From: a virus
DNA length: 64,000 nucleotides
Virus genome (UHGV): UHGV-1430452
Direction: 5' to 3' (one strand)
The notes beneath the pieces were generated by a model that saw only the letters and a program-made list of their open reading frames with translations, was not told the DNA's origin and made no database searches. This document shows positions 1-64,000 of this stretch, in pieces. Made by a program: the position numbers and the translations under genes. Position 1 is the stretch's first letter; the number at the start of each line of letters is the position of its first letter.

Positions 1-35
1 ATAATGATTATCACTGCTATTAAAATATCAATCAT
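1..35 (-). CDS. 5' end of a CDS running off the left edge (MIDILIAVIII..., hydrophobic)
   Basis: ATG at 35 with AAGGAG 5 nt upstream on the minus strand. The reading frame continues past position 1. Confidence 0.4.
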   Translation of the reverse strand, partial: MIDILIAVIII

Positions 36-46
36 ACTTACTCCTT

Positions 47-499
47 TCATCTATGCTGATCGCAGCACCCATTATCGTAATCGAATTCTTCTCGATCTAA
101 TGCGCAGTAATAGCCAGATATGTTATCGCAAGTCTCTTCATCATAATAGTCTTCAAAATCACAATGAACACACTCCCCGCAGCAATGTTTTTCTCTAATA
201 TCTTCAACATTCGCATACTCATCATCTCCGGTTAAACGTAATAATTCTTTAATCTCATCGTCTGTTAAATCGAGTTCACCAGAGTTAAGTCTACTTCTCA
301 AATATTCTGAAAATACAACATCCGAATTACTTGTATAATCAGAAATGATATCACCTAACTTGTCATAAGCATCCGGTCCTTCTCCATATTCCTCAGCACA
401 TTTCTTACTATTCGGAATATAGTACATACACTGATCTCCGGAAACATCACAATAGTATCTTCCTTCATCCGGATCAAATTTTGCAGCTTTACAAGACAT
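47..499 (-). CDS. Hypothetical Cys-rich acidic protein (150 aa from the SD-supported start)
   Basis: ORF track 47..550. The internal ATG at 499 has GAAAGGAG 6 nt upstream. There are Cys clusters at both ends (CKAA..C..C..C and HCCGECVHC..C..C..CC). Confidence 0.6.
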   Translation of the reverse strand: MSCKAAKFDPDEGRYYCDVSGDQCMYYIPNSKKCAEEYGEGPDAYDKLGDIISDYTSNSDVVFSEYLRSRLNSGELDLTDDEIKELLRLTGDDEYANVEDIREKHCCGECVHCDFEDYYDEETCDNISGYYCALDREEFDYDNGCCDQHR

Positions 500-518
500 A
501 GTTTTCTCCTTTCTACAA

Positions 519-803
519 TTAACAAAATTCAAGTCCATACCAAGTATCATTGATTTTAGTTACTTTTAATTTGTCTTCATAATACTCGTTTTTATAATTA
601 TCAATCAGCTTCTTTTTAGCTTTTGATAAATTTGTAAACCATTCCTTATCATACATATCGTAATCCCATTCCCAACTGTCTGGTTCAGTCGCTGTACCGA
701 AGCTATCAATAATAAAGCTATCCTTGCCTAAGAACCCGACAGTATCGACTAAGATACCATCGTCGTAAATACAATATACTTTTCTACCAAGCTTTGGTTT
801 CAT
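519..803 (-). CDS. Hypothetical protein (94 aa)
   Basis: ORF track; SD-like GGAAAGGGGAAA upstream of the start. Confidence 0.6.
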   Translation of the reverse strand: MKPKLGRKVYCIYDDGILVDTVGFLGKDSFIIDSFGTATEPDSWEWDYDMYDKEWFTNLSKAKKKLIDNYKNEYYEDKLKVTKINDTWYGLEFC

Positions 804-816
804 AGTTTCCCCTTTC

Positions 817-960
817 CTATTTATTGCTCTTTAATTCGTTAGATAACGATAACACGATAAGTCCAGCAAATATCAACCAAGCATCCGGTGAAATATTTGA
901 AGTCTGTGCGTTAGTTCCAAAGACAAAACATAAAATTAATAGTATTAATATAGTAATCAT
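817..960 (-). CDS. Small predicted membrane protein (47 aa, MITILILLILCFVFG...), below the ORF-track cutoff
   Basis: Hand translation of the minus strand. It has two hydrophobic stretches, its stop lies 13 nt before the next gene's start, and its SD is weak. Confidence 0.35.
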   Translation of the reverse strand: MITILILLILCFVFGTNAQTSNISPDAWLIFAGLIVLSLSNELKSNK

Positions 961-983
961 ATATTTATTCGAATCCTTTCCGT

Positions 984-1032
984 AAAAATAAAACAAAAGA
1001 GTCTCAACTAAATATCAATCTAGTTAAGACTC
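984..1032 (-). terminator. Intrinsic terminator after 1047..1262
   Basis: Plus strand GAGTCTCAACTA...TAGTTAAGACTC hairpin with a U-run on the minus strand (plus-strand A-run 984..998). Confidence 0.6.
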
Positions 1033-1046
1033 CTTTGTGTGATAAA

Positions 1047-1262
1047 TCATCTTTTTTTAGTAATCGGAATATTCAAATTCATACCACTCTCTTTCAAATC
1101 CTTACGGACATTATCGAATTCCTCTTTCCACTTATCAGTCCAGTCTCCGGCCTTTGTCTTTTCAGGTCTTGTGAACCTGATTTTAGACAGATCGCATCCC
1201 TTTTCTTTAAGTCCGTTTGCTACTTCGATAATTTCCTTAATAATTTTTCCATCAGTATTCAT
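1047..1262 (-). CDS. Hypothetical protein (71 aa)
   Basis: ORF track; AAAGGAGGAAT SD; preceded by box copy 1 and followed by a terminator. Confidence 0.65.
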   Translation of the reverse strand: MNTDGKIIKEIIEVANGLKEKGCDLSKIRFTRPEKTKAGDWTDKWKEEFDNVRKDLKESGMNLNIPITKKR

Positions 1263-1297
1263 TTCAATTCCTCCTTTAATAAAAAAATGTTTTATTT

Positions 1298-1322
1298 CAT
1301 TAAAGTAGATGTTTTTTACGCG
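1298..1322 (-). promoter_or_regulatory. Early-box copy 1
   Basis: Plus strand CATTAAAGTAGATGTTTTTTACGCG; 36 nt upstream of the start at 1262. Confidence 0.5.
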
Positions 1323-1580
1323 TTATTTCCTAATAAACTGTCCACATGATCCGCAATAATGATCATACTCAGCTGTAGGTATTGGTGCCTCGCATGTCGG
1401 ACATAATTTAAGAGATCCCTGGTCTGGATCGTCCGCCACTCGATATTTTAATTCACTAACTACTTCTGTAAAAAGATCGGCGTTAGGTCCACCGTTTTTA
1501 ATTTCCAAATCTCTAAGTTCTCTCATTCTATTTACAATATTGATTACTCTCTGATTTCTTTCTTCTAAATATTTTTTCAT
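1323..1580 (-). CDS. Hypothetical protein with C-terminal 4-Cys zinc-ribbon-like motif (85 aa)
   Basis: ORF track; CPTC...(12 aa)...CGSC near the C-terminus; charged helical N-terminus. Confidence 0.6.
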   Translation of the reverse strand: MKKYLEERNQRVINIVNRMRELRDLEIKNGGPNADLFTEVVSELKYRVADDPDQGSLKLCPTCEAPIPTAEYDHYCGSCGQFIRK

Positions 1581-1581
1581 C

Positions 1582-2196
1582 TTATTTCTCCTTTCTTACT
1601 ACCCTAGCTCTCTCAAAAATATAATTGTTAATATTATCAGGACCGTTACCATAGCGTTGTACATATGGCACTCCTAAAACATTTCTACCATTTACAAATC
1701 TATGTTCTCCGATCCCGATAACTTCGTGTTTCTCATATCGTCCACTACTATTCATAATGAACACAATATCACCGACTTTAATCTCATTTACTGGAGTTTC
1801 TACAGCATCTAGGAATTCTCCGAGCTGTTCTTTTAATGGTTGACGAATATCAATCTCTTTAAGGAATTCGTCTAGATCATAACCTTCATGATAGTCTTCA
1901 CCACCAACATGTCTAACAATATCCCAGTCTTTTACGACATAAATACCATTATCCAACCAGTAATCCTCGACTTCACTTTCCCTTACATCAGTCTCAATTC
2001 CGATAGATAAGTTTCCACCAAAGAAATTACCTACGACCTGACAGAATCTAGCCATACCGTAGGAATCATCAAATCCTCTATGCTCTTTTAACTCACAGTA
2101 TTTAAGAAATGCAGTAACGCTATCAATACCTCCATTCCAATGCAAATATACTCCGATGTCTTTTCCTTCTGGTTTTACGATAGCTCTGTTACCCAT
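1582..2196 (-). CDS. Hypothetical protein (204 aa)
   Basis: ORF track; TAGGAGCTGAC SD context; no family recognised. Confidence 0.65.
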   Translation of the reverse strand: MGNRAIVKPEGKDIGVYLHWNGGIDSVTAFLKYCELKEHRGFDDSYGMARFCQVVGNFFGGNLSIGIETDVRESEVEDYWLDNGIYVVKDWDIVRHVGGEDYHEGYDLDEFLKEIDIRQPLKEQLGEFLDAVETPVNEIKVGDIVFIMNSSGRYEKHEVIGIGEHRFVNGRNVLGVPYVQRYGNGPDNINNYIFERARVVRKEK

Positions 2197-2219
2197 GTTA
2201 AGTCAGCTCCTAAGTTGAT

Positions 2220-2420
2220 TTATTTTAAAATGCCTTTATGTCTACATAACTCTAGCAACATTTCATTCTCTTCTTGTAAAGCCTCTAATTTATCGGCAGC
2301 ATTCTTACAGTAAATATGAATCGCATTAGACATTTTATCCGTTTCATCCAACGGAACTTTCGTTAATGGAAACATATTTACAAGCCAACGTAGAGACTTA
2401 GCTTCTGGTACTTCTTTCAT
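2220..2420 (-). CDS. Hypothetical protein (66 aa)
   Basis: ORF track; GAAAGGAGAAACGA SD. Confidence 0.55.
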   Translation of the reverse strand: MKEVPEAKSLRWLVNMFPLTKVPLDETDKMSNAIHIYCKNAADKLEALQEENEMLLELCRHKGILK

Positions 2421-2451
2421 TCGTTTCTCCTTTCAAATATCAGCTCCTAAT

Positions 2452-2601
2452 TTAGTCTATCTTTACTATTTGTTCTATGCCGCCATCCCTAAGCTCACGA
2501 TTTACAACTTGTGCTCCGTAAATTTCAAAATAGTCTGATTCTACAATTTGCAAATCCTTTGGCAATTGTTCTAAAATATCGATAAGTTCACCTACTGTCA
2601 T
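2452..2601 (-). CDS. Small hypothetical protein (49 aa, MTVGELIDILEQLPKDLQIV...), below the ORF-track cutoff
   Basis: Hand translation; GAAAGGAGAAAC SD 4 nt upstream of the ATG at 2601. It fills an otherwise empty gap in a tightly packed operon. Confidence 0.5.
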   Translation of the reverse strand: MTVGELIDILEQLPKDLQIVESDYFEIYGAQVVNRELRDGGIEQIVKID

Positions 2602-2626
2602 TTAGTTTCTCCTTTCAAATATCAAC

Positions 2627-2977
2627 TCACAAATCCTCATAGCTATGAGCAATCAATGCGTAAATACTTTTATCTAAAACAAACGCATTATCGCCATCAT
2701 TTCCGAAACCGATTACTCTATGATTCTTCAAGTTGTCACCGTGGAATTTCGCATCAATACAACTTTCATCTTTGCTAGTCTGCATAACACAAAAAGTGAC
2801 ATAATTATCGTTAGGAAGTTTTATAGATATAGTGTTCATCCAGTCTTTAGATTTATGGTCCAAATGAGACATATCAACTGTATAGTGATTACATTTGTTG
2901 AATGTCGGATAACCTAATTTCTCAGCTTCCTCGATTGAACATTTAGTAAATATCAATTCTTTTTGTGTTGCTTCCAT
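2627..2977 (-). CDS. Hypothetical protein (116 aa)
   Basis: ORF track; TAGGGAGCTGAC SD context. Confidence 0.6.
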   Translation of the reverse strand: MEATQKELIFTKCSIEEAEKLGYPTFNKCNHYTVDMSHLDHKSKDWMNTISIKLPNDNYVTFCVMQTSKDESCIDAKFHGDNLKNHRVIGFGNDGDNAFVLDKSIYALIAHSYEDL

Positions 2978-3019
2978 TGTTGGTCAGCTCCCTAAGTTAG
3001 TTTTAATGCTTAACATTAA

Positions 3020-3061
3020 ATATAAAAAGAAGAAGCCCCAGCTAAATATAGCCAGAGCTTC
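3020..3061 (-). terminator. Intrinsic terminator after 3067..3321
   Basis: Minus strand GAAGCTCTGGCT-atattt-AGCTGGGGCTTC then TTCTTTTTAT. Confidence 0.6.
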
Positions 3062-3066
3062 ATACT

Positions 3067-3321
3067 TTACTTGCAATGAAATCCCATTACTACTTTTTCT
3101 TCAGATTCATTTTCCTTATTTTCTTCCGGTTCAACTTTGATTTTCGCTTTCTCGCATACCTCCTGTGCGATTTCGTTACCTTCTTTAGCAGCAAACTTCA
3201 ATGTACCAAGGCCGATACCTGTAATAACTGCCTGAGCCATTTCCGCTGCAAACTTACCCATAGCAACTCCAAATGACACTGCAAATGCTGCTTTGCGTAA
3301 ATCTTTAAATTGTCCATTCAT
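3067..3321 (-). CDS. Small Gly/Ala-rich hydrophobic-helix protein with charged tail (84 aa)
   Basis: ORF track; AAAGGAGGAAC SD; box copy 2 upstream and a terminator downstream. Confidence 0.6.
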   Translation of the reverse strand: MNGQFKDLRKAAFAVSFGVAMGKFAAEMAQAVITGIGLGTLKFAAKEGNEIAQEVCEKAKIKVEPEENKENESEEKVVMGFHCK

Positions 3322-3357
3322 TTTAAGTTCCTCCTTTAAGAAATATAGACTTCATTC

Positions 3358-3382
3358 CATTAAAGGCGATGTTTATGTCGCG
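3358..3382 (-). promoter_or_regulatory. Early-box copy 2
   Basis: Plus strand CATTAAAGGCGATGTTTATGTCGCG; upstream of 3067..3321. Confidence 0.55.
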
Positions 3383-3384
3383 TA

Positions 3385-3714
3385 TTATCTATTTTTCTTA
3401 CCGTAAGCGGAATAATCCCTACGCTTTGGAGTTACTGGTGCTTCTGGTTTTTCCGGACTTTCTTCCACCACCTCAACAGCATCGACGGGAGTGTCTGGCT
3501 TCTCTTCTTTTTTGACTTCTCCGTATGCGCTGCTAGTCTCGACTTTCTTACCGTTAACTCTTTTCTTCCATTCACAATCAAACTCTTCATCGATGCCAGA
3601 CTTGTAAGAAAACGTGCAAATATACTCCTGTCCTGTTTTTGAATCTGTGTAAATATCACCGATAGCTCCTTCTGTTCTTCTTGTTGGTGCTCCTACTCCT
3701 GTTAATTTAGCCAT
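3385..3714 (-). CDS. Hypothetical protein with Pro/Glu-rich C-terminal half (109 aa)
   Basis: ORF track; SD ATGGAGGATAA. Confidence 0.6.
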   Translation of the reverse strand: MAKLTGVGAPTRRTEGAIGDIYTDSKTGQEYICTFSYKSGIDEEFDCEWKKRVNGKKVETSSAYGEVKKEEKPDTPVDAVEVVEESPEKPEAPVTPKRRDYSAYGKKNR

Positions 3715-3733
3715 TGATATTATCCTCCATAAT

Positions 3734-3952
3734 TTAAACTTTTTCTATTTTGCATTCATCACTGAGTAACCAGTTAAGACTTACTCCAGATAAACAAGGG
3801 TGTGGTGCAAAACCAGGTAATTTGATTAATGAACCCTGCTTACTATCGAAATAATAAATATCGTTACTCTTCTGATTTGTAAATCTGAAGTATTCAGACG
3901 GCCCAATACCGAGCCGCCTTCTGATTAAAAATATAATTAATCTATTTAACAT
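3734..3952 (-). CDS. Hypothetical protein (72 aa)
   Basis: ORF track; SD GAAAGGAGCGA. Confidence 0.5.
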   Translation of the reverse strand: MLNRLIIFLIRRRLGIGPSEYFRFTNQKSNDIYYFDSKQGSLIKLPGFAPHPCLSGVSLNWLLSDECKIEKV

Positions 3953-3967
3953 ATCGCTCCTTTCTGA

Positions 3968-4465
3968 TTACTCTTCCGGATGTTCCTCCGCTGCAAATCT
4001 GGATGAGAATCTGTCAATATCCTGAGTTACACACATTGACTGCAAATATGCTGCACGGAATGGTTTACCGTTAATCTCAGAATCATACGGTCTGATATCA
4101 AGATCGACACTTGCAATATCAATTTCGTCGAGCATGGATACTGTTTCTTCATCAAGTTTGACTCTATTTCTACCAGACTGAAGATATACAATAGGGCCTC
4201 TGTCGTTAAATTTGACTTTAACTGGAAGATAGATAAATGGTTCATCTCCATCTTCTCTTGGCGGTTTGATCTTTACATTCCATCCTGCTCCAAACTTATT
4301 TACATCATTCTGCAAAGCTTCTGCCATTTCTTCGTTAGGGATAATCAAAGCGAAGTTACGGTCTCCTTCTTTGTTGAATTTACCGCCTTCTCCTCTGAAG
4401 TTTCTGAAAATGATTCTTGCGTCATCGATCTGTAATACTCCTCTTGGTGCGAATGTTAATTCCAT
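3968..4465 (-). CDS. Putative ssDNA-binding protein (T7 gp2.5/DUF2815-style OB-fold; tentative)
   Basis: It has an acidic C-terminal tail (AAEEHPEE) and a beta-rich body, and sits next to the replicase. The family assignment is from memory only. Confidence 0.4.
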   Translation of the reverse strand: MELTFAPRGVLQIDDARIIFRNFRGEGGKFNKEGDRNFALIIPNEEMAEALQNDVNKFGAGWNVKIKPPREDGDEPFIYLPVKVKFNDRGPIVYLQSGRNRVKLDEETVSMLDEIDIASVDLDIRPYDSEINGKPFRAAYLQSMCVTQDIDRFSSRFAAEEHPEE

Positions 4466-4573
4466 AATGTTAATCTCCTTTTAAATAAATATAGTTTTTA
4501 ATGGATTTGATTTAATTGCTGCGTTGGACTTTTGTTTAACTTCCTCGCATATGATTGCTCCTTTCTTGTGATA

Positions 4574-4613
4574 GAAAAACAAAAAGAGTCTCAACCATAA
4601 TCGGTCAAGACTC
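4574..4613 (-). terminator. Terminator-like hairpin + U-run located downstream of box copy 3, in the leader of the SSB-like gene
   Basis: Plus strand GAGTCTCAACC-ataatc-GGTCAAGACTC. The minus strand continues TTTTTGTTTTTC. Confidence 0.5.
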
Positions 4614-4623
4614 CTTATCTCTT

Positions 4624-4649
4624 CATTAAAGCCGTTGTATTTTTCGCGA
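4624..4649 (-). promoter_or_regulatory. Early-box copy 3 (followed by a terminator-like hairpin)
   Basis: Plus strand CATTAAAGCCGTTGTATTTTTCGCGA; upstream of the SSB-like gene. Confidence 0.55.
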
Positions 4650-4655
4650 TTCGTA

Positions 4656-4946
4656 CTATCGTAAAGATTTTGGGACAAGGCTTTTGATAATCTTTTTCTG
4701 ATGCTCGTCCAGATCGTGATATAGAGTGAAACCCGTTGCCCCATTATACTCATCGCCAAACTGTTTGTAGTACATAGATTGTTTCCATAACTCCGGATAC
4801 TCTTTTTTGTACTTTGCGAGTTCTTTTGCTTTCTTGTCATACTGTTTATCCGAAATTATATTATTATCTAACTCGTAATAAATATATGAATGAAGTATGA
4901 TATATCTTTGCAAGTAATCTATGTATTCGAGGGTTGTTAGTTCCAT
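4656..4946 (-). CDS. Stand-alone NAD-dependent DNA ligase domain-Ia-like protein (96 aa)
   Basis: LHSYIYYELDNNIISDKQYDKKAKELAKYKKEYPEL...FG follows the LigA N-terminal pattern H-x-Y-x-Y..D.P.IsD.eYD.L..EL..LE..yPEL....G. It overlaps the replicase stop by 10 nt. Confidence 0.5.
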   Translation of the reverse strand: MELTTLEYIDYLQRYIILHSYIYYELDNNIISDKQYDKKAKELAKYKKEYPELWKQSMYYKQFGDEYNGATGFTLYHDLDEHQKKIIKSLVPKSLR

Positions 4947-7900
4947 GGCAGCTCTACATCTTCATCATCGAATGGAATTTCCTCAGGAGATCCTTCCGGT
5001 ATGTTCATGAAGTCTGGTAAATGAGAATCTCTAAAAGGAGGTTCATGCCGATCTGAAGCATCCCAAGGCGGAGTACCAACATATGGATCGTCTGATATGA
5101 ACCACTCAGCGTCTCCGTATTGACCAATAGTTTCAAGAGCATCATCCACAAGCTTTCGATAATATGAACGATCAATATTTTCTTCATTTCCCGGAGACAT
5201 CATTAACTCGGATTCAAGCCAACGGAAACCAGTTGTTCCTGTAGCTGCATAATATTTACCGTTCTGTTCTCGCATCAATAGTCCTCCACCCTTTCCAGGC
5301 TTAACCGGACAAAATTGCCCAACTTTACCTACGAAATGATAGTCATGACCTTCAGCTATTAAATCGTTTAATCTTCGACACTCACTTTCGAAAGTTGTGT
5401 CCGATAACTTACCTTTCCTGTACTTATCTTCAAGTTTGGATAGTTCTTTTTCATACTCGGATACATCTGGAAGTTTTTCGTTCATATCCAAATATAAAGC
5501 AGATTTTACTGAGAATGCTTCGCACATATCTTTCAACTCAATTGGTTCTTTACTGAACAGTGTTTTAAATACATACGGAACTGCAAACTGTTTTCCAGTA
5601 GCTGTCCATTCTCCGGCATTCTTTCCATCTTTAAACCTAGCCACGTACACAGCATCATTTACTAAACAGAATTTTTCAAAGTTAGCCTCTGTTTCAAATG
5701 TATATCCGTATTCTTTACCGAATTTGGTTACGAAATCAATAATATCAGGAGTAGCATCGGGTATCTTTATGGAATCTGTCTTGATATGACAAACAGTAAA
5801 TCCTCGTTTCTGAACTTCTCTTTTCAATAATGTCATGAAGAGAGCTCCTCTTTTGGCAACAATGTTATCCTTATTTCTAGGATCTCTAAATTCATTTACG
5901 AAGCCAGCTGATGTCAAACCATAAATGGAATTGATAACAATCTTAAGTGCCTGCGCTAAATCAGCAGCCTGTTCTTCATTTAAGTATGGTTTCAACGCTC
6001 CACCTAATAATTGTCCAGCTGTTTCAAAGTCTTTATGCTTAATTGCAACACGAGCTTTTACAATATCCTCAAACCGTTTTGTATATTCTGGTCCAAATAG
6101 ACATTCGAATATAATACTGTGAGGATGCTGAGAAGCAATGTCTCCATCCCATACATTACCGTAATGCCCAGGTTCAGAGTAAACCCGACCGCCTTCTCCA
6201 ATGGCTTCGCCTAAATATGTTGATTTACCAAACTCAAAAGTATAGCCTTTAAAGAATGGAAGAATGCTATAACCTTCTGGAAGCTTTTCGCCAGGAACGT
6301 AAGATCGATATAATGGAAGACCCTCAGAATCAAATACTCTGAAATCATAATCATCTCCGAATTTAATTCTATATTCATCATAACGATCTGAGCTAACCGG
6401 TTCCGCCAAGTATCTATAGTTGAATACATTCTGCGGTTTTTTATTATTTCCAAATATAATTCTTTTAGAAAGAGTATTTGTCGTATCATTAACTGTAACG
6501 TTTGTAATATCATGTAAGAGTTTTACAAGATCAACCTGAATCTGTCTAGCAACAAAGTCTGCTTTTCTTGCATTGAATACAGCTTCCGTCGCAATGACAT
6601 CATTATCGCAATACTCAGCAACCTTTGCCCATAATTCTTCTGGAACTGGTTGATCCCAAGGAAGACCAAGCTCTTGATGATGAATACCCAGTTCAATCTC
6701 CCATTTCTTTAAACTCTGTTTCACAGTTGACATATCATATACATCAATGTAACCAAGATTATATGCCTCACCAAACATGCCATTATCACGGCTTCCCTTT
6801 GGAGCATTAATAATTCTTTGAGATAACTTATATATTTCCTCATTTGTGTATCCCATAAGTCTAGCATAAATGATATGTCTGTCGTATTTACGTCCATTAA
6901 AATCAACAAGTTTAAACTTTAGAAGATTTTCTATTTCTGCTGGTGTAGGATTAATTAATCTAACTACTGTTTTTCCTTCTCCAGCAAACTTATAGTTTAC
7001 CAAAAATAAATTTGGGAATACCTCACAATCATAGAATACAAGATCGTCAGTATCACCCTCATTACTTGTCTCTGAAGCCTCTTCACTCTTAAACGCCATC
7101 TGATTAACTAACTTCAAACACTCATCAGCCTGGTTACTACTACTCGCCGCCAAAGCAAATACAGCATTTTTCATATCAGACACATCATATCCAATACCAC
7201 TCTCATAAGCCTCATCCAAAAGTTTCTTAATCATTTGAATACTTGGAGCTGTGTTACCCATAATTTCTTTATTCAGATGTTTCTTAAGAACGGATCTCAA
7301 ATATTTCTCATTCTTAATACCATCAAAGTTAATCACATTTTTCACCTCTTTCAACGGAAGACCTGAGCTAATTGTACGAATAACAAGATTGACACACTTA
7401 GTAAGTTTTCTTCTAAGAGATGTTTTACCGGTAAATACCTTAATCTCGATATCCTCATCAAATATACGACTTAATTCACTCACATCACCGTTATAAATAT
7501 AATGAAGATGAATACCTCCACCACTTTTGCTTAACTCAGCATATGTTGGAGGCCATTTACTAGCTGCTTCAAGATTCTTCTCGAAACATTTATTACCATT
7601 CTCGTCCTTAATATCAAAGTCAATAACTACATGATTTTCAGGGACCTTGACGTAATGAAGTTTTGATGTGTCAAGTTCTGATAGGGTAGTTGAAACTTCA
7701 TCCCATGGCTTCGTCGGAGTTTCTTTTGAAGTAGCATATTGAGCTGGACAATCAGAACATTCTTTATCAAAAATAGACTCCTGTTCTTCAAATATAAGCC
7801 AGCTCTCAGTTTTCTCATCTCCAATAGGTTTCTCTGCTTTAACCTTTTTCTTCCCACCAATAGAGTCTTCGAAAATATCAGTCTTAAAACCGTCGTAATA

Positions 7901-9163
7901 ACTCAGCAGCTTACTTCCATCTTCTTTCTCCACCTTCTCATCAAATTCCAAAAAATAGTTTCTCAACTCGTCTTTGAATTTTGTCTTAGAAAATGGATAC
8001 GGCACTTTTGCTTCCTCACAGTAGTTTTTATACATCTCCCATGCTGCTTTTAGCGTAGTACCATCTTCTTTCTTGAAGACACTGAATGAATCACATACGA
8101 AGTTATAAAAGTCATTAGAAGCCATAAGCATGTCCTTCGGAGCGTAAGTATCGTAATACTCTGGATCTTCTTTAAAGACTTGTAAACAATGATATGCGAT
8201 TGCTCCCAACTCAAAATCAACCTGTTTGGTCAATCTACGATATTCTCGAATCGGTATCTTGTTTCCAGTAGGACGAACGTCAATCAAACGCCTTAGTAAA
8301 CCAGACTTAGCATCAGTGATCTTAACAGGTGTGTTTGTACCCATAAATAAAAAACATTTGAATCTTGTTTCATATTGTCCTTTAAATTTTTCATTCATGG
8401 TCATTATCTCGTGTGAAATCACCGAGTTTAAGCGCGTATTATCTTCGATTTTTGATAAATCACCATCATGTTGTATCGCTACAAGAGGGTTATTCTTAAA
8501 CGGTTCCAGAGCGAAAACATTATTCGGATTACCCAAAGCTTTTGCGTCAAAAGAACAACAATATCCTTCAAATAATTTCTCGATAATATTTATGATAGTT
8601 GATTTACCAGTACCACCAGCTCCGTAAAGCACCAGGAACTTTTGAAGTATTTTTGATTCCCCAGATACAACGGAGCCGATAGCCCATTCTATTTTACGTC
8701 GTTCTTCTTCGGAATATAGAGTACCGATGAGTTTATCCCATGCAGAAATATCGCCAGGTTCGAGAGGATACGGGAGTCTCTTGCTTGCGAAATTCTCTCT
8801 GCTTAATTCTGTGTTTGAAAATATAAGTTCATCATCGAGTACAGCAAAGTTATCACGCATCTGTTTCTGACAATATTTATGGAACTTATCGATTGAGCCA
8901 CTGTCAGCATCCCACATATACTTAATTACAGGAGTACCTTCAAGACGTCCTTCATTTTCAGCGACATATCTATCAAGTTCTCTATCTACAAGACGGGTTA
9001 CATCGTCTTCATCTGTACTCCACATCTTTCGATCTTCATCCCAGATAGCGTAAAAGTCCCTACCTCGAATCATGAGATCTTTAGATTTCAACATTTTGAA
9101 CTTAGGAGAAACATCAACACTGCTTTTATTCGTCTTCGTTGATACTGTCATGAAGTCCAACAT
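4937..9163 (-). CDS. Replicase polyprotein: SF3 (D5/P4-type) helicase + prim-pol primase + 3'-5' exonuclease/family-B DNA polymerase (1408 aa)
   Basis: Walker A GAGGTGKS (nt 8600..8623). Prim-pol motifs VVIDFD (7613..7630) and GGGIHLHY (7499..7522). Exo motifs FYDCEVF, FNGRKYD, YCDNDV. PolB motifs DIASQHPHS, KIVINSIYG (5918..5944) and IKTDS (5771..5782). Confidence 0.85.
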   Translation of the reverse strand: MLDFMTVSTKTNKSSVDVSPKFKMLKSKDLMIRGRDFYAIWDEDRKMWSTDEDDVTRLVDRELDRYVAENEGRLEGTPVIKYMWDADSGSIDKFHKYCQKQMRDNFAVLDDELIFSNTELSRENFASKRLPYPLEPGDISAWDKLIGTLYSEEERRKIEWAIGSVVSGESKILQKFLVLYGAGGTGKSTIINIIEKLFEGYCCSFDAKALGNPNNVFALEPFKNNPLVAIQHDGDLSKIEDNTRLNSVISHEIMTMNEKFKGQYETRFKCFLFMGTNTPVKITDAKSGLLRRLIDVRPTGNKIPIREYRRLTKQVDFELGAIAYHCLQVFKEDPEYYDTYAPKDMLMASNDFYNFVCDSFSVFKKEDGTTLKAAWEMYKNYCEEAKVPYPFSKTKFKDELRNYFLEFDEKVEKEDGSKLLSYYDGFKTDIFEDSIGGKKKVKAEKPIGDEKTESWLIFEEQESIFDKECSDCPAQYATSKETPTKPWDEVSTTLSELDTSKLHYVKVPENHVVIDFDIKDENGNKCFEKNLEAASKWPPTYAELSKSGGGIHLHYIYNGDVSELSRIFDEDIEIKVFTGKTSLRRKLTKCVNLVIRTISSGLPLKEVKNVINFDGIKNEKYLRSVLKKHLNKEIMGNTAPSIQMIKKLLDEAYESGIGYDVSDMKNAVFALAASSSNQADECLKLVNQMAFKSEEASETSNEGDTDDLVFYDCEVFPNLFLVNYKFAGEGKTVVRLINPTPAEIENLLKFKLVDFNGRKYDRHIIYARLMGYTNEEIYKLSQRIINAPKGSRDNGMFGEAYNLGYIDVYDMSTVKQSLKKWEIELGIHHQELGLPWDQPVPEELWAKVAEYCDNDVIATEAVFNARKADFVARQIQVDLVKLLHDITNVTVNDTTNTLSKRIIFGNNKKPQNVFNYRYLAEPVSSDRYDEYRIKFGDDYDFRVFDSEGLPLYRSYVPGEKLPEGYSILPFFKGYTFEFGKSTYLGEAIGEGGRVYSEPGHYGNVWDGDIASQHPHSIIFECLFGPEYTKRFEDIVKARVAIKHKDFETAGQLLGGALKPYLNEEQAADLAQALKIVINSIYGLTSAGFVNEFRDPRNKDNIVAKRGALFMTLLKREVQKRGFTVCHIKTDSIKIPDATPDIIDFVTKFGKEYGYTFETEANFEKFCLVNDAVYVARFKDGKNAGEWTATGKQFAVPYVFKTLFSKEPIELKDMCEAFSVKSALYLDMNEKLPDVSEYEKELSKLEDKYRKGKLSDTTFESECRRLNDLIAEGHDYHFVGKVGQFCPVKPGKGGGLLMREQNGKYYAATGTTGFRWLESELMMSPGNEENIDRSYYRKLVDDALETIGQYGDAEWFISDDPYVGTPPWDASDRHEPPFRDSHLPDFMNIPEGSPEEIPFDDEDVELPWN

Positions 9164-9374
9164 TCATCTTATGGCCTCCTTTCATTTTTTTAATATATGA
9201 TTCTAATGTTTCATAGCACCAGTCATAAAAATTATGGTAAGTAAAAACAAAATCCGAGCCGCTTTTTATGCGAACTCGGACACTATCTTTACCGTTGGGG
9301 AACCAGTCTTCTACATGAATTGCAATTTCCGGAAATTGTTTGCTAAATTGTTTATATACATCTTCGTGCTTCAT
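9126..9374 (-). CDS. Hypothetical protein (82 aa)
   Basis: ORF track; overlaps the replicase start region. Confidence 0.55.
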   Translation of the reverse strand: MKHEDVYKQFSKQFPEIAIHVEDWFPNGKDSVRVRIKSGSDFVFTYHNFYDWCYETLESYIKKMKGGHKMNVGLHDSINEDE

Positions 9375-9383
9375 ATCTTACCT

Positions 9384-9938
9384 CTAAACAAAAGTATCTA
9401 AATACCATAACATTTGAATCCAGATTTCAAATTTACGTAAGTCATGATCGCAATTCTTAACTCTGAATAATCCACCGCGGCCGTCGGGTTCATATTCACG
9501 TTTGAGAAATGTGTTGATCACTTCTCTAACATACTTTTTATCAAACCTGGAATCATACATACCGCCCAAACCGAGATTTACGATCATCTTCCAGAACCAT
9601 TGTCCTGTTCTATCGCCGACACTCGGATCGTCCATAATATCTTCGCAACGAATTGCAAGAGCTATTATCATTTCTAGGATACTACATGGACGAGATAACA
9701 TATCGACGATAACTTCTCGGCTTTCAGGGCTGTATATTTCATAAGCAAACCGACTTCTCAGATTTTCTCCGTCAGTTTCTCTGTTCTCATCTTTTGGGAT
9801 GCTGTATCTGAATTCAATCTCATGTAAATATTCCAAAAGCTTTTTATATGAATTTGCTTTGGCATATCTACCACTGCATACCAGATTATACATCCACTCG
9901 AAATATTCTATCTCAATTTCAGTCCTCGTCACCGCCAA
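9384..9938 (-). CDS. Hypothetical protein (184 aa)
   Basis: ORF track; no family recognised. Confidence 0.6.
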   Translation of the reverse strand: MAVTRTEIEIEYFEWMYNLVCSGRYAKANSYKKLLEYLHEIEFRYSIPKDENRETDGENLRSRFAYEIYSPESREVIVDMLSRPCSILEMIIALAIRCEDIMDDPSVGDRTGQWFWKMIVNLGLGGMYDSRFDKKYVREVINTFLKREYEPDGRGGLFRVKNCDHDLRKFEIWIQMLWYLDTFV

Positions 9939-10512
9939 CTACCTCGCTGTAACTTCCGTAATCTCTAAGGATTTCGTAATATGACTTAAAATTAGGATTT
10001 TTGATATACACAGTATCGTCTTCATACTCTCCGAAATGGGAAGCGAAATCCTCTCCTACCATCTCGTCAATATTACCAATTATTCTGTCACGTTCATCCG
10101 CGAGCACTCCATCACCTTCATAATATGTCAGAGTGATCATCGGATAATCCTGCTCCCATGTCTCTTCTGGAGCAATTACTTCAGGTCCGCCCATGTCATC
10201 TGCTTCCTCCTTTTCTTTCTCTTTCATAGCCTGCTCGTTAATATAACCGAGCTCCTGTACTTTATCTCTGATTTCCTGAACAGTAAGTTTATCCGGATTT
10301 TCAATACCATCTTTTAAACCTTCCGTTAAAGCCTCTCCAACTTTTTTACAAGCTTTGCTCTCAGAATAGCGATCCCTAAGGAATTCATTCTCTTCGGTTT
10401 TGTCAGCAATGATCTGCTCGTACTTGGTTTTAACTAACTTCCATGTTACTACCGAACCGATTGCACCTCCAGCTAAGAATATCATTCCTTTAATTAATAA
10501 ATTCTTGTTCAT
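9919..10512 (-). CDS. N-terminally membrane-anchored acidic protein (197 aa)
   Basis: ORF track; hydrophobic segment IFLAGGAIGSVVTW followed by a Glu/Asp-rich body. Confidence 0.6.
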   Translation of the reverse strand: MNKNLLIKGMIFLAGGAIGSVVTWKLVKTKYEQIIADKTEENEFLRDRYSESKACKKVGEALTEGLKDGIENPDKLTVQEIRDKVQELGYINEQAMKEKEKEEADDMGGPEVIAPEETWEQDYPMITLTYYEGDGVLADERDRIIGNIDEMVGEDFASHFGEYEDDTVYIKNPNFKSYYEILRDYGSYSEVVGGDED

Positions 10513-10524
10513 TTGTTTCTCCTT

Positions 10525-10722
10525 TCACTCAGAGTATATAAGTTCGTACTCACCGCTATCATTTTGTTCCTCGTTTGGATCAGTCTTTACCGATAACACC
10601 GTCACTGCTAGTCCACCGAATAACAGTGAAATACTCATAAGAATCCCTCCTGCGATATGACGTCTTTTCTTTGTATTTAACGAATGGTCTATCATTGATA
10701 GAATTCTTCCGAGCTTCTCCAC
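10525..10722 (-). CDS. Small membrane protein (65 aa, GTG start)
   Basis: ORF track; TM segment IAGGILMSISLLFGGLAVTVL; GGGAGAG SD. Confidence 0.5.
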   Translation of the reverse strand: MEKLGRILSMIDHSLNTKKRRHIAGGILMSISLLFGGLAVTVLSVKTDPNEEQNDSGEYELIYSE

Positions 10723-10741
10723 TTATATCTCTCCCTTTGTT

Positions 10742-10870
10742 TTATTTAGTTGCTGTTGTAGTTTTTAAAATATGCGAATTCCCCTCAATAGGATGAGTAA
10801 GAATCATAAGTCCACTGACAAAACAAATCCCAGCAATAGTGGCAAACGTAATTGATAACTTTTCTTTCAC
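10742..10870 (-). CDS. Small membrane protein (42 aa, GTG start overlapping the upstream stop as GTGA)
   Basis: Hand translation gives (M)KEKLSITFATIAGICFVSGLMILTHP...; the start/stop overlap suggests translational coupling. Confidence 0.4.
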   Translation of the reverse strand: MKEKLSITFATIAGICFVSGLMILTHPIEGNSHILKTTTATK

Positions 10871-11118
10871 GTTAAGTCAGTCCTTTCATTCTTTTCGAAC
10901 GGATTTGGTTGCAACGCTAAAACAAAGTAGTCATCGACGATTTTAGCACCTTTTACTTTGCCGATTTCAATCATTGCTTTAACTGTTGCAGTTCCACAAT
11001 TCCATCTCACAGCTGCTTTTTCTGCTGAGATAAATAACGGCGTAAGATTCTGACTGAATAACTCTTTGTCTTCCAAACCGTTCTCCAAAATATAAATGAT
11101 TAACTCTCTACCGGTCAT
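10867..11118 (-). CDS. Hypothetical protein, possible excisionase/MerR-type HTH (83 aa)
   Basis: ORF track; the segment ISAEKAAVRWNCGTATVKAMIEIGKVKGAKI looks like a winged HTH. This is weak. Confidence 0.35.
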   Translation of the reverse strand: MTGRELIIYILENGLEDKELFSQNLTPLFISAEKAAVRWNCGTATVKAMIEIGKVKGAKIVDDYFVLALQPNPFEKNERTDLT

Positions 11119-11270
11119 AAATCTCTCTCCATTTTTGATATATACTCTTCAGGAAATATGGAATCGATAGACTTCAAGATGTCATTTAGATCATCTTCAT
11201 CCATCGGTTCACTTAGAGTACAGGCTACTGCAATTTTTAAGTTATTGAGTCTTTCTCGTAAATCGGTCAT
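11115..11270 (-). CDS. Small acidic protein (51 aa, MTDLRERLNNLKIAV...), below the ORF-track cutoff
   Basis: Hand translation; AAGGAGAATTGA SD; its stop overlaps the next ATG (ATGA). Confidence 0.5.
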   Translation of the reverse strand: MTDLRERLNNLKIAVACTLSEPMDEDDLNDILKSIDSIFPEEYISKMERDL

Positions 11271-11373
11271 TCAATTCTCCTTATACTTACCCTCAGCCTC
11301 ATGCACGAAGCCAAGGGTAGTCAAACATATCTCTGTAGGGATTCCCAGACCCGAGATTATCGAGTCCTGACAT

Positions 11374-12312
11374 TCAAATCATGTTGAGAATATCCCCATC
11401 CACATTGAAATCAAGAAGAATAGTTCTCTCATAACCGTTCACGAAGTTACGATTTGCCTCGTTGTAAGTGTTATAGATTCCGAAATCTACGAAATTATCA
11501 CCTACTGGATGTTTCTCGTCATAAATCCATCCAACAATCTGACCTGCCTGTGTACGCGGGATTCCGAGCATATCATATACTTCATTCAGGAACAGATGAC
11601 CTTTCGTTTTCAACATGTCATTTGCATAACGCTGCTGATCTTTAAGGAACATTAGATTGAATTCAGGATCTTTAGTCCATCCTGTACATCCATCATCGAA
11701 GAATTTAGCATAATCGCTGTAACTGTCGAGAGTTGCTACATTTGCTGTTTTCTTAACAGTAGTTTCTGTACCATCTTCATTTACAACAGTCTCTTCGATT
11801 TCTTTTGCTTTGATGTTGTACTTCAGTTCTTTATCAAGCTCTTCACCAAATCTCTCAATAACACGACCACGATATTCCTTGAAGCCTTTGTCAATAGTTG
11901 CATAAGCGGCTGCAAGTGCTAAGTTACGTTTACGAAGAATATGATGACCACTAAGAATAGCAGCGATAGAAACTGTTCCAAGGATTACTGCTGGAGCATA
12001 AAGTTTTGCTACCTTTACGGCTGTTTGAGTATACATGATAGTTAAATCTTTCTTACCATCTTCTTCTGTGTACTCTTTACCTTCTGGAACCATATCTGGA
12101 TTTTCCATAAATTCATGAATTTTCTCGATTTTTTCTTTTGGCTCAGCGAGCACCTCATCGAGTTTAGTAGTTGCTTTACATGCCATTACAGCAGAGCCAA
12201 CTACACCAACAATACCTGCGCCAACCAAGATTTCAGGGCTATGCTTTTTAAATTTAAAACCTACACGATGGAGGCTTCTAGTTACTGTGTTCATAATTTC
12301 TAATTTTGCCAT
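11374..12312 (-). CDS. Two-TM membrane protein, paralogue 1 of 3 (DUF6353-like; name from memory)
   Basis: It shares SPEIL.G.GI.G...SAV.A.KAT.K, a second TM, A..Y......Y..kV.e..GE and ..L...Y..LG......G...GW with 14387..15214 and 16675..17442. Confidence 0.6.
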   Translation of the reverse strand: MAKLEIMNTVTRSLHRVGFKFKKHSPEILVGAGIVGVVGSAVMACKATTKLDEVLAEPKEKIEKIHEFMENPDMVPEGKEYTEEDGKKDLTIMYTQTAVKVAKLYAPAVILGTVSIAAILSGHHILRKRNLALAAAYATIDKGFKEYRGRVIERFGEELDKELKYNIKAKEIEETVVNEDGTETTVKKTANVATLDSYSDYAKFFDDGCTGWTKDPEFNLMFLKDQQRYANDMLKTKGHLFLNEVYDMLGIPRTQAGQIVGWIYDEKHPVGDNFVDFGIYNTYNEANRNFVNGYERTILLDFNVDGDILNMI

Positions 12313-12314
12313 GA

Positions 12315-12761
12315 TTATTTACTCTCCTTTTCTAATTCTTTACAAAATTCCATTAAACTTTTACCGCGAATAAGAATATCGTTTGGTGTTAAAACAATAT
12401 CAGGTTCCTTGCTCTTATTCGGATTCTCAACATATTCAATAAGCCTATTGAGATACCACTGAGCTTTCTTTAAGTCCTCAATGCCGTTTTTCTTTTTCCA
12501 GCGACATAAATACTTCATTGCATTACCTGTACAAAATGCTTCTAATCCGTTAAGACCATCACAAAAGGCCTCGATAACGTCGATAGTTTCGAGACCTGAT
12601 TTTGACTGATAATGATCCGGATGATTCACCATATCGTTTTTGGCAACCCATTGTGTCGGAATACAAAAAGGATCATCGCTCGTTATACAGTGTTTACAAG
12701 CTTCCGATCCCATTGTACGACCACAATTGTCACAATCATATTTGCTTTTTGTTATACTCAT
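12315..12761 (-). CDS. DUF3310-family protein with extra N-terminal Cys cluster
   Basis: HPDHYQ..LETIDVIEAF...AMKYLCRWKKKNGIEDLKKAQWYLNRL matches the DUF3310 signature. There is an N-terminal CDNCG...CKHC cluster. Confidence 0.65.
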   Translation of the reverse strand: MSITKSKYDCDNCGRTMGSEACKHCITSDDPFCIPTQWVAKNDMVNHPDHYQSKSGLETIDVIEAFCDGLNGLEAFCTGNAMKYLCRWKKKNGIEDLKKAQWYLNRLIEYVENPNKSKEPDIVLTPNDILIRGKSLMEFCKELEKESK

Positions 12762-12771
12762 AGTTTTCCTT

Positions 12772-13080
12772 TCAAATATAATCTTTTACCTTCTTGCCAG
12801 TGTTATAAATCTCTCGTTCGATTCCTAGACCAAAAGGTAATCTAACACTCTCTAATTCAGACAGCATTACATAACCCCATTCCCATTCAAAAAGATGACA
12901 ATAACCGTATAATAACCAGTCACCGTCATCTTGTTTTTCACCTTCTGTAATTAACCAGGTACCTGTTCCAGTTGGATTAAAATACTTAACTACTACATCA
13001 GCTTCTTCCATCTTTCCTTCCTGAGAACCAATCGGATAATTTTCAAAAGTTTTCTCCAATTCATCGGTCATTAGTAGCAT
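12772..13080 (-). CDS. DUF2958-family protein
   Basis: YPIGSQEG..VVVKYFNPTGTGTWLITEGE...LYGYCHLFEWEWGYVMLSELE matches the DUF2958 signature. Confidence 0.6.
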   Translation of the reverse strand: MLLMTDELEKTFENYPIGSQEGKMEEADVVVKYFNPTGTGTWLITEGEKQDDGDWLLYGYCHLFEWEWGYVMLSELESVRLPFGLGIEREIYNTGKKVKDYI

Positions 13081-13112
13081 CGTAACGACACATCCTTATT
13101 GTGTATTTTTAT

Positions 13113-13721
13113 TTAGTCAATTGGCATAGCTTTTGGCAACTTAAGAACATATCCATCTTTAATTCTCACAGTCTCGGCAGTACGAATGTTTGTCCATCCG
13201 TATTTGTTACTTGTATACGGTGCTGGAAGAGCAGCCATATCATACATATCAGCTACAGTAACAAAGCCATATGTGTCTATAAGATCTACCATCTGTTCTC
13301 TTACAGCCTCACATTCACCGCGAGAATCAAACACAAGATCATCATAATCAAACCGGCCTTTTGCACGTAGACCACCATCACGTCGATCGTCTTTCTTATC
13401 GTCATAATAACTTCGGTAAGATATCTTGTTCCCAGTCTTACGCTTATTACTTCCAGAACCGCCGTAAAGAATCATGTCGGCACCATCAGTAACAATATCC
13501 AAGATTGCTTTCTTAATTGCTGGAATCAAAACATCCAAGACAATATATGATTTAACATTAGCTGCATCTTCGGAAATGAACATGCTTGCTAATTTACGTC
13601 CTTCGTTTTTCTTCGTTTTCACTTTACCATTAACAACTTTCTGCACCCTCTTTTCTTTCGTAGGCGCTTCAGTTGCTTTTTCTTCTTTGCTCTTATGAGA
13701 ATTCGGTTGATATTCTCTCAT
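13113..13721 (-). CDS. Hypothetical basic protein (202 aa)
   Basis: ORF track; Lys-rich N-terminus; no family assigned. Confidence 0.6.
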   Translation of the reverse strand: MREYQPNSHKSKEEKATEAPTKEKRVQKVVNGKVKTKKNEGRKLASMFISEDAANVKSYIVLDVLIPAIKKAILDIVTDGADMILYGGSGSNKRKTGNKISYRSYYDDKKDDRRDGGLRAKGRFDYDDLVFDSRGECEAVREQMVDLIDTYGFVTVADMYDMAALPAPYTSNKYGWTNIRTAETVRIKDGYVLKLPKAMPID

Positions 13722-13735
13722 TTTCTTATCACCTC

Positions 13736-13939
13736 TTAATTAACCATTTTGATTTCACCAGGCAATGTTATCCTCACACCTGGCAATAAATTTAATTGTT
13801 TCTTAGCCTGATAAGTTAAGTTACTCCTGGCTTTTTGTTTTGATGAAGCACTTGTTTCACCCTTCCAACGATCGATCATGCATTTATCAAACGACATTAC
13901 AGGACCTTCGTATGTGTATTTGTCATACTCTTCGTTCAT
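13736..13939 (-). CDS. Hypothetical protein (67 aa)
   Basis: ORF track; TAGGAGGTAAC SD. Confidence 0.55.
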   Translation of the reverse strand: MNEEYDKYTYEGPVMSFDKCMIDRWKGETSASSKQKARSNLTYQAKKQLNLLPGVRITLPGEIKMVN

Positions 13940-13950
13940 TGTTACCTCCT

Positions 13951-13992
13951 AGAAACAAAAAGAGAAGAGTCCCATAATTGAGACCCGTCTCT
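13951..13992 (-). terminator. Intrinsic terminator after 14012..14317
   Basis: Minus strand AGAGACGGGTC...GACTCTTCTCT then TTTTGTTTCT. Confidence 0.55.
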
Positions 13993-14011
13993 TTTTCGAA
14001 TACTTTAAATG

Positions 14012-14317
14012 TTATTTCTCGGCTGCTTCCTCGTCGATTTCTTCCTCGATAACGGATTCATCTTCAGGTTCATCAACCTCTTCAACCTCGACCCATTTCA
14101 GTCTTTTCTTGGCTTTCTTCTTTTTAGGCTGCTCGTCTTTCTTTTTGGATTTGATTTTCTTGTAAGCTGCTGCTCCTAATGCAACTGCTCCAGCAATCAA
14201 TCCTACTGTCAGACCGATAGCCTTTCCAGATCCACCTTCTTCTACTGAATAGTCTTCCGGCTCCAGGTCAATAACCTCAACCTCGTTATCCATTACTTCG
14301 TCTTTGATTTCGCTCAT
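14012..14317 (-). CDS. Single-TM protein with acidic ends and a poly-Lys segment (101 aa from the SD-supported start)
   Basis: ORF track 14012..14359. The ATG at 14317 has AAAGGAGGATC upstream. The ATG at 14359 is the ATG inside box copy 4. Confidence 0.55.
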   Translation of the reverse strand: MSEIKDEVMDNEVEVIDLEPEDYSVEEGGSGKAIGLTVGLIAGAVALGAAAYKKIKSKKKDEQPKKKKAKKRLKWVEVEEVDEPEDESVIEEEIDEEAAEK

Positions 14318-14356
14318 AGCAAGATCCTCCTTTAAAATAATTTTAAGTATTTTCTT

Positions 14357-14381
14357 CATAAAGCACTGTGTATTTTTCGCG
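14357..14381 (-). promoter_or_regulatory. Early-box copy 4
   Basis: Plus strand CATAAAGCACTGTGTATTTTTCGCG; upstream of 14012..14317. Confidence 0.5.
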
Positions 14382-14386
14382 TATGA

Positions 14387-15214
14387 TTAATAGTAGCTAT
14401 CGAAACCATATTCCGGAGGCATCAGATGATCAATAACAATACACGGTTCATTATCTTCCGTAATTTGAGCACTATATCTCACATCGATTTTGCCTTTATC
14501 GATTCTCCAACCGATGCTATTACCAACTTCGGTATGCTTAAGACCAATTTCGTCATAGAAATCATTCAGAGAAATATACATCTCGTTACCGTTGATCATT
14601 CTCTCATTAAGAGTAAGAACAGCATTTTTAATCTTGTCGATATCCGATCTGAAATATCTGTCGGAATGACTGTCATAACACAACGTGTTACCTTTACCTG
14701 TCATGATAATCTGAGTGTCTGCAACCGGATGTTCTTCAACTTGCTTCTTAGCGACTTTATCTCTGATGTTATTTTCCTTCTTCTCTCCGATAGTCTCTAC
14801 CACTTTCTCTCTGTAGTCAGACAGTGCTGTTGTAGATAACTGATATGCTGTTGCCAATGCTGCGTTACGTCTTACATGTACGGAATTAGCACCGATAAGA
14901 CAAGCGACTGACGCAATGCCAGTGATAGCTGCTGGAATATAAGGTTTCCAAGCTGCTTTTACTGTTTCGACAGGTGTGAGATTTAAAGCGTTTCTTTCGT
15001 CTTCTTCTGTGAAAATACCGCCTTCATGAGCTTCTTTCTCTTTAAACTTCTTCTCTTCCTCGATTAACTCCATAGCTTTTGGTGTTGCTTTTACTGCAAG
15101 CACAACAGTAGATATCATACCTGCGATACCAATGCCAGTAAGAATTTCCGGACTGCGTTTTTTCATTACATATTTTGCAGTGTTTAAAAATTTTGTTACA
15201 TTTGGTTTGTTCAT
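14387..15214 (-). CDS. Two-TM membrane protein, paralogue 2 of 3 (DUF6353-like)
   Basis: Alignable by eye along its length with 11374..12312 and 16675..17442. Confidence 0.6.
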   Translation of the reverse strand: MNKPNVTKFLNTAKYVMKKRSPEILTGIGIAGMISTVVLAVKATPKAMELIEEEKKFKEKEAHEGGIFTEEDERNALNLTPVETVKAAWKPYIPAAITGIASVACLIGANSVHVRRNAALATAYQLSTTALSDYREKVVETIGEKKENNIRDKVAKKQVEEHPVADTQIIMTGKGNTLCYDSHSDRYFRSDIDKIKNAVLTLNERMINGNEMYISLNDFYDEIGLKHTEVGNSIGWRIDKGKIDVRYSAQITEDNEPCIVIDHLMPPEYGFDSYY

Positions 15215-15242
15215 TTTTTATCTCCTTTCATGAACAGTTAAA

Positions 15243-15262
15243 TTGTTTTTACCAAAAATCCC
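15243..15262. repeat. 20-mer TTGTTTTTACCAAAAATCCC, copy A (just 3' of the tRNA on the minus strand)
   Basis: Identical to 63964..63983. Both continue into a short hairpin (TCCC-gagt-GGGA here). Confidence 0.7.
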
Positions 15263-15303
15263 ACTCGGGAAAATTTTGATCTTGAAAAAATAGAAATCGA
15301 AAA

Positions 15304-15375
15304 GAAACAGTGTAGGACTCGAACCCACAACCTACAGATATAAGTCTGTTGCTCTACCAATTGAGCTAACTGTTT
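15304..15375 (-). tRNA. tRNA, probably Ile(UAU), with a 6-nt anticodon loop (72 nt)
   Basis: Hand fold: acceptor AAACAGT/ACTGTTT, D arm GCTC-AATTGGTA-GAGC, anticodon stem ACAGA/TCTGT with loop CTTATA, variable loop AGGTT, T arm GTGGG-TTCGAGT-CCTAC, discriminator C. Confidence 0.7.
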
Positions 15376-15380
15376 CTTCT

Positions 15381-15407
15381 CATAATAGCGCTTGTAAATT
15401 TCGCGAA
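15381..15407 (-). promoter_or_regulatory. Early-box copy 5 (drives the tRNA)
   Basis: Plus strand CATAATAGCGCTTGTAAATTTCGCGAA. The TATTAT ends 6 nt before the mature tRNA 5' end at 15375. Confidence 0.6.
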
Positions 15408-15420
15408 TATAGATCTTCAG

Positions 15421-15452
15421 AAACAAAAAAGAAGAACCCCGAAGGATTCTCC
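15421..15452 (-). terminator. Intrinsic terminator (UUCG tetraloop) after 15452..15622
   Basis: Minus strand GGAGAATCC-TTCG-GGGTTCTTC then TTTTTTGTTT. Confidence 0.65.
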
Positions 15453-15622
15453 TAGACTTTCTTCTGAAGCTCAGAAACTGCTTTCTTCAACTCTTCAAAC
15501 TCCTTTTCTTTTTTCTGATCTGATAATGCACCTGCTATAGCCATAATACCTGTTACTACAACACCTGCATATTTTCCGACAGACTTCAGAAGCGGATTAT
15601 TGATAATACCTTTGAATTTCAT
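15452..15622 (-). CDS. Mini-protein (56 aa, MKFKGIINNPLLKSVGKYAGVVVTGIMAIAGAL + Lys/Glu tail), below the ORF-track cutoff
   Basis: Hand translation; GGAGACGAGAAAA SD; box copy 6 upstream and a UUCG-loop terminator downstream. Confidence 0.55.
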   Translation of the reverse strand: MKFKGIINNPLLKSVGKYAGVVVTGIMAIAGALSDQKKEKEFEELKKAVSELQKKV

Positions 15623-15646
15623 TTTTCTCGTCTCCTTTCTTCATTC

Positions 15647-15672
15647 CATTAAAGGAAATGTTTTTGTCGCGA
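15647..15672 (-). promoter_or_regulatory. Early-box copy 6
   Basis: Plus strand CATTAAAGGAAATGTTTTTGTCGCGA; upstream of 15452..15622. Confidence 0.55.
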
Positions 15673-15709
15673 TACCGGTTTCGCTATATCAAAATATCAT
15701 CGTTTATCG

Positions 15710-16165
15710 TCACCCGTGTATGGGTAAATCCATTTTGATTTTGTCAGGATTCATAATGAGGATACTATCGCAGTCCCAGCCATACAGATCCCAATATAAC
15801 TGATGATCAGCTGATAAATTTAACTCGATGGCATCATAGCCAAGTTCAATGCATTTCTCGAAATCTATCAGTGTACTTATTGATTTCCATACCGGGTCAG
15901 CAATTGTTGGAAGTTCCTTTAATTTTTCTACGGAATCTATAACGAATATATTGGCTTCCGGAAGAGTGAATATGAAACTATTTTCTTCAATACATTCACG
16001 AAAATTTTCTCTTTCACACCAGTCTTTCCAACCTAATTTGGCATCTATCGGACTAGCCCAAAGACCTCCTCTAGGTTTAACCCAGCATTGCTCATTTTGA
16101 ATAGGTTTAAATAAGTTTGGATTAAAAGTTGCATGTCCGTAATGAATATAAATCTTGTCTTGCAT
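15710..16165 (-). CDS. Hypothetical protein (151 aa; a GTG at 16198 is an alternative start)
   Basis: ORF track 15710..16198. The ATG at 16165 has GAAAGGA 7 nt upstream. Confidence 0.6.
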   Translation of the reverse strand: MQDKIYIHYGHATFNPNLFKPIQNEQCWVKPRGGLWASPIDAKLGWKDWCERENFRECIEENSFIFTLPEANIFVIDSVEKLKELPTIADPVWKSISTLIDFEKCIELGYDAIELNLSADHQLYWDLYGWDCDSILIMNPDKIKMDLPIHG

Positions 16166-16203
16166 ATTACTATCCTTTCGTTCAAAAACATATGTCACTT
16201 AGT

Positions 16204-16238
16204 AACAAAAAGAAAAGAGGCCCCTATTTCAGGACCTC
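16204..16238 (-). terminator. Intrinsic terminator overlapping the stop of 16224..16427
   Basis: Minus strand GAGGTCC-tgaaata-GGGGCCTC then TTTTCTTTTTGTT. Confidence 0.6.
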
Positions 16239-16427
16239 AAATTTCTCTTTTTTATTTTTCTTGATTTTATTCTCAACGGATTCTTTCCATTGATTCGCTT
16301 TAGTTGCCACTGCCTGTCTGACTTCTGGAATAGCAAGTGCCGAACCGACAACCGTTACTGCCGGCACAACAATCTGTCCAATCCAAAGTCTTACTTCTCT
16401 CATAGCATCAATATTTTTGCGTTTCAT
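16224..16427 (-). CDS. Mini-protein with hydrophobic helix + Lys-rich tail (67 aa)
   Basis: ORF track; AAAGGAGGATAAAAC SD; box copy 7 upstream and a terminator downstream. Confidence 0.6.
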   Translation of the reverse strand: MKRKNIDAMREVRLWIGQIVVPAVTVVGSALAIPEVRQAVATKANQWKESVENKIKKNKKEKFEVLK

Positions 16428-16459
16428 AGTTTTATCCTCCTTTAAAAATATAATCTTTT

Positions 16460-16485
16460 CATTAAAGGCGTTGTTTATTTAGCGA
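16460..16485 (-). promoter_or_regulatory. Early-box copy 7 (AGCGA variant)
   Basis: Plus strand CATTAAAGGCGTTGTTTATTTAGCGA. It overlaps the stop of 16479..16661. Confidence 0.5.
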
Positions 16486-16661
16486 GTGTAATGGATATGC
16501 TCATTGTTTAATTCGTCGAGATGTTTAATAAAATCTAAATATCTTTTATTTCGTCTATTCTCCACAAAGTTTATAACTAACCAAGCAATCCCTACGATAG
16601 GCAAGCCAACGAATACTAATAGAAATAGTAAGCATGTAATCATAGAAACAAGCGTATTCAT
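16479..16661 (-). CDS. Small membrane protein (60 aa from the SD-supported start)
   Basis: ORF track 16479..16694. The ATG at 16661 has GAAAGGAG upstream. TM segment LLFLLVFVGLPIVGIAWLVI. Confidence 0.55.
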   Translation of the reverse strand: MNTLVSMITCLLFLLVFVGLPIVGIAWLVINFVENRRNKRYLDFIKHLDELNNEHIHYTR

Positions 16662-16674
16662 AAATCTTCTCCTT

Positions 16675-17442
16675 TCAATACTCTTCGTAATCAATGAACG
16701 GCTCTGTGAAATCTACAATATAACATTCAATACCGTCGTCCATTTCTACTTTTGTATGGTGGAAATATAGCCAACCATCCCAGTACATTTCATACATCTG
16801 AGCTGCGGACCAACCCATAAATTCACCGTAATCCTGTCGATCAATCTCTAGTAAATCGTAATAATCGTTTAAAGATGCACCACCGGATTGAGATAGCATT
16901 TTATTAATCTCATACTCTGCTCTCAATTGAGTTTCTTTCGTCACACGGTAATAACGTTTGGAATATTCATCGTAGAATAGTGTTTTGCCATCCTCGTATT
17001 CGTCGTCATATTCTTCTTTGTCTTCTTCCTCGTAATGGTCTTTTGCTACAGCAGCACGAATGAGTTTGTCTCCGTCTTCACCATATAACTTTTTAACTTT
17101 GTTTTTGTACTCTTTGTGAGTTTGGTCTAGTAAGGCATAAGCAGATGCGATGGCTGCTTGGGAATGTTTGTTTAATAGATTCGCGCCAAATATGCAAGCT
17201 AGGGTTCCTGTTCCAATCAATAAGGAAGGAATATATGTTGGTCCTGCTACTCGAATAGTCTCCCATTTTGTTAATTCATCTCCTTTCTCTTCTTCAGCTA
17301 GTTCAATAAGTTCCATTGCTTTCGGAGTAGCTTTAACCGCCATTACAGCTGTACCTACCACTCCGGCAGCTCCTAATACTGTTAATATAGTAGAGCTGTT
17401 TTTCTTTACGAATCTTTTCGAAACTGTTAGTAAGTCATTCAT
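16675..17442 (-). CDS. Two-TM membrane protein, paralogue 3 of 3 (DUF6353-like)
   Basis: ORF track 16675..17451; ATG at 17442 preferred over the GTG. It shares VKATPKAMELIE with paralogue 2. Confidence 0.6.
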   Translation of the reverse strand: MNDLLTVSKRFVKKNSSTILTVLGAAGVVGTAVMAVKATPKAMELIELAEEEKGDELTKWETIRVAGPTYIPSLLIGTGTLACIFGANLLNKHSQAAIASAYALLDQTHKEYKNKVKKLYGEDGDKLIRAAVAKDHYEEEDKEEYDDEYEDGKTLFYDEYSKRYYRVTKETQLRAEYEINKMLSQSGGASLNDYYDLLEIDRQDYGEFMGWSAAQMYEMYWDGWLYFHHTKVEMDDGIECYIVDFTEPFIDYEEY

Positions 17443-17472
17443 TTCCAGCACGCTCCTTGGCGATAAATTTGG

Positions 17473-17528
17473 TAAAAATAAAAAGAGAAAGAAAAGAGTC
17501 AGCTTGTTGTGTAAACCAAGTCTAACTC
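17473..17528 (-). terminator. Terminator-like hairpin + long U-rich run located downstream of box copy 8, in the leader of paralogue 3
   Basis: Minus strand GAGTTAGACTTG-gtttacacaa-CAAGCTGACTC then TTTTCTTTCTCTTTTTATTTTT. Confidence 0.45.
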
Positions 17529-17563
17529 AATTCTTTTTGTCATTATCCGAAATAACAATATCC

Positions 17564-17590
17564 CATAACAGGTGATGTAATTTTCGCGAA
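17564..17590 (-). promoter_or_regulatory. Early-box copy 8 (followed by a terminator-like hairpin)
   Basis: Plus strand CATAACAGGTGATGTAATTTTCGCGAA. Confidence 0.55.
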
Positions 17591-17593
17591 TCC

Positions 17594-17815
17594 CTACTGC
17601 TCAAAAAATAAAACTACATCTACCGGATCTTTGAAGTGCTGCTCCTCCACTACTTCTTTAAATTCTTCAAATGATTCCGGTTCGTATTCTTGTAAATATA
17701 AAATCTGTTCAAGCAATCTTCCGTAAAATCCTTGAGAATTAGATAGCATTTTTACCACACCAATGACTTGTTCAACATCATAACCGTCTGCTTTCTTTTC
17801 CATAGCGTTTGCCAT
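17594..17815 (-). CDS. Hypothetical acidic protein (73 aa from the SD-supported start)
   Basis: ORF track 17594..17824. The ATG at 17815 sits in the recurrent GGAG..TTCAAAATG context. It is preceded by a ~170-nt GC-rich leader. Confidence 0.6.
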   Translation of the reverse strand: MANAMEKKADGYDVEQVIGVVKMLSNSQGFYGRLLEQILYLQEYEPESFEEFKEVVEEQHFKDPVDVVLFFEQ

Positions 17816-17993
17816 TTTGAACACTCCTTTAATTGGTTTTTGATAAAAATAAAAAGAGAATACAATGACTTCAGGGTCGGCCCAACGAAAACCGTTGCCC
17901 GGTGGGTAGCATGTTTTATTACGTTATTACGTGCCGCTACGCCTTCGTGTCTCACCACTGGATTTCCACCAGTATCTATCCATTGCTTTCTCT
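17816..17993 (-). ncRNA. Candidate structured 5' leader / cis-regulatory RNA (class unknown)
   Basis: This ~170-nt gap between box copy 9 and the start at 17815 is visibly GC-richer than its surroundings. Several helices can be drawn: CUGG/CCAG, GUAGC/GCUAC with GUGG/CCAC, ACGU/ACGU and CAACG/CGUUG. Confidence 0.35.
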
Positions 17994-18020
17994 CATAATA
18001 GGTGATGTAATTTTCGCGAA
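17994..18020 (-). promoter_or_regulatory. Early-box copy 9 (consensus copy; followed by the GC-rich leader)
   Basis: Plus strand CATAATAGGTGATGTAATTTTCGCGAA. Confidence 0.6.
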
Positions 18021-18047
18021 TAGAAAAAGAAAATGCCTAGTTTTTAA

Positions 18048-18311
18048 CTAGACAAATTCTTTAATAATTATTGTTCCACCAACTACATCGATTTTTATTT
18101 TATTCATCGCTTTCAACATACTAGCCACTTTTTGCACTGGTAACTTACTTGTGAAACCATAGAACACCAAGTCGCCCATGGTATATACATGCCCTACTGA
18201 ATACTTAACTTCAATATCGGCTGTATATTTGCCAAGGCAATCCATTGCTCCTAAATTTTTCACAACTTCGTTTTTATTCGCGCATAAAGTAATTTCATAT
18301 TTAGTAAACAT
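18048..18311 (-). CDS. Hypothetical protein (87 aa)
   Basis: ORF track; TAAGGAGGAAT SD; box copy 10 upstream. Confidence 0.6.
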   Translation of the reverse strand: MFTKYEITLCANKNEVVKNLGAMDCLGKYTADIEVKYSVGHVYTMGDLVFYGFTSKLPVQKVASMLKAMNKIKIDVVGGTIIIKEFV

Positions 18312-18346
18312 ATAAATTCCTCCTTATTCGATTTCATTGTTTTTCT

Positions 18347-18373
18347 CATAATAGGTGATGTAATTTTCGCGAA
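18347..18373 (-). promoter_or_regulatory. Early-box copy 10 (identical to copy 9)
   Basis: Plus strand CATAATAGGTGATGTAATTTTCGCGAA. Confidence 0.6.
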
Positions 18374-18410
18374 AACAAAAGAGAAAGGGCCCATGTTACT
18401 GAGCCACTTT
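18371..18410 (-). terminator. Intrinsic terminator after 18396..18536
   Basis: Minus strand GAAAGTGGC...GCCCTTTC then TCTTTTGTTTTC. Confidence 0.5.
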
Positions 18411-18536
18411 CGCTTTCTTATGATTTTTAACTGCTTTCTTAGAAACCTCTACTGCTTTATTCACTGCATCACTTGCCAAACTACCGACTACCAATCCGCC
18501 AGCAATCTCAATAATGTGTCTAACTAAAACATTCAT
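18396..18536 (-). CDS. Mini-protein (46 aa, MNVLVRHIIEIAGGLVVGSLASDAVNKAVEVSKKAVKNHKKAKVAQ), below the ORF-track cutoff
   Basis: Hand translation; AGGAGGAATC SD; box copy 11 upstream and a terminator overlapping the stop. Confidence 0.55.
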   Translation of the reverse strand: MNVLVRHIIEIAGGLVVGSLASDAVNKAVEVSKKAVKNHKKAKVAQ

Positions 18537-18572
18537 TTTAGATTCCTCCTGTTAAGCAATTTATTATCTTTC

Positions 18573-18599
18573 CATAATAGGACTTGTAATTTTCGCGAA
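18573..18599 (-). promoter_or_regulatory. Early-box copy 11
   Basis: Plus strand CATAATAGGACTTGTAATTTTCGCGAA. Confidence 0.6.
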
Positions 18600-18630
18600 T
18601 TAAAAGAAAAGACACCGTGTTTCAGGTGCC
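18600..18630 (-). terminator. Intrinsic terminator after 18630..18857
   Basis: Minus strand GGCACC-tgaaacac-GGTGTC then TTTTCTTTTAATT. Confidence 0.55.
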
Positions 18631-18857
18631 TAATCCTCTGAATCAACCATTTGTTCAATTTTCAGTAATACTTTCTGATCAATTTCTCCATCCGCATTGA
18701 TATGAAATCGTATTTTACCATCCTTCATCTCAGCTTCTATCTCACTAATACGGATGTCTGGTTTGACTCCAATATTTTTGTATATAGCTCTAGATATAAG
18801 TTTGGCTACCATACCTCTCATAAATCTAGTAGATAATTTAATTTTCATTTCGTCCAT
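18630..18857 (-). CDS. Hypothetical protein (75 aa)
   Basis: ORF track; GGAGGAGGTAATT SD; box copy 12 upstream and a terminator downstream. Confidence 0.6.
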   Translation of the reverse strand: MDEMKIKLSTRFMRGMVAKLISRAIYKNIGVKPDIRISEIEAEMKDGKIRFHINADGEIDQKVLLKIEQMVDSED

Positions 18858-18884
18858 AATTACCTCCTCCTTCTAGGTTGTTTC

Positions 18885-18912
18885 CTATAATAGGGGAAGT
18901 TTAAGTCGCGAA
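18885..18912 (-). promoter_or_regulatory. Early-box copy 12
   Basis: Plus strand CTATAATAGGGGAAGTTTAAGTCGCGAA. Confidence 0.55.
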
Positions 18913-18944
18913 AACAAAAGAAAGAGCAGTGGGTGACACCGCTC
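18911..18944 (-). terminator. Intrinsic terminator after 18944..19051
   Basis: Minus strand GAGCGGTG-tcacc-CACTGCTC then TTTCTTTTGTTTT. Confidence 0.6.
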
Positions 18945-19051
18945 TAACTGTTTCTCAAAAATCGAATGAGAATCCATACAAGCCATAATCCTCCGGTTGC
19001 AAATACTAATACAAAGTCGATAAGCAATCCGAATAATCCACGCTTTTTCAT
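18944..19051 (-). CDS. Mini membrane protein (35 aa, MKKRGLFGLLIDFVLVFATGGLWLVWILIRFLRNS)
   Basis: Hand translation; AAAGGAGAAGATAATC SD. I prefer it over the overlapping 61-aa ORF-track frame (18885..19070), whose ATG lies inside the SD. Confidence 0.5.
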   Translation of the reverse strand: MKKRGLFGLLIDFVLVFATGGLWLVWILIRFLRNS

Positions 19052-19078
19052 GATTATCTTCTCCTTTCATTTTCTTTT

Positions 19079-19103
19079 CACAATAGGAGAAGTTTTTATC
19101 GCG
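19079..19103 (-). promoter_or_regulatory. Early-box copy 13
   Basis: Plus strand CACAATAGGAGAAGTTTTTATCGCG. Confidence 0.5.
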
Positions 19104-19123
19104 TGCATTATCAGTTCCTTCAA

Positions 19124-19156
19124 ATACAAAATAAAAGAGACCAATCGGCCTCTCTT
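19124..19156 (-). terminator. Intrinsic terminator after 19155..19304
   Basis: Minus strand AGAGAGGCC-gatt-GGTCTCT then TTTATTTTGTATTT. Confidence 0.55.
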
Positions 19157-19304
19157 ACATGTTTCGTTTAGAAAGTTCTTCTGCTACCTTCTTTGCAATC
19201 TTTTCATCCAATAACTTATCTGTACTTTGTTTCCCTGCGAATGTTAATCCCGCACTAACAATAGCTGTTATAAGCTTTGCAATTCTAATTACTTTTGGTG
19301 ACAT
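19155..19304 (-). CDS. Mini-protein (49 aa, MSPKVIRIAKLITAIVSAGLTFAGK + Lys/Glu tail), below the ORF-track cutoff
   Basis: Hand translation; GAAAGGAGGTATATTT SD; box copy 14 upstream and a terminator downstream. Confidence 0.55.
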   Translation of the reverse strand: MSPKVIRIAKLITAIVSAGLTFAGKQSTDKLLDEKIAKKVAEELSKRNM

Positions 19305-19319
19305 AAATATACCTCCTTT

Positions 19320-19347
19320 CTATAATAGAAGAGGTTTAAATCGCGCG
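19320..19347 (-). promoter_or_regulatory. Early-box copy 14
   Basis: Plus strand CTATAATAGAAGAGGTTTAAATCGCGCG. It overlaps the stop of 19336..19695. Confidence 0.5.
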
Positions 19348-19695
19348 TCTATCGAAGCAAGTTTCCCATCGTTCTCGCTTAACTGGCTTCATTTTCATAG
19401 TCCACATCATTTGTCGGACCGTTACGGTGGGATATAAACCGTTCTCAGGTTCTCCCGATCTATCCTCGAAGAACTCCAGGAATCTTTCATGTAAATATAA
19501 AGTGTCTGTCAGCCACGGATCAATCTCGCCCCACCAGGTATTTTTCGTCGCTGGATCATATCGCTGCTGAATAACAGCTAGTCCTTTTCGTCCCATTTTG
19601 AATAAAGTACATTTACTGTAAACTGGATGATCACATTCATAAGTTTCTCCGTACATCGATACATAAACTTTTGGCTTTTCGTAGTGATAACGCAT
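19336..19695 (-). CDS. Hypothetical protein (119 aa)
   Basis: ORF track; AAAGGATAATAGTAAT SD-like region; box copy 15 upstream. Confidence 0.6.
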   Translation of the reverse strand: MRYHYEKPKVYVSMYGETYECDHPVYSKCTLFKMGRKGLAVIQQRYDPATKNTWWGEIDPWLTDTLYLHERFLEFFEDRSGEPENGLYPTVTVRQMMWTMKMKPVKRERWETCFDRRAI

Positions 19696-19723
19696 ATTAC
19701 TATTATCCTTTCTTTAACTTTAG

Positions 19724-19751
19724 TTATATAACTTTTGTTTAAACTCTCGCG
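19724..19751 (-). promoter_or_regulatory. Early-box copy 15 (divergent)
   Basis: Plus strand TTATATAACTTTTGTTTAAACTCTCGCG; between the tRNA-like element and 19336..19695. Confidence 0.4.
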
Positions 19752-19791
19752 TTAGGAAATATAAAAGAAGAAAAAAAAAGAAAAGACTATG

Positions 19792-19868
19792 GGAATAGCG
19801 CGGGATTCGAACCCACGACGTTGAGTTTCCTCTTATTCTTCCATTAGAACTAACCGTCTTAACTATTC
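19792..19868 (-). tRNA. tRNA-like element with canonical acceptor + T arm but a non-canonical body (77 nt; isotype undetermined, possibly a pseudo-tRNA)
   Basis: Acceptor GAATAGT/GCTATTC; T arm GTGGG-TTCGAAT-CCCGC. The 45-nt interior cannot be folded into D + anticodon arms. It pairs instead as GACGGTTAGTT/AACTCAACGTC around a purine-rich 20-nt loop. Confidence 0.5.
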
Positions 19869-19917
19869 CAGAGACTTCTTCCGATATATTGCTATACGGG
19901 AATTGTTCTCTTCTTTT

Positions 19918-19945
19918 CTATAATAGGAAATGTTTATTTAGCGAA
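19918..19945 (-). promoter_or_regulatory. Early-box copy 16 (upstream of the tRNA-like element, ~45-nt leader)
   Basis: Plus strand CTATAATAGGAAATGTTTATTTAGCGAA. Confidence 0.5.
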
Positions 19946-19977
19946 AGAAAATAGCCCAGGCGTTTAACCCGAGCTAA
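19944..19977 (-). terminator. Intrinsic terminator after 19989..20357
   Basis: Minus strand TAGCTCGGG-ttaaacg-CCTGGGCTA then TTTTCTTTC. Confidence 0.6.
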
Positions 19978-19988
19978 TTCTCTTAAAC

Positions 19989-20357
19989 TTATTCGTTACC
20001 ATTGAGTTTCTCAATAGCTTCAACCTTCCTGCTGTCAAACATCGTAGAATTTACAATACTCATCACAGCTTTGTAATATGTTTTCGGCTGATCCTTCTTG
20101 AGCAACTCTATCGCCTGAACTTTACGACTATCAAACATGCTGCTGTTCATTATCGAAGCTACCGCACTGTCATAATCTGCTGTGCTAAATATATCCGCTA
20201 ATAAATCAACTTCATATGTGTCCTGTTTTCGTTTCTTTTCACGCAATACAACTGCCACAATTGGAATCGCAATACCAATCCCATTTGCTACATATTCTGT
20301 GATTTTCCATAAACTCTCTTTTGTTTTCTCGCTAGTTAAAACTTCTTTGATTTTCAT
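19989..20357 (-). CDS. N-terminally anchored protein with an internal duplication (122 aa)
   Basis: ORF track; repeat SIMNSSMFDSRKVQAIELL / SIVNSTMFDSRKVEAIEKL; box copy 17 upstream. Confidence 0.6.
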   Translation of the reverse strand: MKIKEVLTSEKTKESLWKITEYVANGIGIAIPIVAVVLREKKRKQDTYEVDLLADIFSTADYDSAVASIMNSSMFDSRKVQAIELLKKDQPKTYYKAVMSIVNSTMFDSRKVEAIEKLNGNE

Positions 20358-20384
20358 ATCAATAACCTCCTATAAGTTTATTCT

Positions 20385-20411
20385 CATAACAGGCGTTGTA
20401 ATAATAGCGAA
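20385..20411 (-). promoter_or_regulatory. Early-box copy 17
   Basis: Plus strand CATAACAGGCGTTGTAATAATAGCGAA. Confidence 0.5.
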
Positions 20412-20447
20412 AAAGAAGAGCCTAAGTCATTTCGACTCAAGCCCTTC
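20409..20447 (-). terminator. Intrinsic terminator after 20458..20841
   Basis: Minus strand GAAGGGCTTGAGTC-gaaat-GACTTAGGCTCTTC then TTTTTCGC. Confidence 0.65.
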
Positions 20448-20457
20448 CATTTTGAAA

Positions 20458-20841
20458 TTACTTTTTTGGGAGTAACTTCTGAATGAATCCTCGACCCATT
20501 ATTGTTGTGATGGTTCCAGTCTCTTCGAATTTGATAGACTTGATTGTGCCCCAGATAGTAACCGCTGTCGGTATAACAATACCCGCTCCTGTTAAGCAAT
20601 TCTTAACAACTCGATCTTTTCGTTCATCTTTAAGCTGCTCTGCTCTTAATTCAGCATCAACATTTTGCTGATCCTTTTTAAGTTCTTGTTCAGCCTTAAT
20701 TTTCTCAAGTTCGATTGCTCGATCACATAACTTTGTCAGGCCGTCTACCGTATTTTTGTACTTATCTGTACCTACTTCAAGTTTTCCTAACTCTTCGAAT
20801 TCGTCCTGAATCTCATCTTTTAATAATGTTTCAATACTCAT
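20458..20841 (-). CDS. Coiled-coil protein with C-terminal TM segment (127 aa from the SD-supported start)
   Basis: ORF track 20458..20871. The ATG at 20841 follows AAGGAGGAGTTCAAA. The ATG at 20871 is the ATG of box copy 18. Confidence 0.6.
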   Translation of the reverse strand: MSIETLLKDEIQDEFEELGKLEVGTDKYKNTVDGLTKLCDRAIELEKIKAEQELKKDQQNVDAELRAEQLKDERKDRVVKNCLTGAGIVIPTAVTIWGTIKSIKFEETGTITTIMGRGFIQKLLPKK

Positions 20842-20868
20842 TTTGAACTCCTCCTTATATTCGTATTT

Positions 20869-20894
20869 CATAATAGGGAATGTTATTTTTGCGA
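20869..20894 (-). promoter_or_regulatory. Early-box copy 18
   Basis: Plus strand CATAATAGGGAATGTTATTTTTGCGA. It overlaps the stop of 20883..21092. Confidence 0.5.
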
Positions 20895-21092
20895 CAGATC
20901 TACTCTAAGCATTACGTGTTTATCTTTTCGTAGCTTATATGCCTTACCACTATCTATTTCTAAAAATAAATACGGTGCTGAGTCTGGATCTGAGCTGTCT
21001 ACTTTCAGTGTGCCGATTGGCTTTTTTACTAAGAGTGTCGTTGCCACAACTGCACCTATCAGCATACCTACTAATAAAAATAAAAGTTCCAC
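20883..21092 (-). CDS. Small N-terminally anchored protein (69 aa, GTG start)
   Basis: ORF track 20883..21158. The GTG at 21092 has AGGAGGA 6 nt upstream. The GTG at 21158 has no SD. Confidence 0.5.
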   Translation of the reverse strand: MELLFLLVGMLIGAVVATTLLVKKPIGTLKVDSSDPDSAPYLFLEIDSGKAYKLRKDKHVMLRVDLSQK

Positions 21093-21113
21093 TACGCTAC
21101 TTCCTCCTTTCTT

Positions 21114-21136
21114 CAATAGAATTGTTTTATCGAAAA
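21114..21136 (-). promoter_or_regulatory. Early-box copy 19 (degenerate, TCGA instead of TCGCGA)
   Basis: Plus strand CAATAGAATTGTTTTATCGAAAA. Confidence 0.3.
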
Positions 21137-21235
21137 CTCCCTCCCGGGAAATTTTCACTTTAGAATTTTAATATTGTTTCCTGTCACCTATGTACGGAAT
21201 ATCTATTCTAGATTAGAGTTTGTTTTAATCTAGGT

Positions 21236-21262
21236 TAAAGAAAAAAGAGAGCCTAAGCCCTC
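21236..21262 (-). terminator. Intrinsic terminator overlapping the stop of 21253..21489
   Basis: Minus strand GAGGGC-ttag-GCTCTC then TTTTTTCTTT. Confidence 0.5.
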
Positions 21263-21489
21263 TTATCTGTCATAAAACTTGGTAACTGAAGTTCTGGTTT
21301 ATAAGTCATTAACTCTGCTTCATATAGCCTCATGATAATAGCTATCTCATCTTCATGAATACTTTTTATCAACTTAAAGACTTTATCATAATCAACATCT
21401 GATTTATTCTTCATTTGACAAATATAATCCACGAGTCTGGTATACTTATCATCCGCAGTTCCTATCATTGCCGCAAATTTAACTTCCAT
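21253..21489 (-). CDS. Hypothetical protein (78 aa)
   Basis: ORF track; TAAGGAGGATAAATT SD; box copy 20 upstream and a terminator downstream. Confidence 0.6.
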   Translation of the reverse strand: MEVKFAAMIGTADDKYTRLVDYICQMKNKSDVDYDKVFKLIKSIHEDEIAIIMRLYEAELMTYKPELQLPSFMTDKRA

Positions 21490-21523
21490 AATTTATCCTC
21501 CTTAAATTTAAAGTTTTATGTTT

Positions 21524-21551
21524 CTATAAAGTAGTATGTATTTTTGGCGAA
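21524..21551 (-). promoter_or_regulatory. Early-box copy 20 (GGCGAA variant)
   Basis: Plus strand CTATAAAGTAGTATGTATTTTTGGCGAA. Confidence 0.45.
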
Positions 21552-21585
21552 AAAGAAAAGAAGAGACCGATTAGGCCTCCTCTTT
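21549..21585 (-). terminator. Intrinsic terminator after 21571..21771
   Basis: Minus strand AGAGGAGGCC-taatc-GGTCTCTTCT then TTTCTTTTTC. Confidence 0.6.
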
Positions 21586-21771
21586 AAATAACTCAGGGTA
21601 TTTCTCCATCAGTTCTTTTCTGTCTCGTTCAATGTCTTTTTCTATATGCTCGATTTCTGCTTCCAATTTACCTGTGCTTTTACCTAAACGGTAACCCAGA
21701 TAAGATCCTACAGCATAAACCAATCCGGCATATAAACCAAAACCTAAACCAGCTTTTAAATTAGCTTTCAT
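21571..21771 (-). CDS. Mini-protein, Gly-rich hydrophobic helix + charged coiled tail (66 aa; YtxH-like appearance)
   Basis: ORF track; TAGGAGTGATC SD; box copy 21 upstream and a terminator downstream. Confidence 0.6.
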   Translation of the reverse strand: MKANLKAGLGFGLYAGLVYAVGSYLGYRLGKSTGKLEAEIEHIEKDIERDRKELMEKYPELFKEEA

Positions 21772-21797
21772 GATAGATCACTCCTATAATTTATTCT

Positions 21798-21823
21798 CAT
21801 AATAGGCGTTGTTTTAGTCGCGA
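21798..21823 (-). promoter_or_regulatory. Early-box copy 21
   Basis: Plus strand CATAATAGGCGTTGTTTTAGTCGCGA. The TCGCGA lies in the last codons of 21814..22002. Confidence 0.55.
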
Positions 21824-22002
21824 TCATCAAACGGTACTTCTATGTTTTCAATCTCGTCAGAAATAATCTCCCCGTCACCGATAAGTAGTTCTCTTTTGTT
21901 TATTTGATTAACGCTAGTTCGATATATACCCTCAGCTACTGCTAGTCCGATAAATGTACTTACTCCCCAAAGAATTCCTTTGATTAATTTATTAGTATCC
22001 AT
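21814..22002 (-). CDS. Small membrane-anchored acidic protein (62 aa from the SD-supported start)
   Basis: ORF track 21814..22062. The ATG at 22002 follows GAGAGGAAAATTCAAA. The longer frame would run through the upstream terminator hairpin. Confidence 0.55.
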   Translation of the reverse strand: MDTNKLIKGILWGVSTFIGLAVAEGIYRTSVNQINKRELLIGDGEIISDEIENIEVPFDDRD

Positions 22003-22037
22003 TTTGAATTTTCCTCTCATGATATATTCTCTATTGG

Positions 22038-22070
22038 AAATCAAAAGGAAGAGTATCTGCATAGATACCC
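22038..22070 (-). terminator. Intrinsic terminator after 22083..22298
   Basis: Minus strand GGGTATCT-atgc-AGATACTC then TTCCTTTTGATTT. Confidence 0.55.
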
Positions 22071-22082
22071 GCCTTTTTGTTT

Positions 22083-22298
22083 TTAATTATTGCTTGTGGT
22101 CCAACCCATGTTGTTCTGTGTGAATGAGTTGTTAATGCCGTTGATAGTTCTTACTCTATCCTCGTACAATGAATTGTCGCTAATGATGCTAACTCCGAAT
22201 TTCCATTTGAAGTCTGGAATTTCGTTAGCTGCTTTCATAGCTTCATCCCATTTCTCAAGGAAGACTTCTATCGCATATCCTCTCTCTACACTATCCAT
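22083..22298 (-). CDS. Hypothetical protein (71 aa)
   Basis: ORF track; AAAGGAGGGTAACGAC SD; box copy 22 upstream. Confidence 0.6.
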   Translation of the reverse strand: MDSVERGYAIEVFLEKWDEAMKAANEIPDFKWKFGVSIISDNSLYEDRVRTINGINNSFTQNNMGWTTSNN

Positions 22299-22325
22299 GT
22301 CGTTACCCTCCTTTATAATAATTTT

Positions 22326-22353
22326 CTATAAAGGAGCGTGTAATTTTCGCGAA
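22326..22353 (-). promoter_or_regulatory. Early-box copy 22
   Basis: Plus strand CTATAAAGGAGCGTGTAATTTTCGCGAA; the first copy downstream of the regulator gene. Confidence 0.55.
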
Positions 22354-22401
22354 TATCTAATCCCGTGCATTAATCAACTTCAGATTCTCACTTCGTTCTA
22401 A

Positions 22402-22821
22402 TCAATCCCTAGCATTCGATAGCAGCCAAAAGAACCTTCTGTACCTGTCGTAATACATGTCTCTACCGCACGGAATATCTAACTTTGACCGCAGGTAAGT
22501 ATACGATAAACCCTCTGTAACCGCTTTTAAAATGTAATCGTACAAATAACGGTCTGCATCCAAAGCTATCCTCTCGATTAGATCGATTTTCTCTTTATAA
22601 TAAGCTCTCAAGATTGCTCTCTTACCTGTTGGATCACCAGGCATATTGCTCGTTGGGATTTTCTCGATCATGGATAACGGTACAGAATGATCGTTAAAAG
22701 CAGCATAAGCACTCTTCCATATCGGATACTGTAAACAAAAATGTTTTAGTTCGTAATATCGATGTTTGCTAATCCAGTATTTGTTGTTCTCAGACAGCTC
22801 TGGACGTATTCTTGTTGCCAT
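22402..22821 (-). CDS. Putative phage transcription regulator (sigma region-4 / RinA-ArpU-like; tentative)
   Basis: 139 aa. It is the second gene (after the hand-called 56-aa ORF 22790..22960) downstream of cro in the early leftward operon. The C-terminal LSYTYLRSKLDIPCGRDMYYDRYRRFFWLL resembles HTH tails of small phage activators. No search was run. Confidence 0.35.
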   Translation of the reverse strand: MATRIRPELSENNKYWISKHRYYELKHFCLQYPIWKSAYAAFNDHSVPLSMIEKIPTSNMPGDPTGKRAILRAYYKEKIDLIERIALDADRYLYDYILKAVTEGLSYTYLRSKLDIPCGRDMYYDRYRRFFWLLSNARD

Positions 22822-22960
22822 TTTGATTTTTCTCCTTCAATTTATTCTTCCTGCATTTATCTGCTTTCTTCATAAATTTAACAGTGGCTTTTTCCAACTT
22901 CTCTCTATCAACTTCTCCATAAACATTAACGATAGCATTCTTATAACGGTATGTTTCCAT
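22790..22960 (-). CDS. Small basic protein (56 aa, METYRYKNAIVNVYGEVDREKLEKA...), below the ORF-track cutoff
   Basis: Hand translation. It starts 3 nt after the cro stop and overlaps the next gene by 32 nt. The SD is weak (GGAG 11 nt upstream). Confidence 0.35.
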   Translation of the reverse strand: METYRYKNAIVNVYGEVDREKLEKATVKFMKKADKCRKNKLKEKNQNGNKNTSRAV

Positions 22961-22962
22961 CA

Positions 22963-23172
22963 CTATTTACTCCGTGATAAGAATATGTCCAATGCTTCTA
23001 GGTTAGTTAATCCAAGAACCTCTTTTAACTTAGCCGCTTCATTTACCGTAAATGCATCAAATCCATTTAGCTTACGATAAAAAGAAGATCTGTTGATGTC
23101 GATCAGATCAGCGGTCTTAGCCACGTTCAATCCCTTTTCGACTATCTTGCCTTTTAATTTATTCGCATTCAT
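22963..23172 (-). CDS. Cro-like HTH regulator (69 aa from the SD-supported start)
   Basis: ORF track 22963..23181; GAGGTGA SD 8 nt before the ATG at 23172. LKGKIVEKGLNVAKTADLIDINRSSFYRKLNG is an HTH. It is divergent from the repressor. Confidence 0.7.
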   Translation of the reverse strand: MNANKLKGKIVEKGLNVAKTADLIDINRSSFYRKLNGFDAFTVNEAAKLKEVLGLTNLEALDIFLSRSK

Positions 23173-23214
23173 GCACATCACCTCTCGCTGTATTTGTCGC
23201 TTATCTGCAACAAC

Positions 23215-23247
23215 ACGAGAATATCACCAGCTTACTTTTTCTGTCAA
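23215..23247 (-). promoter_or_regulatory. Candidate leftward (cro/early) sigma-A-type promoter
   Basis: On the minus strand, TTGACA (plus 23242..23247) is followed after 16-18 nt by TGATATTCT. The exact -10 register is ambiguous. Confidence 0.45.
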
Positions 23248-23276
23248 TAACTTTTTCGCATAAAACGAAAACGATT

Positions 23277-23288
23277 TATTCTAGAATA
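23277..23288. promoter_or_regulatory. Perfect 12-bp palindrome TATTCTAGAATA between the divergent promoters (candidate operator)
   Basis: Read directly. AGAATA half-sites also occur at about 23218 and 23342. Confidence 0.4.
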
Positions 23289-23296
23289 CAATTTAT

Positions 23297-23325
23297 TTGC
23301 ATATATGCGATTTTGTGTGTATCAT
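23297..23325 (+). promoter_or_regulatory. Candidate rightward (repressor) promoter; the -35 overlaps the palindrome GCATATATGC (23299..23308)
   Basis: TTGCAT (23297..23302), a 17-nt spacer ending TGTG, then TATCAT (23320..23325). Confidence 0.5.
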
Positions 23326-23397
23326 ATGGATTGATAAGAGAAGAATAAGAAAGAGTCCTAAGACTCATCTTCGCGATAGTATAAAGGAGTTAACCGA

Positions 23398-23994
23398 ATG
23401 ACAATAGGACAAAAAATAAAAGAATTACGCAATCAACTTAATATGTCGGTGGATGATCTTGCTGTGAAACTGGGTAAGAACCGTGCGACTATCTACCGCT
23501 ATGAACGAGGAGATATCGAGAACCTCCCTCTCGATGTACTAGAACCATTAGCAAATGCTCTTGAGACCACACCTGGTTATTTAATGGGATGGGAAGAAAC
23601 TACGAAAAAGAAAGAGCCTTCAATTATCGATGAAGTTACCATGGGTGACGTTTTTAAAGCGTTACGTCTAGGAAGTAATTTATCGATAGAGGAATTTTCG
23701 CATGAGATTGGATTATCTGCCCAAGACATAAGCAATTATGAAGCAGGAAAGACTCCTATACCTGTAAATATAATTAATCTTGTTGCTGATTTCTTTGGCA
23801 TATCAATAGCGGAAATAGTTAAGGCACACAAAAACAGCGAAAATAGAACGCCTTCTGGTTTCGAAATGAAAAAGGAACGATTTGAACGTTTTAAAGTTTG
23901 GAATAAAGAGTTTGGACGAATACATTTTACTGATGAAGAAATCAATAAAATAATGGAATATACAAGGTTCTTACTTAGCCAAAGAAGACAGTAA
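23398..23994 (+). CDS. CI-like repressor with two XRE-type HTH domains and no S24 peptidase domain
   Basis: IGQKIKELRNQLNMSVDDLAVKLGKNRATIYRYERG and FKALRLGSNLSIEEFSHEIGLSAQDISNYEAG are both HTH_XRE-like. The C-terminus is short and lacks Ser/Lys protease motifs. Confidence 0.75.
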   Translation: MTIGQKIKELRNQLNMSVDDLAVKLGKNRATIYRYERGDIENLPLDVLEPLANALETTPGYLMGWEETTKKKEPSIIDEVTMGDVFKALRLGSNLSIEEFSHEIGLSAQDISNYEAGKTPIPVNIINLVADFFGISIAEIVKAHKNSENRTPSGFEMKKERFERFKVWNKEFGRIHFTDEEINKIMEYTRFLLSQRRQ

Positions 23995-24079
23995 GTCTAC
24001 ATAGGTTTACTCTATTTAAAGGAGGTGATGCCTGAATTCAGTTCATCGTAGAATTTACATCAAAGGAAAGGTGGAACCA

Positions 24080-25657
24080 ATGACAACGTTTGATATGAAC
24101 AACGCTGTAGACAATGCGTTCGGTATGGACGTATATGCTATCTATCTTCGGAAAAGTCGAGCCGATGTAGAAGCAGAAAAACTTGGAGAAGGAGAAACAC
24201 TAGCAAGGCATAGAAAGATACTAACAGAACTTGCTGCTAGAAAAGGATTGTATATCGGTAAGATTTACGAGGAAATTGTATCTGGTGAAACAATCGAAGC
24301 TAGACCTGAAATACAAAAACTGATAGAAGATTGTTATAAAGGGAAATATAGAGGAATCCTAATAGTAGAAGTTACTCGTCTATCTCGTGGTAATCAAGGA
24401 GACGCTCAAAAAATACTCGACTGTCTCAAATATTCGAATAGAAACAATGGTGTATTAGTTATCACTCCTACTAAGACTTATGACGTTGCACACAGCCAAG
24501 AAGACGAAGAATATATGGAGTTTGAATTGTTTATGTCTCGTCGAGAATATAAGATGATTCAAAAGCGTATGGATCGTGGCCGTAAACAAGCAGTCGTAGA
24601 AGGAAACTTCATGGGTAGTTACCGTCCCTATGGATATGACATCTTAAAAACCAAGACCGGACGAACACTTATACCGAATGAAGATGAAGCTCCTATCGTG
24701 AAAATGATTTACGAATGGACAGTTAACGATAATTTATCTCCTTTCAAGATAGCTGAGCGTTTAACTAATATGGGTGTTCCTACTTATTATGGTGAGAAGG
24801 ATTGGTCTAAAGAAACAGTTAAAACCATTTTGACGAATCAGACATACATGGGTAAAGTTCGTTGGAATGATCGAATGACTGTTAAGACTATGGTCGACGG
24901 AGAACTTAAAGCTACACGACCTCGTTCAAATCATTCCGATCACTTCATGCTATATGATGGAAAACATATGAAACACGCACTCGTCGACGAAGAAACATTC
25001 AAAGCAGCCTCCTCTCGCTTTCATAACGATAGGACAAGATCAAATCTAAAACTTGTTAATCCTCTTGCAGGACTTCTATTTTGTAAGAAATGTGGTAAAT
25101 CTATGGGTTATCAATCATATAGACATAAGAAAAACGGACCAATGGATCGATACAATCATAGACAGTCTGCTAATGGATGCAAGGTTAAGTCAGCAGTTGC
25201 TGAGGATGTTATAAAAGCTGTTATACATGCTTTGAAACTTTATATAGAAGATTTCGAATTTAAGTTAGACAACACTCCAGATGTTGACGAAAATTCAATC
25301 AATACGCAGCTCGAAGCTTTACAAAAAGAAATACGAAAATCCGAACGAAAACTTGCTAAGCTATTCGATTCTTGGGAAGATGAGAAGATAACAGATAATG
25401 AATTTGTTCAAAGGAAAGCCGTCCATAATCAGAAGATAGAAAATATAAAGAGGCAAATGGAAGAACTCGAATATTCGATACCAGAAAGAGAAGAATATGA
25501 GGATAAAATAATATTGCTGTCTGAAGCACTTGTCGCTATCACAGACGAATCGCTTGACGCAGATATTAAGAACGAGTATCTTAAAAGAATCATTGATAGA
25601 ATAGAGTTTAGTAGAGAGAATAACTCAGAGTTTATACTAGATATAGACTTATGCTAA
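24080..25657 (+). CDS. int: Large serine recombinase (integrase)
   Basis: YAIYLRKSRAD (catalytic Ser), VTRLSRG, a recombinase domain, the zinc ribbon CKKCGK...C and a C-terminal coiled coil. ATG at 24080 after AAAGGAAAGGTGG (the ORF-track GTG is at 24071). Confidence 0.85.
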   Translation: MTTFDMNNAVDNAFGMDVYAIYLRKSRADVEAEKLGEGETLARHRKILTELAARKGLYIGKIYEEIVSGETIEARPEIQKLIEDCYKGKYRGILIVEVTRLSRGNQGDAQKILDCLKYSNRNNGVLVITPTKTYDVAHSQEDEEYMEFELFMSRREYKMIQKRMDRGRKQAVVEGNFMGSYRPYGYDILKTKTGRTLIPNEDEAPIVKMIYEWTVNDNLSPFKIAERLTNMGVPTYYGEKDWSKETVKTILTNQTYMGKVRWNDRMTVKTMVDGELKATRPRSNHSDHFMLYDGKHMKHALVDEETFKAASSRFHNDRTRSNLKLVNPLAGLLFCKKCGKSMGYQSYRHKKNGPMDRYNHRQSANGCKVKSAVAEDVIKAVIHALKLYIEDFEFKLDNTPDVDENSINTQLEALQKEIRKSERKLAKLFDSWEDEKITDNEFVQRKAVHNQKIENIKRQMEELEYSIPEREEYEDKIILLSEALVAITDESLDADIKNEYLKRIIDRIEFSRENNSEFILDIDLC

Positions 25658-25680
25658 ATGGTGGCTTTGCTGCCTGTAAG

Positions 25681-25711
25681 ACCTGCACTAAAATGGTGTA
25701 GGTAACTTTTT
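25681..25711 (+). terminator. Intrinsic terminator after the integrase
   Basis: ACCTGCAC-taaaatg-GTGTAGGT followed by AACTTTTT. Confidence 0.55.
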
Positions 25712-25718
25712 CCCCGAC

Positions 25719-25766
25719 ATATATATCATGGTTGTGTTTCTTTTATATCGCCACCATGATATATAT
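25719..25766. repeat. 14-bp perfect inverted repeat ATATATATCATGGT / ACCATGATATATAT with a 20-bp spacer (attP or operator candidate)
   Basis: Read directly. ATATATC-like words recur five times between 25719 and 25812. The palindrome TTGATATATCAA lies at 25789..25800. Confidence 0.5.
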
Positions 25767-25813
25767 CACAGGGAAACTATTCTAAACGTTGATATATCAA
25801 GGAGGAGATATAC

Positions 25814-26065
25814 ATGAGAATAGTATGGAAAGACAGTGCGCCTAAAACAAAACCTTGGTTGACGTTCAAATATAGAGAACATATCGTTAGCCAATATGGA
25901 GATGGATGGATTACCGATATACCTGGTGATAACAATATCTATTTTCCGAGAGAGTGTGCTTATAATGCAATCGATAAGTCTCTAGGTGGAAAGACACGAA
26001 AAGCTAATCCTCAAAGACATAAATTAGGAATAAAAGTTATTGGTAGAAAGGACGATGTATCATGA
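25814..26065 (+). CDS. Hypothetical protein, tandem paralogue A (83 aa, MRIVWKDS...)
   Basis: ORF track; GGAGGAGATATAC SD. It shares MRIVWKDS, GW...I.GDNN.Y, A.NAID and G(I/K)..IG.K.D with the next gene. Confidence 0.65.
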   Translation: MRIVWKDSAPKTKPWLTFKYREHIVSQYGDGWITDIPGDNNIYFPRECAYNAIDKSLGGKTRKANPQRHKLGIKVIGRKDDVS

Positions 26066-26313
26066 GAATCGTATGGAAAGATAGTCATAAGCCAAAAGAA
26101 TATGAACCTATGAAATATCGAAATATTTACATCTTCGGTACTCCTGAAGGATGGGAAGTAAATATAAAAGGAGATAATAATCTATACAAGACTCATTACT
26201 GTGCTATGAATGCGATTGATGATTACTTTGGAGATTTTGGAGAACGTGGTACAGAAAAACGTAAACGATATGGAATACAAATAATAGGTAAGAAAAATGA
26301 TGAGACTGCATGA
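26062..26313 (+). CDS. Hypothetical protein, tandem paralogue B (83 aa, MRIVWKDS...)
   Basis: ORF track; its start overlaps the previous stop (ATGA). Confidence 0.65.
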   Translation: MRIVWKDSHKPKEYEPMKYRNIYIFGTPEGWEVNIKGDNNLYKTHYCAMNAIDDYFGDFGERGTEKRKRYGIQIIGKKNDETA

Positions 26314-26322
26314 ATCTCAAAA

Positions 26323-26356
26323 GCCACTTCCTTTTCTGGAGGTGGCATATTTTTAT
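26323..26356. terminator. Bidirectional intrinsic terminator between convergent genes
   Basis: GCCACTTCC-ttttct-GGAGGTGGC with a T-run on the plus side (ATATTTTTAT) and TTTTGAG on the minus side. Confidence 0.6.
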
Positions 26357-26361
26357 CTAGG

Positions 26362-26904
26362 TTAGACATTTCTATTTTCGTATGACGTAAATTTTACATT
26401 TGTGTACTCGTTAACCAAAAAGCTACATGCTTCATTAACTGTTTTAACGACGGATTCCCCTTCTATATAACTCTGATAATTCCTTCTTTGATTTTCAAAT
26501 TTAAGATCAGGTTCAACCATGGTATCTACACTTAACCATATTAGTTCCGTAGTATAGTCTTCGGTAAAATATCCTTTTATAAAAACCTCTTTCTTTCCAA
26601 CCGTTCCGATTAGTTTTATAAACGACATATCATGCTTCGTCAGATTAAACGCATATCTTATTCCTTTTACATATTGCCCGCCAAGTTTCCTCGACTTAAT
26701 TGTTTCATAGTAATTATCTTTATTGTTGTTCTTTTTATGCCACTCATCCGATATACAAATCCACATTAAAAGTTCGCTTAAAGTTGCAACCATGGATATG
26801 CTATTTTGTTTGTCGCTTGTGCTTAAATATTCATGAAATCTTTTATGAGATTCTCTTAATCCATGGTTTATATACATTAGCCTAAATTCTTCGACACTAT
26901 TCAT
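26362..26904 (-). CDS. Hypothetical stand-alone protein in the int-proximal moron position (180-183 aa)
   Basis: ORF track 26362..26913. The ATG at 26904 is better spaced from AAAGGAGGA. It is bracketed by terminators. No family recognised. Confidence 0.6.
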   Translation of the reverse strand: MNSVEEFRLMYINHGLRESHKRFHEYLSTSDKQNSISMVATLSELLMWICISDEWHKKNNNKDNYYETIKSRKLGGQYVKGIRYAFNLTKHDMSFIKLIGTVGKKEVFIKGYFTEDYTTELIWLSVDTMVEPDLKFENQRRNYQSYIEGESVVKTVNEACSFLVNEYTNVKFTSYENRNV

Positions 26905-26969
26905 TATCTGCATTCCTCCTTTTATCGTAATATTCGACCATATAGGAGAAATTTCCTTTTAACCATATG

Positions 26970-27002
26970 AAGAAAAATAAAAGGGGCTGTTTTATTCGCC
27001 CC
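26970..27002 (-). terminator. Intrinsic terminator ending the late (lysis) operon
   Basis: Minus strand: GGGGC-gaataaaaca-GCCCC followed by TTTTATTTTT. Confidence 0.7.
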
Positions 27003-27009
27003 AATTATT

Positions 27010-27318
27010 TTACATCTTGTGTGAAATCTCCTCGCAATGCTTTTCCAATGATTTGATTCGTTCTTCGTGACCCTGATTTTGAATTTTCAGCTCGTCTATT
27101 TCAGATCCATGATTCGTAACCCGAGTCTTCAAGTTATTAATCATCTCGGTCAAGAAGTTTATAGTCGCGTTGAGTTTGATTATGTTTTCGTTTAGCTTTT
27201 CGATAGGCTCATTTTTAGAATGTTCTTCCTGAGTAATATCCTTCCTCAGTTTCATATAGAAAGCGAACACTGAGCCTATGACTGTTAAGACAATGATTAT
27301 AACTTGATTCTCTGCCAT
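27010..27318 (-). CDS. XhlA-like membrane/coiled-coil lysis accessory protein
   Basis: It has an N-terminal TM (VIIIVLTVIGSVFAFYM) and a heptad coiled coil, and sits directly downstream of the holin. Confidence 0.5.
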   Translation of the reverse strand: MAENQVIIIVLTVIGSVFAFYMKLRKDITQEEHSKNEPIEKLNENIIKLNATINFLTEMINNLKTRVTNHGSEIDELKIQNQGHEERIKSLEKHCEEISHKM

Positions 27319-27320
27319 AG

Positions 27321-27614
27321 TTATTTTTCCTTCGCTGTATTATTATCGTCTTTCTTACCTTCTACAAATCTACTAAATCCCTGATGTAGACCTGTAGATG
27401 CCAGACCCATAACTGCACCATATACGATGGAATCGACAGAGATGCCGCTTACTGCCGTATTCAATGCTGCGCCGACAACAGCCAGGATGACTGGAATATC
27501 GTCGTTAGGGATACGTTTTAAAAAAGTCGCATGTTTGATGATATATCCAACCACCAGACAAGCGACCATTACTACAAGTACGAAATGTTCAGTTAAAATT
27601 TTTGCGAAATCCAT
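27321..27614 (-). CDS. Holin (97 aa; hydrophobic segments plus a charged C-terminus)
   Basis: Hydrophobic segments HFVLVVMVACLVVGYII, IPVILAVVGAALNTAV and IVYGAVMGLASTGL, then KKDDNNTAKEK. It lies at the end of the tail-fibre cluster. Confidence 0.7.
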   Translation of the reverse strand: MDFAKILTEHFVLVVMVACLVVGYIIKHATFLKRIPNDDIPVILAVVGAALNTAVSGISVDSIVYGAVMGLASTGLHQGFSRFVEGKKDDNNTAKEK

Positions 27615-27638
27615 TTTGAATTACCTTCCTTTCTTTTA

Positions 27639-28274
27639 CTAATTAACTTTTTCCCATCCAGCAGGATATGCCTCAGGGGAGTACACGTTGTTATCGATAA
27701 GTGAAACGTACTTCTCGTTATTGAATGTTATCTTATCTCCCTTTTTATATGCCGTCTCAGCGTTGATCGGCTGTTTAAATTCTGGATACTCAACGTTAGG
27801 ATCTGAGATTTCAACATACAAGGACGGAGAAACATCCGGCTTCCATTCTTCAGTAGATGTGAACGGATCTGACGCGACAACCTTATAGAATTTATCCTGA
27901 TAGATAAAGCGATCTCCTTTGCTATATGTAACTCCCACAACATATTCCGGATACATATATCTCATAATATAAGCATCTTTGTCAGAAGCTTGTTTAAGTG
28001 TAAGATCGAACTGCAACTCTTCAAGTTTCTTAGTTCCTTCTTCGATAGCTGCTTCTTTTTCTTTTTCTTTCAGGATATTATTGTAATGCTCTTCGTCATA
28101 AACTAGATGGTATTTCTTATCCTCTTCGTTAAGTTTCAAAGCATAACAATGTAATTTGGAAAGATCCACAACAGTATCATCGAGAATCGCACAAATATAA
28201 TTATTGCGTAATTGACGAAGAGAAATGTTAGTTATCTCTCCATTGACGTTTTCCGCTTCAACATAAACATTCAT
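27639..28274 (-). CDS. Hypothetical protein with two CBM5/12-like carbohydrate-binding motifs
   Basis: YSKGDRFIYQDKFYKV....W.P and YKKGDKITFNNEKYVS...P..YPAGWEKV resemble Y..GD.V.Y.G..Y......P....W. Confidence 0.4.
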   Translation of the reverse strand: MNVYVEAENVNGEITNISLRQLRNNYICAILDDTVVDLSKLHCYALKLNEEDKKYHLVYDEEHYNNILKEKEKEAAIEEGTKKLEELQFDLTLKQASDKDAYIMRYMYPEYVVGVTYSKGDRFIYQDKFYKVVASDPFTSTEEWKPDVSPSLYVEISDPNVEYPEFKQPINAETAYKKGDKITFNNEKYVSLIDNNVYSPEAYPAGWEKVN

Positions 28275-28290
28275 TGCTCATCACCTCCCC

Positions 28291-28626
28291 TTAAACATCA
28301 ACAGCCCCCGTATAGGAAGGCTGAGTTTTTAACCAATCGTATGCATTTTGAATTAGATCGCCTATAAGTAGTTTCTGAGCCTCATCCCATTCAATGCTAA
28401 GATAATCCATGTTGGTGTATGGAAAAGATGGCTCTCCTATGATTCTACCAGCCATATAATCCTTATCGTATTGACGACCTTCTTTATCAATGTACGATTC
28501 TACAATAATAGTAGCTCGCTGATTAATTTCTACGTTAATGGCGGCAATATGATGATAGCTTACTACTACACCATTAGCGGTTTTAATGTTTACTTCTATA
28601 GCCAAAATATCACTCCTAAACTCCAA
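28291..28626 (-). CDS. Putative tail-fibre assembly/chaperone-like protein, paralogue of 31069..31350
   Basis: Both small genes sit directly after a fibre gene. They share ..YH.I..I......I.V.SYID......AY.(W/Y)LKT.P.(Y/F).GA.D(V/I) at the C-terminus. Confidence 0.45.
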   Translation of the reverse strand: MEFRSDILAIEVNIKTANGVVVSYHHIAAINVEINQRATIIVESYIDKEGRQYDKDYMAGRIIGEPSFPYTNMDYLSIEWDEAQKLLIGDLIQNAYDWLKTQPSYTGAVDV

Positions 28627-31048
28627 TTACTTGTCTAAGAACAAACCTGTTATTGGTATAAGCAACTCCATTGTTTCCCTGTCCGGTATAGTTATTTTCA
28701 ACCCCACCGGTGAGTTTGCCATCAGATATGTTCAATACTTTAACACTCGCATATCCGCAAACTTCAGACATAAGCGTGAAACACCACGGTTTTCCTGAGT
28801 ATGTAGAAACAGCGCTTTTAGGCACGAAGAAGCTATGTAATCTTGTATTAGTAGCAGACCCATTATAATAGTCAGAGAATATCAATACGATTCCATGAGG
28901 TTGATTTGATACAGGGCTACTAAAAGTTATGGTATGAGTATTACTCGGCCATAAACTTCCGGTCCATAGTGTATTATTTGTAAACCTTTCGGTAACTGAA
29001 CCTCTTACAAAGCCATTATCAGCAGTAAACGTCATAGCAGTTCTGATACTGTGAGGGGAATATGAATCTGTTGGGGTCATGAGAAAATAATTTTCGCTAC
29101 TCCCATCAACTTTTCTAGCAAACATTTTTACTGTAGGACTGACTCCTCCTCTATCCCCTTTAACGCTAACATAAGAAGCCACACCATCGTGTGACTCAAA
29201 ATTTGCTAACATATCAGCAATATCTGCTCTTAATACCACGCGATACTCTCCATCATAGCGGCTAGTGTAAATTGTTTCAGTAGTTGAGGCAGCATTAGCT
29301 TCGTATGTAATGATTGGATCATCATCATCTTCGAAATAAACGAGAACATCGTCTGTAAATGCTTCATCGTTTTCGATGACTAAAGTACCTTTTACAGTAG
29401 ATATCTTACCTCTACCGTTATTCATGGATATTACTGTATTATCTGAATTTTTCCCGAGATCTATTAACGATTCACCAAAAGTAGCCAACTCAGTAATTCC
29501 GTTTCTCATTTCGATGTCTGTACTACTAATAAGAATATTTCTGCCAAGAGTTGATGTTCTCTTATCAGCAACCATAAGTCCATTAGCATCGAAACCGAGG
29601 AAGTTTGTAGCGGTTTTAGCAGCTTCTACAGCCTGACCATAAGGATCAATCCAGCTACTCCATGTTGAAGTTGAAGTTCCAACACGCCAATATTCTTTTC
29701 CAGTACCTTCGACTTTGGCTGTCTGTCTCGGATATCCTCCGCTAGTATCTTTGTACGGCATATCAGTTCGTAAATGACAGTAAGTCCCTACTCCAGACAA
29801 TCCTATAGTAGAACAATACTTGAATTCGGCAACTGATGTACTAGGATAATTATTTATGTAATATAGCGGCGGGTAATTCGAATTTTTGGTATCTTTTACG
29901 TCAAGTCCGTCGCCTTTTGGTCCTTGTGGTCCAGTAGGTCCTTGTGGTCCTGTTGCGCCTGTACTACCAGTTTCTCCTCGTGGTCCAGTAGGTCCTTGTG
30001 GTCCAGTGGCTCCTGTGGCTCCGGTGTTACCAGTAATACATACACCATTAGATGATGGAGTATATGATGTAGTGTTGTCTGTGTACGTTACCAGTGTTCT
30101 TCTCCAAATATACTTTCCATCAGCCCACGTAGGTTGACTCGTACTCCATGATCCACCTGTTAATGTTGTCGGGGAATTGGATGAATAGAACTGTTCTTGT
30201 GTACTTTTTATGGTAGAACCCAGTGTTACGCTCAATCCATTAGCAGTCTGTTCTAGAGTAGAGACCTCGCCTTCCAAATCTGTTACTTTCGAACTTAAAC
30301 CACTGGCAGTCTGTTCTACCGTACTAACCCTGTTTCCAAGAGAAGTAGTTTCCTGTACATTTGCTTCTATTCTGTCAGCATTTTGATCGATACTGGATTT
30401 AGCGTTTGTTAGATCTGTAGTGAGCTTCGATACATCCGAAGTTAAGCCATCAGCAGTCTGTTCAAGCGTGCTTGTCCTGACACCTAATTCATTTGTGGCG
30501 TTCACATTTGCTGTAATACGTTCTCTTTCTATGTTCAGATCAGCTTCGTACTCCGTTCTGAGGTCATTCACGGCTTCCCATGAACTATCACAAACTGGGC
30601 TTGTGTATGCATTTGACGTTGGGTTCTTATACGTAATGAGATATCTCGTCCATAAATACATACCAGTAGACCAGGTAGGCATGGAAGTTACCCATGACCC
30701 GCCTGTCTGTGTTGTTTTGGAAGTGCTTAAATAATATTGCTGAGTGATGCTATCAATGCCAGTACCAGTAGGACCCTGAGATCCTGTTGCCCCGTCGGTT
30801 CCATTCTTAGGTATGTAAGATACTGAATATGTTGTAGATGTATCACCCTCTGTATATGTAATGACGGTTCTGCTCCACAAATACTGTCCAGGTGATACAG
30901 AGGGGATTGTCGTACTCCATGTACCGTTTGGAGGATTTGTGCCTGACGTACCAGCCTGATAAGTTATGACTGTGGATGTAATTCCCTTGCCGTCTATTCC
31001 GTCTATAATGTCCGAGATAGTAACCTCGGCTTTAGCTATCACAGCCAA
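28616..31048 (-). CDS. Tail fibre protein with three W..(S/T)..P...YLW.R modules, coiled-coil segments and a collagen-like G-X-Y tract
   Basis: GTWSTTIPSVSPGQYLWSR, GSWVTSMPTWSTGMYLWTR and GSWSTSQPTWADGKYIWRR; G-X-Y run GNTGATGATGPQGPTGPRGETGSTGATGPQGPTGPQGPKGDG. Confidence 0.75.
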   Translation of the reverse strand: MAVIAKAEVTISDIIDGIDGKGITSTVITYQAGTSGTNPPNGTWSTTIPSVSPGQYLWSRTVITYTEGDTSTTYSVSYIPKNGTDGATGSQGPTGTGIDSITQQYYLSTSKTTQTGGSWVTSMPTWSTGMYLWTRYLITYKNPTSNAYTSPVCDSSWEAVNDLRTEYEADLNIERERITANVNATNELGVRTSTLEQTADGLTSDVSKLTTDLTNAKSSIDQNADRIEANVQETTSLGNRVSTVEQTASGLSSKVTDLEGEVSTLEQTANGLSVTLGSTIKSTQEQFYSSNSPTTLTGGSWSTSQPTWADGKYIWRRTLVTYTDNTTSYTPSSNGVCITGNTGATGATGPQGPTGPRGETGSTGATGPQGPTGPQGPKGDGLDVKDTKNSNYPPLYYINNYPSTSVAEFKYCSTIGLSGVGTYCHLRTDMPYKDTSGGYPRQTAKVEGTGKEYWRVGTSTSTWSSWIDPYGQAVEAAKTATNFLGFDANGLMVADKRTSTLGRNILISSTDIEMRNGITELATFGESLIDLGKNSDNTVISMNNGRGKISTVKGTLVIENDEAFTDDVLVYFEDDDDPIITYEANAASTTETIYTSRYDGEYRVVLRADIADMLANFESHDGVASYVSVKGDRGGVSPTVKMFARKVDGSSENYFLMTPTDSYSPHSIRTAMTFTADNGFVRGSVTERFTNNTLWTGSLWPSNTHTITFSSPVSNQPHGIVLIFSDYYNGSATNTRLHSFFVPKSAVSTYSGKPWCFTLMSEVCGYASVKVLNISDGKLTGGVENNYTGQGNNGVAYTNNRFVLRQVIGV
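29903..30036 (-). repeat. Collagen-like G-X-Y coding tract inside the 810-aa fibre
   Basis: The plus strand shows repeated ggtcc/tggtcc periodicity. Translation gives about 14 G-X-Y triplets. Confidence 0.8.
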
Positions 31049-31068
31049 ATAACATCACTGTCCTTTCT

Positions 31069-31350
31069 CTAAATATCTGTAGCTCCCTCGAATTCAGGAA
31101 GTGTTTTAAGATACTCATATGCAAGTTCAATTGTCATATTAGGACTATAATCTGTCTCATAAGTCTTGCTCTTTTTATAAGCAACAGAATCGAATGTGTC
31201 TTTTTCGTCATTCCTTGCATGTTCATCAATGTATGAGAGAACCGCTATGGAATTCTGCCGATTGATTGTCGACTGAATAAATAAGATTCTATGATAGTTT
31301 GTAGTAACGCCGTCCAGTTGTTTAATAGCTTTACATAATGCCATAATCAT
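31069..31350 (-). CDS. Putative tail-fibre assembly/chaperone-like protein, paralogue of 28291..28626
   Basis: See 28291..28626. It sits directly after fibre gene 31359..33143. Confidence 0.45.
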   Translation of the reverse strand: MIMALCKAIKQLDGVTTNYHRILFIQSTINRQNSIAVLSYIDEHARNDEKDTFDSVAYKKSKTYETDYSPNMTIELAYEYLKTLPEFEGATDI

Positions 31351-31358
31351 CAGTCTCC

Positions 31359-33143
31359 TTAACTAAAAGTAATCTTTCCGTCCCAATATATACCAATAGC
31401 ATCATTGTTTGTTACATTTGTTGTGTTAGTAAAAACTACTTTAATATAAACACCAACTCCATATGTAGCGTACGTATCATATGAATCGGGTTTCACATAA
31501 ACAGAAGCAGCCGATCCGTGTGTATACTTAGTGTTCTGCCTTAATACAAAACCGTCCAAACTGGTAGCCGTTGCAGTTGGTGATCCTATTATTGGTTTTG
31601 ACATAGGAACCCAGAATGAAATATCTCTGCCGGAATTAGTCACATAACCAGCAGTTCGTAATGTTATCGAAATGGTATCTCCACGCGAATAATATGGTTT
31701 GTATGTACCTGGACTAGCCAAGTCACTAATACCAAATGTTATGTTATGACCATAAATATTCGTGTTGCCCGTTCTAGCATCCCAGTTTCCATACCCGACA
31801 ATAGTATTACCATATTGGTTCTGAGCCTGGAATGCTTCGTGATAAGTCCCATCGGTAGCATTTTTAGCTATAATGGAATTCGGAGAATCCAGAACCACAT
31901 CTTGCCTAAAATAAGCTTTATAATTAACATCAAAAGCGTCATTTAACTCAGCTGGTTTACCAATTGATACACCTTTTCCTCCAGCTTTAAAGTCGATAGG
32001 AAATCTAGCACCACCAAGAGTTTTCTTAACCGATGTAGTACCATTCTTACTATCAGTTACTTTAATTGTGAATTCATAAGATTTATCAACGTTTAACGCA
32101 TTATCTCCTACTACTACAGAAGCGCTTCCACTATTACCAGATGCAGAGATGGTTTTCGTGTTGGTCAACCATGACACAGTTACTGATGTTACCGGGTTTG
32201 ATCCGGTTAACTGACTACAAGACCAATTAAATGTAATCTTACAATAAGTTCCGGTTTCCTGTGTCGTACCGCTTGAATTACAACGAGTAACTTTCACGCT
32301 TGATATAGTTGGAGGCTTATACGCAAGTTCCCATACAGCGTAAAGAGTAATAGCAGCATTTGAAGTATAGTTAGCTCCTGCCGCATAAGCTACAGCACCT
32401 GTCGCAGACTTAGCCCAACCTTTAAAGTTATAGTTCGTCCTGGTAGGTTTAGTAGTTGATAATTTAAGAGTTACACCGTACGTTTTCGTTTGCTGTGCAG
32501 GTGCTCCACTTCCTCCGTTAGCATTATAAGTAACTTTGTAAGTGATAGCCTGCCATACCGCATAAAGAGTAACACTCGCATTTGCTGTATAACTTGCCCC
32601 AGCAGCATAAGCCACACCCCCAGTAGAAGATGTGGCCCAACCTTTAAATGTATATCCTGTTCTCGTAGGTTTTGTAGACGATAATGTAATGTTTGTTCCA
32701 TGCCATTTTGTCTGTTGAGATGGAGCACCTGAACCTCCGTTTGCGTTATAACTAATCTTATAGGAAGTTTTAGCCGCAACCGAGATCGATCCACTGGCAG
32801 TCTTAGTTCCAGCGTAGGTTCCGCTCCATGTGAAATTCATTTCAAAGGAGAACCACAAAGCGATAGATCTTGCTGATGTTCCCTTTGTAATAGTTACGGT
32901 TCCACTTGTAATTGTCTGAGAACTTTTACCACCTATGGAGAATGTTCCAGATTTAACAACTTTACCATCTATTTTGACACTGTAATTTTTCGCAACGCTA
33001 GAGTTAACAGTATATCCATGAGTTACCCATTTGAGTGTCCAAGAAAGTGTGGCAGTGGTTGCAGTACTACTTGACTGAGTTACTACAAGTTGAACCTGCG
33101 GACAGGATGAACTACCAAATTGTGCCGTTGTTAAAGTTGCCAT
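31359..33143 (-). CDS. Tail fibre / receptor-binding protein with two Listeria-Bacteroides (Flg_new/InlB-B-type) repeats
   Basis: Y(K)ISYNANGGSGAP.QQTK..G....LS.TKPTR.GY.FKGWA.S.TG.VAYAAGA.YT.NA..TLYAVW occurs twice. Confidence 0.7.
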   Translation of the reverse strand: MATLTTAQFGSSSCPQVQLVVTQSSSTATTATLSWTLKWVTHGYTVNSSVAKNYSVKIDGKVVKSGTFSIGGKSSQTITSGTVTITKGTSARSIALWFSFEMNFTWSGTYAGTKTASGSISVAAKTSYKISYNANGGSGAPSQQTKWHGTNITLSSTKPTRTGYTFKGWATSSTGGVAYAAGASYTANASVTLYAVWQAITYKVTYNANGGSGAPAQQTKTYGVTLKLSTTKPTRTNYNFKGWAKSATGAVAYAAGANYTSNAAITLYAVWELAYKPPTISSVKVTRCNSSGTTQETGTYCKITFNWSCSQLTGSNPVTSVTVSWLTNTKTISASGNSGSASVVVGDNALNVDKSYEFTIKVTDSKNGTTSVKKTLGGARFPIDFKAGGKGVSIGKPAELNDAFDVNYKAYFRQDVVLDSPNSIIAKNATDGTYHEAFQAQNQYGNTIVGYGNWDARTGNTNIYGHNITFGISDLASPGTYKPYYSRGDTISITLRTAGYVTNSGRDISFWVPMSKPIIGSPTATATSLDGFVLRQNTKYTHGSAASVYVKPDSYDTYATYGVGVYIKVVFTNTTNVTNNDAIGIYWDGKITFS

Positions 33144-34516
33144 TATGAATCACTTCCTTTCCAAATGAGACCCATGTTACCGTTACTGCGCTCTGCAAAT
33201 GCAAATCCGCCAAATGCTAATTCATCCTCAACTTCTGCTTTTCCGATTTTTAACGATTGGTTAGTTACATATGCCGGGACGGTTGTACCATCCATGAATT
33301 TTATAGCTGTATTGGTGATTAGAACTTTAAACGAACTCTCATTTCCAAGCTCAATGCACGGTTCGTCTCCATCAGTTGTGATTCGAATATAATTCGTTAA
33401 CTCTTCCAAACCTGTCACAGCATTTTCCAATGCAGTGATATCTCCACCTTGAGCGTCAATATCATTCTCCAAAGACTTTATTCCATCAATAGCATTCTGT
33501 AATTGAGTTAAAGTCTCACCCATAGAAAATATCCATCCACTTGATGTTTGCTCCATTAACGAAGCTCCGCTACCGTCAACAACCATGGTAGATATTGAAT
33601 CAGCTATCTGTGAAATCCTAGATTCTGCTTGTTCGATACGTTCAGTCAATCTATCGGCTGCATCTTGAGCAGCATTTTCCGCTGCTTCTAAGCCATTAGA
33701 TGACGCTAAATCTTCCGGAGCCGGTGTCCAGTCGGTTGCTTTGTTTCCGAGTTCGAATTTAACATTTCGAATTTTGCAACCTACCTGTGTTGGACAATAT
33801 ATCTCTATTTTGTTACTACTAATCAAGTCAGTTCCTTCTTCTCCTTTATCAGCAACGGTAATGTCCAATTCTTGATGTACCCAAGTAGTTCCAACAGCCT
33901 GGATTGAATTGTTTATAGTCATTACATATCTGGGTGTTCCGTTCGTATTATATACATTGCAAGTTGTACTTCCGTTTGGACTAACGATATCAAAACTCAT
34001 TTTGACTTTTTCCCCAACGAAGTTACTCATAGGAACTGTCAGATTATAAAATTGTGAAAAAGAACCTGTATCTTGATATGTTGCTAAGACATATTCATTA
34101 TTTTCATCAAATGGTAAACCACTACGACCATCACCATCATAATCAACGTCTCTTGTTCCGAAATAGTTTCTTCCTCCTATTTCAAGTCCGTCAATCTTAT
34201 TATTAGTGCTATTCGCAGTGTTCTGTGCATTAACCGCTTTGTTGTATGCCTGCTTCGCCGCTTCATACGAGCTCGATTTCGAAACTGACGAATATCTAAA
34301 ATTCCCATTTGTAAATACAGTACAATCCACGAAATATAAAGTATTAGTAGATCCAGCACTGTATGAAGGTTCCGTCAATGACCAATTACCGCCTGGCGGA
34401 TTACTTGTGGGTTTGGCCGGGATGTTGGTAGTAGACGATTGTAACAGATAATATCGAGTTACAGATTCTATATCAACGATATGGGATATTGTTATCTCGG
34501 CCTTCCCCCTAATCAT
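33143..34516 (-). CDS. Tail fibre/baseplate-associated protein with central coiled coil
   Basis: The N-terminal KAEITISHIVD motif is shared with the two neighbouring fibre genes. It has one PPGGNWSLTEP module and a heptad-rich C-terminal third. Confidence 0.55.
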   Translation of the reverse strand: MIRGKAEITISHIVDIESVTRYYLLQSSTTNIPAKPTSNPPGGNWSLTEPSYSAGSTNTLYFVDCTVFTNGNFRYSSVSKSSSYEAAKQAYNKAVNAQNTANSTNNKIDGLEIGGRNYFGTRDVDYDGDGRSGLPFDENNEYVLATYQDTGSFSQFYNLTVPMSNFVGEKVKMSFDIVSPNGSTTCNVYNTNGTPRYVMTINNSIQAVGTTWVHQELDITVADKGEEGTDLISSNKIEIYCPTQVGCKIRNVKFELGNKATDWTPAPEDLASSNGLEAAENAAQDAADRLTERIEQAESRISQIADSISTMVVDGSGASLMEQTSSGWIFSMGETLTQLQNAIDGIKSLENDIDAQGGDITALENAVTGLEELTNYIRITTDGDEPCIELGNESSFKVLITNTAIKFMDGTTVPAYVTNQSLKIGKAEVEDELAFGGFAFAERSNGNMGLIWKGSDS

Positions 34517-34526
34517 ATTAAGCTCC

Positions 34527-35651
34527 TTACTGCTCTAACTGAGCGGTATAAACTACAGAATTAGTAACCTCAGCCGCTGATACGCTCAATGTCTTACTGG
34601 TTTTAATTGCTGTAGTTGATCCCTGTTTATACCATTTAATACTTCCAAGAGATCCGCATACTCCGGCGTCCGTGATTGACTGTTCAATAGCGCCTTTAAA
34701 TACATGAGCTGTTAATACAGTAGAGCCGGAATTGTTCTTAAATATAGTTCCGTTTGAGGAAGTAATGGTAATTGTAATAGCATCAGCTCCAGCATTACCC
34801 TGAGCACCTGTTGCTCCATGAGTTCCGATGATTGCTGGAGTAGAAGAAGCTGTCTGACCATTTGTATATGTAGTCTTCTGATATGACCAAATATATTTGT
34901 TTGTTGTTGTAGTTGCTGTCGGTGTAGTTGACCATCCACTTGTAGATGTAGTCACTCCACTTGATGCGGATGTTGTAAGGTAGAAAGTTTCAACCTTCGA
35001 TATGCCATTACCTGTAGCACCTGTCTGACCTGTAGCTCCTGTTGCCCCATGAGTACCAATAATGACAGGTGTGGTTGTGGTCGGAGAACCTGTAGTATAC
35101 GAAATTTTCTGATAACTCCACAAATATTTGTTAGTTGTTGTAGTGGACTGCATTGATGTTGTCCATCCGGTAGTAGAAGTAGTAACACCAGAAGGAGATG
35201 ATGAAGCCAGGTAGTAGGTTTCAACTCCCGTAATACCTTTTCCCGGAGATCCAGTAGCTCCTGTCTGTCCAGTTGCTCCTGTCTGCCCCTTCATCGCTAC
35301 CGCAAACGAGAACTTCTTATTTACGGTGATTCCATCCACTACTACAGGTATTGTAGCCTCACAAGCTTCTGTAATTGCAGCTGTTGTTGTGAATGTTATT
35401 TTCACGGCTGATGTTCCACTGTTTGCCACAGATGCACTAATTCCTTCTGGACAAGTTATATTAGCTGCTGTAACACTAACCGATGAACACTGATTTGTTC
35501 CGCAGAATGCAACAGCTTCTGTAGTACAAGTCAGACCAGTAGCTGTACCGCTAGTACCTCCAACAAAAGTGTAAGCTTCACTAGTTAACATGACTGAATA
35601 CGCGTCTGTAACGTCTATAATCGTAATCTGATCAGCTGATCTAATTGCCAT
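34527..35651 (-). CDS. Tail fibre-like protein with short G-X-Y runs and two W..S...T..KY(L/I)WSYQK modules
   Basis: GQTGATGQTGATGSPG and GATGATGQTGATG; a duplicated ~70-aa module; N-terminal SADQITIIDV motif. Confidence 0.6.
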   Translation of the reverse strand: MAIRSADQITIIDVTDAYSVMLTSEAYTFVGGTSGTATGLTCTTEAVAFCGTNQCSSVSVTAANITCPEGISASVANSGTSAVKITFTTTAAITEACEATIPVVVDGITVNKKFSFAVAMKGQTGATGQTGATGSPGKGITGVETYYLASSSPSGVTTSTTGWTTSMQSTTTTNKYLWSYQKISYTTGSPTTTTPVIIGTHGATGATGQTGATGNGISKVETFYLTTSASSGVTTSTSGWSTTPTATTTTNKYIWSYQKTTYTNGQTASSTPAIIGTHGATGAQGNAGADAITITITSSNGTIFKNNSGSTVLTAHVFKGAIEQSITDAGVCGSLGSIKWYKQGSTTAIKTSKTLSVSAAEVTNSVVYTAQLEQ

Positions 35652-35669
35652 TTTGATTTTCCTCCCTTA

Positions 35670-37244
35670 TTAAACAATTAATTGACATAGAAATGTGATT
35701 TTTGTATCGACGTCTTCAGGACTTAGTGTGAAGGTAAAACCATCGTTGCCAAGTCGCTCATCGTCGGCTGATATAACTCCAAATGAATCGTCATTAAGTC
35801 GTTGCCAGCTCCATTCAAGGTATGCACCAGGACCAACTGCCTCTTTAAGGGTTTTCATATCTGTAATTCTTCTGCTTCCACGATAAATAACCGCCGATAA
35901 TACGGTGGCTACTTGATCGTTCTTAAATACAGTTCCTCTCGATGATTCAATCCTCAAAAGAGTTGTTACTTCATCCTCAATCTGGGTCATATGATTTTTG
36001 ATGCTATCAATCTCTTCTTGAAGACTTGGACCGCTGCTACCACCAGCAGACATTGATATGCTGTTTGCTGATATTTCGAGCTTATAAGTACCGTCTTCTG
36101 TTTTATAATATTTCAAGAAATTGCTAGAGTCTCCGAAAGCTATTTGCCCCTCATTATCGAGATAAATACCACGAGTATTGTTATCTACAGTCTCTTTAAC
36201 TCCAGAATATATGGAATTGTTTGTTATATTAAGTCCACCAATAGTTGCGCCAAAAGCAACCAAATCGCTAACTGATATCTTCTCTGCTGTTACTGATTTC
36301 GCTCTAATGACTTGTCCATTAAGGCTGTTATAATCAGTTTGTTCGGCTTCTGTGGTAACTCCATCTGTATTAAGTTTGTAATATAGACCGTCTTCACCTT
36401 TCACCACTAACTTATCAGCAACAATAGTATTGGCTTCAATCATGTCACCACGGATAGTAACACCGACCAACTCTCCTGTGAGCGTTTGATCTCCTACAAC
36501 CAAATCTTTAATAAGACCACTTTCAGTAAATAAGTTTGTAATAGCAGCTTTTCCGATATTGGAAAAATCGATATTGGCATATTTACCGTCAAGGTTGGCA
36601 ATTGTAGCGTTGATGGCAGTTAAATCCTCTGTGGTAAGATTCTTGAAGTTACCAAAGTCAGATTCTAAATTATGAATATTAGCGTCGACAGCTTCCAGAC
36701 TTCCTATTGTCGCGTATTTAATATCAGCTATATCGGCATCGAGTTTCTTAGCGTTTAAGTTTTCTATTTCCGCAGAATTAGCGGTTAGTTTCCCTTCAAT
36801 TGTTGCATCATTGGCTTTTAATGTTTCAATATCGGCTTTGCTAGCAGTCAATGTATCTTTAATAGTCACATTATCACTGACTAAGTCATCGATACGACCC
36901 ATCTGAGCATCGAATTCTTTAGTACTTACTTTGTCAGCAATTACTATTTCGAATTCTGATATTTGATCACCAATTTCCGTAACAACTTTATTACTAGCCG
37001 ACGGGGATGACGTGCTACCAGTGACAGTCGCAGAATGGTCTTTAATTGTCACAATAACTCGGTCACCGTTTTCTACTACTGTAGTAGATTTCATAGGTGT
37101 TAATAGATCAGACCCATCAAGCTTTACAAATTTCTCACCATTGTAATCGACTATTGTTCCAAAAGAGGTGCTTTCGGAAGGTTCCTTTTTGGTATCTTTA
37201 GTCGCTTTTACGAATTGTGATATCAAATCGCTAGAGAGTCCCAT
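35670..37244 (-). CDS. Minor structural / tail-tip fibre protein (gp58-like N-terminus; tentative)
   Basis: 524 aa, following Tal-like and Dit-like genes. It has repeated coiled segments (DATIEGKLTANSAEIENL...). Confidence 0.5.
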   Translation of the reverse strand: MGLSSDLISQFVKATKDTKKEPSESTSFGTIVDYNGEKFVKLDGSDLLTPMKSTTVVENGDRVIVTIKDHSATVTGSTSSPSASNKVVTEIGDQISEFEIVIADKVSTKEFDAQMGRIDDLVSDNVTIKDTLTASKADIETLKANDATIEGKLTANSAEIENLNAKKLDADIADIKYATIGSLEAVDANIHNLESDFGNFKNLTTEDLTAINATIANLDGKYANIDFSNIGKAAITNLFTESGLIKDLVVGDQTLTGELVGVTIRGDMIEANTIVADKLVVKGEDGLYYKLNTDGVTTEAEQTDYNSLNGQVIRAKSVTAEKISVSDLVAFGATIGGLNITNNSIYSGVKETVDNNTRGIYLDNEGQIAFGDSSNFLKYYKTEDGTYKLEISANSISMSAGGSSGPSLQEEIDSIKNHMTQIEDEVTTLLRIESSRGTVFKNDQVATVLSAVIYRGSRRITDMKTLKEAVGPGAYLEWSWQRLNDDSFGVISADDERLGNDGFTFTLSPEDVDTKITFLCQLIV

Positions 37245-37250
37245 TAAATA

Positions 37251-38309
37251 TCACCCCCATAATTTAGTTGTAAATACAGCTTTCTCTGTAACTGGACATC
37301 CAGGCTCACATTTGATAGATTGACTAACAACTTTGGCTTTTATGTTACTTATTCCAGCTCGTTTATAGTTAAGACGTACACAATCATTTAACCGTACAGG
37401 ACAATACGCGTGAGTATATGTCACCGTATATTCAAGGCAGGACACTTCACGGAGTAATTGCTCTGCATATTTTTGAATCTGTGATTCGGTCGGTATACCT
37501 GACAAGCTAGGATTAGTCACTCGATGTAAAATCTCTCGACCGCGATTGATAGTAGAAGTTGGACTATTTTCGTCGTCATTAACTGCCCTACCGTAATAAA
37601 TATCGTTAGCGTCAGAGTATACTACCTCAACAACATTCGGTATTCCGTACAGATCATGATTTACTGTTATCTCAGGATACAAGATAGAACTATTATTATC
37701 ATCATAGGTATGAACAGGTTGCAAAGAGGCCGTATCCTGATCGGGAGCGAAAAGAATACGACCTAATTCGTCTAAACTAAGTTTATATTTTGCATTTGAT
37801 ATCAAATCCGAAGTAAATGTTATCCAAGTATCATCCGTGTTTGCTACAAAATCGTTATATAATTCAGTCTCATTGTCTGCTTTTATAACTGGTGCTCTTA
37901 CGTTGTCACGACATATCTGATAGGCCATTTTCATGATGTTCTCGCCTTTTAATATGGAATATCCAAGAGGTGGTGGATTCTCCTTTAACTCAATCAGTGG
38001 TGTGTAAGCGTCAAGAGTGTTGTCTTGTTTCTTACCGTCGAATGATGAGGATGGGGTTTGAACTAAGTAAGTGCCTAGAGGATGTTTCTCAGTTAATCCA
38101 TTTTGAATCGTAATGAGATAAACCCTCACATAGCACTCACCGATAGTTTCCGTAATATCTAATGTAGCTGATCCAAGTGTTTCAGCCCCTGAGTCTCTGG
38201 AAATAGAACACGATTTCACGGTATCTATTCGTTTCATATCTTTCCATGTGCCTGGATCGACTATATAGTATTCAAATGTCTGTTCCATCGACTTAGTCCA
38301 ATCTGGCAT
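37251..38309 (-). CDS. Tail-associated (Tal/baseplate-hub-like) protein
   Basis: ORF track 37251..38327; ATG at 38309 after GAAGGAGGTATCTGAT. The call rests on its position after the Dit-like gene. Confidence 0.5.
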   Translation of the reverse strand: MPDWTKSMEQTFEYYIVDPGTWKDMKRIDTVKSCSISRDSGAETLGSATLDITETIGECYVRVYLITIQNGLTEKHPLGTYLVQTPSSSFDGKKQDNTLDAYTPLIELKENPPPLGYSILKGENIMKMAYQICRDNVRAPVIKADNETELYNDFVANTDDTWITFTSDLISNAKYKLSLDELGRILFAPDQDTASLQPVHTYDDNNSSILYPEITVNHDLYGIPNVVEVVYSDANDIYYGRAVNDDENSPTSTINRGREILHRVTNPSLSGIPTESQIQKYAEQLLREVSCLEYTVTYTHAYCPVRLNDCVRLNYKRAGISNIKAKVVSQSIKCEPGCPVTEKAVFTTKLWG

Positions 38310-38310
38310 A

Positions 38311-40890
38311 TCAGATACCTCCTTCAACTCTTGTTATGTCTAGAGTAACCGGAATAGTGACATCGGAATGTTTCTGATTAAAAGATACAGTGATGTTTGC
38401 CCAATAGCCGCTTCCGGACGGTTCCCTAACATACACATCACCCATCCATACGGATAAACGCCGTAATGCATAAAGAGTCTCTTTGTCTTCCTTAGGAATA
38501 ACCATATTCCAAGTTGCAGAAGCGCCAACATGAGTGCCATAATAACTAACCGGATACTTTCTTCCGATATAATTTACGAGTGTACTATCCGGTTTGTTAT
38601 TGTCTGATACATCAATGTTGTAAGGGATTTTCAGCATCGAACCTACCCATGGAGGAGTTTCGAGTTCTTCGTCTTCAGTTGTGTTAAAATTGGTCCATTC
38701 ATCGTCCCACTGAATTATTACGGAATTGCCTCCTACTGGATACCCAGGTGGATCATAGTAACTAACAGAACCTGTACTTTTCGATGTGGCGACAATTCTA
38801 TATCGCGCGTAATCTAAAGCTGGGTGTGGATCAGTTACGTATGATTCATCTAAAGGAGATAGACCGGTAGCTAGCTCGGTAAATGTTCCATCAAACTCTT
38901 TCCTATAAACCGATAGCTCAACATCGGCCACAGCTTCCGACATTTCGTTCAAACAATATGGACTTATGTATGCTGTGTATGTTTCTTCGTCAATTCCTAT
39001 TTCTGCATCCGGTTCATATGTGAATTCAGTCCATGATACATCGAATTCTAATTCCGCTTCTGACGTAAGACCGGAATCCATAGAAGCAGTGCATTTAACT
39101 GTATAGCTGATGGCATTTTCGAGATCTATACTATGTGCAGAGATCTCCAATAACAACTGCTCTTTAGTGTCAAAGTACTGAGAATATAATGCTTCTCCTG
39201 CGTTTATTATTTTCTCATTGCCTATTTCATCAACTGTTGTGTAAACTTCATTCGATGTTATTTCAACATGATATCCAATTGGCATCTGAGTGTTAGGACC
39301 AGTTTCACACTTAAGATAAATAGGAAACGAATTTACTGTAGTGATAATATTATTTTGATTATCAGTCAAATTCATGGACAATGTGGCCGGAGCATAAACG
39401 TTAACTGTTCTCTGTATCGACCAATCGCCATACTGTTTAGTTACACCAGCAGTTCTAACTCGCCACTTTATAACAGTGCCTTCTTTGTATTGGGTAGTAT
39501 CCACAGAATAGAAACTGGTTCTATCTTTATCTTCTTCGACATTGGTATTTTCTATAGTGTGGGTTATTTTTTCTTCATCATAATATATCTCTAATTCAGC
39601 AAACGTCTGACTAGAGCCGTCTTCCGCATTATGAACCCAATATAGAAGTAACTCTTCCCCAGTAATCGCGGTAGTTGTTGAAGACCATGTTGTAGGAGCT
39701 GATGGACTTTTACCAATAACTATGGATTTAATCGATGTCCATGACGATTCTCCATTATCGTTTACAGCTCGTACTCTAAAGAAATATTCCTGTCCTGATT
39801 CCATCCCGGTTATCTGAGCATATTGGTAAGCAGTAGATGTCACGCTTTTAACCTCTCCAGGATTTTGATCGAAATACGATTGTTTTGTTGTATATTCGAT
39901 AGTAAAGCTTGTAGCATTCTCTACTTTTTCCCATTTAAGCTGCACAGACGTGTCCGACGTAGCCTTGATGAAAATTATTTCTTTAGGAGCTGCTGGTACT
40001 GTTCCTGCTGAATTCGAGTAATCAGACCATTCGCCATAGATTTTATCGCTTCCGTATAGGTTCACTGCTCTACAACGAACTCTGTAGTCTGAACCTGGAT
40101 TAATAGTAAAAGACGCCACAGCTCTACAGGTCTGAACCTTTACTGTCGACGTCTTAAACCGAGTTGCCCCACTATAAACTTCAAAAGCGATCTGGTCAGT
40201 TCTAGGATCATCAATGTTATCGATAGTTGCTGTTAATGTGTACTTATCGATTTTTACACTTGGTGCATTAGGCTTAGCAGGAGGATTACCTGCAAAATTC
40301 AAGTATGCACTAGCTTTAGTGGCAGTCCAATAAGCAACGTCTTTACCATTCACCTTATGCTTTTTAGCGACAGGTTTAACATATACCATGACACTTATCG
40401 CATTTGACGGGACGGTGTATGTAGATTGGTGTACTTTTTCTTGTGAATTACTTCCTACAAAAAATATTCCATCACCAGTGCTATAACGCCATTCAACTTG
40501 ATAATAATCTACATAAGAGGTAGCTCTTGGTGCTGCGAAAAAAGATACTGACCTGGTTCCATCACCGAAGTCAGTACCACTTCCATCTTTTATCAGATAT
40601 CCGACATTTATAGCGGACTGAATATTATGAGTACCACTTTTATTCCTGCCTAGAACAGCTCTTGCTCCTTTAATCTGAGTAATTTTCCATGTCTCATTAA
40701 AAACCCAGGAGGAAATGCTAACACCGTTATACCATGTAGCACCACTTTGAATTGTTACCCATTCGCCTACTCGATAGTTTCCAATTTGTTCTGCATATAT
40801 TTTTGCCGGTTCTTTAAAGTCCCATGTAGCGTAATATGTACTATCTGTACCAGACTGAAGCGCTAATTTAAGATTGGTAACTGACGCCAT
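38311..40890 (-). CDS. Distal-tail (Dit-like) protein extended by fibronectin type III domains
   Basis: It sits immediately after the tape measure. FN3 signature PAAPKEIIFIKATSDTSVQLKWEKVENATSFTIEY...YFFRVRAVNDNGESSW. The C-terminal region resembles siphovirus tail-component proteins. Confidence 0.6.
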   Translation of the reverse strand: MASVTNLKLALQSGTDSTYYATWDFKEPAKIYAEQIGNYRVGEWVTIQSGATWYNGVSISSWVFNETWKITQIKGARAVLGRNKSGTHNIQSAINVGYLIKDGSGTDFGDGTRSVSFFAAPRATSYVDYYQVEWRYSTGDGIFFVGSNSQEKVHQSTYTVPSNAISVMVYVKPVAKKHKVNGKDVAYWTATKASAYLNFAGNPPAKPNAPSVKIDKYTLTATIDNIDDPRTDQIAFEVYSGATRFKTSTVKVQTCRAVASFTINPGSDYRVRCRAVNLYGSDKIYGEWSDYSNSAGTVPAAPKEIIFIKATSDTSVQLKWEKVENATSFTIEYTTKQSYFDQNPGEVKSVTSTAYQYAQITGMESGQEYFFRVRAVNDNGESSWTSIKSIVIGKSPSAPTTWSSTTTAITGEELLLYWVHNAEDGSSQTFAELEIYYDEEKITHTIENTNVEEDKDRTSFYSVDTTQYKEGTVIKWRVRTAGVTKQYGDWSIQRTVNVYAPATLSMNLTDNQNNIITTVNSFPIYLKCETGPNTQMPIGYHVEITSNEVYTTVDEIGNEKIINAGEALYSQYFDTKEQLLLEISAHSIDLENAISYTVKCTASMDSGLTSEAELEFDVSWTEFTYEPDAEIGIDEETYTAYISPYCLNEMSEAVADVELSVYRKEFDGTFTELATGLSPLDESYVTDPHPALDYARYRIVATSKSTGSVSYYDPPGYPVGGNSVIIQWDDEWTNFNTTEDEELETPPWVGSMLKIPYNIDVSDNNKPDSTLVNYIGRKYPVSYYGTHVGASATWNMVIPKEDKETLYALRRLSVWMGDVYVREPSGSGYWANITVSFNQKHSDVTIPVTLDITRVEGGI

Positions 40891-40894
40891 TAGC

Positions 40895-43800
40895 TTATAT
40901 CCTCCTTTCTATCACGGCTGCTCTTACAATTTCTTTAACAGCTTCTGTAATATTGCTTCCATCATCATAAGTAAGACCGTTAATGTTATATGAAACACCA
41001 CCAACATTACCTAAGTCTTTACGAAGTCTGTTTATTGCTGAAACAACATCATCCATAGATCCATTTTGAATTCTTTCACCCATCATAGAATTTATGGTGT
41101 TTAGTCTTGACATTACTCCCAATGTAGGAGTTCCATTCAACATGCCGTTAATTGCACTAGCTCCAGATTTAATATCAGACAAATCAAGGACTGGTCTTAT
41201 TGTCGGCTGAGTGTTGATATCTCCGTCAAGAAGACTCGAAATTCTCGACATTGCTGTTTGAGTACTGTTAACAGCGTTATCGGACATTCTAGAAATAGAT
41301 TGTTTCACTAATCCTCCGAACATACCGATACCCTTAGCAAATCCAATAGGAACATATGAACCTATTTTCATGAACACCCTTGAAGGTGAATGAATAGCAA
41401 GATTAGCCCTAGCTGCTGCCGATGCTGCCGCTGCCATTGAAGCTGCTGCATTTGCCGCCGACCAAATGTTCGCTTGAATACCTGCTACAAATCCGCTAGC
41501 TACATAAGATCCAGAACTATAAAAGCTTGAATAATATCCTCTAGTAGAAGATACTGCTGAAGACAATATCGACGTTGTTGTGTTCACAACACTTGAAGCT
41601 CTACTTCGCATACCGTTTACGAATTGTGTCATTAAAGCAACGCCATTAGTTCCAAATACGGATCTTTTACTGCTAATAGCTTTAAGCATCGAGTTGATAA
41701 TATTGGTAGCTGTTGATGTTACCAATGCTTGTTTTGATTTCAAACCATTAGAGAAAGATGTAATTAAGTTCGATCCAATGTTCGACATCTTAGACGTTGA
41801 ACCACTAAATGATTTAGTAATACTATTCATAGAAGTTTGACCCAAAGTAGATACAGCAGTTTTAAACGATGCTACGCCGCTTGTGTTAAGTCCGGCCAAA
41901 CTACTAATAAAATTCTTAATCTTAGTAGCCGCTGTTATAGAGCTAGATATTGATCCGACATTTATACCTGCAACAGAATCAGAGTAACTTTTTAAAGTAC
42001 TTCCGATAGTTCCTATCTTAAAGTTTGAAACTCCACTAGAATCCAAACTTGATAGTCCCTGAATAAAAGTCTTTAATCTATTTGCCGCAGTAACAGAAGA
42101 TGTAACTTTACCAGAGTCCACATTTTCAACCGACTTAGAGTAGCTCTTCAAAGTAGTTCCAATAGATCCTATTTTGAAGTTACTAACACCACTACTATCC
42201 AATCCCGTAAGACTTGATACAAAATTTCTAAGTCTATTTGCTGATGATATGGATGATGAGACTATACCCGGGTCCATATCTTTAACGGAGTTTCCGTAGT
42301 CCTGCATAGCCTTACCTATGGAATTAATCTTGAAGTTTTCAATACCGCTTGTATCAAGACCCACCAGACTAGCTATTAAACTCTTAAGTCTTAAAGCTAC
42401 TGAGACTGCTGTGTTTACTTTAGCGATATCGATATCGGCTACAGATTCTCCGAACTTACCTATAGCCTGTCCAATATTAACCAAATGACCGTCTCCGGCT
42501 CCAACACCTGCAAAGCTACTAACACCACTTGCATCGAGATCGGCTAAAGCGGTAATCAGGTTTTTAATCCTATAAGCGGCTGTTATGGCGGTGTTTATAC
42601 CATCAGAGTTTATGTTTGCAGCGTCTGTTGAGAATGTAGTCATGGCCGAGCTGAATTTTTCGACGTATTTTGAGAATTCCTCAAGATTCATCTTACCGTC
42701 AAACCAGCCTTCTTCTGGAAGGGCTTCTTGAAGAGCTATAATAGCGCTACCTGCATTCGTTACGGATGTTACGACTGCTTCCGATATACCGTCCTCTCCC
42801 ATTCCGGTTTTAAGTTTGCCCATAGCTGTAGCAAATTGACCTATGTTTTCGCCAAAAGTTCCTAAGTCATCTTTTCCGGTAAACCAGTCGATTACTCCTC
42901 CCATATTCTCAAGAGAAGATTGTAATCCAGCAAGTTTAGTAGCCGCATTTATAATAGAAGTAATTGAATCATCATCTATTTTTGTATCTCCTAAATCGGC
43001 AAAAGCAGTTTTCATCGATCCCATAAAGCTAGCGACACTAGACCCAAAAGTCCCTAAGTCGTCCCTTCCAGTGAACCAGTCAACCACTCCTCCTATATTT
43101 TCAAGCGATGACTGCAAGCCTGATAATTTAGTAGCTGCGTCGATGATTATGCCGATTGCTTCGGTATTTATTTTGACTCCGTCTAAGCTTGAAAATGCTT
43201 TTGTCATAGATCCTATAAATAGACCTATATTTACACCAAATGTGCCGAGGTCGTCTCTACCTTTAAACCAGCTTATTACTCCACCTATTGGTTCGAGTGC
43301 TGACTGCAATCCTGCTAATTTAGTTGATCCATCGATAATGGTAGTCAAAGCTTCAGAATTAAATTCAACACCATCAAGACTCTGAAAAGCAGTTTTCATA
43401 GAGAATATAAATTGAGCTACGTTTGTTCCAAAAGTTCCAAGATCATCTCTACCTTTAAACCAACTTATTACTCCGCCTATAGGTTCCAATGACGATTGTA
43501 AATTAGCTAGAATAGTAGTAGCACTTATTATTGCGGTTAATCCTTCTGTGTTTAAAGTAATTCCTTCTAGATCAGAGAACGCAACTTTCATGGAAGATAT
43601 GAATTCTCCTACACTTTCTCCAAATGTGCCGAGGTCGTCTCTACCTTTAAACCAGCTTATTACTCCGCCTATTGGTTCAAGGCTAGATTGAAGTTTACTC
43701 AGTTCAGCAGCTCCAGTAATGATCGATGTTAAAGCTTCCGTATTGAAGGATACTCCGTCAAGACCTAGAAAAGCATTCTTCATTGAGAATATAAATTGAC

Positions 43801-46800
43801 CGACGTTAGTTCCGAAAGTCGCGAGGTCATCCCTGCCAGAGAACCAATCCATAACACCGCCTATAGGCTCCAATGACGATTGTAATTCGCTAAGTTTCGT
43901 TGCTACATTTATCACAGCGCCCATTGCCGCCTCGTCTATTGTGATTCCAGCAGAAGCTTGCGATATCGCTTTCATAGCATTGAAGAACGCAACACCATCG
44001 GTCTCAAACTTCTCCATAGAAGTACCACCGAGAGTGAATATGTCAGCGATAGAAGTACCAACTGTTGTAAATCCTATCTCTGCCATAGCACTCATTAAAT
44101 CGGACACGCCATCGAAAGATCCTGATTTAATACCACTAGCATTTTCGCTTGCTATAGCTAGTTTGTCCATGAAATCAGCAATATTTTGACCTATTTCCGG
44201 TAAACTTCCGGTAATACCTTCTCCGATTCCTCCTATGAATGCTCCGATTCCTTTGCCGATTGCGTTTCCTATTTTTCCTAATAATCCACCGCCAGCTTCA
44301 ACAAGGGACGAAAAACCTGGAATTTTAGATAACCCACCGATTGCTGCCAGAAGTACTGCTATCTCAGCTATTACAGCACCAACGGCTAATACTCCGGTCA
44401 TTGCTGGGCCGGCTAAAGCTCCAGCTCCGGCGAATACTTTCATCAATATTCCGATTACTCCGAATGCACCTATGCCTTTTAGCATAGTATCCATATCTAA
44501 ATTGCCTATCGAATCGACGATACCTTTGACAACTTGTCCGACAAAATTCATTATTGCCGATATTAATTCTGGAGTATGCTCGGCAAGACTATTAATAACT
44601 CCGATTATAAAACCGAGAAGTGAATCGACAATCTGTGGTGCATACTGTTCTAATGCGTCTAAAACGCCTAAGAGCAGTTTCAGAAAACTTTCAGCCAATT
44701 GAGGTGCATATTCTCCTATAACTTTTGCGATTTCGACGATACCTCGACCTATTACTTCAGCAATTTGTGGAATCAATCCTAAAATACCGGTGATTATAAC
44801 TGTTATTGATGCGACAAGCGCTGTGGCACCAGCAGTTCCAGCAGTAGCAAGAGCTGTGAATCCAGCTGATAGAGCAAGTATACCAACGCCAATTCCAGCT
44901 ATAGCTACAGCAAATATAGCCATCGCAGCGGATAAACCAAGTATTGCCGGAGTGAGTGGACTCAGAAGAGCTCCAGCTACTCCTATTACTACAAAGGCTC
45001 CAGCAAGAGTTACGAGACCTTTTACTATGCTCTCCCAACTCATAGATCCTAATGATTTCAATACAGGTGTTAAAATTGCTAATCCAGCAGCTGCAACAAC
45101 TAATGCGGCAGACCCCTTAAGAGATCCACTCATGGCTTTTAATCCAATAGATAGCTCGACCAAAGCTATTCCAAGTACAACGAGTCCTTTTCCTATACTC
45201 TCCCAGCTCATCGATCCTAATGATTTTAAGACTGGAGTTAATATAGCAAGTGCTGACGCCATCAAAAGCATTTGACCGCCGAACTTAGCGATAGATCCAC
45301 TACCCTTGCTCATAATTTTAGAAGCTAACACCAGCATTGTAACAATACCTAATATTCCAGCTCCACCTTTAGCTAATTCGTTCCAACTCATAGAACCCAA
45401 ACTCTTACCAACAGCAGCCAAAATGCCAACCGCAGCTGACATGATAAGCATCTGTCCAGCAAATTTGGTTATAGACTTACTTTCAGTATTCATGAGTTTG
45501 GCAGCACCAACTAATATAGCGACTATTCCTAATATTCCGGCCCCACCTTTGGCTAATTCTTCCCAACTCATTGAACTGAGAATTTTAGCGACTCCAGATA
45601 ACGCTGCTATTGCTGCTGATAATATAAGCATCTGTCCAGCAAATTTGGTTATAGACTTACTTTCGGTATTCATAAGTTTAGCAGCCGCGACGAGTATAGC
45701 TACCATTCCACCAATACCAACGAGGCCTTTTGCTACACCGTTCCAATCAAGTCCAGCTATAATTTTCATAGCGCCTGCTAATATAAGAATAGCTGCTCCG
45801 AGTCCAATCATCTGAACAGTTCTAGCTATACCTGACAAACTTGATACTATACCAGATAAAGGTTTGACACTTTTGCTGTTTATTTTTTCAAGCACTGCTA
45901 ATGCAGATATCAACTCTACAAACAAACCGCCTATTGCGCCTAAAGAACTTCCGAGTTTATCCTCGTCTATTCCAGATATGACAAAAAGAGCCGCTGCCAG
46001 TATTCCAATAGCACCCGCTATTTTTAGCAATGTTCCGGCTTTAAGATTCTGTTGCCATGATTCCAAACTTCCCTTAACGCCATCAAGTATTTTTTTAACG
46101 TTATCTAAGAAACTTATTTTTTCGAATGGATCAGATAATCCTTTAATAAAGTTTCTTATGGCTAGTAATATTCCAGCAAACAATCCGCTGTTTAATACTT
46201 CGAAAATATCGCCTTTACCAAAGGCATCGGCTATCATATTACCTATATCGGAAAAAGCTTCTCCGATGGCCGCGCCAACCGACTTTATAGTGTTCCATAG
46301 ACCGGAAAAGAAGCCAAGAAAACCTTGAAGTGTAGGAGAAATCTTAAAACTCTCAATAAGTGAGCGTCCAAACTCTGCTATTTTTGAAATCCCGTTGCTA
46401 AGAAATCCAACAATTTTATCAACTGCGTCGCCAAACAGATTTCCTTCTACTATGGAGTCTCTCACATTCGAGATAAAATCTCCAAAAGAACTCGTTGCAT
46501 CCAGTATTCCTCCACCAAGTCCGGTGAAGTTTCCAATAATATCTAGAGCGCCTTTTCCAACAGCTTTAAAAGCCTCTATAACAATATCGATAGCGGAAAA
46601 GATTCCTTTAAATGTAGATTTTATTTTAGATGCAGCGCCTTCACTTACTTTTAAAGTATCAGTGAAAGCTTTGAATCTATCAATCATACTTACTACTTGG
46701 TCGACTGTAGTAGGTGGAAATATCTCTCTAAAAGCTTCTTTTATCGGTTTTATTATATCTCCAAGGAATTTGAATATATTTTTCAAACCCTCTATAATTT

Positions 46801-48442
46801 TTTCTCTACCGCCAAGCTCGGTTATTCCATCGATAAGACCATCTATGTTGTCTTTTAATTTATTCGTAGATTCGTTTGCTTCATTTAGCGCTTTTAATGT
46901 AGCGTCATCAACGATACCTGTTATTTCTAAATCGTTAGCTTCCTGAAAAGCTTTAATAGCTGACTCTGTGGCACTTCCGAAAATTCCATCAGCACCAGAA
47001 TCGCCAATATCATAGTTAAGGCTTTGTAATGCTTTTTGTACTTTTGTTACGTCGTCTCCTGTATTACCTTTCGATAAACCGGCTTCGACTCCACTTAAAT
47101 CTACAAGTTCGCCTTTTAATCCGCTAACAGCTTCTTTTAAAATATCAGAAGATATGGCACCAGATTGAAAAGCTTTTTCTAGAGAACCATATTTTTTTAT
47201 GATCTCGTCCATATTAACGCCATGGTCCTCAGCAATCGATCTAACTTTTTCCTCAAAAGTATCGGTTTCTACACCAGCTTCATTTATTTTTTTTACAAGC
47301 TTATCCCAGTTAGAAGACATCGCGCCTTCCAATAATTCGTTACGAGATTTCGCTGATGATTCAACCATCTTTCCAATGGTATCTGAAATTCCAGTGAACA
47401 ATTCTTTGGAGTCTTCAAAATCACCGACAAGTATTCTCCAAGTTTGACCCCATCCAGATTGGAGAGATTCTTTTACCGTATCTATCAGCTGTGTGAATGT
47501 TTTTACTTTTGTAGCAGCGTCTTCAGCGTCCTTCGCTAAAGCCATAATATCGTTTGCTTGAGATTCGCTATAACCTTGGGCAATAAGATCGGCCTTACTA
47601 TATGCGCCAGACAATTGGTTAAGAGTTTCAGTTAATACCTCGGTCGTTAACCATTCACCTTTTGTTAGGCTTTCTCTAAAGCTGCCATATGTATCAATAG
47701 CTTGTTTAGCGCCTGTTCCCAAAAGTTCAGACGTTCTAACAAGTGCGTCCTGAAATACCTTACCACCCATACCGGCATTAACAACTGAGTTCCAGTCCAT
47801 AAGACTAACTTTACCTGCCGCCAATGCCTGAGAAAGCTGATACATCGCAGTAGATGCCTGTTGAGAAGTTGATCCAGAAACTGCGGCCAAGTTCGCAATA
47901 CCTTTAATAGCATTAACTGAGGTATCAAGTTTTACACCAGCTGCTGTAAACGTACCGATATTACGAGTCATTTCCGTAAAATTGTAAATCGTCTTATCGG
48001 CATATGTATTTAGCTCATCTAAAGCCTTATTTACAATATCAACATTAGTGCCTTCCTGCCTTGTATTGGATAGAATTGTCTGAATAGCACCAATCTGAGT
48101 TTCGTATTCTTGGAAACCGCTTTTAACCGGATCTATAGTTAATGCTGATATCATACGTTTACCAGTGTTAACAGCCTGGTTAGTGATGTTTGCTAAAGCA
48201 GTTACACCAGCGACCTGTAGTGCTGAAAATTTAGCCTGAACTGTCTCTATACCACTGCTCATTCCTGCAAAGCTAACACCTTTAGCAGCCTTACCGACAT
48301 TCTCCAACCCTTTGGAGGCACCAGATAGATTTAACTTTTGTTTGAGCTTATCGAGAGTTGACATACTGGTTGCGACTCCGCTCTCAAACTGCTTATTGTC
48401 GAACCGCATCTCCAAGACTCTGTTGTCAATAGTCGTACTCAT
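40895..48442 (-). CDS. Tape measure protein (2515 aa) with multi-TM core and three internal repeat families
   Basis: The call rests on size, position, the N-terminal TMP-like region, long Ala/Gly/Ile-rich hydrophobic stretches and the repeats annotated separately below. Confidence 0.85.
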   Translation of the reverse strand: MSTTIDNRVLEMRFDNKQFESGVATSMSTLDKLKQKLNLSGASKGLENVGKAAKGVSFAGMSSGIETVQAKFSALQVAGVTALANITNQAVNTGKRMISALTIDPVKSGFQEYETQIGAIQTILSNTRQEGTNVDIVNKALDELNTYADKTIYNFTEMTRNIGTFTAAGVKLDTSVNAIKGIANLAAVSGSTSQQASTAMYQLSQALAAGKVSLMDWNSVVNAGMGGKVFQDALVRTSELLGTGAKQAIDTYGSFRESLTKGEWLTTEVLTETLNQLSGAYSKADLIAQGYSESQANDIMALAKDAEDAATKVKTFTQLIDTVKESLQSGWGQTWRILVGDFEDSKELFTGISDTIGKMVESSAKSRNELLEGAMSSNWDKLVKKINEAGVETDTFEEKVRSIAEDHGVNMDEIIKKYGSLEKAFQSGAISSDILKEAVSGLKGELVDLSGVEAGLSKGNTGDDVTKVQKALQSLNYDIGDSGADGIFGSATESAIKAFQEANDLEITGIVDDATLKALNEANESTNKLKDNIDGLIDGITELGGREKIIEGLKNIFKFLGDIIKPIKEAFREIFPPTTVDQVVSMIDRFKAFTDTLKVSEGAASKIKSTFKGIFSAIDIVIEAFKAVGKGALDIIGNFTGLGGGILDATSSFGDFISNVRDSIVEGNLFGDAVDKIVGFLSNGISKIAEFGRSLIESFKISPTLQGFLGFFSGLWNTIKSVGAAIGEAFSDIGNMIADAFGKGDIFEVLNSGLFAGILLAIRNFIKGLSDPFEKISFLDNVKKILDGVKGSLESWQQNLKAGTLLKIAGAIGILAAALFVISGIDEDKLGSSLGAIGGLFVELISALAVLEKINSKSVKPLSGIVSSLSGIARTVQMIGLGAAILILAGAMKIIAGLDWNGVAKGLVGIGGMVAILVAAAKLMNTESKSITKFAGQMLILSAAIAALSGVAKILSSMSWEELAKGGAGILGIVAILVGAAKLMNTESKSITKFAGQMLIMSAAVGILAAVGKSLGSMSWNELAKGGAGILGIVTMLVLASKIMSKGSGSIAKFGGQMLLMASALAILTPVLKSLGSMSWESIGKGLVVLGIALVELSIGLKAMSGSLKGSAALVVAAAGLAILTPVLKSLGSMSWESIVKGLVTLAGAFVVIGVAGALLSPLTPAILGLSAAMAIFAVAIAGIGVGILALSAGFTALATAGTAGATALVASITVIITGILGLIPQIAEVIGRGIVEIAKVIGEYAPQLAESFLKLLLGVLDALEQYAPQIVDSLLGFIIGVINSLAEHTPELISAIMNFVGQVVKGIVDSIGNLDMDTMLKGIGAFGVIGILMKVFAGAGALAGPAMTGVLAVGAVIAEIAVLLAAIGGLSKIPGFSSLVEAGGGLLGKIGNAIGKGIGAFIGGIGEGITGSLPEIGQNIADFMDKLAIASENASGIKSGSFDGVSDLMSAMAEIGFTTVGTSIADIFTLGGTSMEKFETDGVAFFNAMKAISQASAGITIDEAAMGAVINVATKLSELQSSLEPIGGVMDWFSGRDDLATFGTNVGQFIFSMKNAFLGLDGVSFNTEALTSIITGAAELSKLQSSLEPIGGVISWFKGRDDLGTFGESVGEFISSMKVAFSDLEGITLNTEGLTAIISATTILANLQSSLEPIGGVISWFKGRDDLGTFGTNVAQFIFSMKTAFQSLDGVEFNSEALTTIIDGSTKLAGLQSALEPIGGVISWFKGRDDLGTFGVNIGLFIGSMTKAFSSLDGVKINTEAIGIIIDAATKLSGLQSSLENIGGVVDWFTGRDDLGTFGSSVASFMGSMKTAFADLGDTKIDDDSITSIINAATKLAGLQSSLENMGGVIDWFTGKDDLGTFGENIGQFATAMGKLKTGMGEDGISEAVVTSVTNAGSAIIALQEALPEEGWFDGKMNLEEFSKYVEKFSSAMTTFSTDAANINSDGINTAITAAYRIKNLITALADLDASGVSSFAGVGAGDGHLVNIGQAIGKFGESVADIDIAKVNTAVSVALRLKSLIASLVGLDTSGIENFKINSIGKAMQDYGNSVKDMDPGIVSSSISSANRLRNFVSSLTGLDSSGVSNFKIGSIGTTLKSYSKSVENVDSGKVTSSVTAANRLKTFIQGLSSLDSSGVSNFKIGTIGSTLKSYSDSVAGINVGSISSSITAATKIKNFISSLAGLNTSGVASFKTAVSTLGQTSMNSITKSFSGSTSKMSNIGSNLITSFSNGLKSKQALVTSTATNIINSMLKAISSKRSVFGTNGVALMTQFVNGMRSRASSVVNTTTSILSSAVSSTRGYYSSFYSSGSYVASGFVAGIQANIWSAANAAASMAAAASAAARANLAIHSPSRVFMKIGSYVPIGFAKGIGMFGGLVKQSISRMSDNAVNSTQTAMSRISSLLDGDINTQPTIRPVLDLSDIKSGASAINGMLNGTPTLGVMSRLNTINSMMGERIQNGSMDDVVSAINRLRKDLGNVGGVSYNINGLTYDDGSNITEAVKEIVRAAVIERRI
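41850..42560 (-). repeat. TMP repeat family 2: ~49-aa units (...L.GLD(S/T)SGVSNFKIG(S/T)IG..LKSYS.SV...), 4-5 copies
   Basis: Seen in the translation and as recurring DNA blocks. Boundaries are approximate. Confidence 0.7.
42650..43900 (-). repeat. TMP repeat family 1: ~63-aa units centred on LQSSLEPIGGVISWFKGRDDLGTFG, 6 copies + 1 degenerate
   Basis: Near-identical DNA blocks, e.g. gtgccgaggtcgtctctacctttaaaccagcttattactcc at about 43241 and 43621. Boundaries are approximate. Confidence 0.8.
44990..45800 (-). repeat. TMP repeat family 3: hydrophobic ~55-60-aa units each containing SMSWE(E/S)(L/I).KG, about 5 copies
   Basis: The translation shows SMSWEELAKG, SMSWNELAKG, SMSWESIGKG and SMSWESIVKG plus LDWNGVAKG. 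Boundaries are approximate. Confidence 0.7.
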
Positions 48443-48816
48443 ATCTTAGTAACCTCCCTCCAGGCCTCTTCTGCCATTTTGTCAAAAATAGGCTGAATCG
48501 CAGGATTGATATAATCTCTCCCTTGAACCCAGCCTCCAGTACCAGTCCCATGACCATATTGCAAAATAATAGCGATTGGTACACCTTTATTAATGTTAGA
48601 GTTTGTAAAAGTAATCTTTGCTGATCCGGATGTATTCTCAATTTCGTATCCCCACGATTTAGCAGTCAATCCAGATTCTACAGGAGTAGCAGACATAAGA
48701 GCAGCCACCCCTTCCCGACCATATTTGTCGAGTACGCTGAGCTTTGCATTCCCTTTAAGTTTCTCAAAATATCGAGTAACTTTAGAGAAGTCTCCCTTAT
48801 GTCTGAAACTAATCAT
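48439..48816 (-). CDS. HK97 gp10-family tail-component protein
   Basis: MISFRHKGDFSKV...LDKYGREGVAAL...TPV.SG.TA.SW.YE......A.I...N....G.PIAI.LQYGHGT matches the gp10 pattern. Its stop overlaps the TMP start. Confidence 0.6.
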   Translation of the reverse strand: MISFRHKGDFSKVTRYFEKLKGNAKLSVLDKYGREGVAALMSATPVESGLTAKSWGYEIENTSGSAKITFTNSNINKGVPIAIILQYGHGTGTGGWVQGRDYINPAIQPIFDKMAEEAWREVTKI

Positions 48817-48831
48817 TTTGATCTTTCTCCT

Positions 48832-50550
48832 TTACAGTAGCTCGTTAACTCGATCCTGAATTTTCTGAATCATGTTGTGATCGTATCCAGCTTTTGCGAG
48901 GGCATTAATTCGTGCATCTCCATTACCGTATTTTCCGGCAATGACATCACGGGCTACATTATCAATCACTATCTGATTTACTTTCTTCTGCACAGTGTCT
49001 GGATTATAACCAGCTTTCTTGAGAGCAGACACACGAGCATCACCATTACCCCATTTTCCAGCTAAAACCTCTTTAGCTACTTCATCGATAGATTTAGTAG
49101 GTTTTGCAGGAGCTTTAAGTAGTTCATTCACTTTCTTCTGTACAGTGTCTGGATTATAACCAGCTTTCTTGAGAGCAGACACACGAGCATCACCATTACC
49201 CCATTTTCCAGCTAAAACCTCTTTAGCTACTTCATCGATAGATTTAGTAGGTTTTGCAGGAGCTTTAAGTAGTTCATTCACTTTCTTCTGTACAGTGTCT
49301 GGATTATAACCAGCTTTCTTGAGAGCAGACACACGAGCATCACCATTACCCCATTTACCGGCGATTACTTCTTTAGCAATTTCATCGATAGATTTGGTCG
49401 GTTTTGGCGTAGATGTAGGTTTAGATGTTGGTGCTGGTGTGGAAGAACTTTTCGCATATTTTGGTCTAGCAAAACCACGAATCATACCCCAGCCAACCGG
49501 AATGGTACGTCTTGCTACTGCTTCTCCTCTGTTACCTTCAATCGCTGTGATTTGTCCGTTTGAAACAGATTCCACATACCCGATATGATCAGAATATCCG
49601 TCGTTTGGCTGAGTCTTATCATCCCAGTTATAAACAATTACATCACCAGGTTTCGGAGTAATGGTGCCGTCCTCGACCCAAATGCCTTTCTGCTTAAAAA
49701 TCTTAATATGTTCCTCACAACCAACTTCTGTACCGATGAGATCGACTGCTCCGGATTTGATAGCTGCTGCTGATACTGTACAATCACACCATTCATCATT
49801 AGGTTTAATAGCGTATCCGCGAGCCAAAGGTTTGTGAGAATTATAGATGTTAAGAATCTCAATATATTTACCGTTAGCTTCAGAATAACCGAGCCAACTT
49901 CTCATAACATTAAGAACGTCCTGTGCTGTTACACCCAATTCCGTATCCTCCTGTTTTCCGTAAAAATAGTTCATGTCGACTTTACCTTTAATACCGCCTA
50001 CAGTTCCGGAACTCGTATACTGATGAACCAAACAACCGTAATCTGCTTTTCCGTTATAATCAGCGAGCCAGAATTTGTACTGTTTAATCAGATCATGATT
50101 ATACCAATTTCGATAGTAGTCGATATTTGCGTAGATTCCAGCTTTGTATCCCTGAGATTCTACGTACTCACAAAAGATTCTTGTAAAGTTATTACATTCA
50201 TTTTTACCAAGTCTCACACCTTTTGCAGCTGCTTTCTTGACTGTGTCATATTCGAAATCTGCGAAGATGATTGTGTTTTTATCAAGACCAGCTTTTCTAA
50301 CAACATCAACACAGAATTTTGCTTCGTCAAGTGCGCCCTGTTCGTTTAAGGCATAAATAAAATGGTAAGTTCCTATAATCGGAATCTTGTTGTTTTTACA
50401 CCCATTGACATACTCATAGAATTTTGAATCTACTGTCTTCCTGTAAGAAGATCTAAGAATCGCGAACTCTATTCCGGAGGACTTGACTTTAGAAAAATCT
50501 ACATCTCCCTGCCAATAGCTGATATCAATTCCTTTCTTCACAATCATCAT
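48832..50550 (-). CDS. Peptidoglycan hydrolase: GH25 muramidase + NlpC/P60-or-CHAP-like cysteine peptidase + 4 CW_7 (Cpl-7) cell-wall-binding repeats
   Basis: The N-terminal GIDISYWQGDVDFSKVKSSGIEFAILRSSY is GH25-like. The centre has WCDCTVSAAAIKSG...DHIGYVESV...IEGN. The C-terminus has 4x SIDE(I/V)AKEV(I/L)AGKWGNGDARVSALKKAGYNPDTVQKKVN. Confidence 0.85.
   Translation of the reverse strand: MMIVKKGIDISYWQGDVDFSKVKSSGIEFAILRSSYRKTVDSKFYEYVNGCKNNKIPIIGTYHFIYALNEQGALDEAKFCVDVVRKAGLDKNTIIFADFEYDTVKKAAAKGVRLGKNECNNFTRIFCEYVESQGYKAGIYANIDYYRNWYNHDLIKQYKFWLADYNGKADYGCLVHQYTSSGTVGGIKGKVDMNYFYGKQEDTELGVTAQDVLNVMRSWLGYSEANGKYIEILNIYNSHKPLARGYAIKPNDEWCDCTVSAAAIKSGAVDLIGTEVGCEEHIKIFKQKGIWVEDGTITPKPGDVIVYNWDDKTQPNDGYSDHIGYVESVSNGQITAIEGNRGEAVARRTIPVGWGMIRGFARPKYAKSSSTPAPTSKPTSTPKPTKSIDEIAKEVIAGKWGNGDARVSALKKAGYNPDTVQKKVNELLKAPAKPTKSIDEVAKEVLAGKWGNGDARVSALKKAGYNPDTVQKKVNELLKAPAKPTKSIDEVAKEVLAGKWGNGDARVSALKKAGYNPDTVQKKVNQIVIDNVARDVIAGKYGNGDARINALAKAGYDHNMIQKIQDRVNELL
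48975..49410 (-). repeat. Tandem 150-bp near-identical coding repeats (CW_7 units plus linkers)
   Basis: The blocks at 49111..49260 and 49261..~49350 are identical by eye. The unit beginning at about 48975 is nearly identical. A fourth, divergent unit lies at 48835..48970. Confidence 0.85.
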
Positions 50551-51107
50551 CCTTTCGAATTGAATTTCTTTCTTCGAGCTGCATTCATTTCAGCATAACG
50601 ACTCATTAATTCTCGCTTACTTGTCTGTTTAGGTGGCTCATTGTGAGCACTACATACCCTTATCAAAGTAATAAGTCTATTAAGATGCCATTTTTCACAC
50701 TCAAATGGAATATTGTTTGCAATCATCCAATAATATATAAGCTCTGACGTTATGATCTCTCGATTTTTCTTTCCAGATCTTCTGTCATTGATAGTAGTTG
50801 CTGTCATTGGAGCATAAATATAGTCAGTTATTTGCTTTAAGTTATCTTCACTTAACCGACCATACACACTTGGATCAACATTCTTATTGAGTGTCATACA
50901 CCTTATGTAATCTATTGTTTCTTCAATGGTTTTCTCTTTATTTGTATAAAAAGGTTTACACCATTTTGATTCCCATTTTGAAAGAGAGATGAGTGAATGT
51001 TCTAATTGTAGTGTCTGCTCTTTCTGAGCTGGCACGGGTATAAACACTTGATTTCCTTCATCCCATAATTCGTCAGCTTCTCTAGCAGGTACTATAATCT
51101 GAATCAT
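50547..51107 (-). CDS. Hypothetical tail-module protein (186 aa; chaperone-position gene)
   Basis: ORF track. It has its own GGAGGG SD. It is in the -1 frame relative to 51137..51550, but a TGA two codons upstream of its ATG blocks a fusion. Confidence 0.55.
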   Translation of the reverse strand: MIQIIVPAREADELWDEGNQVFIPVPAQKEQTLQLEHSLISLSKWESKWCKPFYTNKEKTIEETIDYIRCMTLNKNVDPSVYGRLSEDNLKQITDYIYAPMTATTINDRRSGKKNREIITSELIYYWMIANNIPFECEKWHLNRLITLIRVCSAHNEPPKQTSKRELMSRYAEMNAARRKKFNSKG

Positions 51108-51136
51108 TACTCATCCCTCCATTGTGTTCGAATTTA

Positions 51137-51550
51137 TTAAGCTCCTGGAAGCAGATTCTTTGAATTAGCTTCCTGTGCAACATCAGCCGGAACGATGCCG
51201 TTAATAAATGCCGCTGCTGCTTCTGCGTCTGTAGCAAGTTCCATGAAGAGTGTGGAATAAGCTTCTGTCTGTGAAAACTTTCTTGACAGTGGTCTTCCGT
51301 CCTCATCAAGTTTCATGAAACCTTTACCATCCGGAGCCTTTTCTCCATATGCTTTAAGAATAAGATCTTTAAAGATAGCTACGATTGTCGGAGTATCCTG
51401 TGCTGCCACGACTTTCTCAATCATCTCAGCGAATCCACCAACTGTAGATAATTCCATCTCCATAATTTCTGCTTTAGAAAGGTTGAAGTAATATGTATCT
51501 TCTCTTTCTACTCCGTTGTAATCTGTGTATTTAATAGCTTTTTTTAACAT
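51137..51550 (-). CDS. Putative tail assembly chaperone (gpG-position, acidic 137 aa)
   Basis: It sits directly after the major tail protein gene. Size and charge are typical. No sequence family was assigned. Confidence 0.45.
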   Translation of the reverse strand: MLKKAIKYTDYNGVEREDTYYFNLSKAEIMEMELSTVGGFAEMIEKVVAAQDTPTIVAIFKDLILKAYGEKAPDGKGFMKLDEDGRPLSRKFSQTEAYSTLFMELATDAEAAAAFINGIVPADVAQEANSKNLLPGA

Positions 51551-51586
51551 GTTGTTCTCCTTTCAATTTTTCAACGTTTAATAATT

Positions 51587-51621
51587 AAAAAAAAAGACCC
51601 CACCTATTGCTAAGCGGGGCC
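51587..51621 (-). terminator. Strong intrinsic terminator after the major tail protein gene
   Basis: Minus strand: GGCCCCGC-ttagcaata-GGTGGGGTC followed by T9. Confidence 0.7.
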
Positions 51622-51646
51622 TATCGTTATTCCATTACTTAGTTAC

Positions 51647-52312
51647 TTACGCACCTGTCGTAGTTTTCATCATAGTAGCAACCTCATCCGGGAGTGGAAG
51701 TCTTGCTTCTGTATCCTCGTCACCGTAAAGAACTGCCTCCAGTGCTGCCAGTTTAGTTGGATCAGCTGTGGTAGAGTCGATTATGAGATGAGATGTAGGT
51801 TTGAAATTAGCTACAGATACCGGAGTAGTACTACACTCCCAGGACATAGTAGCCGCTTCCGGACTATCATTTACAGTCGCACGAGATACTTCGGAAGGAG
51901 CTGCAAGAGCACCGTATACCAGATGCAGTTTGTAACCATGTGATTCGCCCTCTGTATCATTACCAATAAGGCTTCGATAAGATAAACCGAAATTTTTACG
52001 TTTCTGCTGTCCAATCTTAACGCCGGTTGCAATTTCTCCTTCACCGTTACATTCTGCGAATTCATCGGGATACATATAAGCTTCGATTGTGAAACCAAAT
52101 TCCTCAGCGGACATAAGTGTCACATACTTAATGTTATCTGCATAGAGCGGTGTCGGTTCTGCTCCAGATGGTGATTCTGTTACAGCTGTAAGACCATTCC
52201 ATGCTGCTCCTTTCGGATAGTTTCCATCAGTTCCCATTGGATAAATTACGCCATGATCGACGCCAGTTTCAAACAAACGTTCGCCTGTTGCGTCCCATAC
52301 AAGTTTAGCCAT
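51647..52312 (-). CDS. Major tail (tube) protein
   Basis: 221 aa, lying between the connector genes and the chaperone/TMP region. It is followed by a strong terminator, consistent with a highly expressed structural gene. Confidence 0.65.
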   Translation of the reverse strand: MAKLVWDATGERLFETGVDHGVIYPMGTDGNYPKGAAWNGLTAVTESPSGAEPTPLYADNIKYVTLMSAEEFGFTIEAYMYPDEFAECNGEGEIATGVKIGQQKRKNFGLSYRSLIGNDTEGESHGYKLHLVYGALAAPSEVSRATVNDSPEAATMSWECSTTPVSVANFKPTSHLIIDSTTADPTKLAALEAVLYGDEDTEARLPLPDEVATMMKTTTGA

Positions 52313-52326
52313 ATTTGATTTCCTCC

Positions 52327-52647
52327 TTAATAATATAGCGTTAATACATCGTGATTGAGATTATCGGCTTTATACAGCCTATCGTAAGAGCAGTATGGAA
52401 GTTCCATAAGCTTCTGTATAACAGGATTATCCGGTAATTTACTAATCACGGTAATGTCATATTTCCTACGTGTTAAATATGTTGAGTTGTTAGCTTTCAT
52501 GGTTTCGATATCACTTAATGAATACACAATAGCTGGATAACTCATTTGAAGTGACGCTGGGGGTTGATAGAAAACCTGGTTACTACCAAGAAGTTCTTCA
52601 AGTTTCGCTTGTAGTTCTAATCTACTAGCCACGCCACACACCCCCAA
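52327..52647 (-). CDS. Head-tail joining / tail-terminator-position protein (start uncertain: TTG 52647 or GTG 52632)
   Basis: ORF track; position between the adaptor and the major tail protein. Confidence 0.45.
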   Translation of the reverse strand: MGVCGVASRLELQAKLEELLGSNQVFYQPPASLQMSYPAIVYSLSDIETMKANNSTYLTRRKYDITVISKLPDNPVIQKLMELPYCSYDRLYKADNLNHDVLTLYY

Positions 52648-52942
52648 TCGATAATATCAGTCTAGGATACTGAACTTCGACGTCTGTCACTTTCCATTTC
52701 TCATTTGAGAATTCAATCCAAGTCATGGCAGATACATGATCTCTGGCGTAGGGATCGGCCACTATACTAATCTGGTTTGAGATATTAATATCATCGTTAA
52801 CGTTTCCAGAATTCTGCCGTTTCCACCGATTGCTCATGATATCACCAAAATACTGACGTTCGACGATTTCATCTTCTATCCAGACACCAGGCTCAACCTC
52901 GCCAGTATAAGTAAATCCGATCTTCCCACACCATTTATTCAT
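52625..52942 (-). CDS. Head-tail adaptor / head-closure-like protein
   Basis: 105 aa immediately after the capsid gene. The pattern ...ISIVADPY......YIEF....W.V..VE...PR..LSIGG is typical of small head-closure proteins (from memory). Confidence 0.45.
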   Translation of the reverse strand: MNKWCGKIGFTYTGEVEPGVWIEDEIVERQYFGDIMSNRWKRQNSGNVNDDINISNQISIVADPYARDHVSAMTWIEFSNEKWKVTDVEVQYPRLILSIGGVWRG

Positions 52943-52966
52943 GTTCTATCACTCCATTTTGAATTG

Positions 52967-54904
52967 TTAGGCAGTTTCTTTCACGAATTCAAGAGCTACT
53001 GCGGAATACGGTTTAACAAGTGTACCGGAGCAACGTGTCTCCATAAGATACTTCTGCTTGTTGTAATCGATATCGAAATCATCGAAGAAGTTGATTTCTC
53101 CACCCTTATCTGTACCTACGTTGTAATCTTTAAGATTTACATAGATACCAGCAAGCTCATATGTCTTATTTTCATCGTCTGTTCTTGTAAGACCTTCCAT
53201 TACCGGAACCGGAACGATTTCTCTTACGCGAAGAGATGCTGCAAGTTTCTGTACGCTATCATAGATAACACGTCCGTTTGTATCTTCAATGAGCAAGCAA
53301 TCTGTAAGCATATCCTCAGACATGAACATATCAGGGTTGCCAGATCCTTTATAATTCTTTCTGGATTTGATGCAAGCTTTGATGAATGCCTTAGCTTTCT
53401 CTTCAGCAGTAGCGGAATCGCTTACATTGATAGCTGCTTTAACTGTGAAAAGATCTTCCATCTTCCAGATAGGTCTGATGCAGTCCTCATTGATTTTATC
53501 GTTAGCCTCTTCAACCGGATCTCTTCCATCACCGATAAGGAATGCGCGAGCAAGTTCCTCATCAAGCATCATACGAACTTCTCTCTTCAGCCATGGAAGA
53601 ATATCGAAATCTGTAATATCAAGCATGTCATCGCGATCTAATGCCTGTTTCTTGTATACAGTTGTTGGATTTGTTACACGTTTGAGAAGCTTAAATACTT
53701 CTTCAATTTTAAGTTTGCCTTTCTGGTATCCCTTTGCTCTAGCCTGTGCTGCTGTGATGTCAGCAAAGATAGTTTTGATACGGGAGAACGGTGTGTGATG
53801 TACTCCGCCAAGTACTTTTGATACCCAATCGTCATTACGTTTGATAAATTCCGGTTCATTGTTAAGATTCTTTGCATCCGGGAATAAGATGTCAATGTCT
53901 GTGATACCATGAGCAAGCACTGCCTCTTTAAGAGAACCTGAGCGTTTCGCATCTTCGAAAATCGCAGTCATCTCGGAGTGTGTAAGCACATCATCTGCCA
54001 TAGGGGTTTCATTGTCGAATACGTTGTGTTTCATATTTTTGTTTCCTCCTTCATTTTCATCATCTTCTTCGGTTTCAACACCAGCATCTTCTAATGCCTG
54101 TCCGATCATAGCGTACACAACAGTTTTCTGTTTCTCAGAAAGAGTGTTGAATACATCAGCTACAGTTTCTTCTTTGTTTTCTCCCTTTGTTTCTTCCTCG
54201 GCATGTTTTACTTCTTCCTCAGAATGGGTTACTTCTTCTTTGTCTGGTTTATCATCGTTTTCTTCTTTGATACCAGCATCTTCTAATGCCTGTCCGATCA
54301 TAGCGTACACAACAGTTTTCTGTTTTTCAGAAAGAGTGTTGAATACATCAGCTACAGTTTCGTCCTTATTTTCTTCGGCATTATGTTTTTTGGTTTCTTC
54401 TGCCATTTTTTCTTCTCCTTTCTCAGAAGTATCTGCGTGGAACAATGACTCCACATTTTCGATATATTCGCCTGAGCTGATATATCCCTCTTCATAAGAA
54501 TCTTCGCCATGCATCATGACAGACTCTATTACTGCGCCTGGATTAGCACCAGCTAAAACCAAACTAAGCTCACGAATGACTCCGTGAACTACATTACTTC
54601 CCTGCTGTTTAAGTCTGTTGGCATATATGGAAAATCTATTCACATCACCATGCTGAACCAGCAATTTAGCATTCTGCCCTGATTCCGTATCGTTAAATGT
54701 GCAATATGCATACACACCTTCGTCCCTGTTTTCCAGCAAGGCATGACCGAGCACTTCATCTACGCTATTATGCTGATGATTCCAAACTAACGGTACAGTT
54801 TCACCATCGCACTCTTTGAATGCATCTTTCATGATGACTCTACCGTCCGCACACAGCATGTCAGCTTTAGTAGCCCAGCCAGAACAATCATATGACTTAG
54901 CCAT
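52967..54904 (-). CDS. Prohead serine protease (HK97/S78-type) - linker - major capsid protein fusion (645 aa)
   Basis: The N-terminus has VPLVWNHQHNSVDEVLGH...VIRELSLVLAGANPGA (S78-like). The middle is an acidic duplicated linker. The C-terminal ~330 aa is HK97-fold MCP-like, ending ...GTLVKPYSAVALEF. Confidence 0.75.
   Translation of the reverse strand: MAKSYDCSGWATKADMLCADGRVIMKDAFKECDGETVPLVWNHQHNSVDEVLGHALLENRDEGVYAYCTFNDTESGQNAKLLVQHGDVNRFSIYANRLKQQGSNVVHGVIRELSLVLAGANPGAVIESVMMHGEDSYEEGYISSGEYIENVESLFHADTSEKGEEKMAEETKKHNAEENKDETVADVFNTLSEKQKTVVYAMIGQALEDAGIKEENDDKPDKEEVTHSEEEVKHAEEETKGENKEETVADVFNTLSEKQKTVVYAMIGQALEDAGVETEEDDENEGGNKNMKHNVFDNETPMADDVLTHSEMTAIFEDAKRSGSLKEAVLAHGITDIDILFPDAKNLNNEPEFIKRNDDWVSKVLGGVHHTPFSRIKTIFADITAAQARAKGYQKGKLKIEEVFKLLKRVTNPTTVYKKQALDRDDMLDITDFDILPWLKREVRMMLDEELARAFLIGDGRDPVEEANDKINEDCIRPIWKMEDLFTVKAAINVSDSATAEEKAKAFIKACIKSRKNYKGSGNPDMFMSEDMLTDCLLIEDTNGRVIYDSVQKLAASLRVREIVPVPVMEGLTRTDDENKTYELAGIYVNLKDYNVGTDKGGEINFFDDFDIDYNKQKYLMETRCSGTLVKPYSAVALEFVKETA
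54080..54169 (-). repeat. Direct repeat copy 1 (90 bp) inside the protease-capsid linker
   Basis: One mismatch by eye against 54272..54361, offset 192 bp. It encodes ETVADVFNTLSEKQKTVVYAMIGQALEDAG. Confidence 0.85.
54272..54361 (-). repeat. Direct repeat copy 2 (90 bp) inside the protease-capsid linker
   Basis: See copy 1. Confidence 0.85.
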
Positions 54905-54943
54905 TTTGATTTTCTGCCTCCTTTTTAATTAACTTAAACTGCA

Positions 54944-55210
54944 TTAAACCGAAGCAGTGAAAGTAACAGCTGTTGAACTTCCATCACTAGCGATAAGACC
55001 AGTAGACTTAAGGCATACCGGTTTGTAATATGTATCTGTCATGTAAACAGTTACTCCTTTAAGGAATAACTCCTGGAGATCTTCCTTCATGACTTTCTCC
55101 GCTTTTGCTTCCTTATCGTAGAACAGAACTTTTGAAGAATTTGCATATAAAACAACTGTTTTTACAAACTTTTCATCATATGCTGCATTAACTGTTTCTC
55201 TTTTAGCCAT
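54944..55210 (-). CDS. Hypothetical head-module protein (88 aa from the SD-supported start)
   Basis: ORF track 54944..55279. The ATG at 55210 follows AATGGAGGAAAATAATT. Confidence 0.55.
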   Translation of the reverse strand: MAKRETVNAAYDEKFVKTVVLYANSSKVLFYDKEAKAEKVMKEDLQELFLKGVTVYMTDTYYKPVCLKSTGLIASDGSSTAVTFTASV

Positions 55211-55253
55211 AATTATTTTCCTCCATTTGTTAATAATGTGTATTGTTTCACAA

Positions 55254-56525
55254 TCATAGGTCCGAAATTGGTGTGTCACCTAATGAGGGTTCTTCCTCTG
55301 GTGGAATATCTTCTTCACTTATATCCGGAGTTGGATTCAATCCAGTTCCTGTTTGATTGATGTTGCTATTTACTAACTGGTCAGCTTTTGGATCATCTGA
55401 TGGTTTCATACCAATAATCTGTCGAACCTCATTAGCTGTAAGTATTTCATTCTGCGTAAACACTCCAGCGATTTCAGCCAGTTTACTAAGAGGAACGAGT
55501 CTAAACGAATCTCTGAAGAATTTGATAGTCTGATTCTGAGATCGTGCTGTCTTTGTTAAAAACTTGCGTTTCATCTCATCGACGATTGCTGCGACAATTG
55601 GCTCAATAGTCCTTGAATAGTAGTTCAGCATTTCTTCTTCGCTCGCTGATCCATCGAGTATCGCCTGTGTGATTCCAAGCTGGCTGTATAGTTGAGCAGT
55701 TAGATATTCCACTTGTTTCATCAGGTTATTGTCGAGAGGTCTGTTTAACTGCACTATCTTTTCAGTTCCATCAACATAGCCAATACCGTAAGTGGAACCG
55801 CTTAGCTGTTGCTCCAGGTCCGCACGTCTTTCATTAGCTAGTTTTCGCCGAGCTTCAGATTTAATAGAATATGGTAGCTGAATAATCATGTCCAATTTTC
55901 CACTACTGATACGTTCGTCCATTCTATCGAGAAGGGCAAGTTTTCGCGTAAGACGCTGCATGGTAGAATTATGCTCATTGATAACCGCATATAAAGGATT
56001 CTCAACTATAGCTACCATTTTCTTTTCAAGCTTAATGTCTTCTCGTTCTCCTGTTCGTTCATTGTAAACTCTAACTTTCACATGGTTTGGATACCATTCA
56101 AGAATTTTACCAGTTCGCATGGAAAGTATTTTATATGATTCAGTTTGAGATGGATCTATATCTGTATCAACAGGAACTATTGCTACACAGCCCTCGTCAA
56201 GCATAGACATAACGATATCTTGTGTGAATGCTCTACCAGTCTGATCGATATTCGCTTCAAGATTCAGACATTTATTAAGAGTCGAATCAATCTTTTCTAT
56301 AAATCTACCGTTACTGTCTATACGACAGTGATTAATATTTATAGAAGAGACATCCAAAGCTATTCGATTAAAAATAGCAGTAACAACAGATCGCTCATTA
56401 CCCCTAGTGAATCTCGGCCTATCCGGTCTATTTGAATATCCTGGACCAATGTTACGAGAGTCATATGTCGGATCTCGGTTCATGAAAGCATTCCACGAAT
56501 GCCGAAGTCTATCTATAAAATCCAT
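55254..56525 (-). CDS. Portal protein (putative)
   Basis: 423 aa, lying between the terminase and the protease-capsid gene. The call rests on position and size. No family was confirmed. Confidence 0.6.
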   Translation of the reverse strand: MDFIDRLRHSWNAFMNRDPTYDSRNIGPGYSNRPDRPRFTRGNERSVVTAIFNRIALDVSSININHCRIDSNGRFIEKIDSTLNKCLNLEANIDQTGRAFTQDIVMSMLDEGCVAIVPVDTDIDPSQTESYKILSMRTGKILEWYPNHVKVRVYNERTGEREDIKLEKKMVAIVENPLYAVINEHNSTMQRLTRKLALLDRMDERISSGKLDMIIQLPYSIKSEARRKLANERRADLEQQLSGSTYGIGYVDGTEKIVQLNRPLDNNLMKQVEYLTAQLYSQLGITQAILDGSASEEEMLNYYSRTIEPIVAAIVDEMKRKFLTKTARSQNQTIKFFRDSFRLVPLSKLAEIAGVFTQNEILTANEVRQIIGMKPSDDPKADQLVNSNINQTGTGLNPTPDISEEDIPPEEEPSLGDTPISDL

Positions 56526-56539
56526 TTTGATTTTACCTC

Positions 56540-57136
56540 CTATGGTGTTGATGGATTAAGACTTTCAGCGATTTTAGCGTCTATGTATGAATGTATTTCA
56601 GCTATATCCGCTTCCGTCCAATAATCAGTACCTCTGACAGGTGTCTTCCCATCAGTACCAGGATCTCCTTTTGGTCCAGCATCACCAGTATCACCTTTTG
56701 GTCCCTGAACACCCTGTTCACCTTGAGGTCCGGTTAATCCTGTATCTCCCTTTGGACCCTGAATACCTTGTTCACCTTGAGGTCCAGTAGCTCCGGTATC
56801 ACCTTTTGGTCCCTGGATACCCTGTTCACCTTTCGGGCCTGTAGCTCCGGTATCACCTTTCGGACCTTTAAGACTAGCTAACCATTCAGTCTCGCTTCCT
56901 TCGAAACCAGTAGAAAGCGCTACTTGATAAGCAGAATCACCTGGATCTCCTTTTTCACCAGGAGGGCCAGGAGTGGTTGAACCAGTTCCTCCGTTAGTAA
57001 TGAGCTCGCATAATTCCCAAAGCAATTCTTCAGCTCTAGACTGAGGTCTCGGCAATCCTTCAGTACCTTTCTGTAAGATAGTATTTTTCATATATTCTTC
57101 AAATCTACTATCCGGTATGTATGTTTCATCGATCAT
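56540..57136 (-). CDS. Collagen-like repeat protein (198 aa)
   Basis: About 110 aa of G-X-Y (GPKGDTGATGPQGEQGIQ repeated with 54-bp DNA periodicity), flanked by short non-collagen ends. Confidence 0.8.
   Translation of the reverse strand: MIDETYIPDSRFEEYMKNTILQKGTEGLPRPQSRAEELLWELCELITNGGTGSTTPGPPGEKGDPGDSAYQVALSTGFEGSETEWLASLKGPKGDTGATGPKGEQGIQGPKGDTGATGPQGEQGIQGPKGDTGLTGPQGEQGVQGPKGDTGDAGPKGDPGTDGKTPVRGTDYWTEADIAEIHSYIDAKIAESLNPSTP
56641..56971 (-). repeat. G-X-Y collagen-like coding repeat, 54-bp periodicity
   Basis: Repeated ggtccctg(a/g)ataccctgttcacc... blocks on the plus strand. Confidence 0.8.
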
Positions 57137-57154
57137 TTTGTCACCTCTAAGTGC

Positions 57155-57400
57155 TTAGAGTTCAATTCCTTCAATGGCTGCTCTTACCTCAAGACATCTG
57201 AGATACTCGCCCATGTAACGTTTCTGCTCCTGAAGTTTTGCTATCGGGCAAGTTGGTTTGAAGTCGAGAACTCCTGCTTCATGTTTTACAAGCATCTGAT
57301 GTAATTTGTCATATCGAATCTTTGTCTGATAATACTCAGCTTTAAAACGATCTTTATAATCGGAACTATTCATAAGTTCAATCGTGTCTTTTAACTCCAT
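57155..57400 (-). CDS. Hypothetical protein (81 aa)
   Basis: ORF track; GGAGGTAAATTCAAA SD context. Confidence 0.6.
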   Translation of the reverse strand: MELKDTIELMNSSDYKDRFKAEYYQTKIRYDKLHQMLVKHEAGVLDFKPTCPIAKLQEQKRYMGEYLRCLEVRAAIEGIEL

Positions 57401-57420
57401 TTTGAATTTACCTCCTTATC

Positions 57421-57477
57421 TTATTTACGGCCGCCTTTCTTACCGCCTTTTCCTTTACGTCCACCTTTACATGCCAT
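57421..57477 (-). CDS. Micro-ORF, 18 aa, MACKGGRKGKGGKKGGRK (Gly/Lys/Arg only after MAC)
   Basis: Hand translation; AGAGGTGA SD 6 nt upstream. It exactly fills the gap between terL and the next gene. Confidence 0.4.
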   Translation of the reverse strand: MACKGGRKGKGGKKGGRK

Positions 57478-57489
57478 AGTTTTTCACCT

Positions 57490-59223
57490 CTATTCAAAAG
57501 CATCCTTGTTCAGTTTATAAGCAACGAACGCATCCATAAGTGCTGCAACGCAGTCAATCTTATGCTCTCGTTTGCGTTTATAAAGTTTTCTGTTACCGTT
57601 GGTGTCTTCAAGGGTGATACAGTTTCCCATAGCAAACGACATGATCTCTTCATCGAATCGAAGCATTCTCTCTTCAGAAAGGTTCTTTAATTCTCCAAGA
57701 GGAATAGATTCTGTCTTTGCTCCCTGAATTACTTTCTCAATACCAAACGGACCATTCTCGGTTTCCCATCTATTAACAAATTCCTTTGCTCCATACGGGT
57801 CAAAGCCGAAACACCGAACATCGTAATCACTATCGATAATATGTTTATCCAGATCGTCGTAAACTTGCATCATATCGAGGATCGCACCGTCGAGAACTAT
57901 CAAACTACCTTCATTCATAAACTGATCGTATTTCGTCCGCATAGCTGCTGGTAATTTCATCAGAGTTAATGAAGAAATATAGTTTCTAGTCTTAATACCG
58001 AACGTTCCATCCTGTAAAGGGAACATAAATGAGAATGAGCAAAAGTCGTCTCCCTGCGATAAGTCTGCTCCCATAGCACAAGGTAATCCCCAGTAATCTC
58101 TACGTCTATGAGGTATTGTCTCTTCATAAGTAAAGTAATAGGTATAACCTTCCAACGGGATTCCAAATCTTTTCGCAAGAATATCGTTCTTTGCTGCTGG
58201 GTTCTGTTCGGCTCTTTCCACGTCAAGCTGATATGCTTCAGGGCTAACGGTCTTTCCAATATTCGGATTAGCCTTAAGCCACATTTCTGGATTTCCTACT
58301 TCCTCAATATCATCGAGCTTATACCACCAGATTGATACGTGAGGATTAGTGTACTCGTCTCGAAGAATCTTAGATAATTCCATTTTGATTGTGTCGCCGC
58401 TACCATTTCGTACAGTACCTTCTGAACTGGTTGCCACAATAAGATAATCATCATTTTTTGAGGCACCCTGTTCAACAGCACCAACGACGTCTTCTCGTAC
58501 ATCTCCTGATAGCCATTCATCTATAGTGGAGATCTTATCTCTTCGTGACTGCAATTTATCGATGGACATTGGTAGAACTTCGATTATTGAATTTGTAAGG
58601 AAGTTCTCTACACCCTTTTTCGTACTAGCTAACTTCTGTCGATTCGCCCTTGAGCCTGTAGTATTCTGTAAAGAGCCCTCTGTTAAGAATTTAAACAAAG
58701 GACCTCTAGCTCTTGCTATAGCTGTACGAATAGGAGCTAATGTTGCTTCTGATTGTCTCATTGTCGGCGCGGTTACTAATTGCTGAGTAGTACTCGTGTC
58801 GACATTTAAAAAATAAGCCTGAATACATGCCGCATACATCGATTTAGCAGCACCTCTGGCTACGATCAAATACTGTTTGTTAACCAGTCGTTTCTTAATT
58901 CTCTTGGTAACATATCGTCCTTCGTCGTAGTCATAGACTGATCGTTCAACGAAGTAATACCAACCGAAAATCTGTTCCGCCCAAAGTTTAAACGAATCAA
59001 GTAAATGTAGATCTTCGCCATCAGTTAATGTGAGTTCGTTCTCACAATAATTAATAAAACCCTGGATCGCTTGGTCGTCATACCAAATTCCAGGGTTAGC
59101 TATAAGATCATCTATTCGATTCATCTCCATCGAGATTTCTTTACATATTGGGATTTCTCCTCGCATGACCGCCTCTCTAAAGCGGCCGTAATATTTCGGA
59201 ACAGCCGTGTTTGAAAGACTCAT
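57490..59223 (-). CDS. terL: Terminase large subunit
   Basis: 577 aa. ATPase-like LIVARGAAKSMY (Walker A-like) and YLIVATSSEG. The C-terminal nuclease-like region has GADLSQGDDFCSF and KIDCVAALMDA. Confidence 0.85.
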   Translation of the reverse strand: MSLSNTAVPKYYGRFREAVMRGEIPICKEISMEMNRIDDLIANPGIWYDDQAIQGFINYCENELTLTDGEDLHLLDSFKLWAEQIFGWYYFVERSVYDYDEGRYVTKRIKKRLVNKQYLIVARGAAKSMYAACIQAYFLNVDTSTTQQLVTAPTMRQSEATLAPIRTAIARARGPLFKFLTEGSLQNTTGSRANRQKLASTKKGVENFLTNSIIEVLPMSIDKLQSRRDKISTIDEWLSGDVREDVVGAVEQGASKNDDYLIVATSSEGTVRNGSGDTIKMELSKILRDEYTNPHVSIWWYKLDDIEEVGNPEMWLKANPNIGKTVSPEAYQLDVERAEQNPAAKNDILAKRFGIPLEGYTYYFTYEETIPHRRRDYWGLPCAMGADLSQGDDFCSFSFMFPLQDGTFGIKTRNYISSLTLMKLPAAMRTKYDQFMNEGSLIVLDGAILDMMQVYDDLDKHIIDSDYDVRCFGFDPYGAKEFVNRWETENGPFGIEKVIQGAKTESIPLGELKNLSEERMLRFDEEIMSFAMGNCITLEDTNGNRKLYKRKREHKIDCVAALMDAFVAYKLNKDAFE

Positions 59224-59266
59224 GATGTTTTTCTCCTGTTTTATTTTGTGTTCTATTTAGCACACT

Positions 59267-59839
59267 TTAACGACCATAACGAGCATTGTTCAATATTCTT
59301 GACACATAGGTTCGTCCAGTCTTTTTGTATGCTTCTTGAGATTCGAGCAACATAGCATCTGCCTTATCAGATAATCTTGAAGCATCTTCGAACATTTTAT
59401 TATACTCCTTAGCATCTGCTGTTTTGTTCTGTGCAGAAGCTATAAATCTTGAAACTGCGTTTTTACCAAGTTTCTTGCGCTGCTCTTTAACCTGATTCCA
59501 CTTTGCATCAGCAACATCACTAGCTTTTGATGCTGCATCAACCTTTTTAGAATAATCTTTTACTGCTGATTTTTTGGCATCTACTTTCGCTTTCTTTATG
59601 TCGGCTTTTGCTTCTCTTAAAGAAGCCTTAGCTGCATCTCTTTGGATCTTATTACCTTTTCGAATAGCTCCAATACCGTTCAACTGACCAGAATTCCTAG
59701 CTGCTTTACGAGCTTCTAATCCATCAGCTCTGGCTTTCTTAGAGGCTTGTCTAAAGGTCGGCTGATCGCTTCTCCTTCTAACTCCCCACTTCATGCCTTT
59801 TACACCGTAGTGCATTAATTTGTCATCATAGTATCCCAT
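59267..59839 (-). CDS. Paralogue 4 of the HYGVKGMKWG(V/I)RR N-terminal-motif family (190 aa, Lys/Ala-rich)
   Basis: N-terminus MGYYDDKLMHYGVKGMKWGVRRRSDQ. Confidence 0.65.
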   Translation of the reverse strand: MGYYDDKLMHYGVKGMKWGVRRRSDQPTFRQASKKARADGLEARKAARNSGQLNGIGAIRKGNKIQRDAAKASLREAKADIKKAKVDAKKSAVKDYSKKVDAASKASDVADAKWNQVKEQRKKLGKNAVSRFIASAQNKTADAKEYNKMFEDASRLSDKADAMLLESQEAYKKTGRTYVSRILNNARYGR

Positions 59840-59868
59840 TTTGAATTTTCACCTCTTATCTCAAATAG

Positions 59869-61005
59869 TTATGTGTTCCCGGACAGCATCCCAATGATTT
59901 CTCTATCCGATAGTTTCGTGTTCGGATGTTGTTTACGATAATTATTTATCGCTTTTGTGTTAAAAGCATATGATACTCCTACTGGAACAGTTGCTCCCAA
60001 AGCATACGTAGCTCCCTTTTTTGAGCCAGTTATTATTTTGTTGACGTAGTCTTCAGCTTTCTGTATTTTCTTAGCTTGATCAAGATTCTTTGAAATCTCA
60101 TCAACCGTTAATTCTCTAAAATTAGTTACAGAAATCTTTCCTTTCGCATCAAATACTATGAGAGGATTTTTTGTCTTGTAGTCATTAAACTTCATATCGT
60201 TAATGTCTTGAATAGCATTATATCCTTTTGATTTCATAGCACTATAAAATGTTTTGGATGAATATGAATCATGATTCCCAGCTAATTTAGAATTGAAATT
60301 TTCATACAGTTTTGATAACTCACTATCTGTATACGTTCCGAATTTAGCAAATCTTATAGGCTTTTCATTCGAACTTATAGAGCTTGGTAGATTATGTACA
60401 TACTCTGCGAACTTTTTATCATTCTTATAAAGATCTTTGAATACTTTCTTCGCATTATTCTTAGAAGCAACTTTGACATCATCTTTAACTAATAAAGACA
60501 TCACATATGCTTTTCCAGTCTGTTGATATCGTTCTCTACCAAGTTTACCTGCATATTTTATGTTATCGGTTTTCTTGTATGAAGCGAAGAAATTATCGTA
60601 TAACTTTCCTCCGGTATCTTTCATCTCTACTCGTTGCAACAACTTTCCAGACTTTATAGTTTTATCACAGTAATCTTTAATGTACTTATTTGTTGCATAT
60701 GCAGCTATCGAAGCAACTGTGATACCGGCTGTTATGGCTATGATTTTCTCAGTTTTGATACGTCTATCAGCCGCCATCTTAGCCTGTTTAGGACTCATCC
60801 CTTTGCTAATATACTTAGATTCAATCCTCGATCTGTGACTCGATCTATTTGTGCTCTTATCGGATTCGTTTTGGTATTTATTCTTTCCAGCATTAGTGAG
60901 AGAACCGTCTTTATTTTGGTAACGTCTTATTCCCCATTTCATGCCTTTTACACCGTAATGGTAGAGTTCATCTGTAGAAGTTATTCTTGAAATTGCATAC
61001 TCCAT
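59869..61005 (-). CDS. Paralogue 3 of the same family (378 aa, one TM segment)
   Basis: DELYHYGVKGMKWGIRRYQNKDGSLTNAGKNKYQ. The C-terminal YSAMKSKGYNAIQDINDMKFNDYKTKNPLIVFD aligns with paralogue 2. Confidence 0.65.
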   Translation of the reverse strand: MEYAISRITSTDELYHYGVKGMKWGIRRYQNKDGSLTNAGKNKYQNESDKSTNRSSHRSRIESKYISKGMSPKQAKMAADRRIKTEKIIAITAGITVASIAAYATNKYIKDYCDKTIKSGKLLQRVEMKDTGGKLYDNFFASYKKTDNIKYAGKLGRERYQQTGKAYVMSLLVKDDVKVASKNNAKKVFKDLYKNDKKFAEYVHNLPSSISSNEKPIRFAKFGTYTDSELSKLYENFNSKLAGNHDSYSSKTFYSAMKSKGYNAIQDINDMKFNDYKTKNPLIVFDAKGKISVTNFRELTVDEISKNLDQAKKIQKAEDYVNKIITGSKKGATYALGATVPVGVSYAFNTKAINNYRKQHPNTKLSDREIIGMLSGNT

Positions 61006-61022
61006 TTTGACTCACCTACCTC

Positions 61023-62081
61023 TTAACTCAAATACTTATCAAGTTTACGGTTCACATAAGAATCGCACTCCGACACACTCTTCGTTCCGAGCTTAGATAC
61101 GAAACCAACTGTATTAGCTCCGATTTCCTTAACGATTCTTTCTGAATTGTATTTTCGATACAGCTTGTCTACAATTTTAGGATTCGCTTCGGTTACAGAC
61201 TGAAGTTTCACCGAATCTGTATCAAACACAATCATAGGTCTTTTCGCATGATAACTTGAATACTCCTTATCGTTATAGTCAAGTAAAGCATTATAACCTT
61301 TCTTCTTTAACTCTGAGTAGAAACGATTTTGTGCAGCTATCTCTTGTTGATTATGGTTTACAAGGGATAGATTCAGAGCCTTATAGATAGCCACCTTTTC
61401 AGAATTTCTAAGTTTACTTGGATCTTTCTCCAAAGCATTTTGAGCTTGTTTAAATAGAACCTGTTGAGTAGGTCGCCGCATCTTCTCTTTAGAGTCAGCT
61501 ATCGAAGCCTCTACATTCTTCTTAAACTCTGGCTCTTTCAATAAGTTTGCGGTTATGTAGCCAGCGTTCTCATCTGACGGAACTTTCAACTTCTTCACAG
61601 TTTCCAGTTTCAACTGATAAACCTTCATATTATTGCTTTTATCTCTTAGAGATTTTGCAACGTTGAAATCTTCCTCACTGCCGGTTGCCTCAGCCTGTTT
61701 CTCAGCACGTCTTGCATCCGAAGCAGCTCTACTCGTAAGATTCTTACCAAATAATCCGAGATACTTATCCATGTCTTTCTTTTTATATGTAGCGTAGAAT
61801 GCGAAATTCTCGAATTCTTTTGAAGTCTGGATTCGAGCGAATGTAGTACCTTTTCTTAAATATGTATCAACGTACTGCTTACCTGTGACTTGAGTTTTGA
61901 CAGTGTTTTTTAATTCAGAAACTTTCATACTCATTAACGTAGTCTTTTTCTGTGTGATATGAGTATCTGAAGAATTCTGATATCGTTTCTTACCAGATGG
62001 TGTCAATGTTCCGTCAGCATACTGATATCTCCTAACACCCCACTTTTGACCTTTAACGCCGTGATGATAAAGTTCTTCCAT
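61023..62081 (-). CDS. Paralogue 2 of the same family (352 aa)
   Basis: MEELYHHGVKGQKWGVRRYQYADGTLTPSGKKRYQ. The C-terminus has YSELKKKGYNALLDYNDKEYSSYHAKRPMIVFD. Confidence 0.65.
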   Translation of the reverse strand: MEELYHHGVKGQKWGVRRYQYADGTLTPSGKKRYQNSSDTHITQKKTTLMSMKVSELKNTVKTQVTGKQYVDTYLRKGTTFARIQTSKEFENFAFYATYKKKDMDKYLGLFGKNLTSRAASDARRAEKQAEATGSEEDFNVAKSLRDKSNNMKVYQLKLETVKKLKVPSDENAGYITANLLKEPEFKKNVEASIADSKEKMRRPTQQVLFKQAQNALEKDPSKLRNSEKVAIYKALNLSLVNHNQQEIAAQNRFYSELKKKGYNALLDYNDKEYSSYHAKRPMIVFDTDSVKLQSVTEANPKIVDKLYRKYNSERIVKEIGANTVGFVSKLGTKSVSECDSYVNRKLDKYLS

Positions 62082-62084
62082 AAC

Positions 62085-62630
62085 TTACTTACCACTTAGC
62101 GCTTTGATGGCTAAAGCAATGCTTAATGCCGACCCGGTTACTGCTAAAACATCACCGGTGGTTTCTAGCATTCTACTAGCATACTCGCGTCCTTTCGTGG
62201 TTTTTTGAGGAGCAAACATATCATTATATTGTTTCTCCAAAAGAGCTCTATTAATCTGATCACGCATTTCTTTATCGGTCATGTTGCTTAAGTCCATCTT
62301 TTGTTTCGGATTATTTCTGATAGACTTATCGGTCATGGTCTTTATATTACGGCTCAGTCCAGCAGTAGCATCGGTCAAAGATTTGGTTCTTTCCAAGTCT
62401 TCTTTAACATATCGTCTAGCATCTGCTATGTTGTCAGTTCGACCGTTCTTTTTAGACTGCTTATAATAAGTACCAGTAGACTCATCATACTTATTAAATT
62501 CTTTTTCTCTAGAGTCTCTTTCATATCTCTTCTGACCTTTTTCAGTAAGAGTACCATCCTTGTTCTGGTATCTTCTTACTCCCCATTTCATGCCTTTAAT
62601 TCCATGATGATAGAGTTCATTATTGTCCAT
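62085..62630 (-). CDS. Paralogue 1 of the same family (181 aa, C-terminal hydrophobic segment)
   Basis: MDNNELYHHGIKGMKWGVRRYQNKDGTLTEKGQKRYE. Confidence 0.65.
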   Translation of the reverse strand: MDNNELYHHGIKGMKWGVRRYQNKDGTLTEKGQKRYERDSREKEFNKYDESTGTYYKQSKKNGRTDNIADARRYVKEDLERTKSLTDATAGLSRNIKTMTDKSIRNNPKQKMDLSNMTDKEMRDQINRALLEKQYNDMFAPQKTTKGREYASRMLETTGDVLAVTGSALSIALAIKALSGK

Positions 62631-62985
62631 TTTGAATTACCTCCTTTCCAGTTTGTTCTGCCTCCACATTAAGTCTCCATTCAAGCTCGTTGATCATCTG
62701 TTTCATGGCTTCCATTACAGCAGAGCTAAGAGGAGGATCGAAAATAAGTCTAACCTTTAGATACATATAGGTTTTTACAGCCTCGAAGTTTTTGTTATCG
62801 GTCGGAAGAAATTCATCCCATGTAGTAAACTTATCCGTGATATGAAATCCATTACTAGGACCAACTCCCAACTGACTAAGTATCATGAATACAGAATTGA
62901 TATGCATGATGATATCAGAATCAAAGTGCTCATAATCTTCTGTTATACCGAGCATCTTTTTAACTGATGTAAGTATACTTTCCAA
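62620..62985 (-). CDS. gp6-like head-tail connector / DNA-packaging family protein (tentative)
   Basis: The N-terminal ILTSVKKMLGITEDYEHFDSDIIMHINSVF resembles the l..vK..LgI...d..fD..l motif of Phage_connect_1-type proteins. Confidence 0.4.
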   Translation of the reverse strand: MESILTSVKKMLGITEDYEHFDSDIIMHINSVFMILSQLGVGPSNGFHITDKFTTWDEFLPTDNKNFEAVKTYMYLKVRLIFDPPLSSAVMEAMKQMINELEWRLNVEAEQTGKEVIQNGQ

Positions 62986-63002
62986 TATTCACACCTCCTT
63001 CG

Positions 63003-63416
63003 CTATCGTTTCCAGGGACAAGTGTCATTTGGTTTTCGTTCTATTGGTTCTGTTATAAGTAAGCTCTCGTCTCCGTAGTGAATAGCGTTGTGGGTATTGA
63101 GTGTTGTAGAAATTACATTCTCTGGATCGAATACTTTCGGATCTCGTAGAAGAACGTCTTCTACTGAAATTGGATTTATATGATGCACGAGGATCTTACC
63201 CACTATCTCATAACCTTCACAGGCCAAATCACAGCCATTATCTCGAATAATTATTTCGTTACGAAAGCGCTTCCATTCTGTCGTACGATAAAGCATCTGA
63301 TTTAAATATCGATCATAGCCGAATGTCTCAACACCAACTTGTCCGCCGAGTTGTAAGTATCTAAAACGATCTAGAAAAGTTGGAAGCTTAATCAATTCGG
63401 AATATGTTCTATTCAT
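63003..63416 (-). CDS. HNH endonuclease
   Basis: CDLACEG...HHINPIS....NVISTTLNTHNAIH is an HNH motif. ORF track 63003..63446. The ATG at 63416 overlaps the upstream stop (ATGAATAG). Confidence 0.75.
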   Translation of the reverse strand: MNRTYSELIKLPTFLDRFRYLQLGGQVGVETFGYDRYLNQMLYRTTEWKRFRNEIIIRDNGCDLACEGYEIVGKILVHHINPISVEDVLLRDPKVFDPENVISTTLNTHNAIHYGDESLLITEPIERKPNDTCPWKR

Positions 63417-63753
63417 CTTCATACTCCTCCGGATCTCCCTGACCATTGTAATTTCTGAAAGCCTTCATAGCGTTCTCAACGAGAACCTTGTATTCTTTCT
63501 CATCCTCTATAGCATTGGTTTTAGCTTCTAACAGTTTATTCTCTTTTTTAAGTTTCTCTTTCTCTAACTCTGCTTTTGTAGTACCAAGTTTCAGAAAATG
63601 TGTGATGACCTGAGAAGAAGCAGTGCCTTCTATTAACTGCCTTTCAGCTAGGTCCACTGCCAATGAAATCATCTGGTTTTCTCTAGCTTCTGGAGATAAA
63701 GCAGGTCTCATCTTCTTACTTTCTTTCGATGAGCTTTTGCTTAGTTTAGGCAT
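63409..63753 (-). CDS. Putative terminase small subunit / packaging accessory protein
   Basis: 114 aa, the first gene of the packaging block, next to an HNH. The ...ENQMISLAVDLAERQLIEGTASSQVITHFLKLGT... segment is HTH-like. The assignment is by position and memory only. Confidence 0.35.
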   Translation of the reverse strand: MPKLSKSSSKESKKMRPALSPEARENQMISLAVDLAERQLIEGTASSQVITHFLKLGTTKAELEKEKLKKENKLLEAKTNAIEDEKEYKVLVENAMKAFRNYNGQGDPEEYEDE

Positions 63754-63963
63754 ACTTTCTGCCTCCTCTCGTTTAATTATTAGTTACTTTTGTGTTACTT
63801 TTAATTTGGTTTCATGTGGTATTTAAGAAGACTCATAAGGACAATGAAAAGAAACTATTAATATTGAAAGGAGAAACCTTAAACCTACACTGATCAACCT
63901 AGAACCTTCGGAGGTGTCCATATGAGCCTTGTTAAATACCGCATAAAACTAAACATACCACTT

Positions 63964-63983
63964 TTGTTTTTACCAAAAATCCC
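63964..63983. repeat. 20-mer TTGTTTTTACCAAAAATCCC, copy B (at the right edge of the window)
   Basis: Identical to 15243..15262. The flank is similar (GCCGGAGAACTTCTGA versus ACTCGGGAAAATTTTGA). Confidence 0.7.
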
Positions 63984-64000
63984 GCCGGAGAACTTCTGAA

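Follow-up and report, generated by a model that had tools for sequence, protein, structure and literature searches.

A motif-bearing gene block in the head operon

The 64,000-nt stretch of viral DNA analysed here (the window) belongs to a gut siphovirus resembling Lactococcus phage 1706 and carries four tandem ORFs (A, B, C, and D) on the minus strand, whose products begin with a common motif, as an earlier note on this DNA had described. All four N termini match Pfam family PF23847 (DUF7211), with E-values of 7e-11 to 3e-6 and scores of at least 27 bits, and a six-frame HMM scan found exactly four copies in the whole window. The PF23847 model has 25 positions and a curated gathering cut-off of 27 bits, against which the match of B is borderline (Table 1).

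The gene order in the window is orf4-like, HNH, connector, A, B, C, D, TerL and, further along, portal and then protease-capsid, a fusion of the capsid protein to an S78-family prohead protease. The gaps from A through to terL are 3, 17, 29, and 43 nt, a Shine-Dalgarno sequence precedes each of the four starts and the block shows no enrichment of promoter-like or terminator-like sites; the block and terL therefore form one operon. The block had previously been placed between TerS-like/HNH genes and terL. The connector gene separates the HNH gene from A, and the sole match of the supposed TerS-like gene is a PHROG of unknown function. No MuF domain (PF04233) was found in A–D or the other head-module ORFs scanned against Pfam, so this head module lacks the adaptor through which effectors are usually packaged. 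A search for a solved structure of the 1706-like head type returned none.

Table 1. Position of the DUF7211 genes, their features, and neighbouring head genes in the window
Feature	Position	Strand	Description
Gene A	62085..62630	-	ORF, 181 aa; pI 9.7; DUF7211 41.7 bits; phrog_32444
Gene B	61023..62081	-	ORF, 352 aa; pI 9.7; DUF7211 27.1 bits; phrog_7502
Gene C	59869..61005	-	ORF, 378 aa; pI 9.8; DUF7211 40.4 bits; phrog_7502, 3.8e-35
Gene D	59267..59839	-	ORF, 190 aa; pI 10.2; DUF7211 42.8 bits
DUF7211 motif of A, long form	62523..62621	-	Residues 4-36: NELYHHGIKGMKWGVRRYQNKDGTLTEKGQKRY
DUF7211 motif of B, long form	61980..62078	-	Residues 2-34
DUF7211 motif of C, long form	60874..60972	-	Residues 12-44
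DUF7211 motif of D, short form	59771..59824	-	Residues 6-23: DKLMHYGVKGMKWGVRRR
C-terminal hydrophobic helix of A	62097..62159	-	Residues 158-178: TGDVLAVTGSALSIALAIKAL
Predicted transmembrane helix of C	60679..60744	-	Residues 88-109
Globular α/β domain of C	60106..60669	-	Residues 113-300; modelled ADP-ribosyltransferase-superfamily fold
Domain of B homologous to the ART-fold domain of C	61194..61862	-	Approximately residues 74-296; BLASTP 7e-14
Small conserved gene	63409-63753		phrog_4259; TerS-like position
Head-tail connector gene (Phage_connect_2)	62620..62985	-	11-nt overlap with gene A; conserved upstream neighbour of the DUF7211 block
Large terminase gene (TerL)	57490..59223	-	Downstream neighbour of the DUF7211 block
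Portal gene	55254..56525	-	Candidate docking partner
Prohead protease, acidic scaffold, and major capsid protein (one fused gene)	52967..54904	-	Candidate docking partner and processing enzyme

A constant peptide on four paralogous proteins

The motif has a long form in A, B, and C, ELYH(H/Y)G(V/I)KG(M/Q)KWG(V/I)RRYQxxDG(T/S)LTxxGxx(R/K)Y, and a short form in D, where the match ends after RRR, both as the earlier note had given them. The DUF7211 peptide is 20–33 residues long and is almost invariant among the paralogues and in phages of both Firmicutes and Actinobacteria. The DNA encoding it is 61–89% identical among A–D with many synonymous differences and, because synonymous positions have diverged, the peptide has been kept by selection and not by recent gene conversion. 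Residues 1–24 of C have a pLDDT below 50 in the AlphaFold model, with values of 56–76 for residues 25–44; on the basis of the former, the motif core looks unstructured on its own. A segment that is predicted to be unstructured alone yet is nearly invariant suggests the behavior of a docking peptide. The absence of a characterised function, stated previously, holds insofar as the family has no assigned function, but the motif does have a Pfam entry. No signal peptide was found in the DUF7211 proteins and the motif itself is hydrophilic. It is rich in Gly, Lys, Arg, and Trp, with a weak resemblance to the basic rRNA-binding stretch of eS30 that is not significant (E 0.52).

Pairwise BLASTP comparisons (B–C 1e-32, A–C 2.5e-20, A–B 4e-16, and D–C 5e-10) identify A–D as paralogues at the level of sequence, as proposed in the earlier note. 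When the N-terminal segments were removed only the B–C match remained significant (7e-14), in agreement with the claim that two of the proteins share a C-terminal domain and that the other bodies have diverged.

Protein A is comprised of the N-terminal motif, a small β-meander, three long helices, and a hydrophobic, Gly/Ala-rich C-terminal helix, and its AlphaFold model (mean pLDDT 68.5) is mainly helical. The C-terminal helix is predicted to span residues 146–179, has a Kyte-Doolittle 19-residue mean of 1.8 and is kept in the family alignment. Together with the predicted helix of C it brings the number of transmembrane-like segments to two, where a single one had been noted (residues 158–178 of A and 88–109 of C). 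More than 100 cluster representatives are 66–77% identical to A over the full length, and an A-like member of ∼165–180 aa comes after the connector gene in most related loci. By these sequence comparisons A is a highly conserved core member of the DUF7211 family and not a variable one. Such conservation (∼70% identity in many phages) is more readily expected of a structural part than of an effector in an arms race, and counts against delivery into the host.

The size (∼180 aa), basic and helical character, and conservation of A, its location directly upstream of TerL in many loci and the lack of a firmly annotated TerS in 1706-like phages would all suit the missing small terminase subunit, with DUF7211 as its DNA-binding element and the other paralogues as derived copies. 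This identity is nevertheless very improbable, as the hydrophobic C-terminal helix is untypical of TerS, A has no match to terminase models in Pfam, PHROGs, or NCBIfam, and ∼10 loci have no motif gene at all upstream of TerL. Moreover, a separate small gene (phrog_4259) lies in the TerS-like position, and the motif-bearing ORF7 of phage 1706 is labelled structural, which TerS is not.

Proteins B and C have related architectures. In B, the motif is followed by a linker and the domain common to both proteins, with no transmembrane segment, and C consists of the motif, a helical region, a transmembrane helix, the globular domain, a second hydrophobic segment, and a conserved tail. C has 2949 homologues at E≤1e-3, and in its AlphaFold model (mean pLDDT 79) the globular domain has the split β-sheet fold of the ADP-ribosyltransferase (ART) superfamily; the same fold is predicted for the domain of B by homology. 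In an alignment of 91 sequences, Arg125, Glu127, and Ser181 of C are found in 87, 79, and 83, respectively, and Asp147, Tyr151, Asp267, and Asp270 are invariant. None of the ART catalytic triads (H-Y-E, R-S-E, or R-E-S) is recognised with confidence among these residues, and no ExE motif is evident in this alignment. The Pfam ART, RES, and PARP models gave no sequence-level match in A–D, and the B/C domain has no Pfam-level sequence match to the ART toxins, namely diphtheria toxin, MbcT and other RES toxins, and the Tse6/Tne2 NADases. From the modelled fold, the B/C domain may be a host-modifying or NAD-consuming enzyme. In D, the short-form motif precedes a body that lacks a hydrophobic segment and is the Lys/Ala-rich protein of the earlier note (15.8% of each residue). 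Both C and D also match phrog_35934, annotated as virion structural protein.

Family distribution, cargo, and junction sites

A profile search for the motif, as the earlier note had advised, recovered a very large family (39,643 cluster representatives). Its units are encoded by separate genes in tandem or are joined into polyproteins; the top matches are of the latter kind, with 2–5 motifs and a median unit length of 213 aa. For comparison, 77 related loci, none shorter than 15 kb, were collected, in which a TerL homologue (74 loci), portal (71), protease-capsid fusion (70), and connector (70) were identified. All motif ORFs in these loci share the strand of the head genes and nearly all are found in the slot connector-[D]n-TerL-[D]n-portal-([D])-protease/capsid, thus on both sides of the TerL gene, with 1–7 motifs per locus. 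The gene order of the window recurs in phage 1706 and in up to 70 of the 77 loci, counting those with both connector and protease-capsid genes. DUF7211 genes are a hallmark of the 1706-like head operon and nearly confined to it, and what had been regarded as an inserted block sits where members of the family are conserved in essentially all relatives. Six loci had no head-gene matches, and in the two of these that were examined (L135 and L147) the DUF7211 gene is away from recognisable head genes, beside recombinases, which counts against head loading.

Phage 1706 ORF7 and gp013 and gp015–gp021 of Rhodococcus phage ReqiPepy6 (eight motif-bearing genes) are true homologues, with the same slot and motif. 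Their bodies differ from those of the window and 1706 fuses its units, having two motifs in the single ORF7 polypeptide, where the window has four genes. Nothing beyond "structural protein" is recorded as a function for these homologues, the label on ORF7 being the depositors' database annotation.

The 395 unique bodies found among close relatives fall into 127 clusters, 100 of them singletons, so the description of a tag on variable bodies holds for the family at large but not for the conserved A. A GNAT acetyltransferase directly follows the motif in P0276 and in TaidaOne gp10, and other members carry a papain-fold glutamine deamidase toxin, a 2H/LigT phosphoesterase domain, or CW_7 repeats. 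The motif is N-terminal in A–D as previously noted, but it recurs internally 2–5 times in polyproteins and the LigT domain is positioned upstream of it; the motif is thus not always N-terminal to its cargo, which counts against its being a tag. These cargo types, together with the ART fold of B and C, match those known or inferred to enter heads as fusions to MuF or portal domains (PMC5512222, PMC9503650), and by analogy the match suggests head loading of the DUF7211 proteins as well.

The same data bear on whether A–D are instead head structural or assembly proteins, acting in portal- or connector-associated completion or as auxiliary scaffolding, with the motif contacting the portal, connector, or capsid protein. 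The sequence identity of A and its near-constant adjacency to the connector gene (overlapping it in the window) would be expected of such proteins, many bodies are low-complexity, charged, and helical like scaffolding proteins, and the label on 1706 ORF7 reads only "structural". However, the range of motif number and the body diversity would be unusual for essential parts, the GNAT, deamidase, ART-fold, and 2H domains have no obvious role in assembly and the capsid gene already has its own scaffold segment. A purely structural role is consequently considered unlikely, although it retains an appreciable probability.

Transmembrane-like helices are present in A, C, and ∼28% of the bodies and could mean that these are membrane proteins made in the infected cell, which argues against packaging. 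A–D would then be late-expressed non-virion proteins, acting in superinfection exclusion, lysis timing, or host takeover, and the motif a membrane-, cell-wall-, or nucleic-acid-binding element. The cell-wall-binding CW_7 repeats, the holin and endolysin genes that lie near by in actinophage relatives, the position of the L135 and L147 genes, and the faint eS30 likeness of the motif could each be accommodated by this explanation. It is, however, improbable given that the genes are embedded among connector, TerL, portal, and capsid genes on the same strand, without promoters or terminators, in nearly all loci, that the 1706 homologue has a structural annotation, and that the proteins have no signal peptide and a hydrophilic motif.

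The DUF7211 proteins are strongly basic, with net charges of +11 to +32 for A–D and +4 to +8 for the motif alone, whereas the head proteins are acidic, at -25 for the scaffold segment, -50 for the protease-capsid fusion as a whole, -9 for the portal, and -8 for the connector. This contrast suggests a charge complementarity that supports head loading. In the polyproteins, a site of the form H[SADNT][DESA] lies 5–26 residues upstream of 49% of internal motifs compared with 3.3% of background windows, a difference whose p-values are inflated by the relatedness of the sequences. Similar His-containing sites recur in the acidic scaffold of the protease-scaffold-capsid fusion, and the scaffold/capsid boundary is conserved as MKHN(V/I)F(D/E) followed by (S/T)HS(E/D) in the 45 aligned homologues inspected of the 113 aligned. 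Stand-alone proteins begin with M(S/D)(D/N) at the place where polyproteins have H(S/D)D.

From these sites it could be argued that the motif is mainly a processing signal, recognized by the prohead protease or marking unit boundaries, with the tandem genes as a "pre-cut" form: the 2–5 motifs of polyproteins sit at unit boundaries, the His sites enriched just upstream resemble those within the scaffold and at the scaffold/capsid boundary, and the stand-alone starts replace the polyprotein site. Yet the putative cleavage element lies outside the motif, with a spacing that varies, and a motif of 33 residues far exceeds in length and conservation what a protease site would require; the motif is also retained in stand-alone genes, where cutting is unneeded. 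Processing as the main function is therefore decidedly unlikely. It is also compatible with head loading and does not exclude it; the targeting peptide of phage T4, for example, both targets and is cleaved.

Proposed head loading and comparison with known systems

The earlier note read A–D either as proteins that are targeted to the capsid or ejected, or as a set of polymorphic effectors. This reading is partly supported, being the one best supported by the confinement to the head operon, the diversity of toxin and host-modifying folds, and the structural label in phage 1706. In the form preferred here, which has about an even chance of being correct judging from the sequence comparisons, DUF7211 would be a head-incorporation module for internal or ejected proteins. 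Each unit would consist of the ∼20–33-residue mini-motif and a variable body, each of A–D representing one unit, and the motif would bring the unit into the procapsid during assembly by attaching to an acidic head component that is conserved, the candidates being the scaffold segment of the protease-scaffold-capsid fusion, the portal, and the connector. Where units are fused, as in relatives, the prohead protease probably cuts at the His-containing junctions. The units would remain in the head with the DNA and exit with it at infection. As the conserved core unit, helical and with a hydrophobic C-terminal helix, A may be membrane-active, and the Lys/Ala-rich D may bind DNA.

A stronger version, which we regard as possible but tentative, makes DUF7211 a portable tag for capsid loading that would by itself suffice to dock whatever protein it is attached to inside the procapsid, throughout a very large clade of gut and soil siphoviruses with ∼40,000 protein clusters and hosts in both Firmicutes and Actinobacteria. 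A fast-evolving, polymorphic arsenal of enzymes (ART-fold, GNAT, deamidase, and 2H phosphoesterase) would be packaged and injected, encoded as tandem genes or as polyproteins cut by the prohead protease at His-containing sites, and the adaptor would be independent of both MuF and the T4 targeting sequence.

Short peptides that load cargo into a head or shell are known from other systems. The capsid-targeting sequence of T4, a myovirus with a separate scaffolding core, is an N-terminal peptide of ∼10 residues on the otherwise unrelated internal proteins IPI–III and Alt, the last an ADP-ribosyltransferase, and is removed by gp21 at (L/I)xE. The DUF7211 set resembles these proteins in its short shared N-terminal peptide, one ART-type cargo, basic cargo, and a link to the prohead protease, but there is no sequence resemblance, and any cleavage site seems to lie upstream of the motif. 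Its length (20–33 residues), its different consensus, and the S78 protease fused to the capsid protein rule out DUF7211 as a T4-type targeting sequence. Encapsulin cargo-loading peptides, which are short, conserved, and Gly-rich, dock unrelated cargo to the inner face of an HK97-fold shell. The logic proposed for DUF7211 is the same, by analogy alone and without a sequence relationship.

The closest parallel is with fusions of MuF/SPP1 gp7-type minor head proteins to effector domains, described as MuF polymorphic toxins and phage polyvalent proteins (PMC5512222, PMC9503650), which likewise join a constant head-associated module to highly variable bodies, are encoded among terminase, portal, and capsid genes and include multi-domain polyproteins thought to be processed. 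The cargo types are also the same, with ART folds, 2H phosphoesterases, and GNAT domains (on the MuF side in Nudix fusions), and a polymorphic-toxin-type domain is also present in the DUF7211 family. In contrast to the folded MuF domain, DUF7211 is a peptide predicted to be unstructured alone and is repeated before every unit, and packaging has been demonstrated for SPP1 and Mu whereas the DUF7211 proteins are known here from their genes. The DUF7211 set would thus work like a MuF fusion, whose layout it shares, without being a member of that class, as it lacks PF04233.

Should the motif indeed load proteins into the head, the packaging of injected proteins would have a third route, not described before, in addition to the T4 targeting sequence and MuF fusions. 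This route would serve a huge group of siphoviruses, most of them uncultured, that infect Clostridia of the human gut and Actinobacteria of soil. A role could then be given to tens of thousands of proteins now called "hypothetical", and the family would point to a reservoir of host-modifying or anti-defence enzymes delivered ahead of phage gene expression. The motif would also be a viral counterpart of the encapsulin peptides, and a short transferable tag with which foreign cargo could be loaded into phage capsids. For annotation, the family can already be recognized by its constant peptide, polymorphic bodies, interconversion of genes and polyproteins, and junction sites that it has in common with the site of capsid maturation.

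DUF7211 genes in the head operon

The proteins encoded by the four tandem genes A–D each begin with a match to PF23847 (DUF7211), a 25-position Pfam model of unknown function, scoring 41.7 (A), 27.1 (B), 40.4 (C) and 42.8 bits (D) against a cut-off of 27 bits. The motif has the long form ELYH(H/Y)G(V/I)KG(M/Q)KWG(V/I)RRYQxxDG(T/S)LTxxGxx(R/K)Y in A, B and C, and in D consists of the core only, ending at RRR. The earlier note had described four tandem paralogues with a shared N-terminal motif, and the open reading frames, the PF23847 matches and BLASTP comparisons (E-values of 1e-32 to 2e-6 among A–D) confirmed this with small corrections only. Once the N-terminal segments are removed, B and C are the only pair still similar (BLASTP 7e-14). 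No NCBIfam model matches any of the four proteins, and scanning all six frames of the 64-kb window with the HMM gave these four DUF7211 copies and no others. The motif-coding DNA is 61–89% identical among the copies with many synonymous differences, indicating that selection acts on the peptide; the diverged synonymous sites also rule out recent gene conversion as the source of the motif identity.

Head-module features of the window
Feature	Coordinates	Strand	Description
phrog_4259 gene	63409-63753		first in head-module order
HNH endonuclease gene	63003-63446
Phage_connect_2 head-tail connector gene	62620-62985		overlaps A by 11 nt
Gene A	62085-62630	minus	ORF, 181 aa
Gene B	61023-62081	minus	ORF, 352 aa
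Gene C	59869-61005	minus	ORF, 378 aa
Gene D	59267-59839	minus	ORF, 190 aa
TerL gene	57490-59223		directly after D
Portal gene	55254-56525
Protease-capsid fusion gene	52967-54904		645-aa fusion: S78 prohead protease, acidic scaffold segment, major capsid protein

The gene order of the window is phrog_4259, HNH, connector, A–D, TerL, crAss001_48-like, collagen-like, portal and protease-capsid fusion. The overlap between the connector gene and A suggests translational coupling, the spacers that follow are short (A–B 3 nt, B–C 17 nt, C–D 29 nt and D–terL 43 nt), and a Shine-Dalgarno sequence lies upstream of every A–D start codon. Because promoter-like and terminator-like sites within the block are also no commoner than in shuffled sequence, A–D belong to the same operon as the head genes on either side. 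The connector gene precedes the terminase gene instead of following the capsid gene, a placement kept in 70 of 77 related loci. Directly downstream of TerL, an 81-aa protein (57155-57400) matches crAss001_48 (Pfam, E 2.4e-20), and between TerL and the portal lies a gene for a 198-aa collagen-like (G-X-Y) protein (56540-57136) with 54-nt tandem repeats at 56688-56860, in a slot often occupied by DUF7211 genes in relatives.

Elsewhere in the window, the tail module contains a 572-aa endolysin (48832-50550; GH25, CHAP and four CW_7 repeats), flanked by tail-assembly-chaperone-like genes and the gene for a 2515-aa tape measure protein (40895-48442); the same slot holds Amidase_3 or Amidase_2 genes in the related loci L001 and L002. 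A 1408-aa open reading frame (4937-9163) was considered as the YonO-like RNA polymerase known from this group of phages, perhaps bearing the motif, and was ruled out, being a motif-free primase/PolB-like fusion with a P4-type primase/DUF5906 region and a weak PolB-like C-terminal match. At 15303-15376 (minus strand) ARAGORN predicts a tRNA-like gene, with no anticodon assigned.

A conserved slot and a large family

The same head-operon order is found in Lactococcus phage 1706 (orf4, HNH, orf6, orf7, TerL, portal, protease-capsid) and is also common to Rhodococcus phage ReqiPepy6, Streptomyces phage TaidaOne and Gordonia phage Fazel; according to a preprint, these phages and Faecalibacterium phage FP_oengus belong to one supercluster across Firmicutes and Actinobacteria (10.1101/842583). 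ORF7 of phage 1706, in the A–D slot, contains two DUF7211 motifs (approximately residues 31–45 and 175–192), and in ReqiPepy6 the motif is spread over eight genes (gp013 and gp015–gp021). A nucleotide search of a phage collection returned one distant uncultured relative only, matching terL only. The loci compared were fetched by motif; IMG/VR supplied 80 and bacterial genomes 73. Most hosts given in the records belong to Clostridia of the gut (Lachnospiraceae, Oscillospiraceae, Blautia and Faecalibacterium), and since several are cultured isolates, some of these phages are prophages.

Among the 77 motif loci of at least 15 kb, a TerL homologue is present in 74, a portal in 71, and a protease-capsid fusion and a connector in 70 each. 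The one to seven motifs per locus lie in ORFs on the same strand as these four genes, nearly always between connector and portal, before or after TerL, and occasionally in the portal-capsid interval. The earlier view that the block had been inserted among the packaging genes is thus not borne out, as the slot is the conserved home of the family. Few or no head-gene matches were found in six of the 77 loci, two of which were inspected. In L147 (9980-15433) a 141-aa DUF7211 gene near an integrase is followed by three tandem DUF6353 paralogues, and in L135 (9986-12189) a 147-aa DUF7211 gene follows tail-fibre-like genes and adjoins a serine recombinase.

Incorporation of these proteins into the phage head fits the evidence best, and we give this reading an even chance of being correct. 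A purely structural or assembly role is unlikely; on its side are the depositors' database label of 1706 ORF7 as a 'structural protein' and the conservation of A-type proteins, of which more than 100 clusters are 66–77% identical over their full length and a member of ~165–180 aa follows the connector gene in most loci. A resembles a conserved structural component more than it does an effector, which counts against head incorporation. That A is instead the small terminase is highly improbable. In the representative protein P0278 an A-type body continues directly into a second motif. The window counterpart of P0278 is the start of B three bases past the end of A, and the comparison illustrates the interconversion of separate genes and polyproteins, in which several motif-plus-body units are fused.

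The family is very large, and its comparative pattern is clear and testable. Among 1.84 billion proteins, the motif profile matched 39,643 cluster representatives when the threshold was E ≤ 1e-3, of which 21,607 reached E ≤ 1e-10; a motif-profile search of a word-indexed database gave mainly short fragments, uninformative about architecture. The best 150 of the 39,643 representatives contain two motifs (98 proteins), three (36), four (14) or five (2), with lengths of up to 1569 aa and a median unit length of 213 aa. The conserved motif spans ~33 residues, (D)(Y/E)L.H(H/Y)G(I/V)(K/L)G(Q/M)(K/R)WG(V/I)RR(Y/F)QN.DG(S/T)LT.(A/E)G(K/R).RY, preceded by an acidic stretch, and its core L.H.G.KG.KWG is almost invariant between Firmicutes and Actinobacteria phages. 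The very long polyproteins among representatives P0241–P0390 (e.g. P0242, P0244 and P0251), which reach 1569 aa and five motifs, appear by eye to have Gly-rich linkers and coiled-coil-like Lys/Glu/Ala stretches in their units, and P0251 an apparent Rossmann-like 'GDAPGID' domain that Pfam does not recognise.

Variable bodies and predicted structures

The bodies are highly varied: single-linkage clustering of the 395 unique ones from the fetched loci gives 127 clusters, with 100 singletons. Most bodies have no Pfam family match. Those that do are GNAT acetyltransferases (DUF7211-GNAT in P0276 and DUF7211-GNAT-DUF7211-body in TaidaOne gp10), CW_7 repeats, 'papain fold toxin 1, glutamine deamidase' and sigma-70 region 4. 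ReqiPepy6 gp013 and Fazel gp13 have a 2H/LigT phosphoesterase upstream of the motif; the enzyme domain thus does not always follow the motif, a point against head incorporation. About 28% of the 395 bodies have a transmembrane-like segment. Such segments might also suit late proteins that are not part of the virion and act at the membrane or on the host, a reading to which at least two loci outside head modules lend weight as they count against head incorporation. Given the location of nearly all motif genes among head genes, it is nonetheless improbable.

The AlphaFold model of C (91-sequence alignment) has a mean pLDDT of 79. Residues 1–24, including the motif core, score under 50, the transmembrane segment lies within a long helix, and residues 113–300 form an α/β domain with pLDDT mostly >90, assigned to the ADP-ribosyltransferase-superfamily (ART) fold. 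R125, E127 and S181 are conserved in this domain, and D147, Y151, Y193, D196, N238, Y262, D267 and D270 are invariant. The domain is also found in BFVD, where Arthrobacter, Gordonia and Streptomyces phages from the supercluster each have it in several paralogues, and B shares it with C by homology. The model of A, of moderate confidence (pLDDT 68.5), is mostly helical with a hydrophobic C-terminal helix. In profile searches of the PDB, neither the motif nor the C family had a match above chance level.

Charge, junction sites and a possible route into the head

A–D are strongly basic (pI 9.7–10.2), each with a net charge between +11 and +32, of which +4 to +8 comes from the motif. Among the head proteins, which are acidic, net charge is −25 for the scaffold segment (residues 151–292), −50 for the protease-capsid fusion as a whole, −9 for the portal and −8 for the connector. 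The connector, portal and fusion have no close relatives of solved structure, and structures give no hint of where docking might occur.

An H[SADNT][DESA] site lies 5–26 residues upstream of internal motifs at 106 of 216 junctions, compared with 169 of 5076 background windows, a large effect whose p-value is inflated by the relatedness of the sequences. Stand-alone proteins start M(S/D)(D/N), and polyproteins have H(S/D)D at that place. Similar His sites occur in the acidic scaffold (FH156ADTSE, KH174NAEE, TH227SEEE and KH234AEEE) and at the scaffold/capsid boundary (MKH293NVFDNE, then LTH309SEM), where both elements are conserved in the 45 inspected of 113 aligned homologues. These are putative prohead-protease sites. 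The motif might be mainly a processing signal, which is quite unlikely and in any case compatible with incorporation into the head.

For head incorporation we infer a mechanism in which the short conserved basic peptide, predicted to be unstructured on its own, would dock each unit onto an acidic and conserved component of the head while the procapsid assembles. Polyproteins would be cut into units within the procapsid, and the units would stay inside the head and exit with the DNA. That effectors can be packaged in the head on a constant module is a well-established general principle. The described or inferred cargo of MuF, portal and polyvalent-protein fusions and of T4 Alt parallels DUF7211 cargo, namely the ART fold, 2H phosphoesterase, GNAT and polymorphic-toxin-type deamidase (PMC5512222, PMC9503650). 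Unlike the MuF fusions, the window head module is without a MuF domain, none being found in A–D or the other head-module ORFs scanned against Pfam. The motif, catalogued as DUF7211, and the phage type were already known; a full-text literature search returned no paper naming the DUF7211 motif or family, and a search for proteomics on relatives returned nothing usable.

Within the scaffold part of the fusion, a 30-aa stretch, ETVADVFNTLSEKQKTVVYAMIGQALEDAG, is also duplicated exactly; it is encoded by a direct repeat of 127 nt (54056-54182 / 54248-54374) whose copies are 90% identical.
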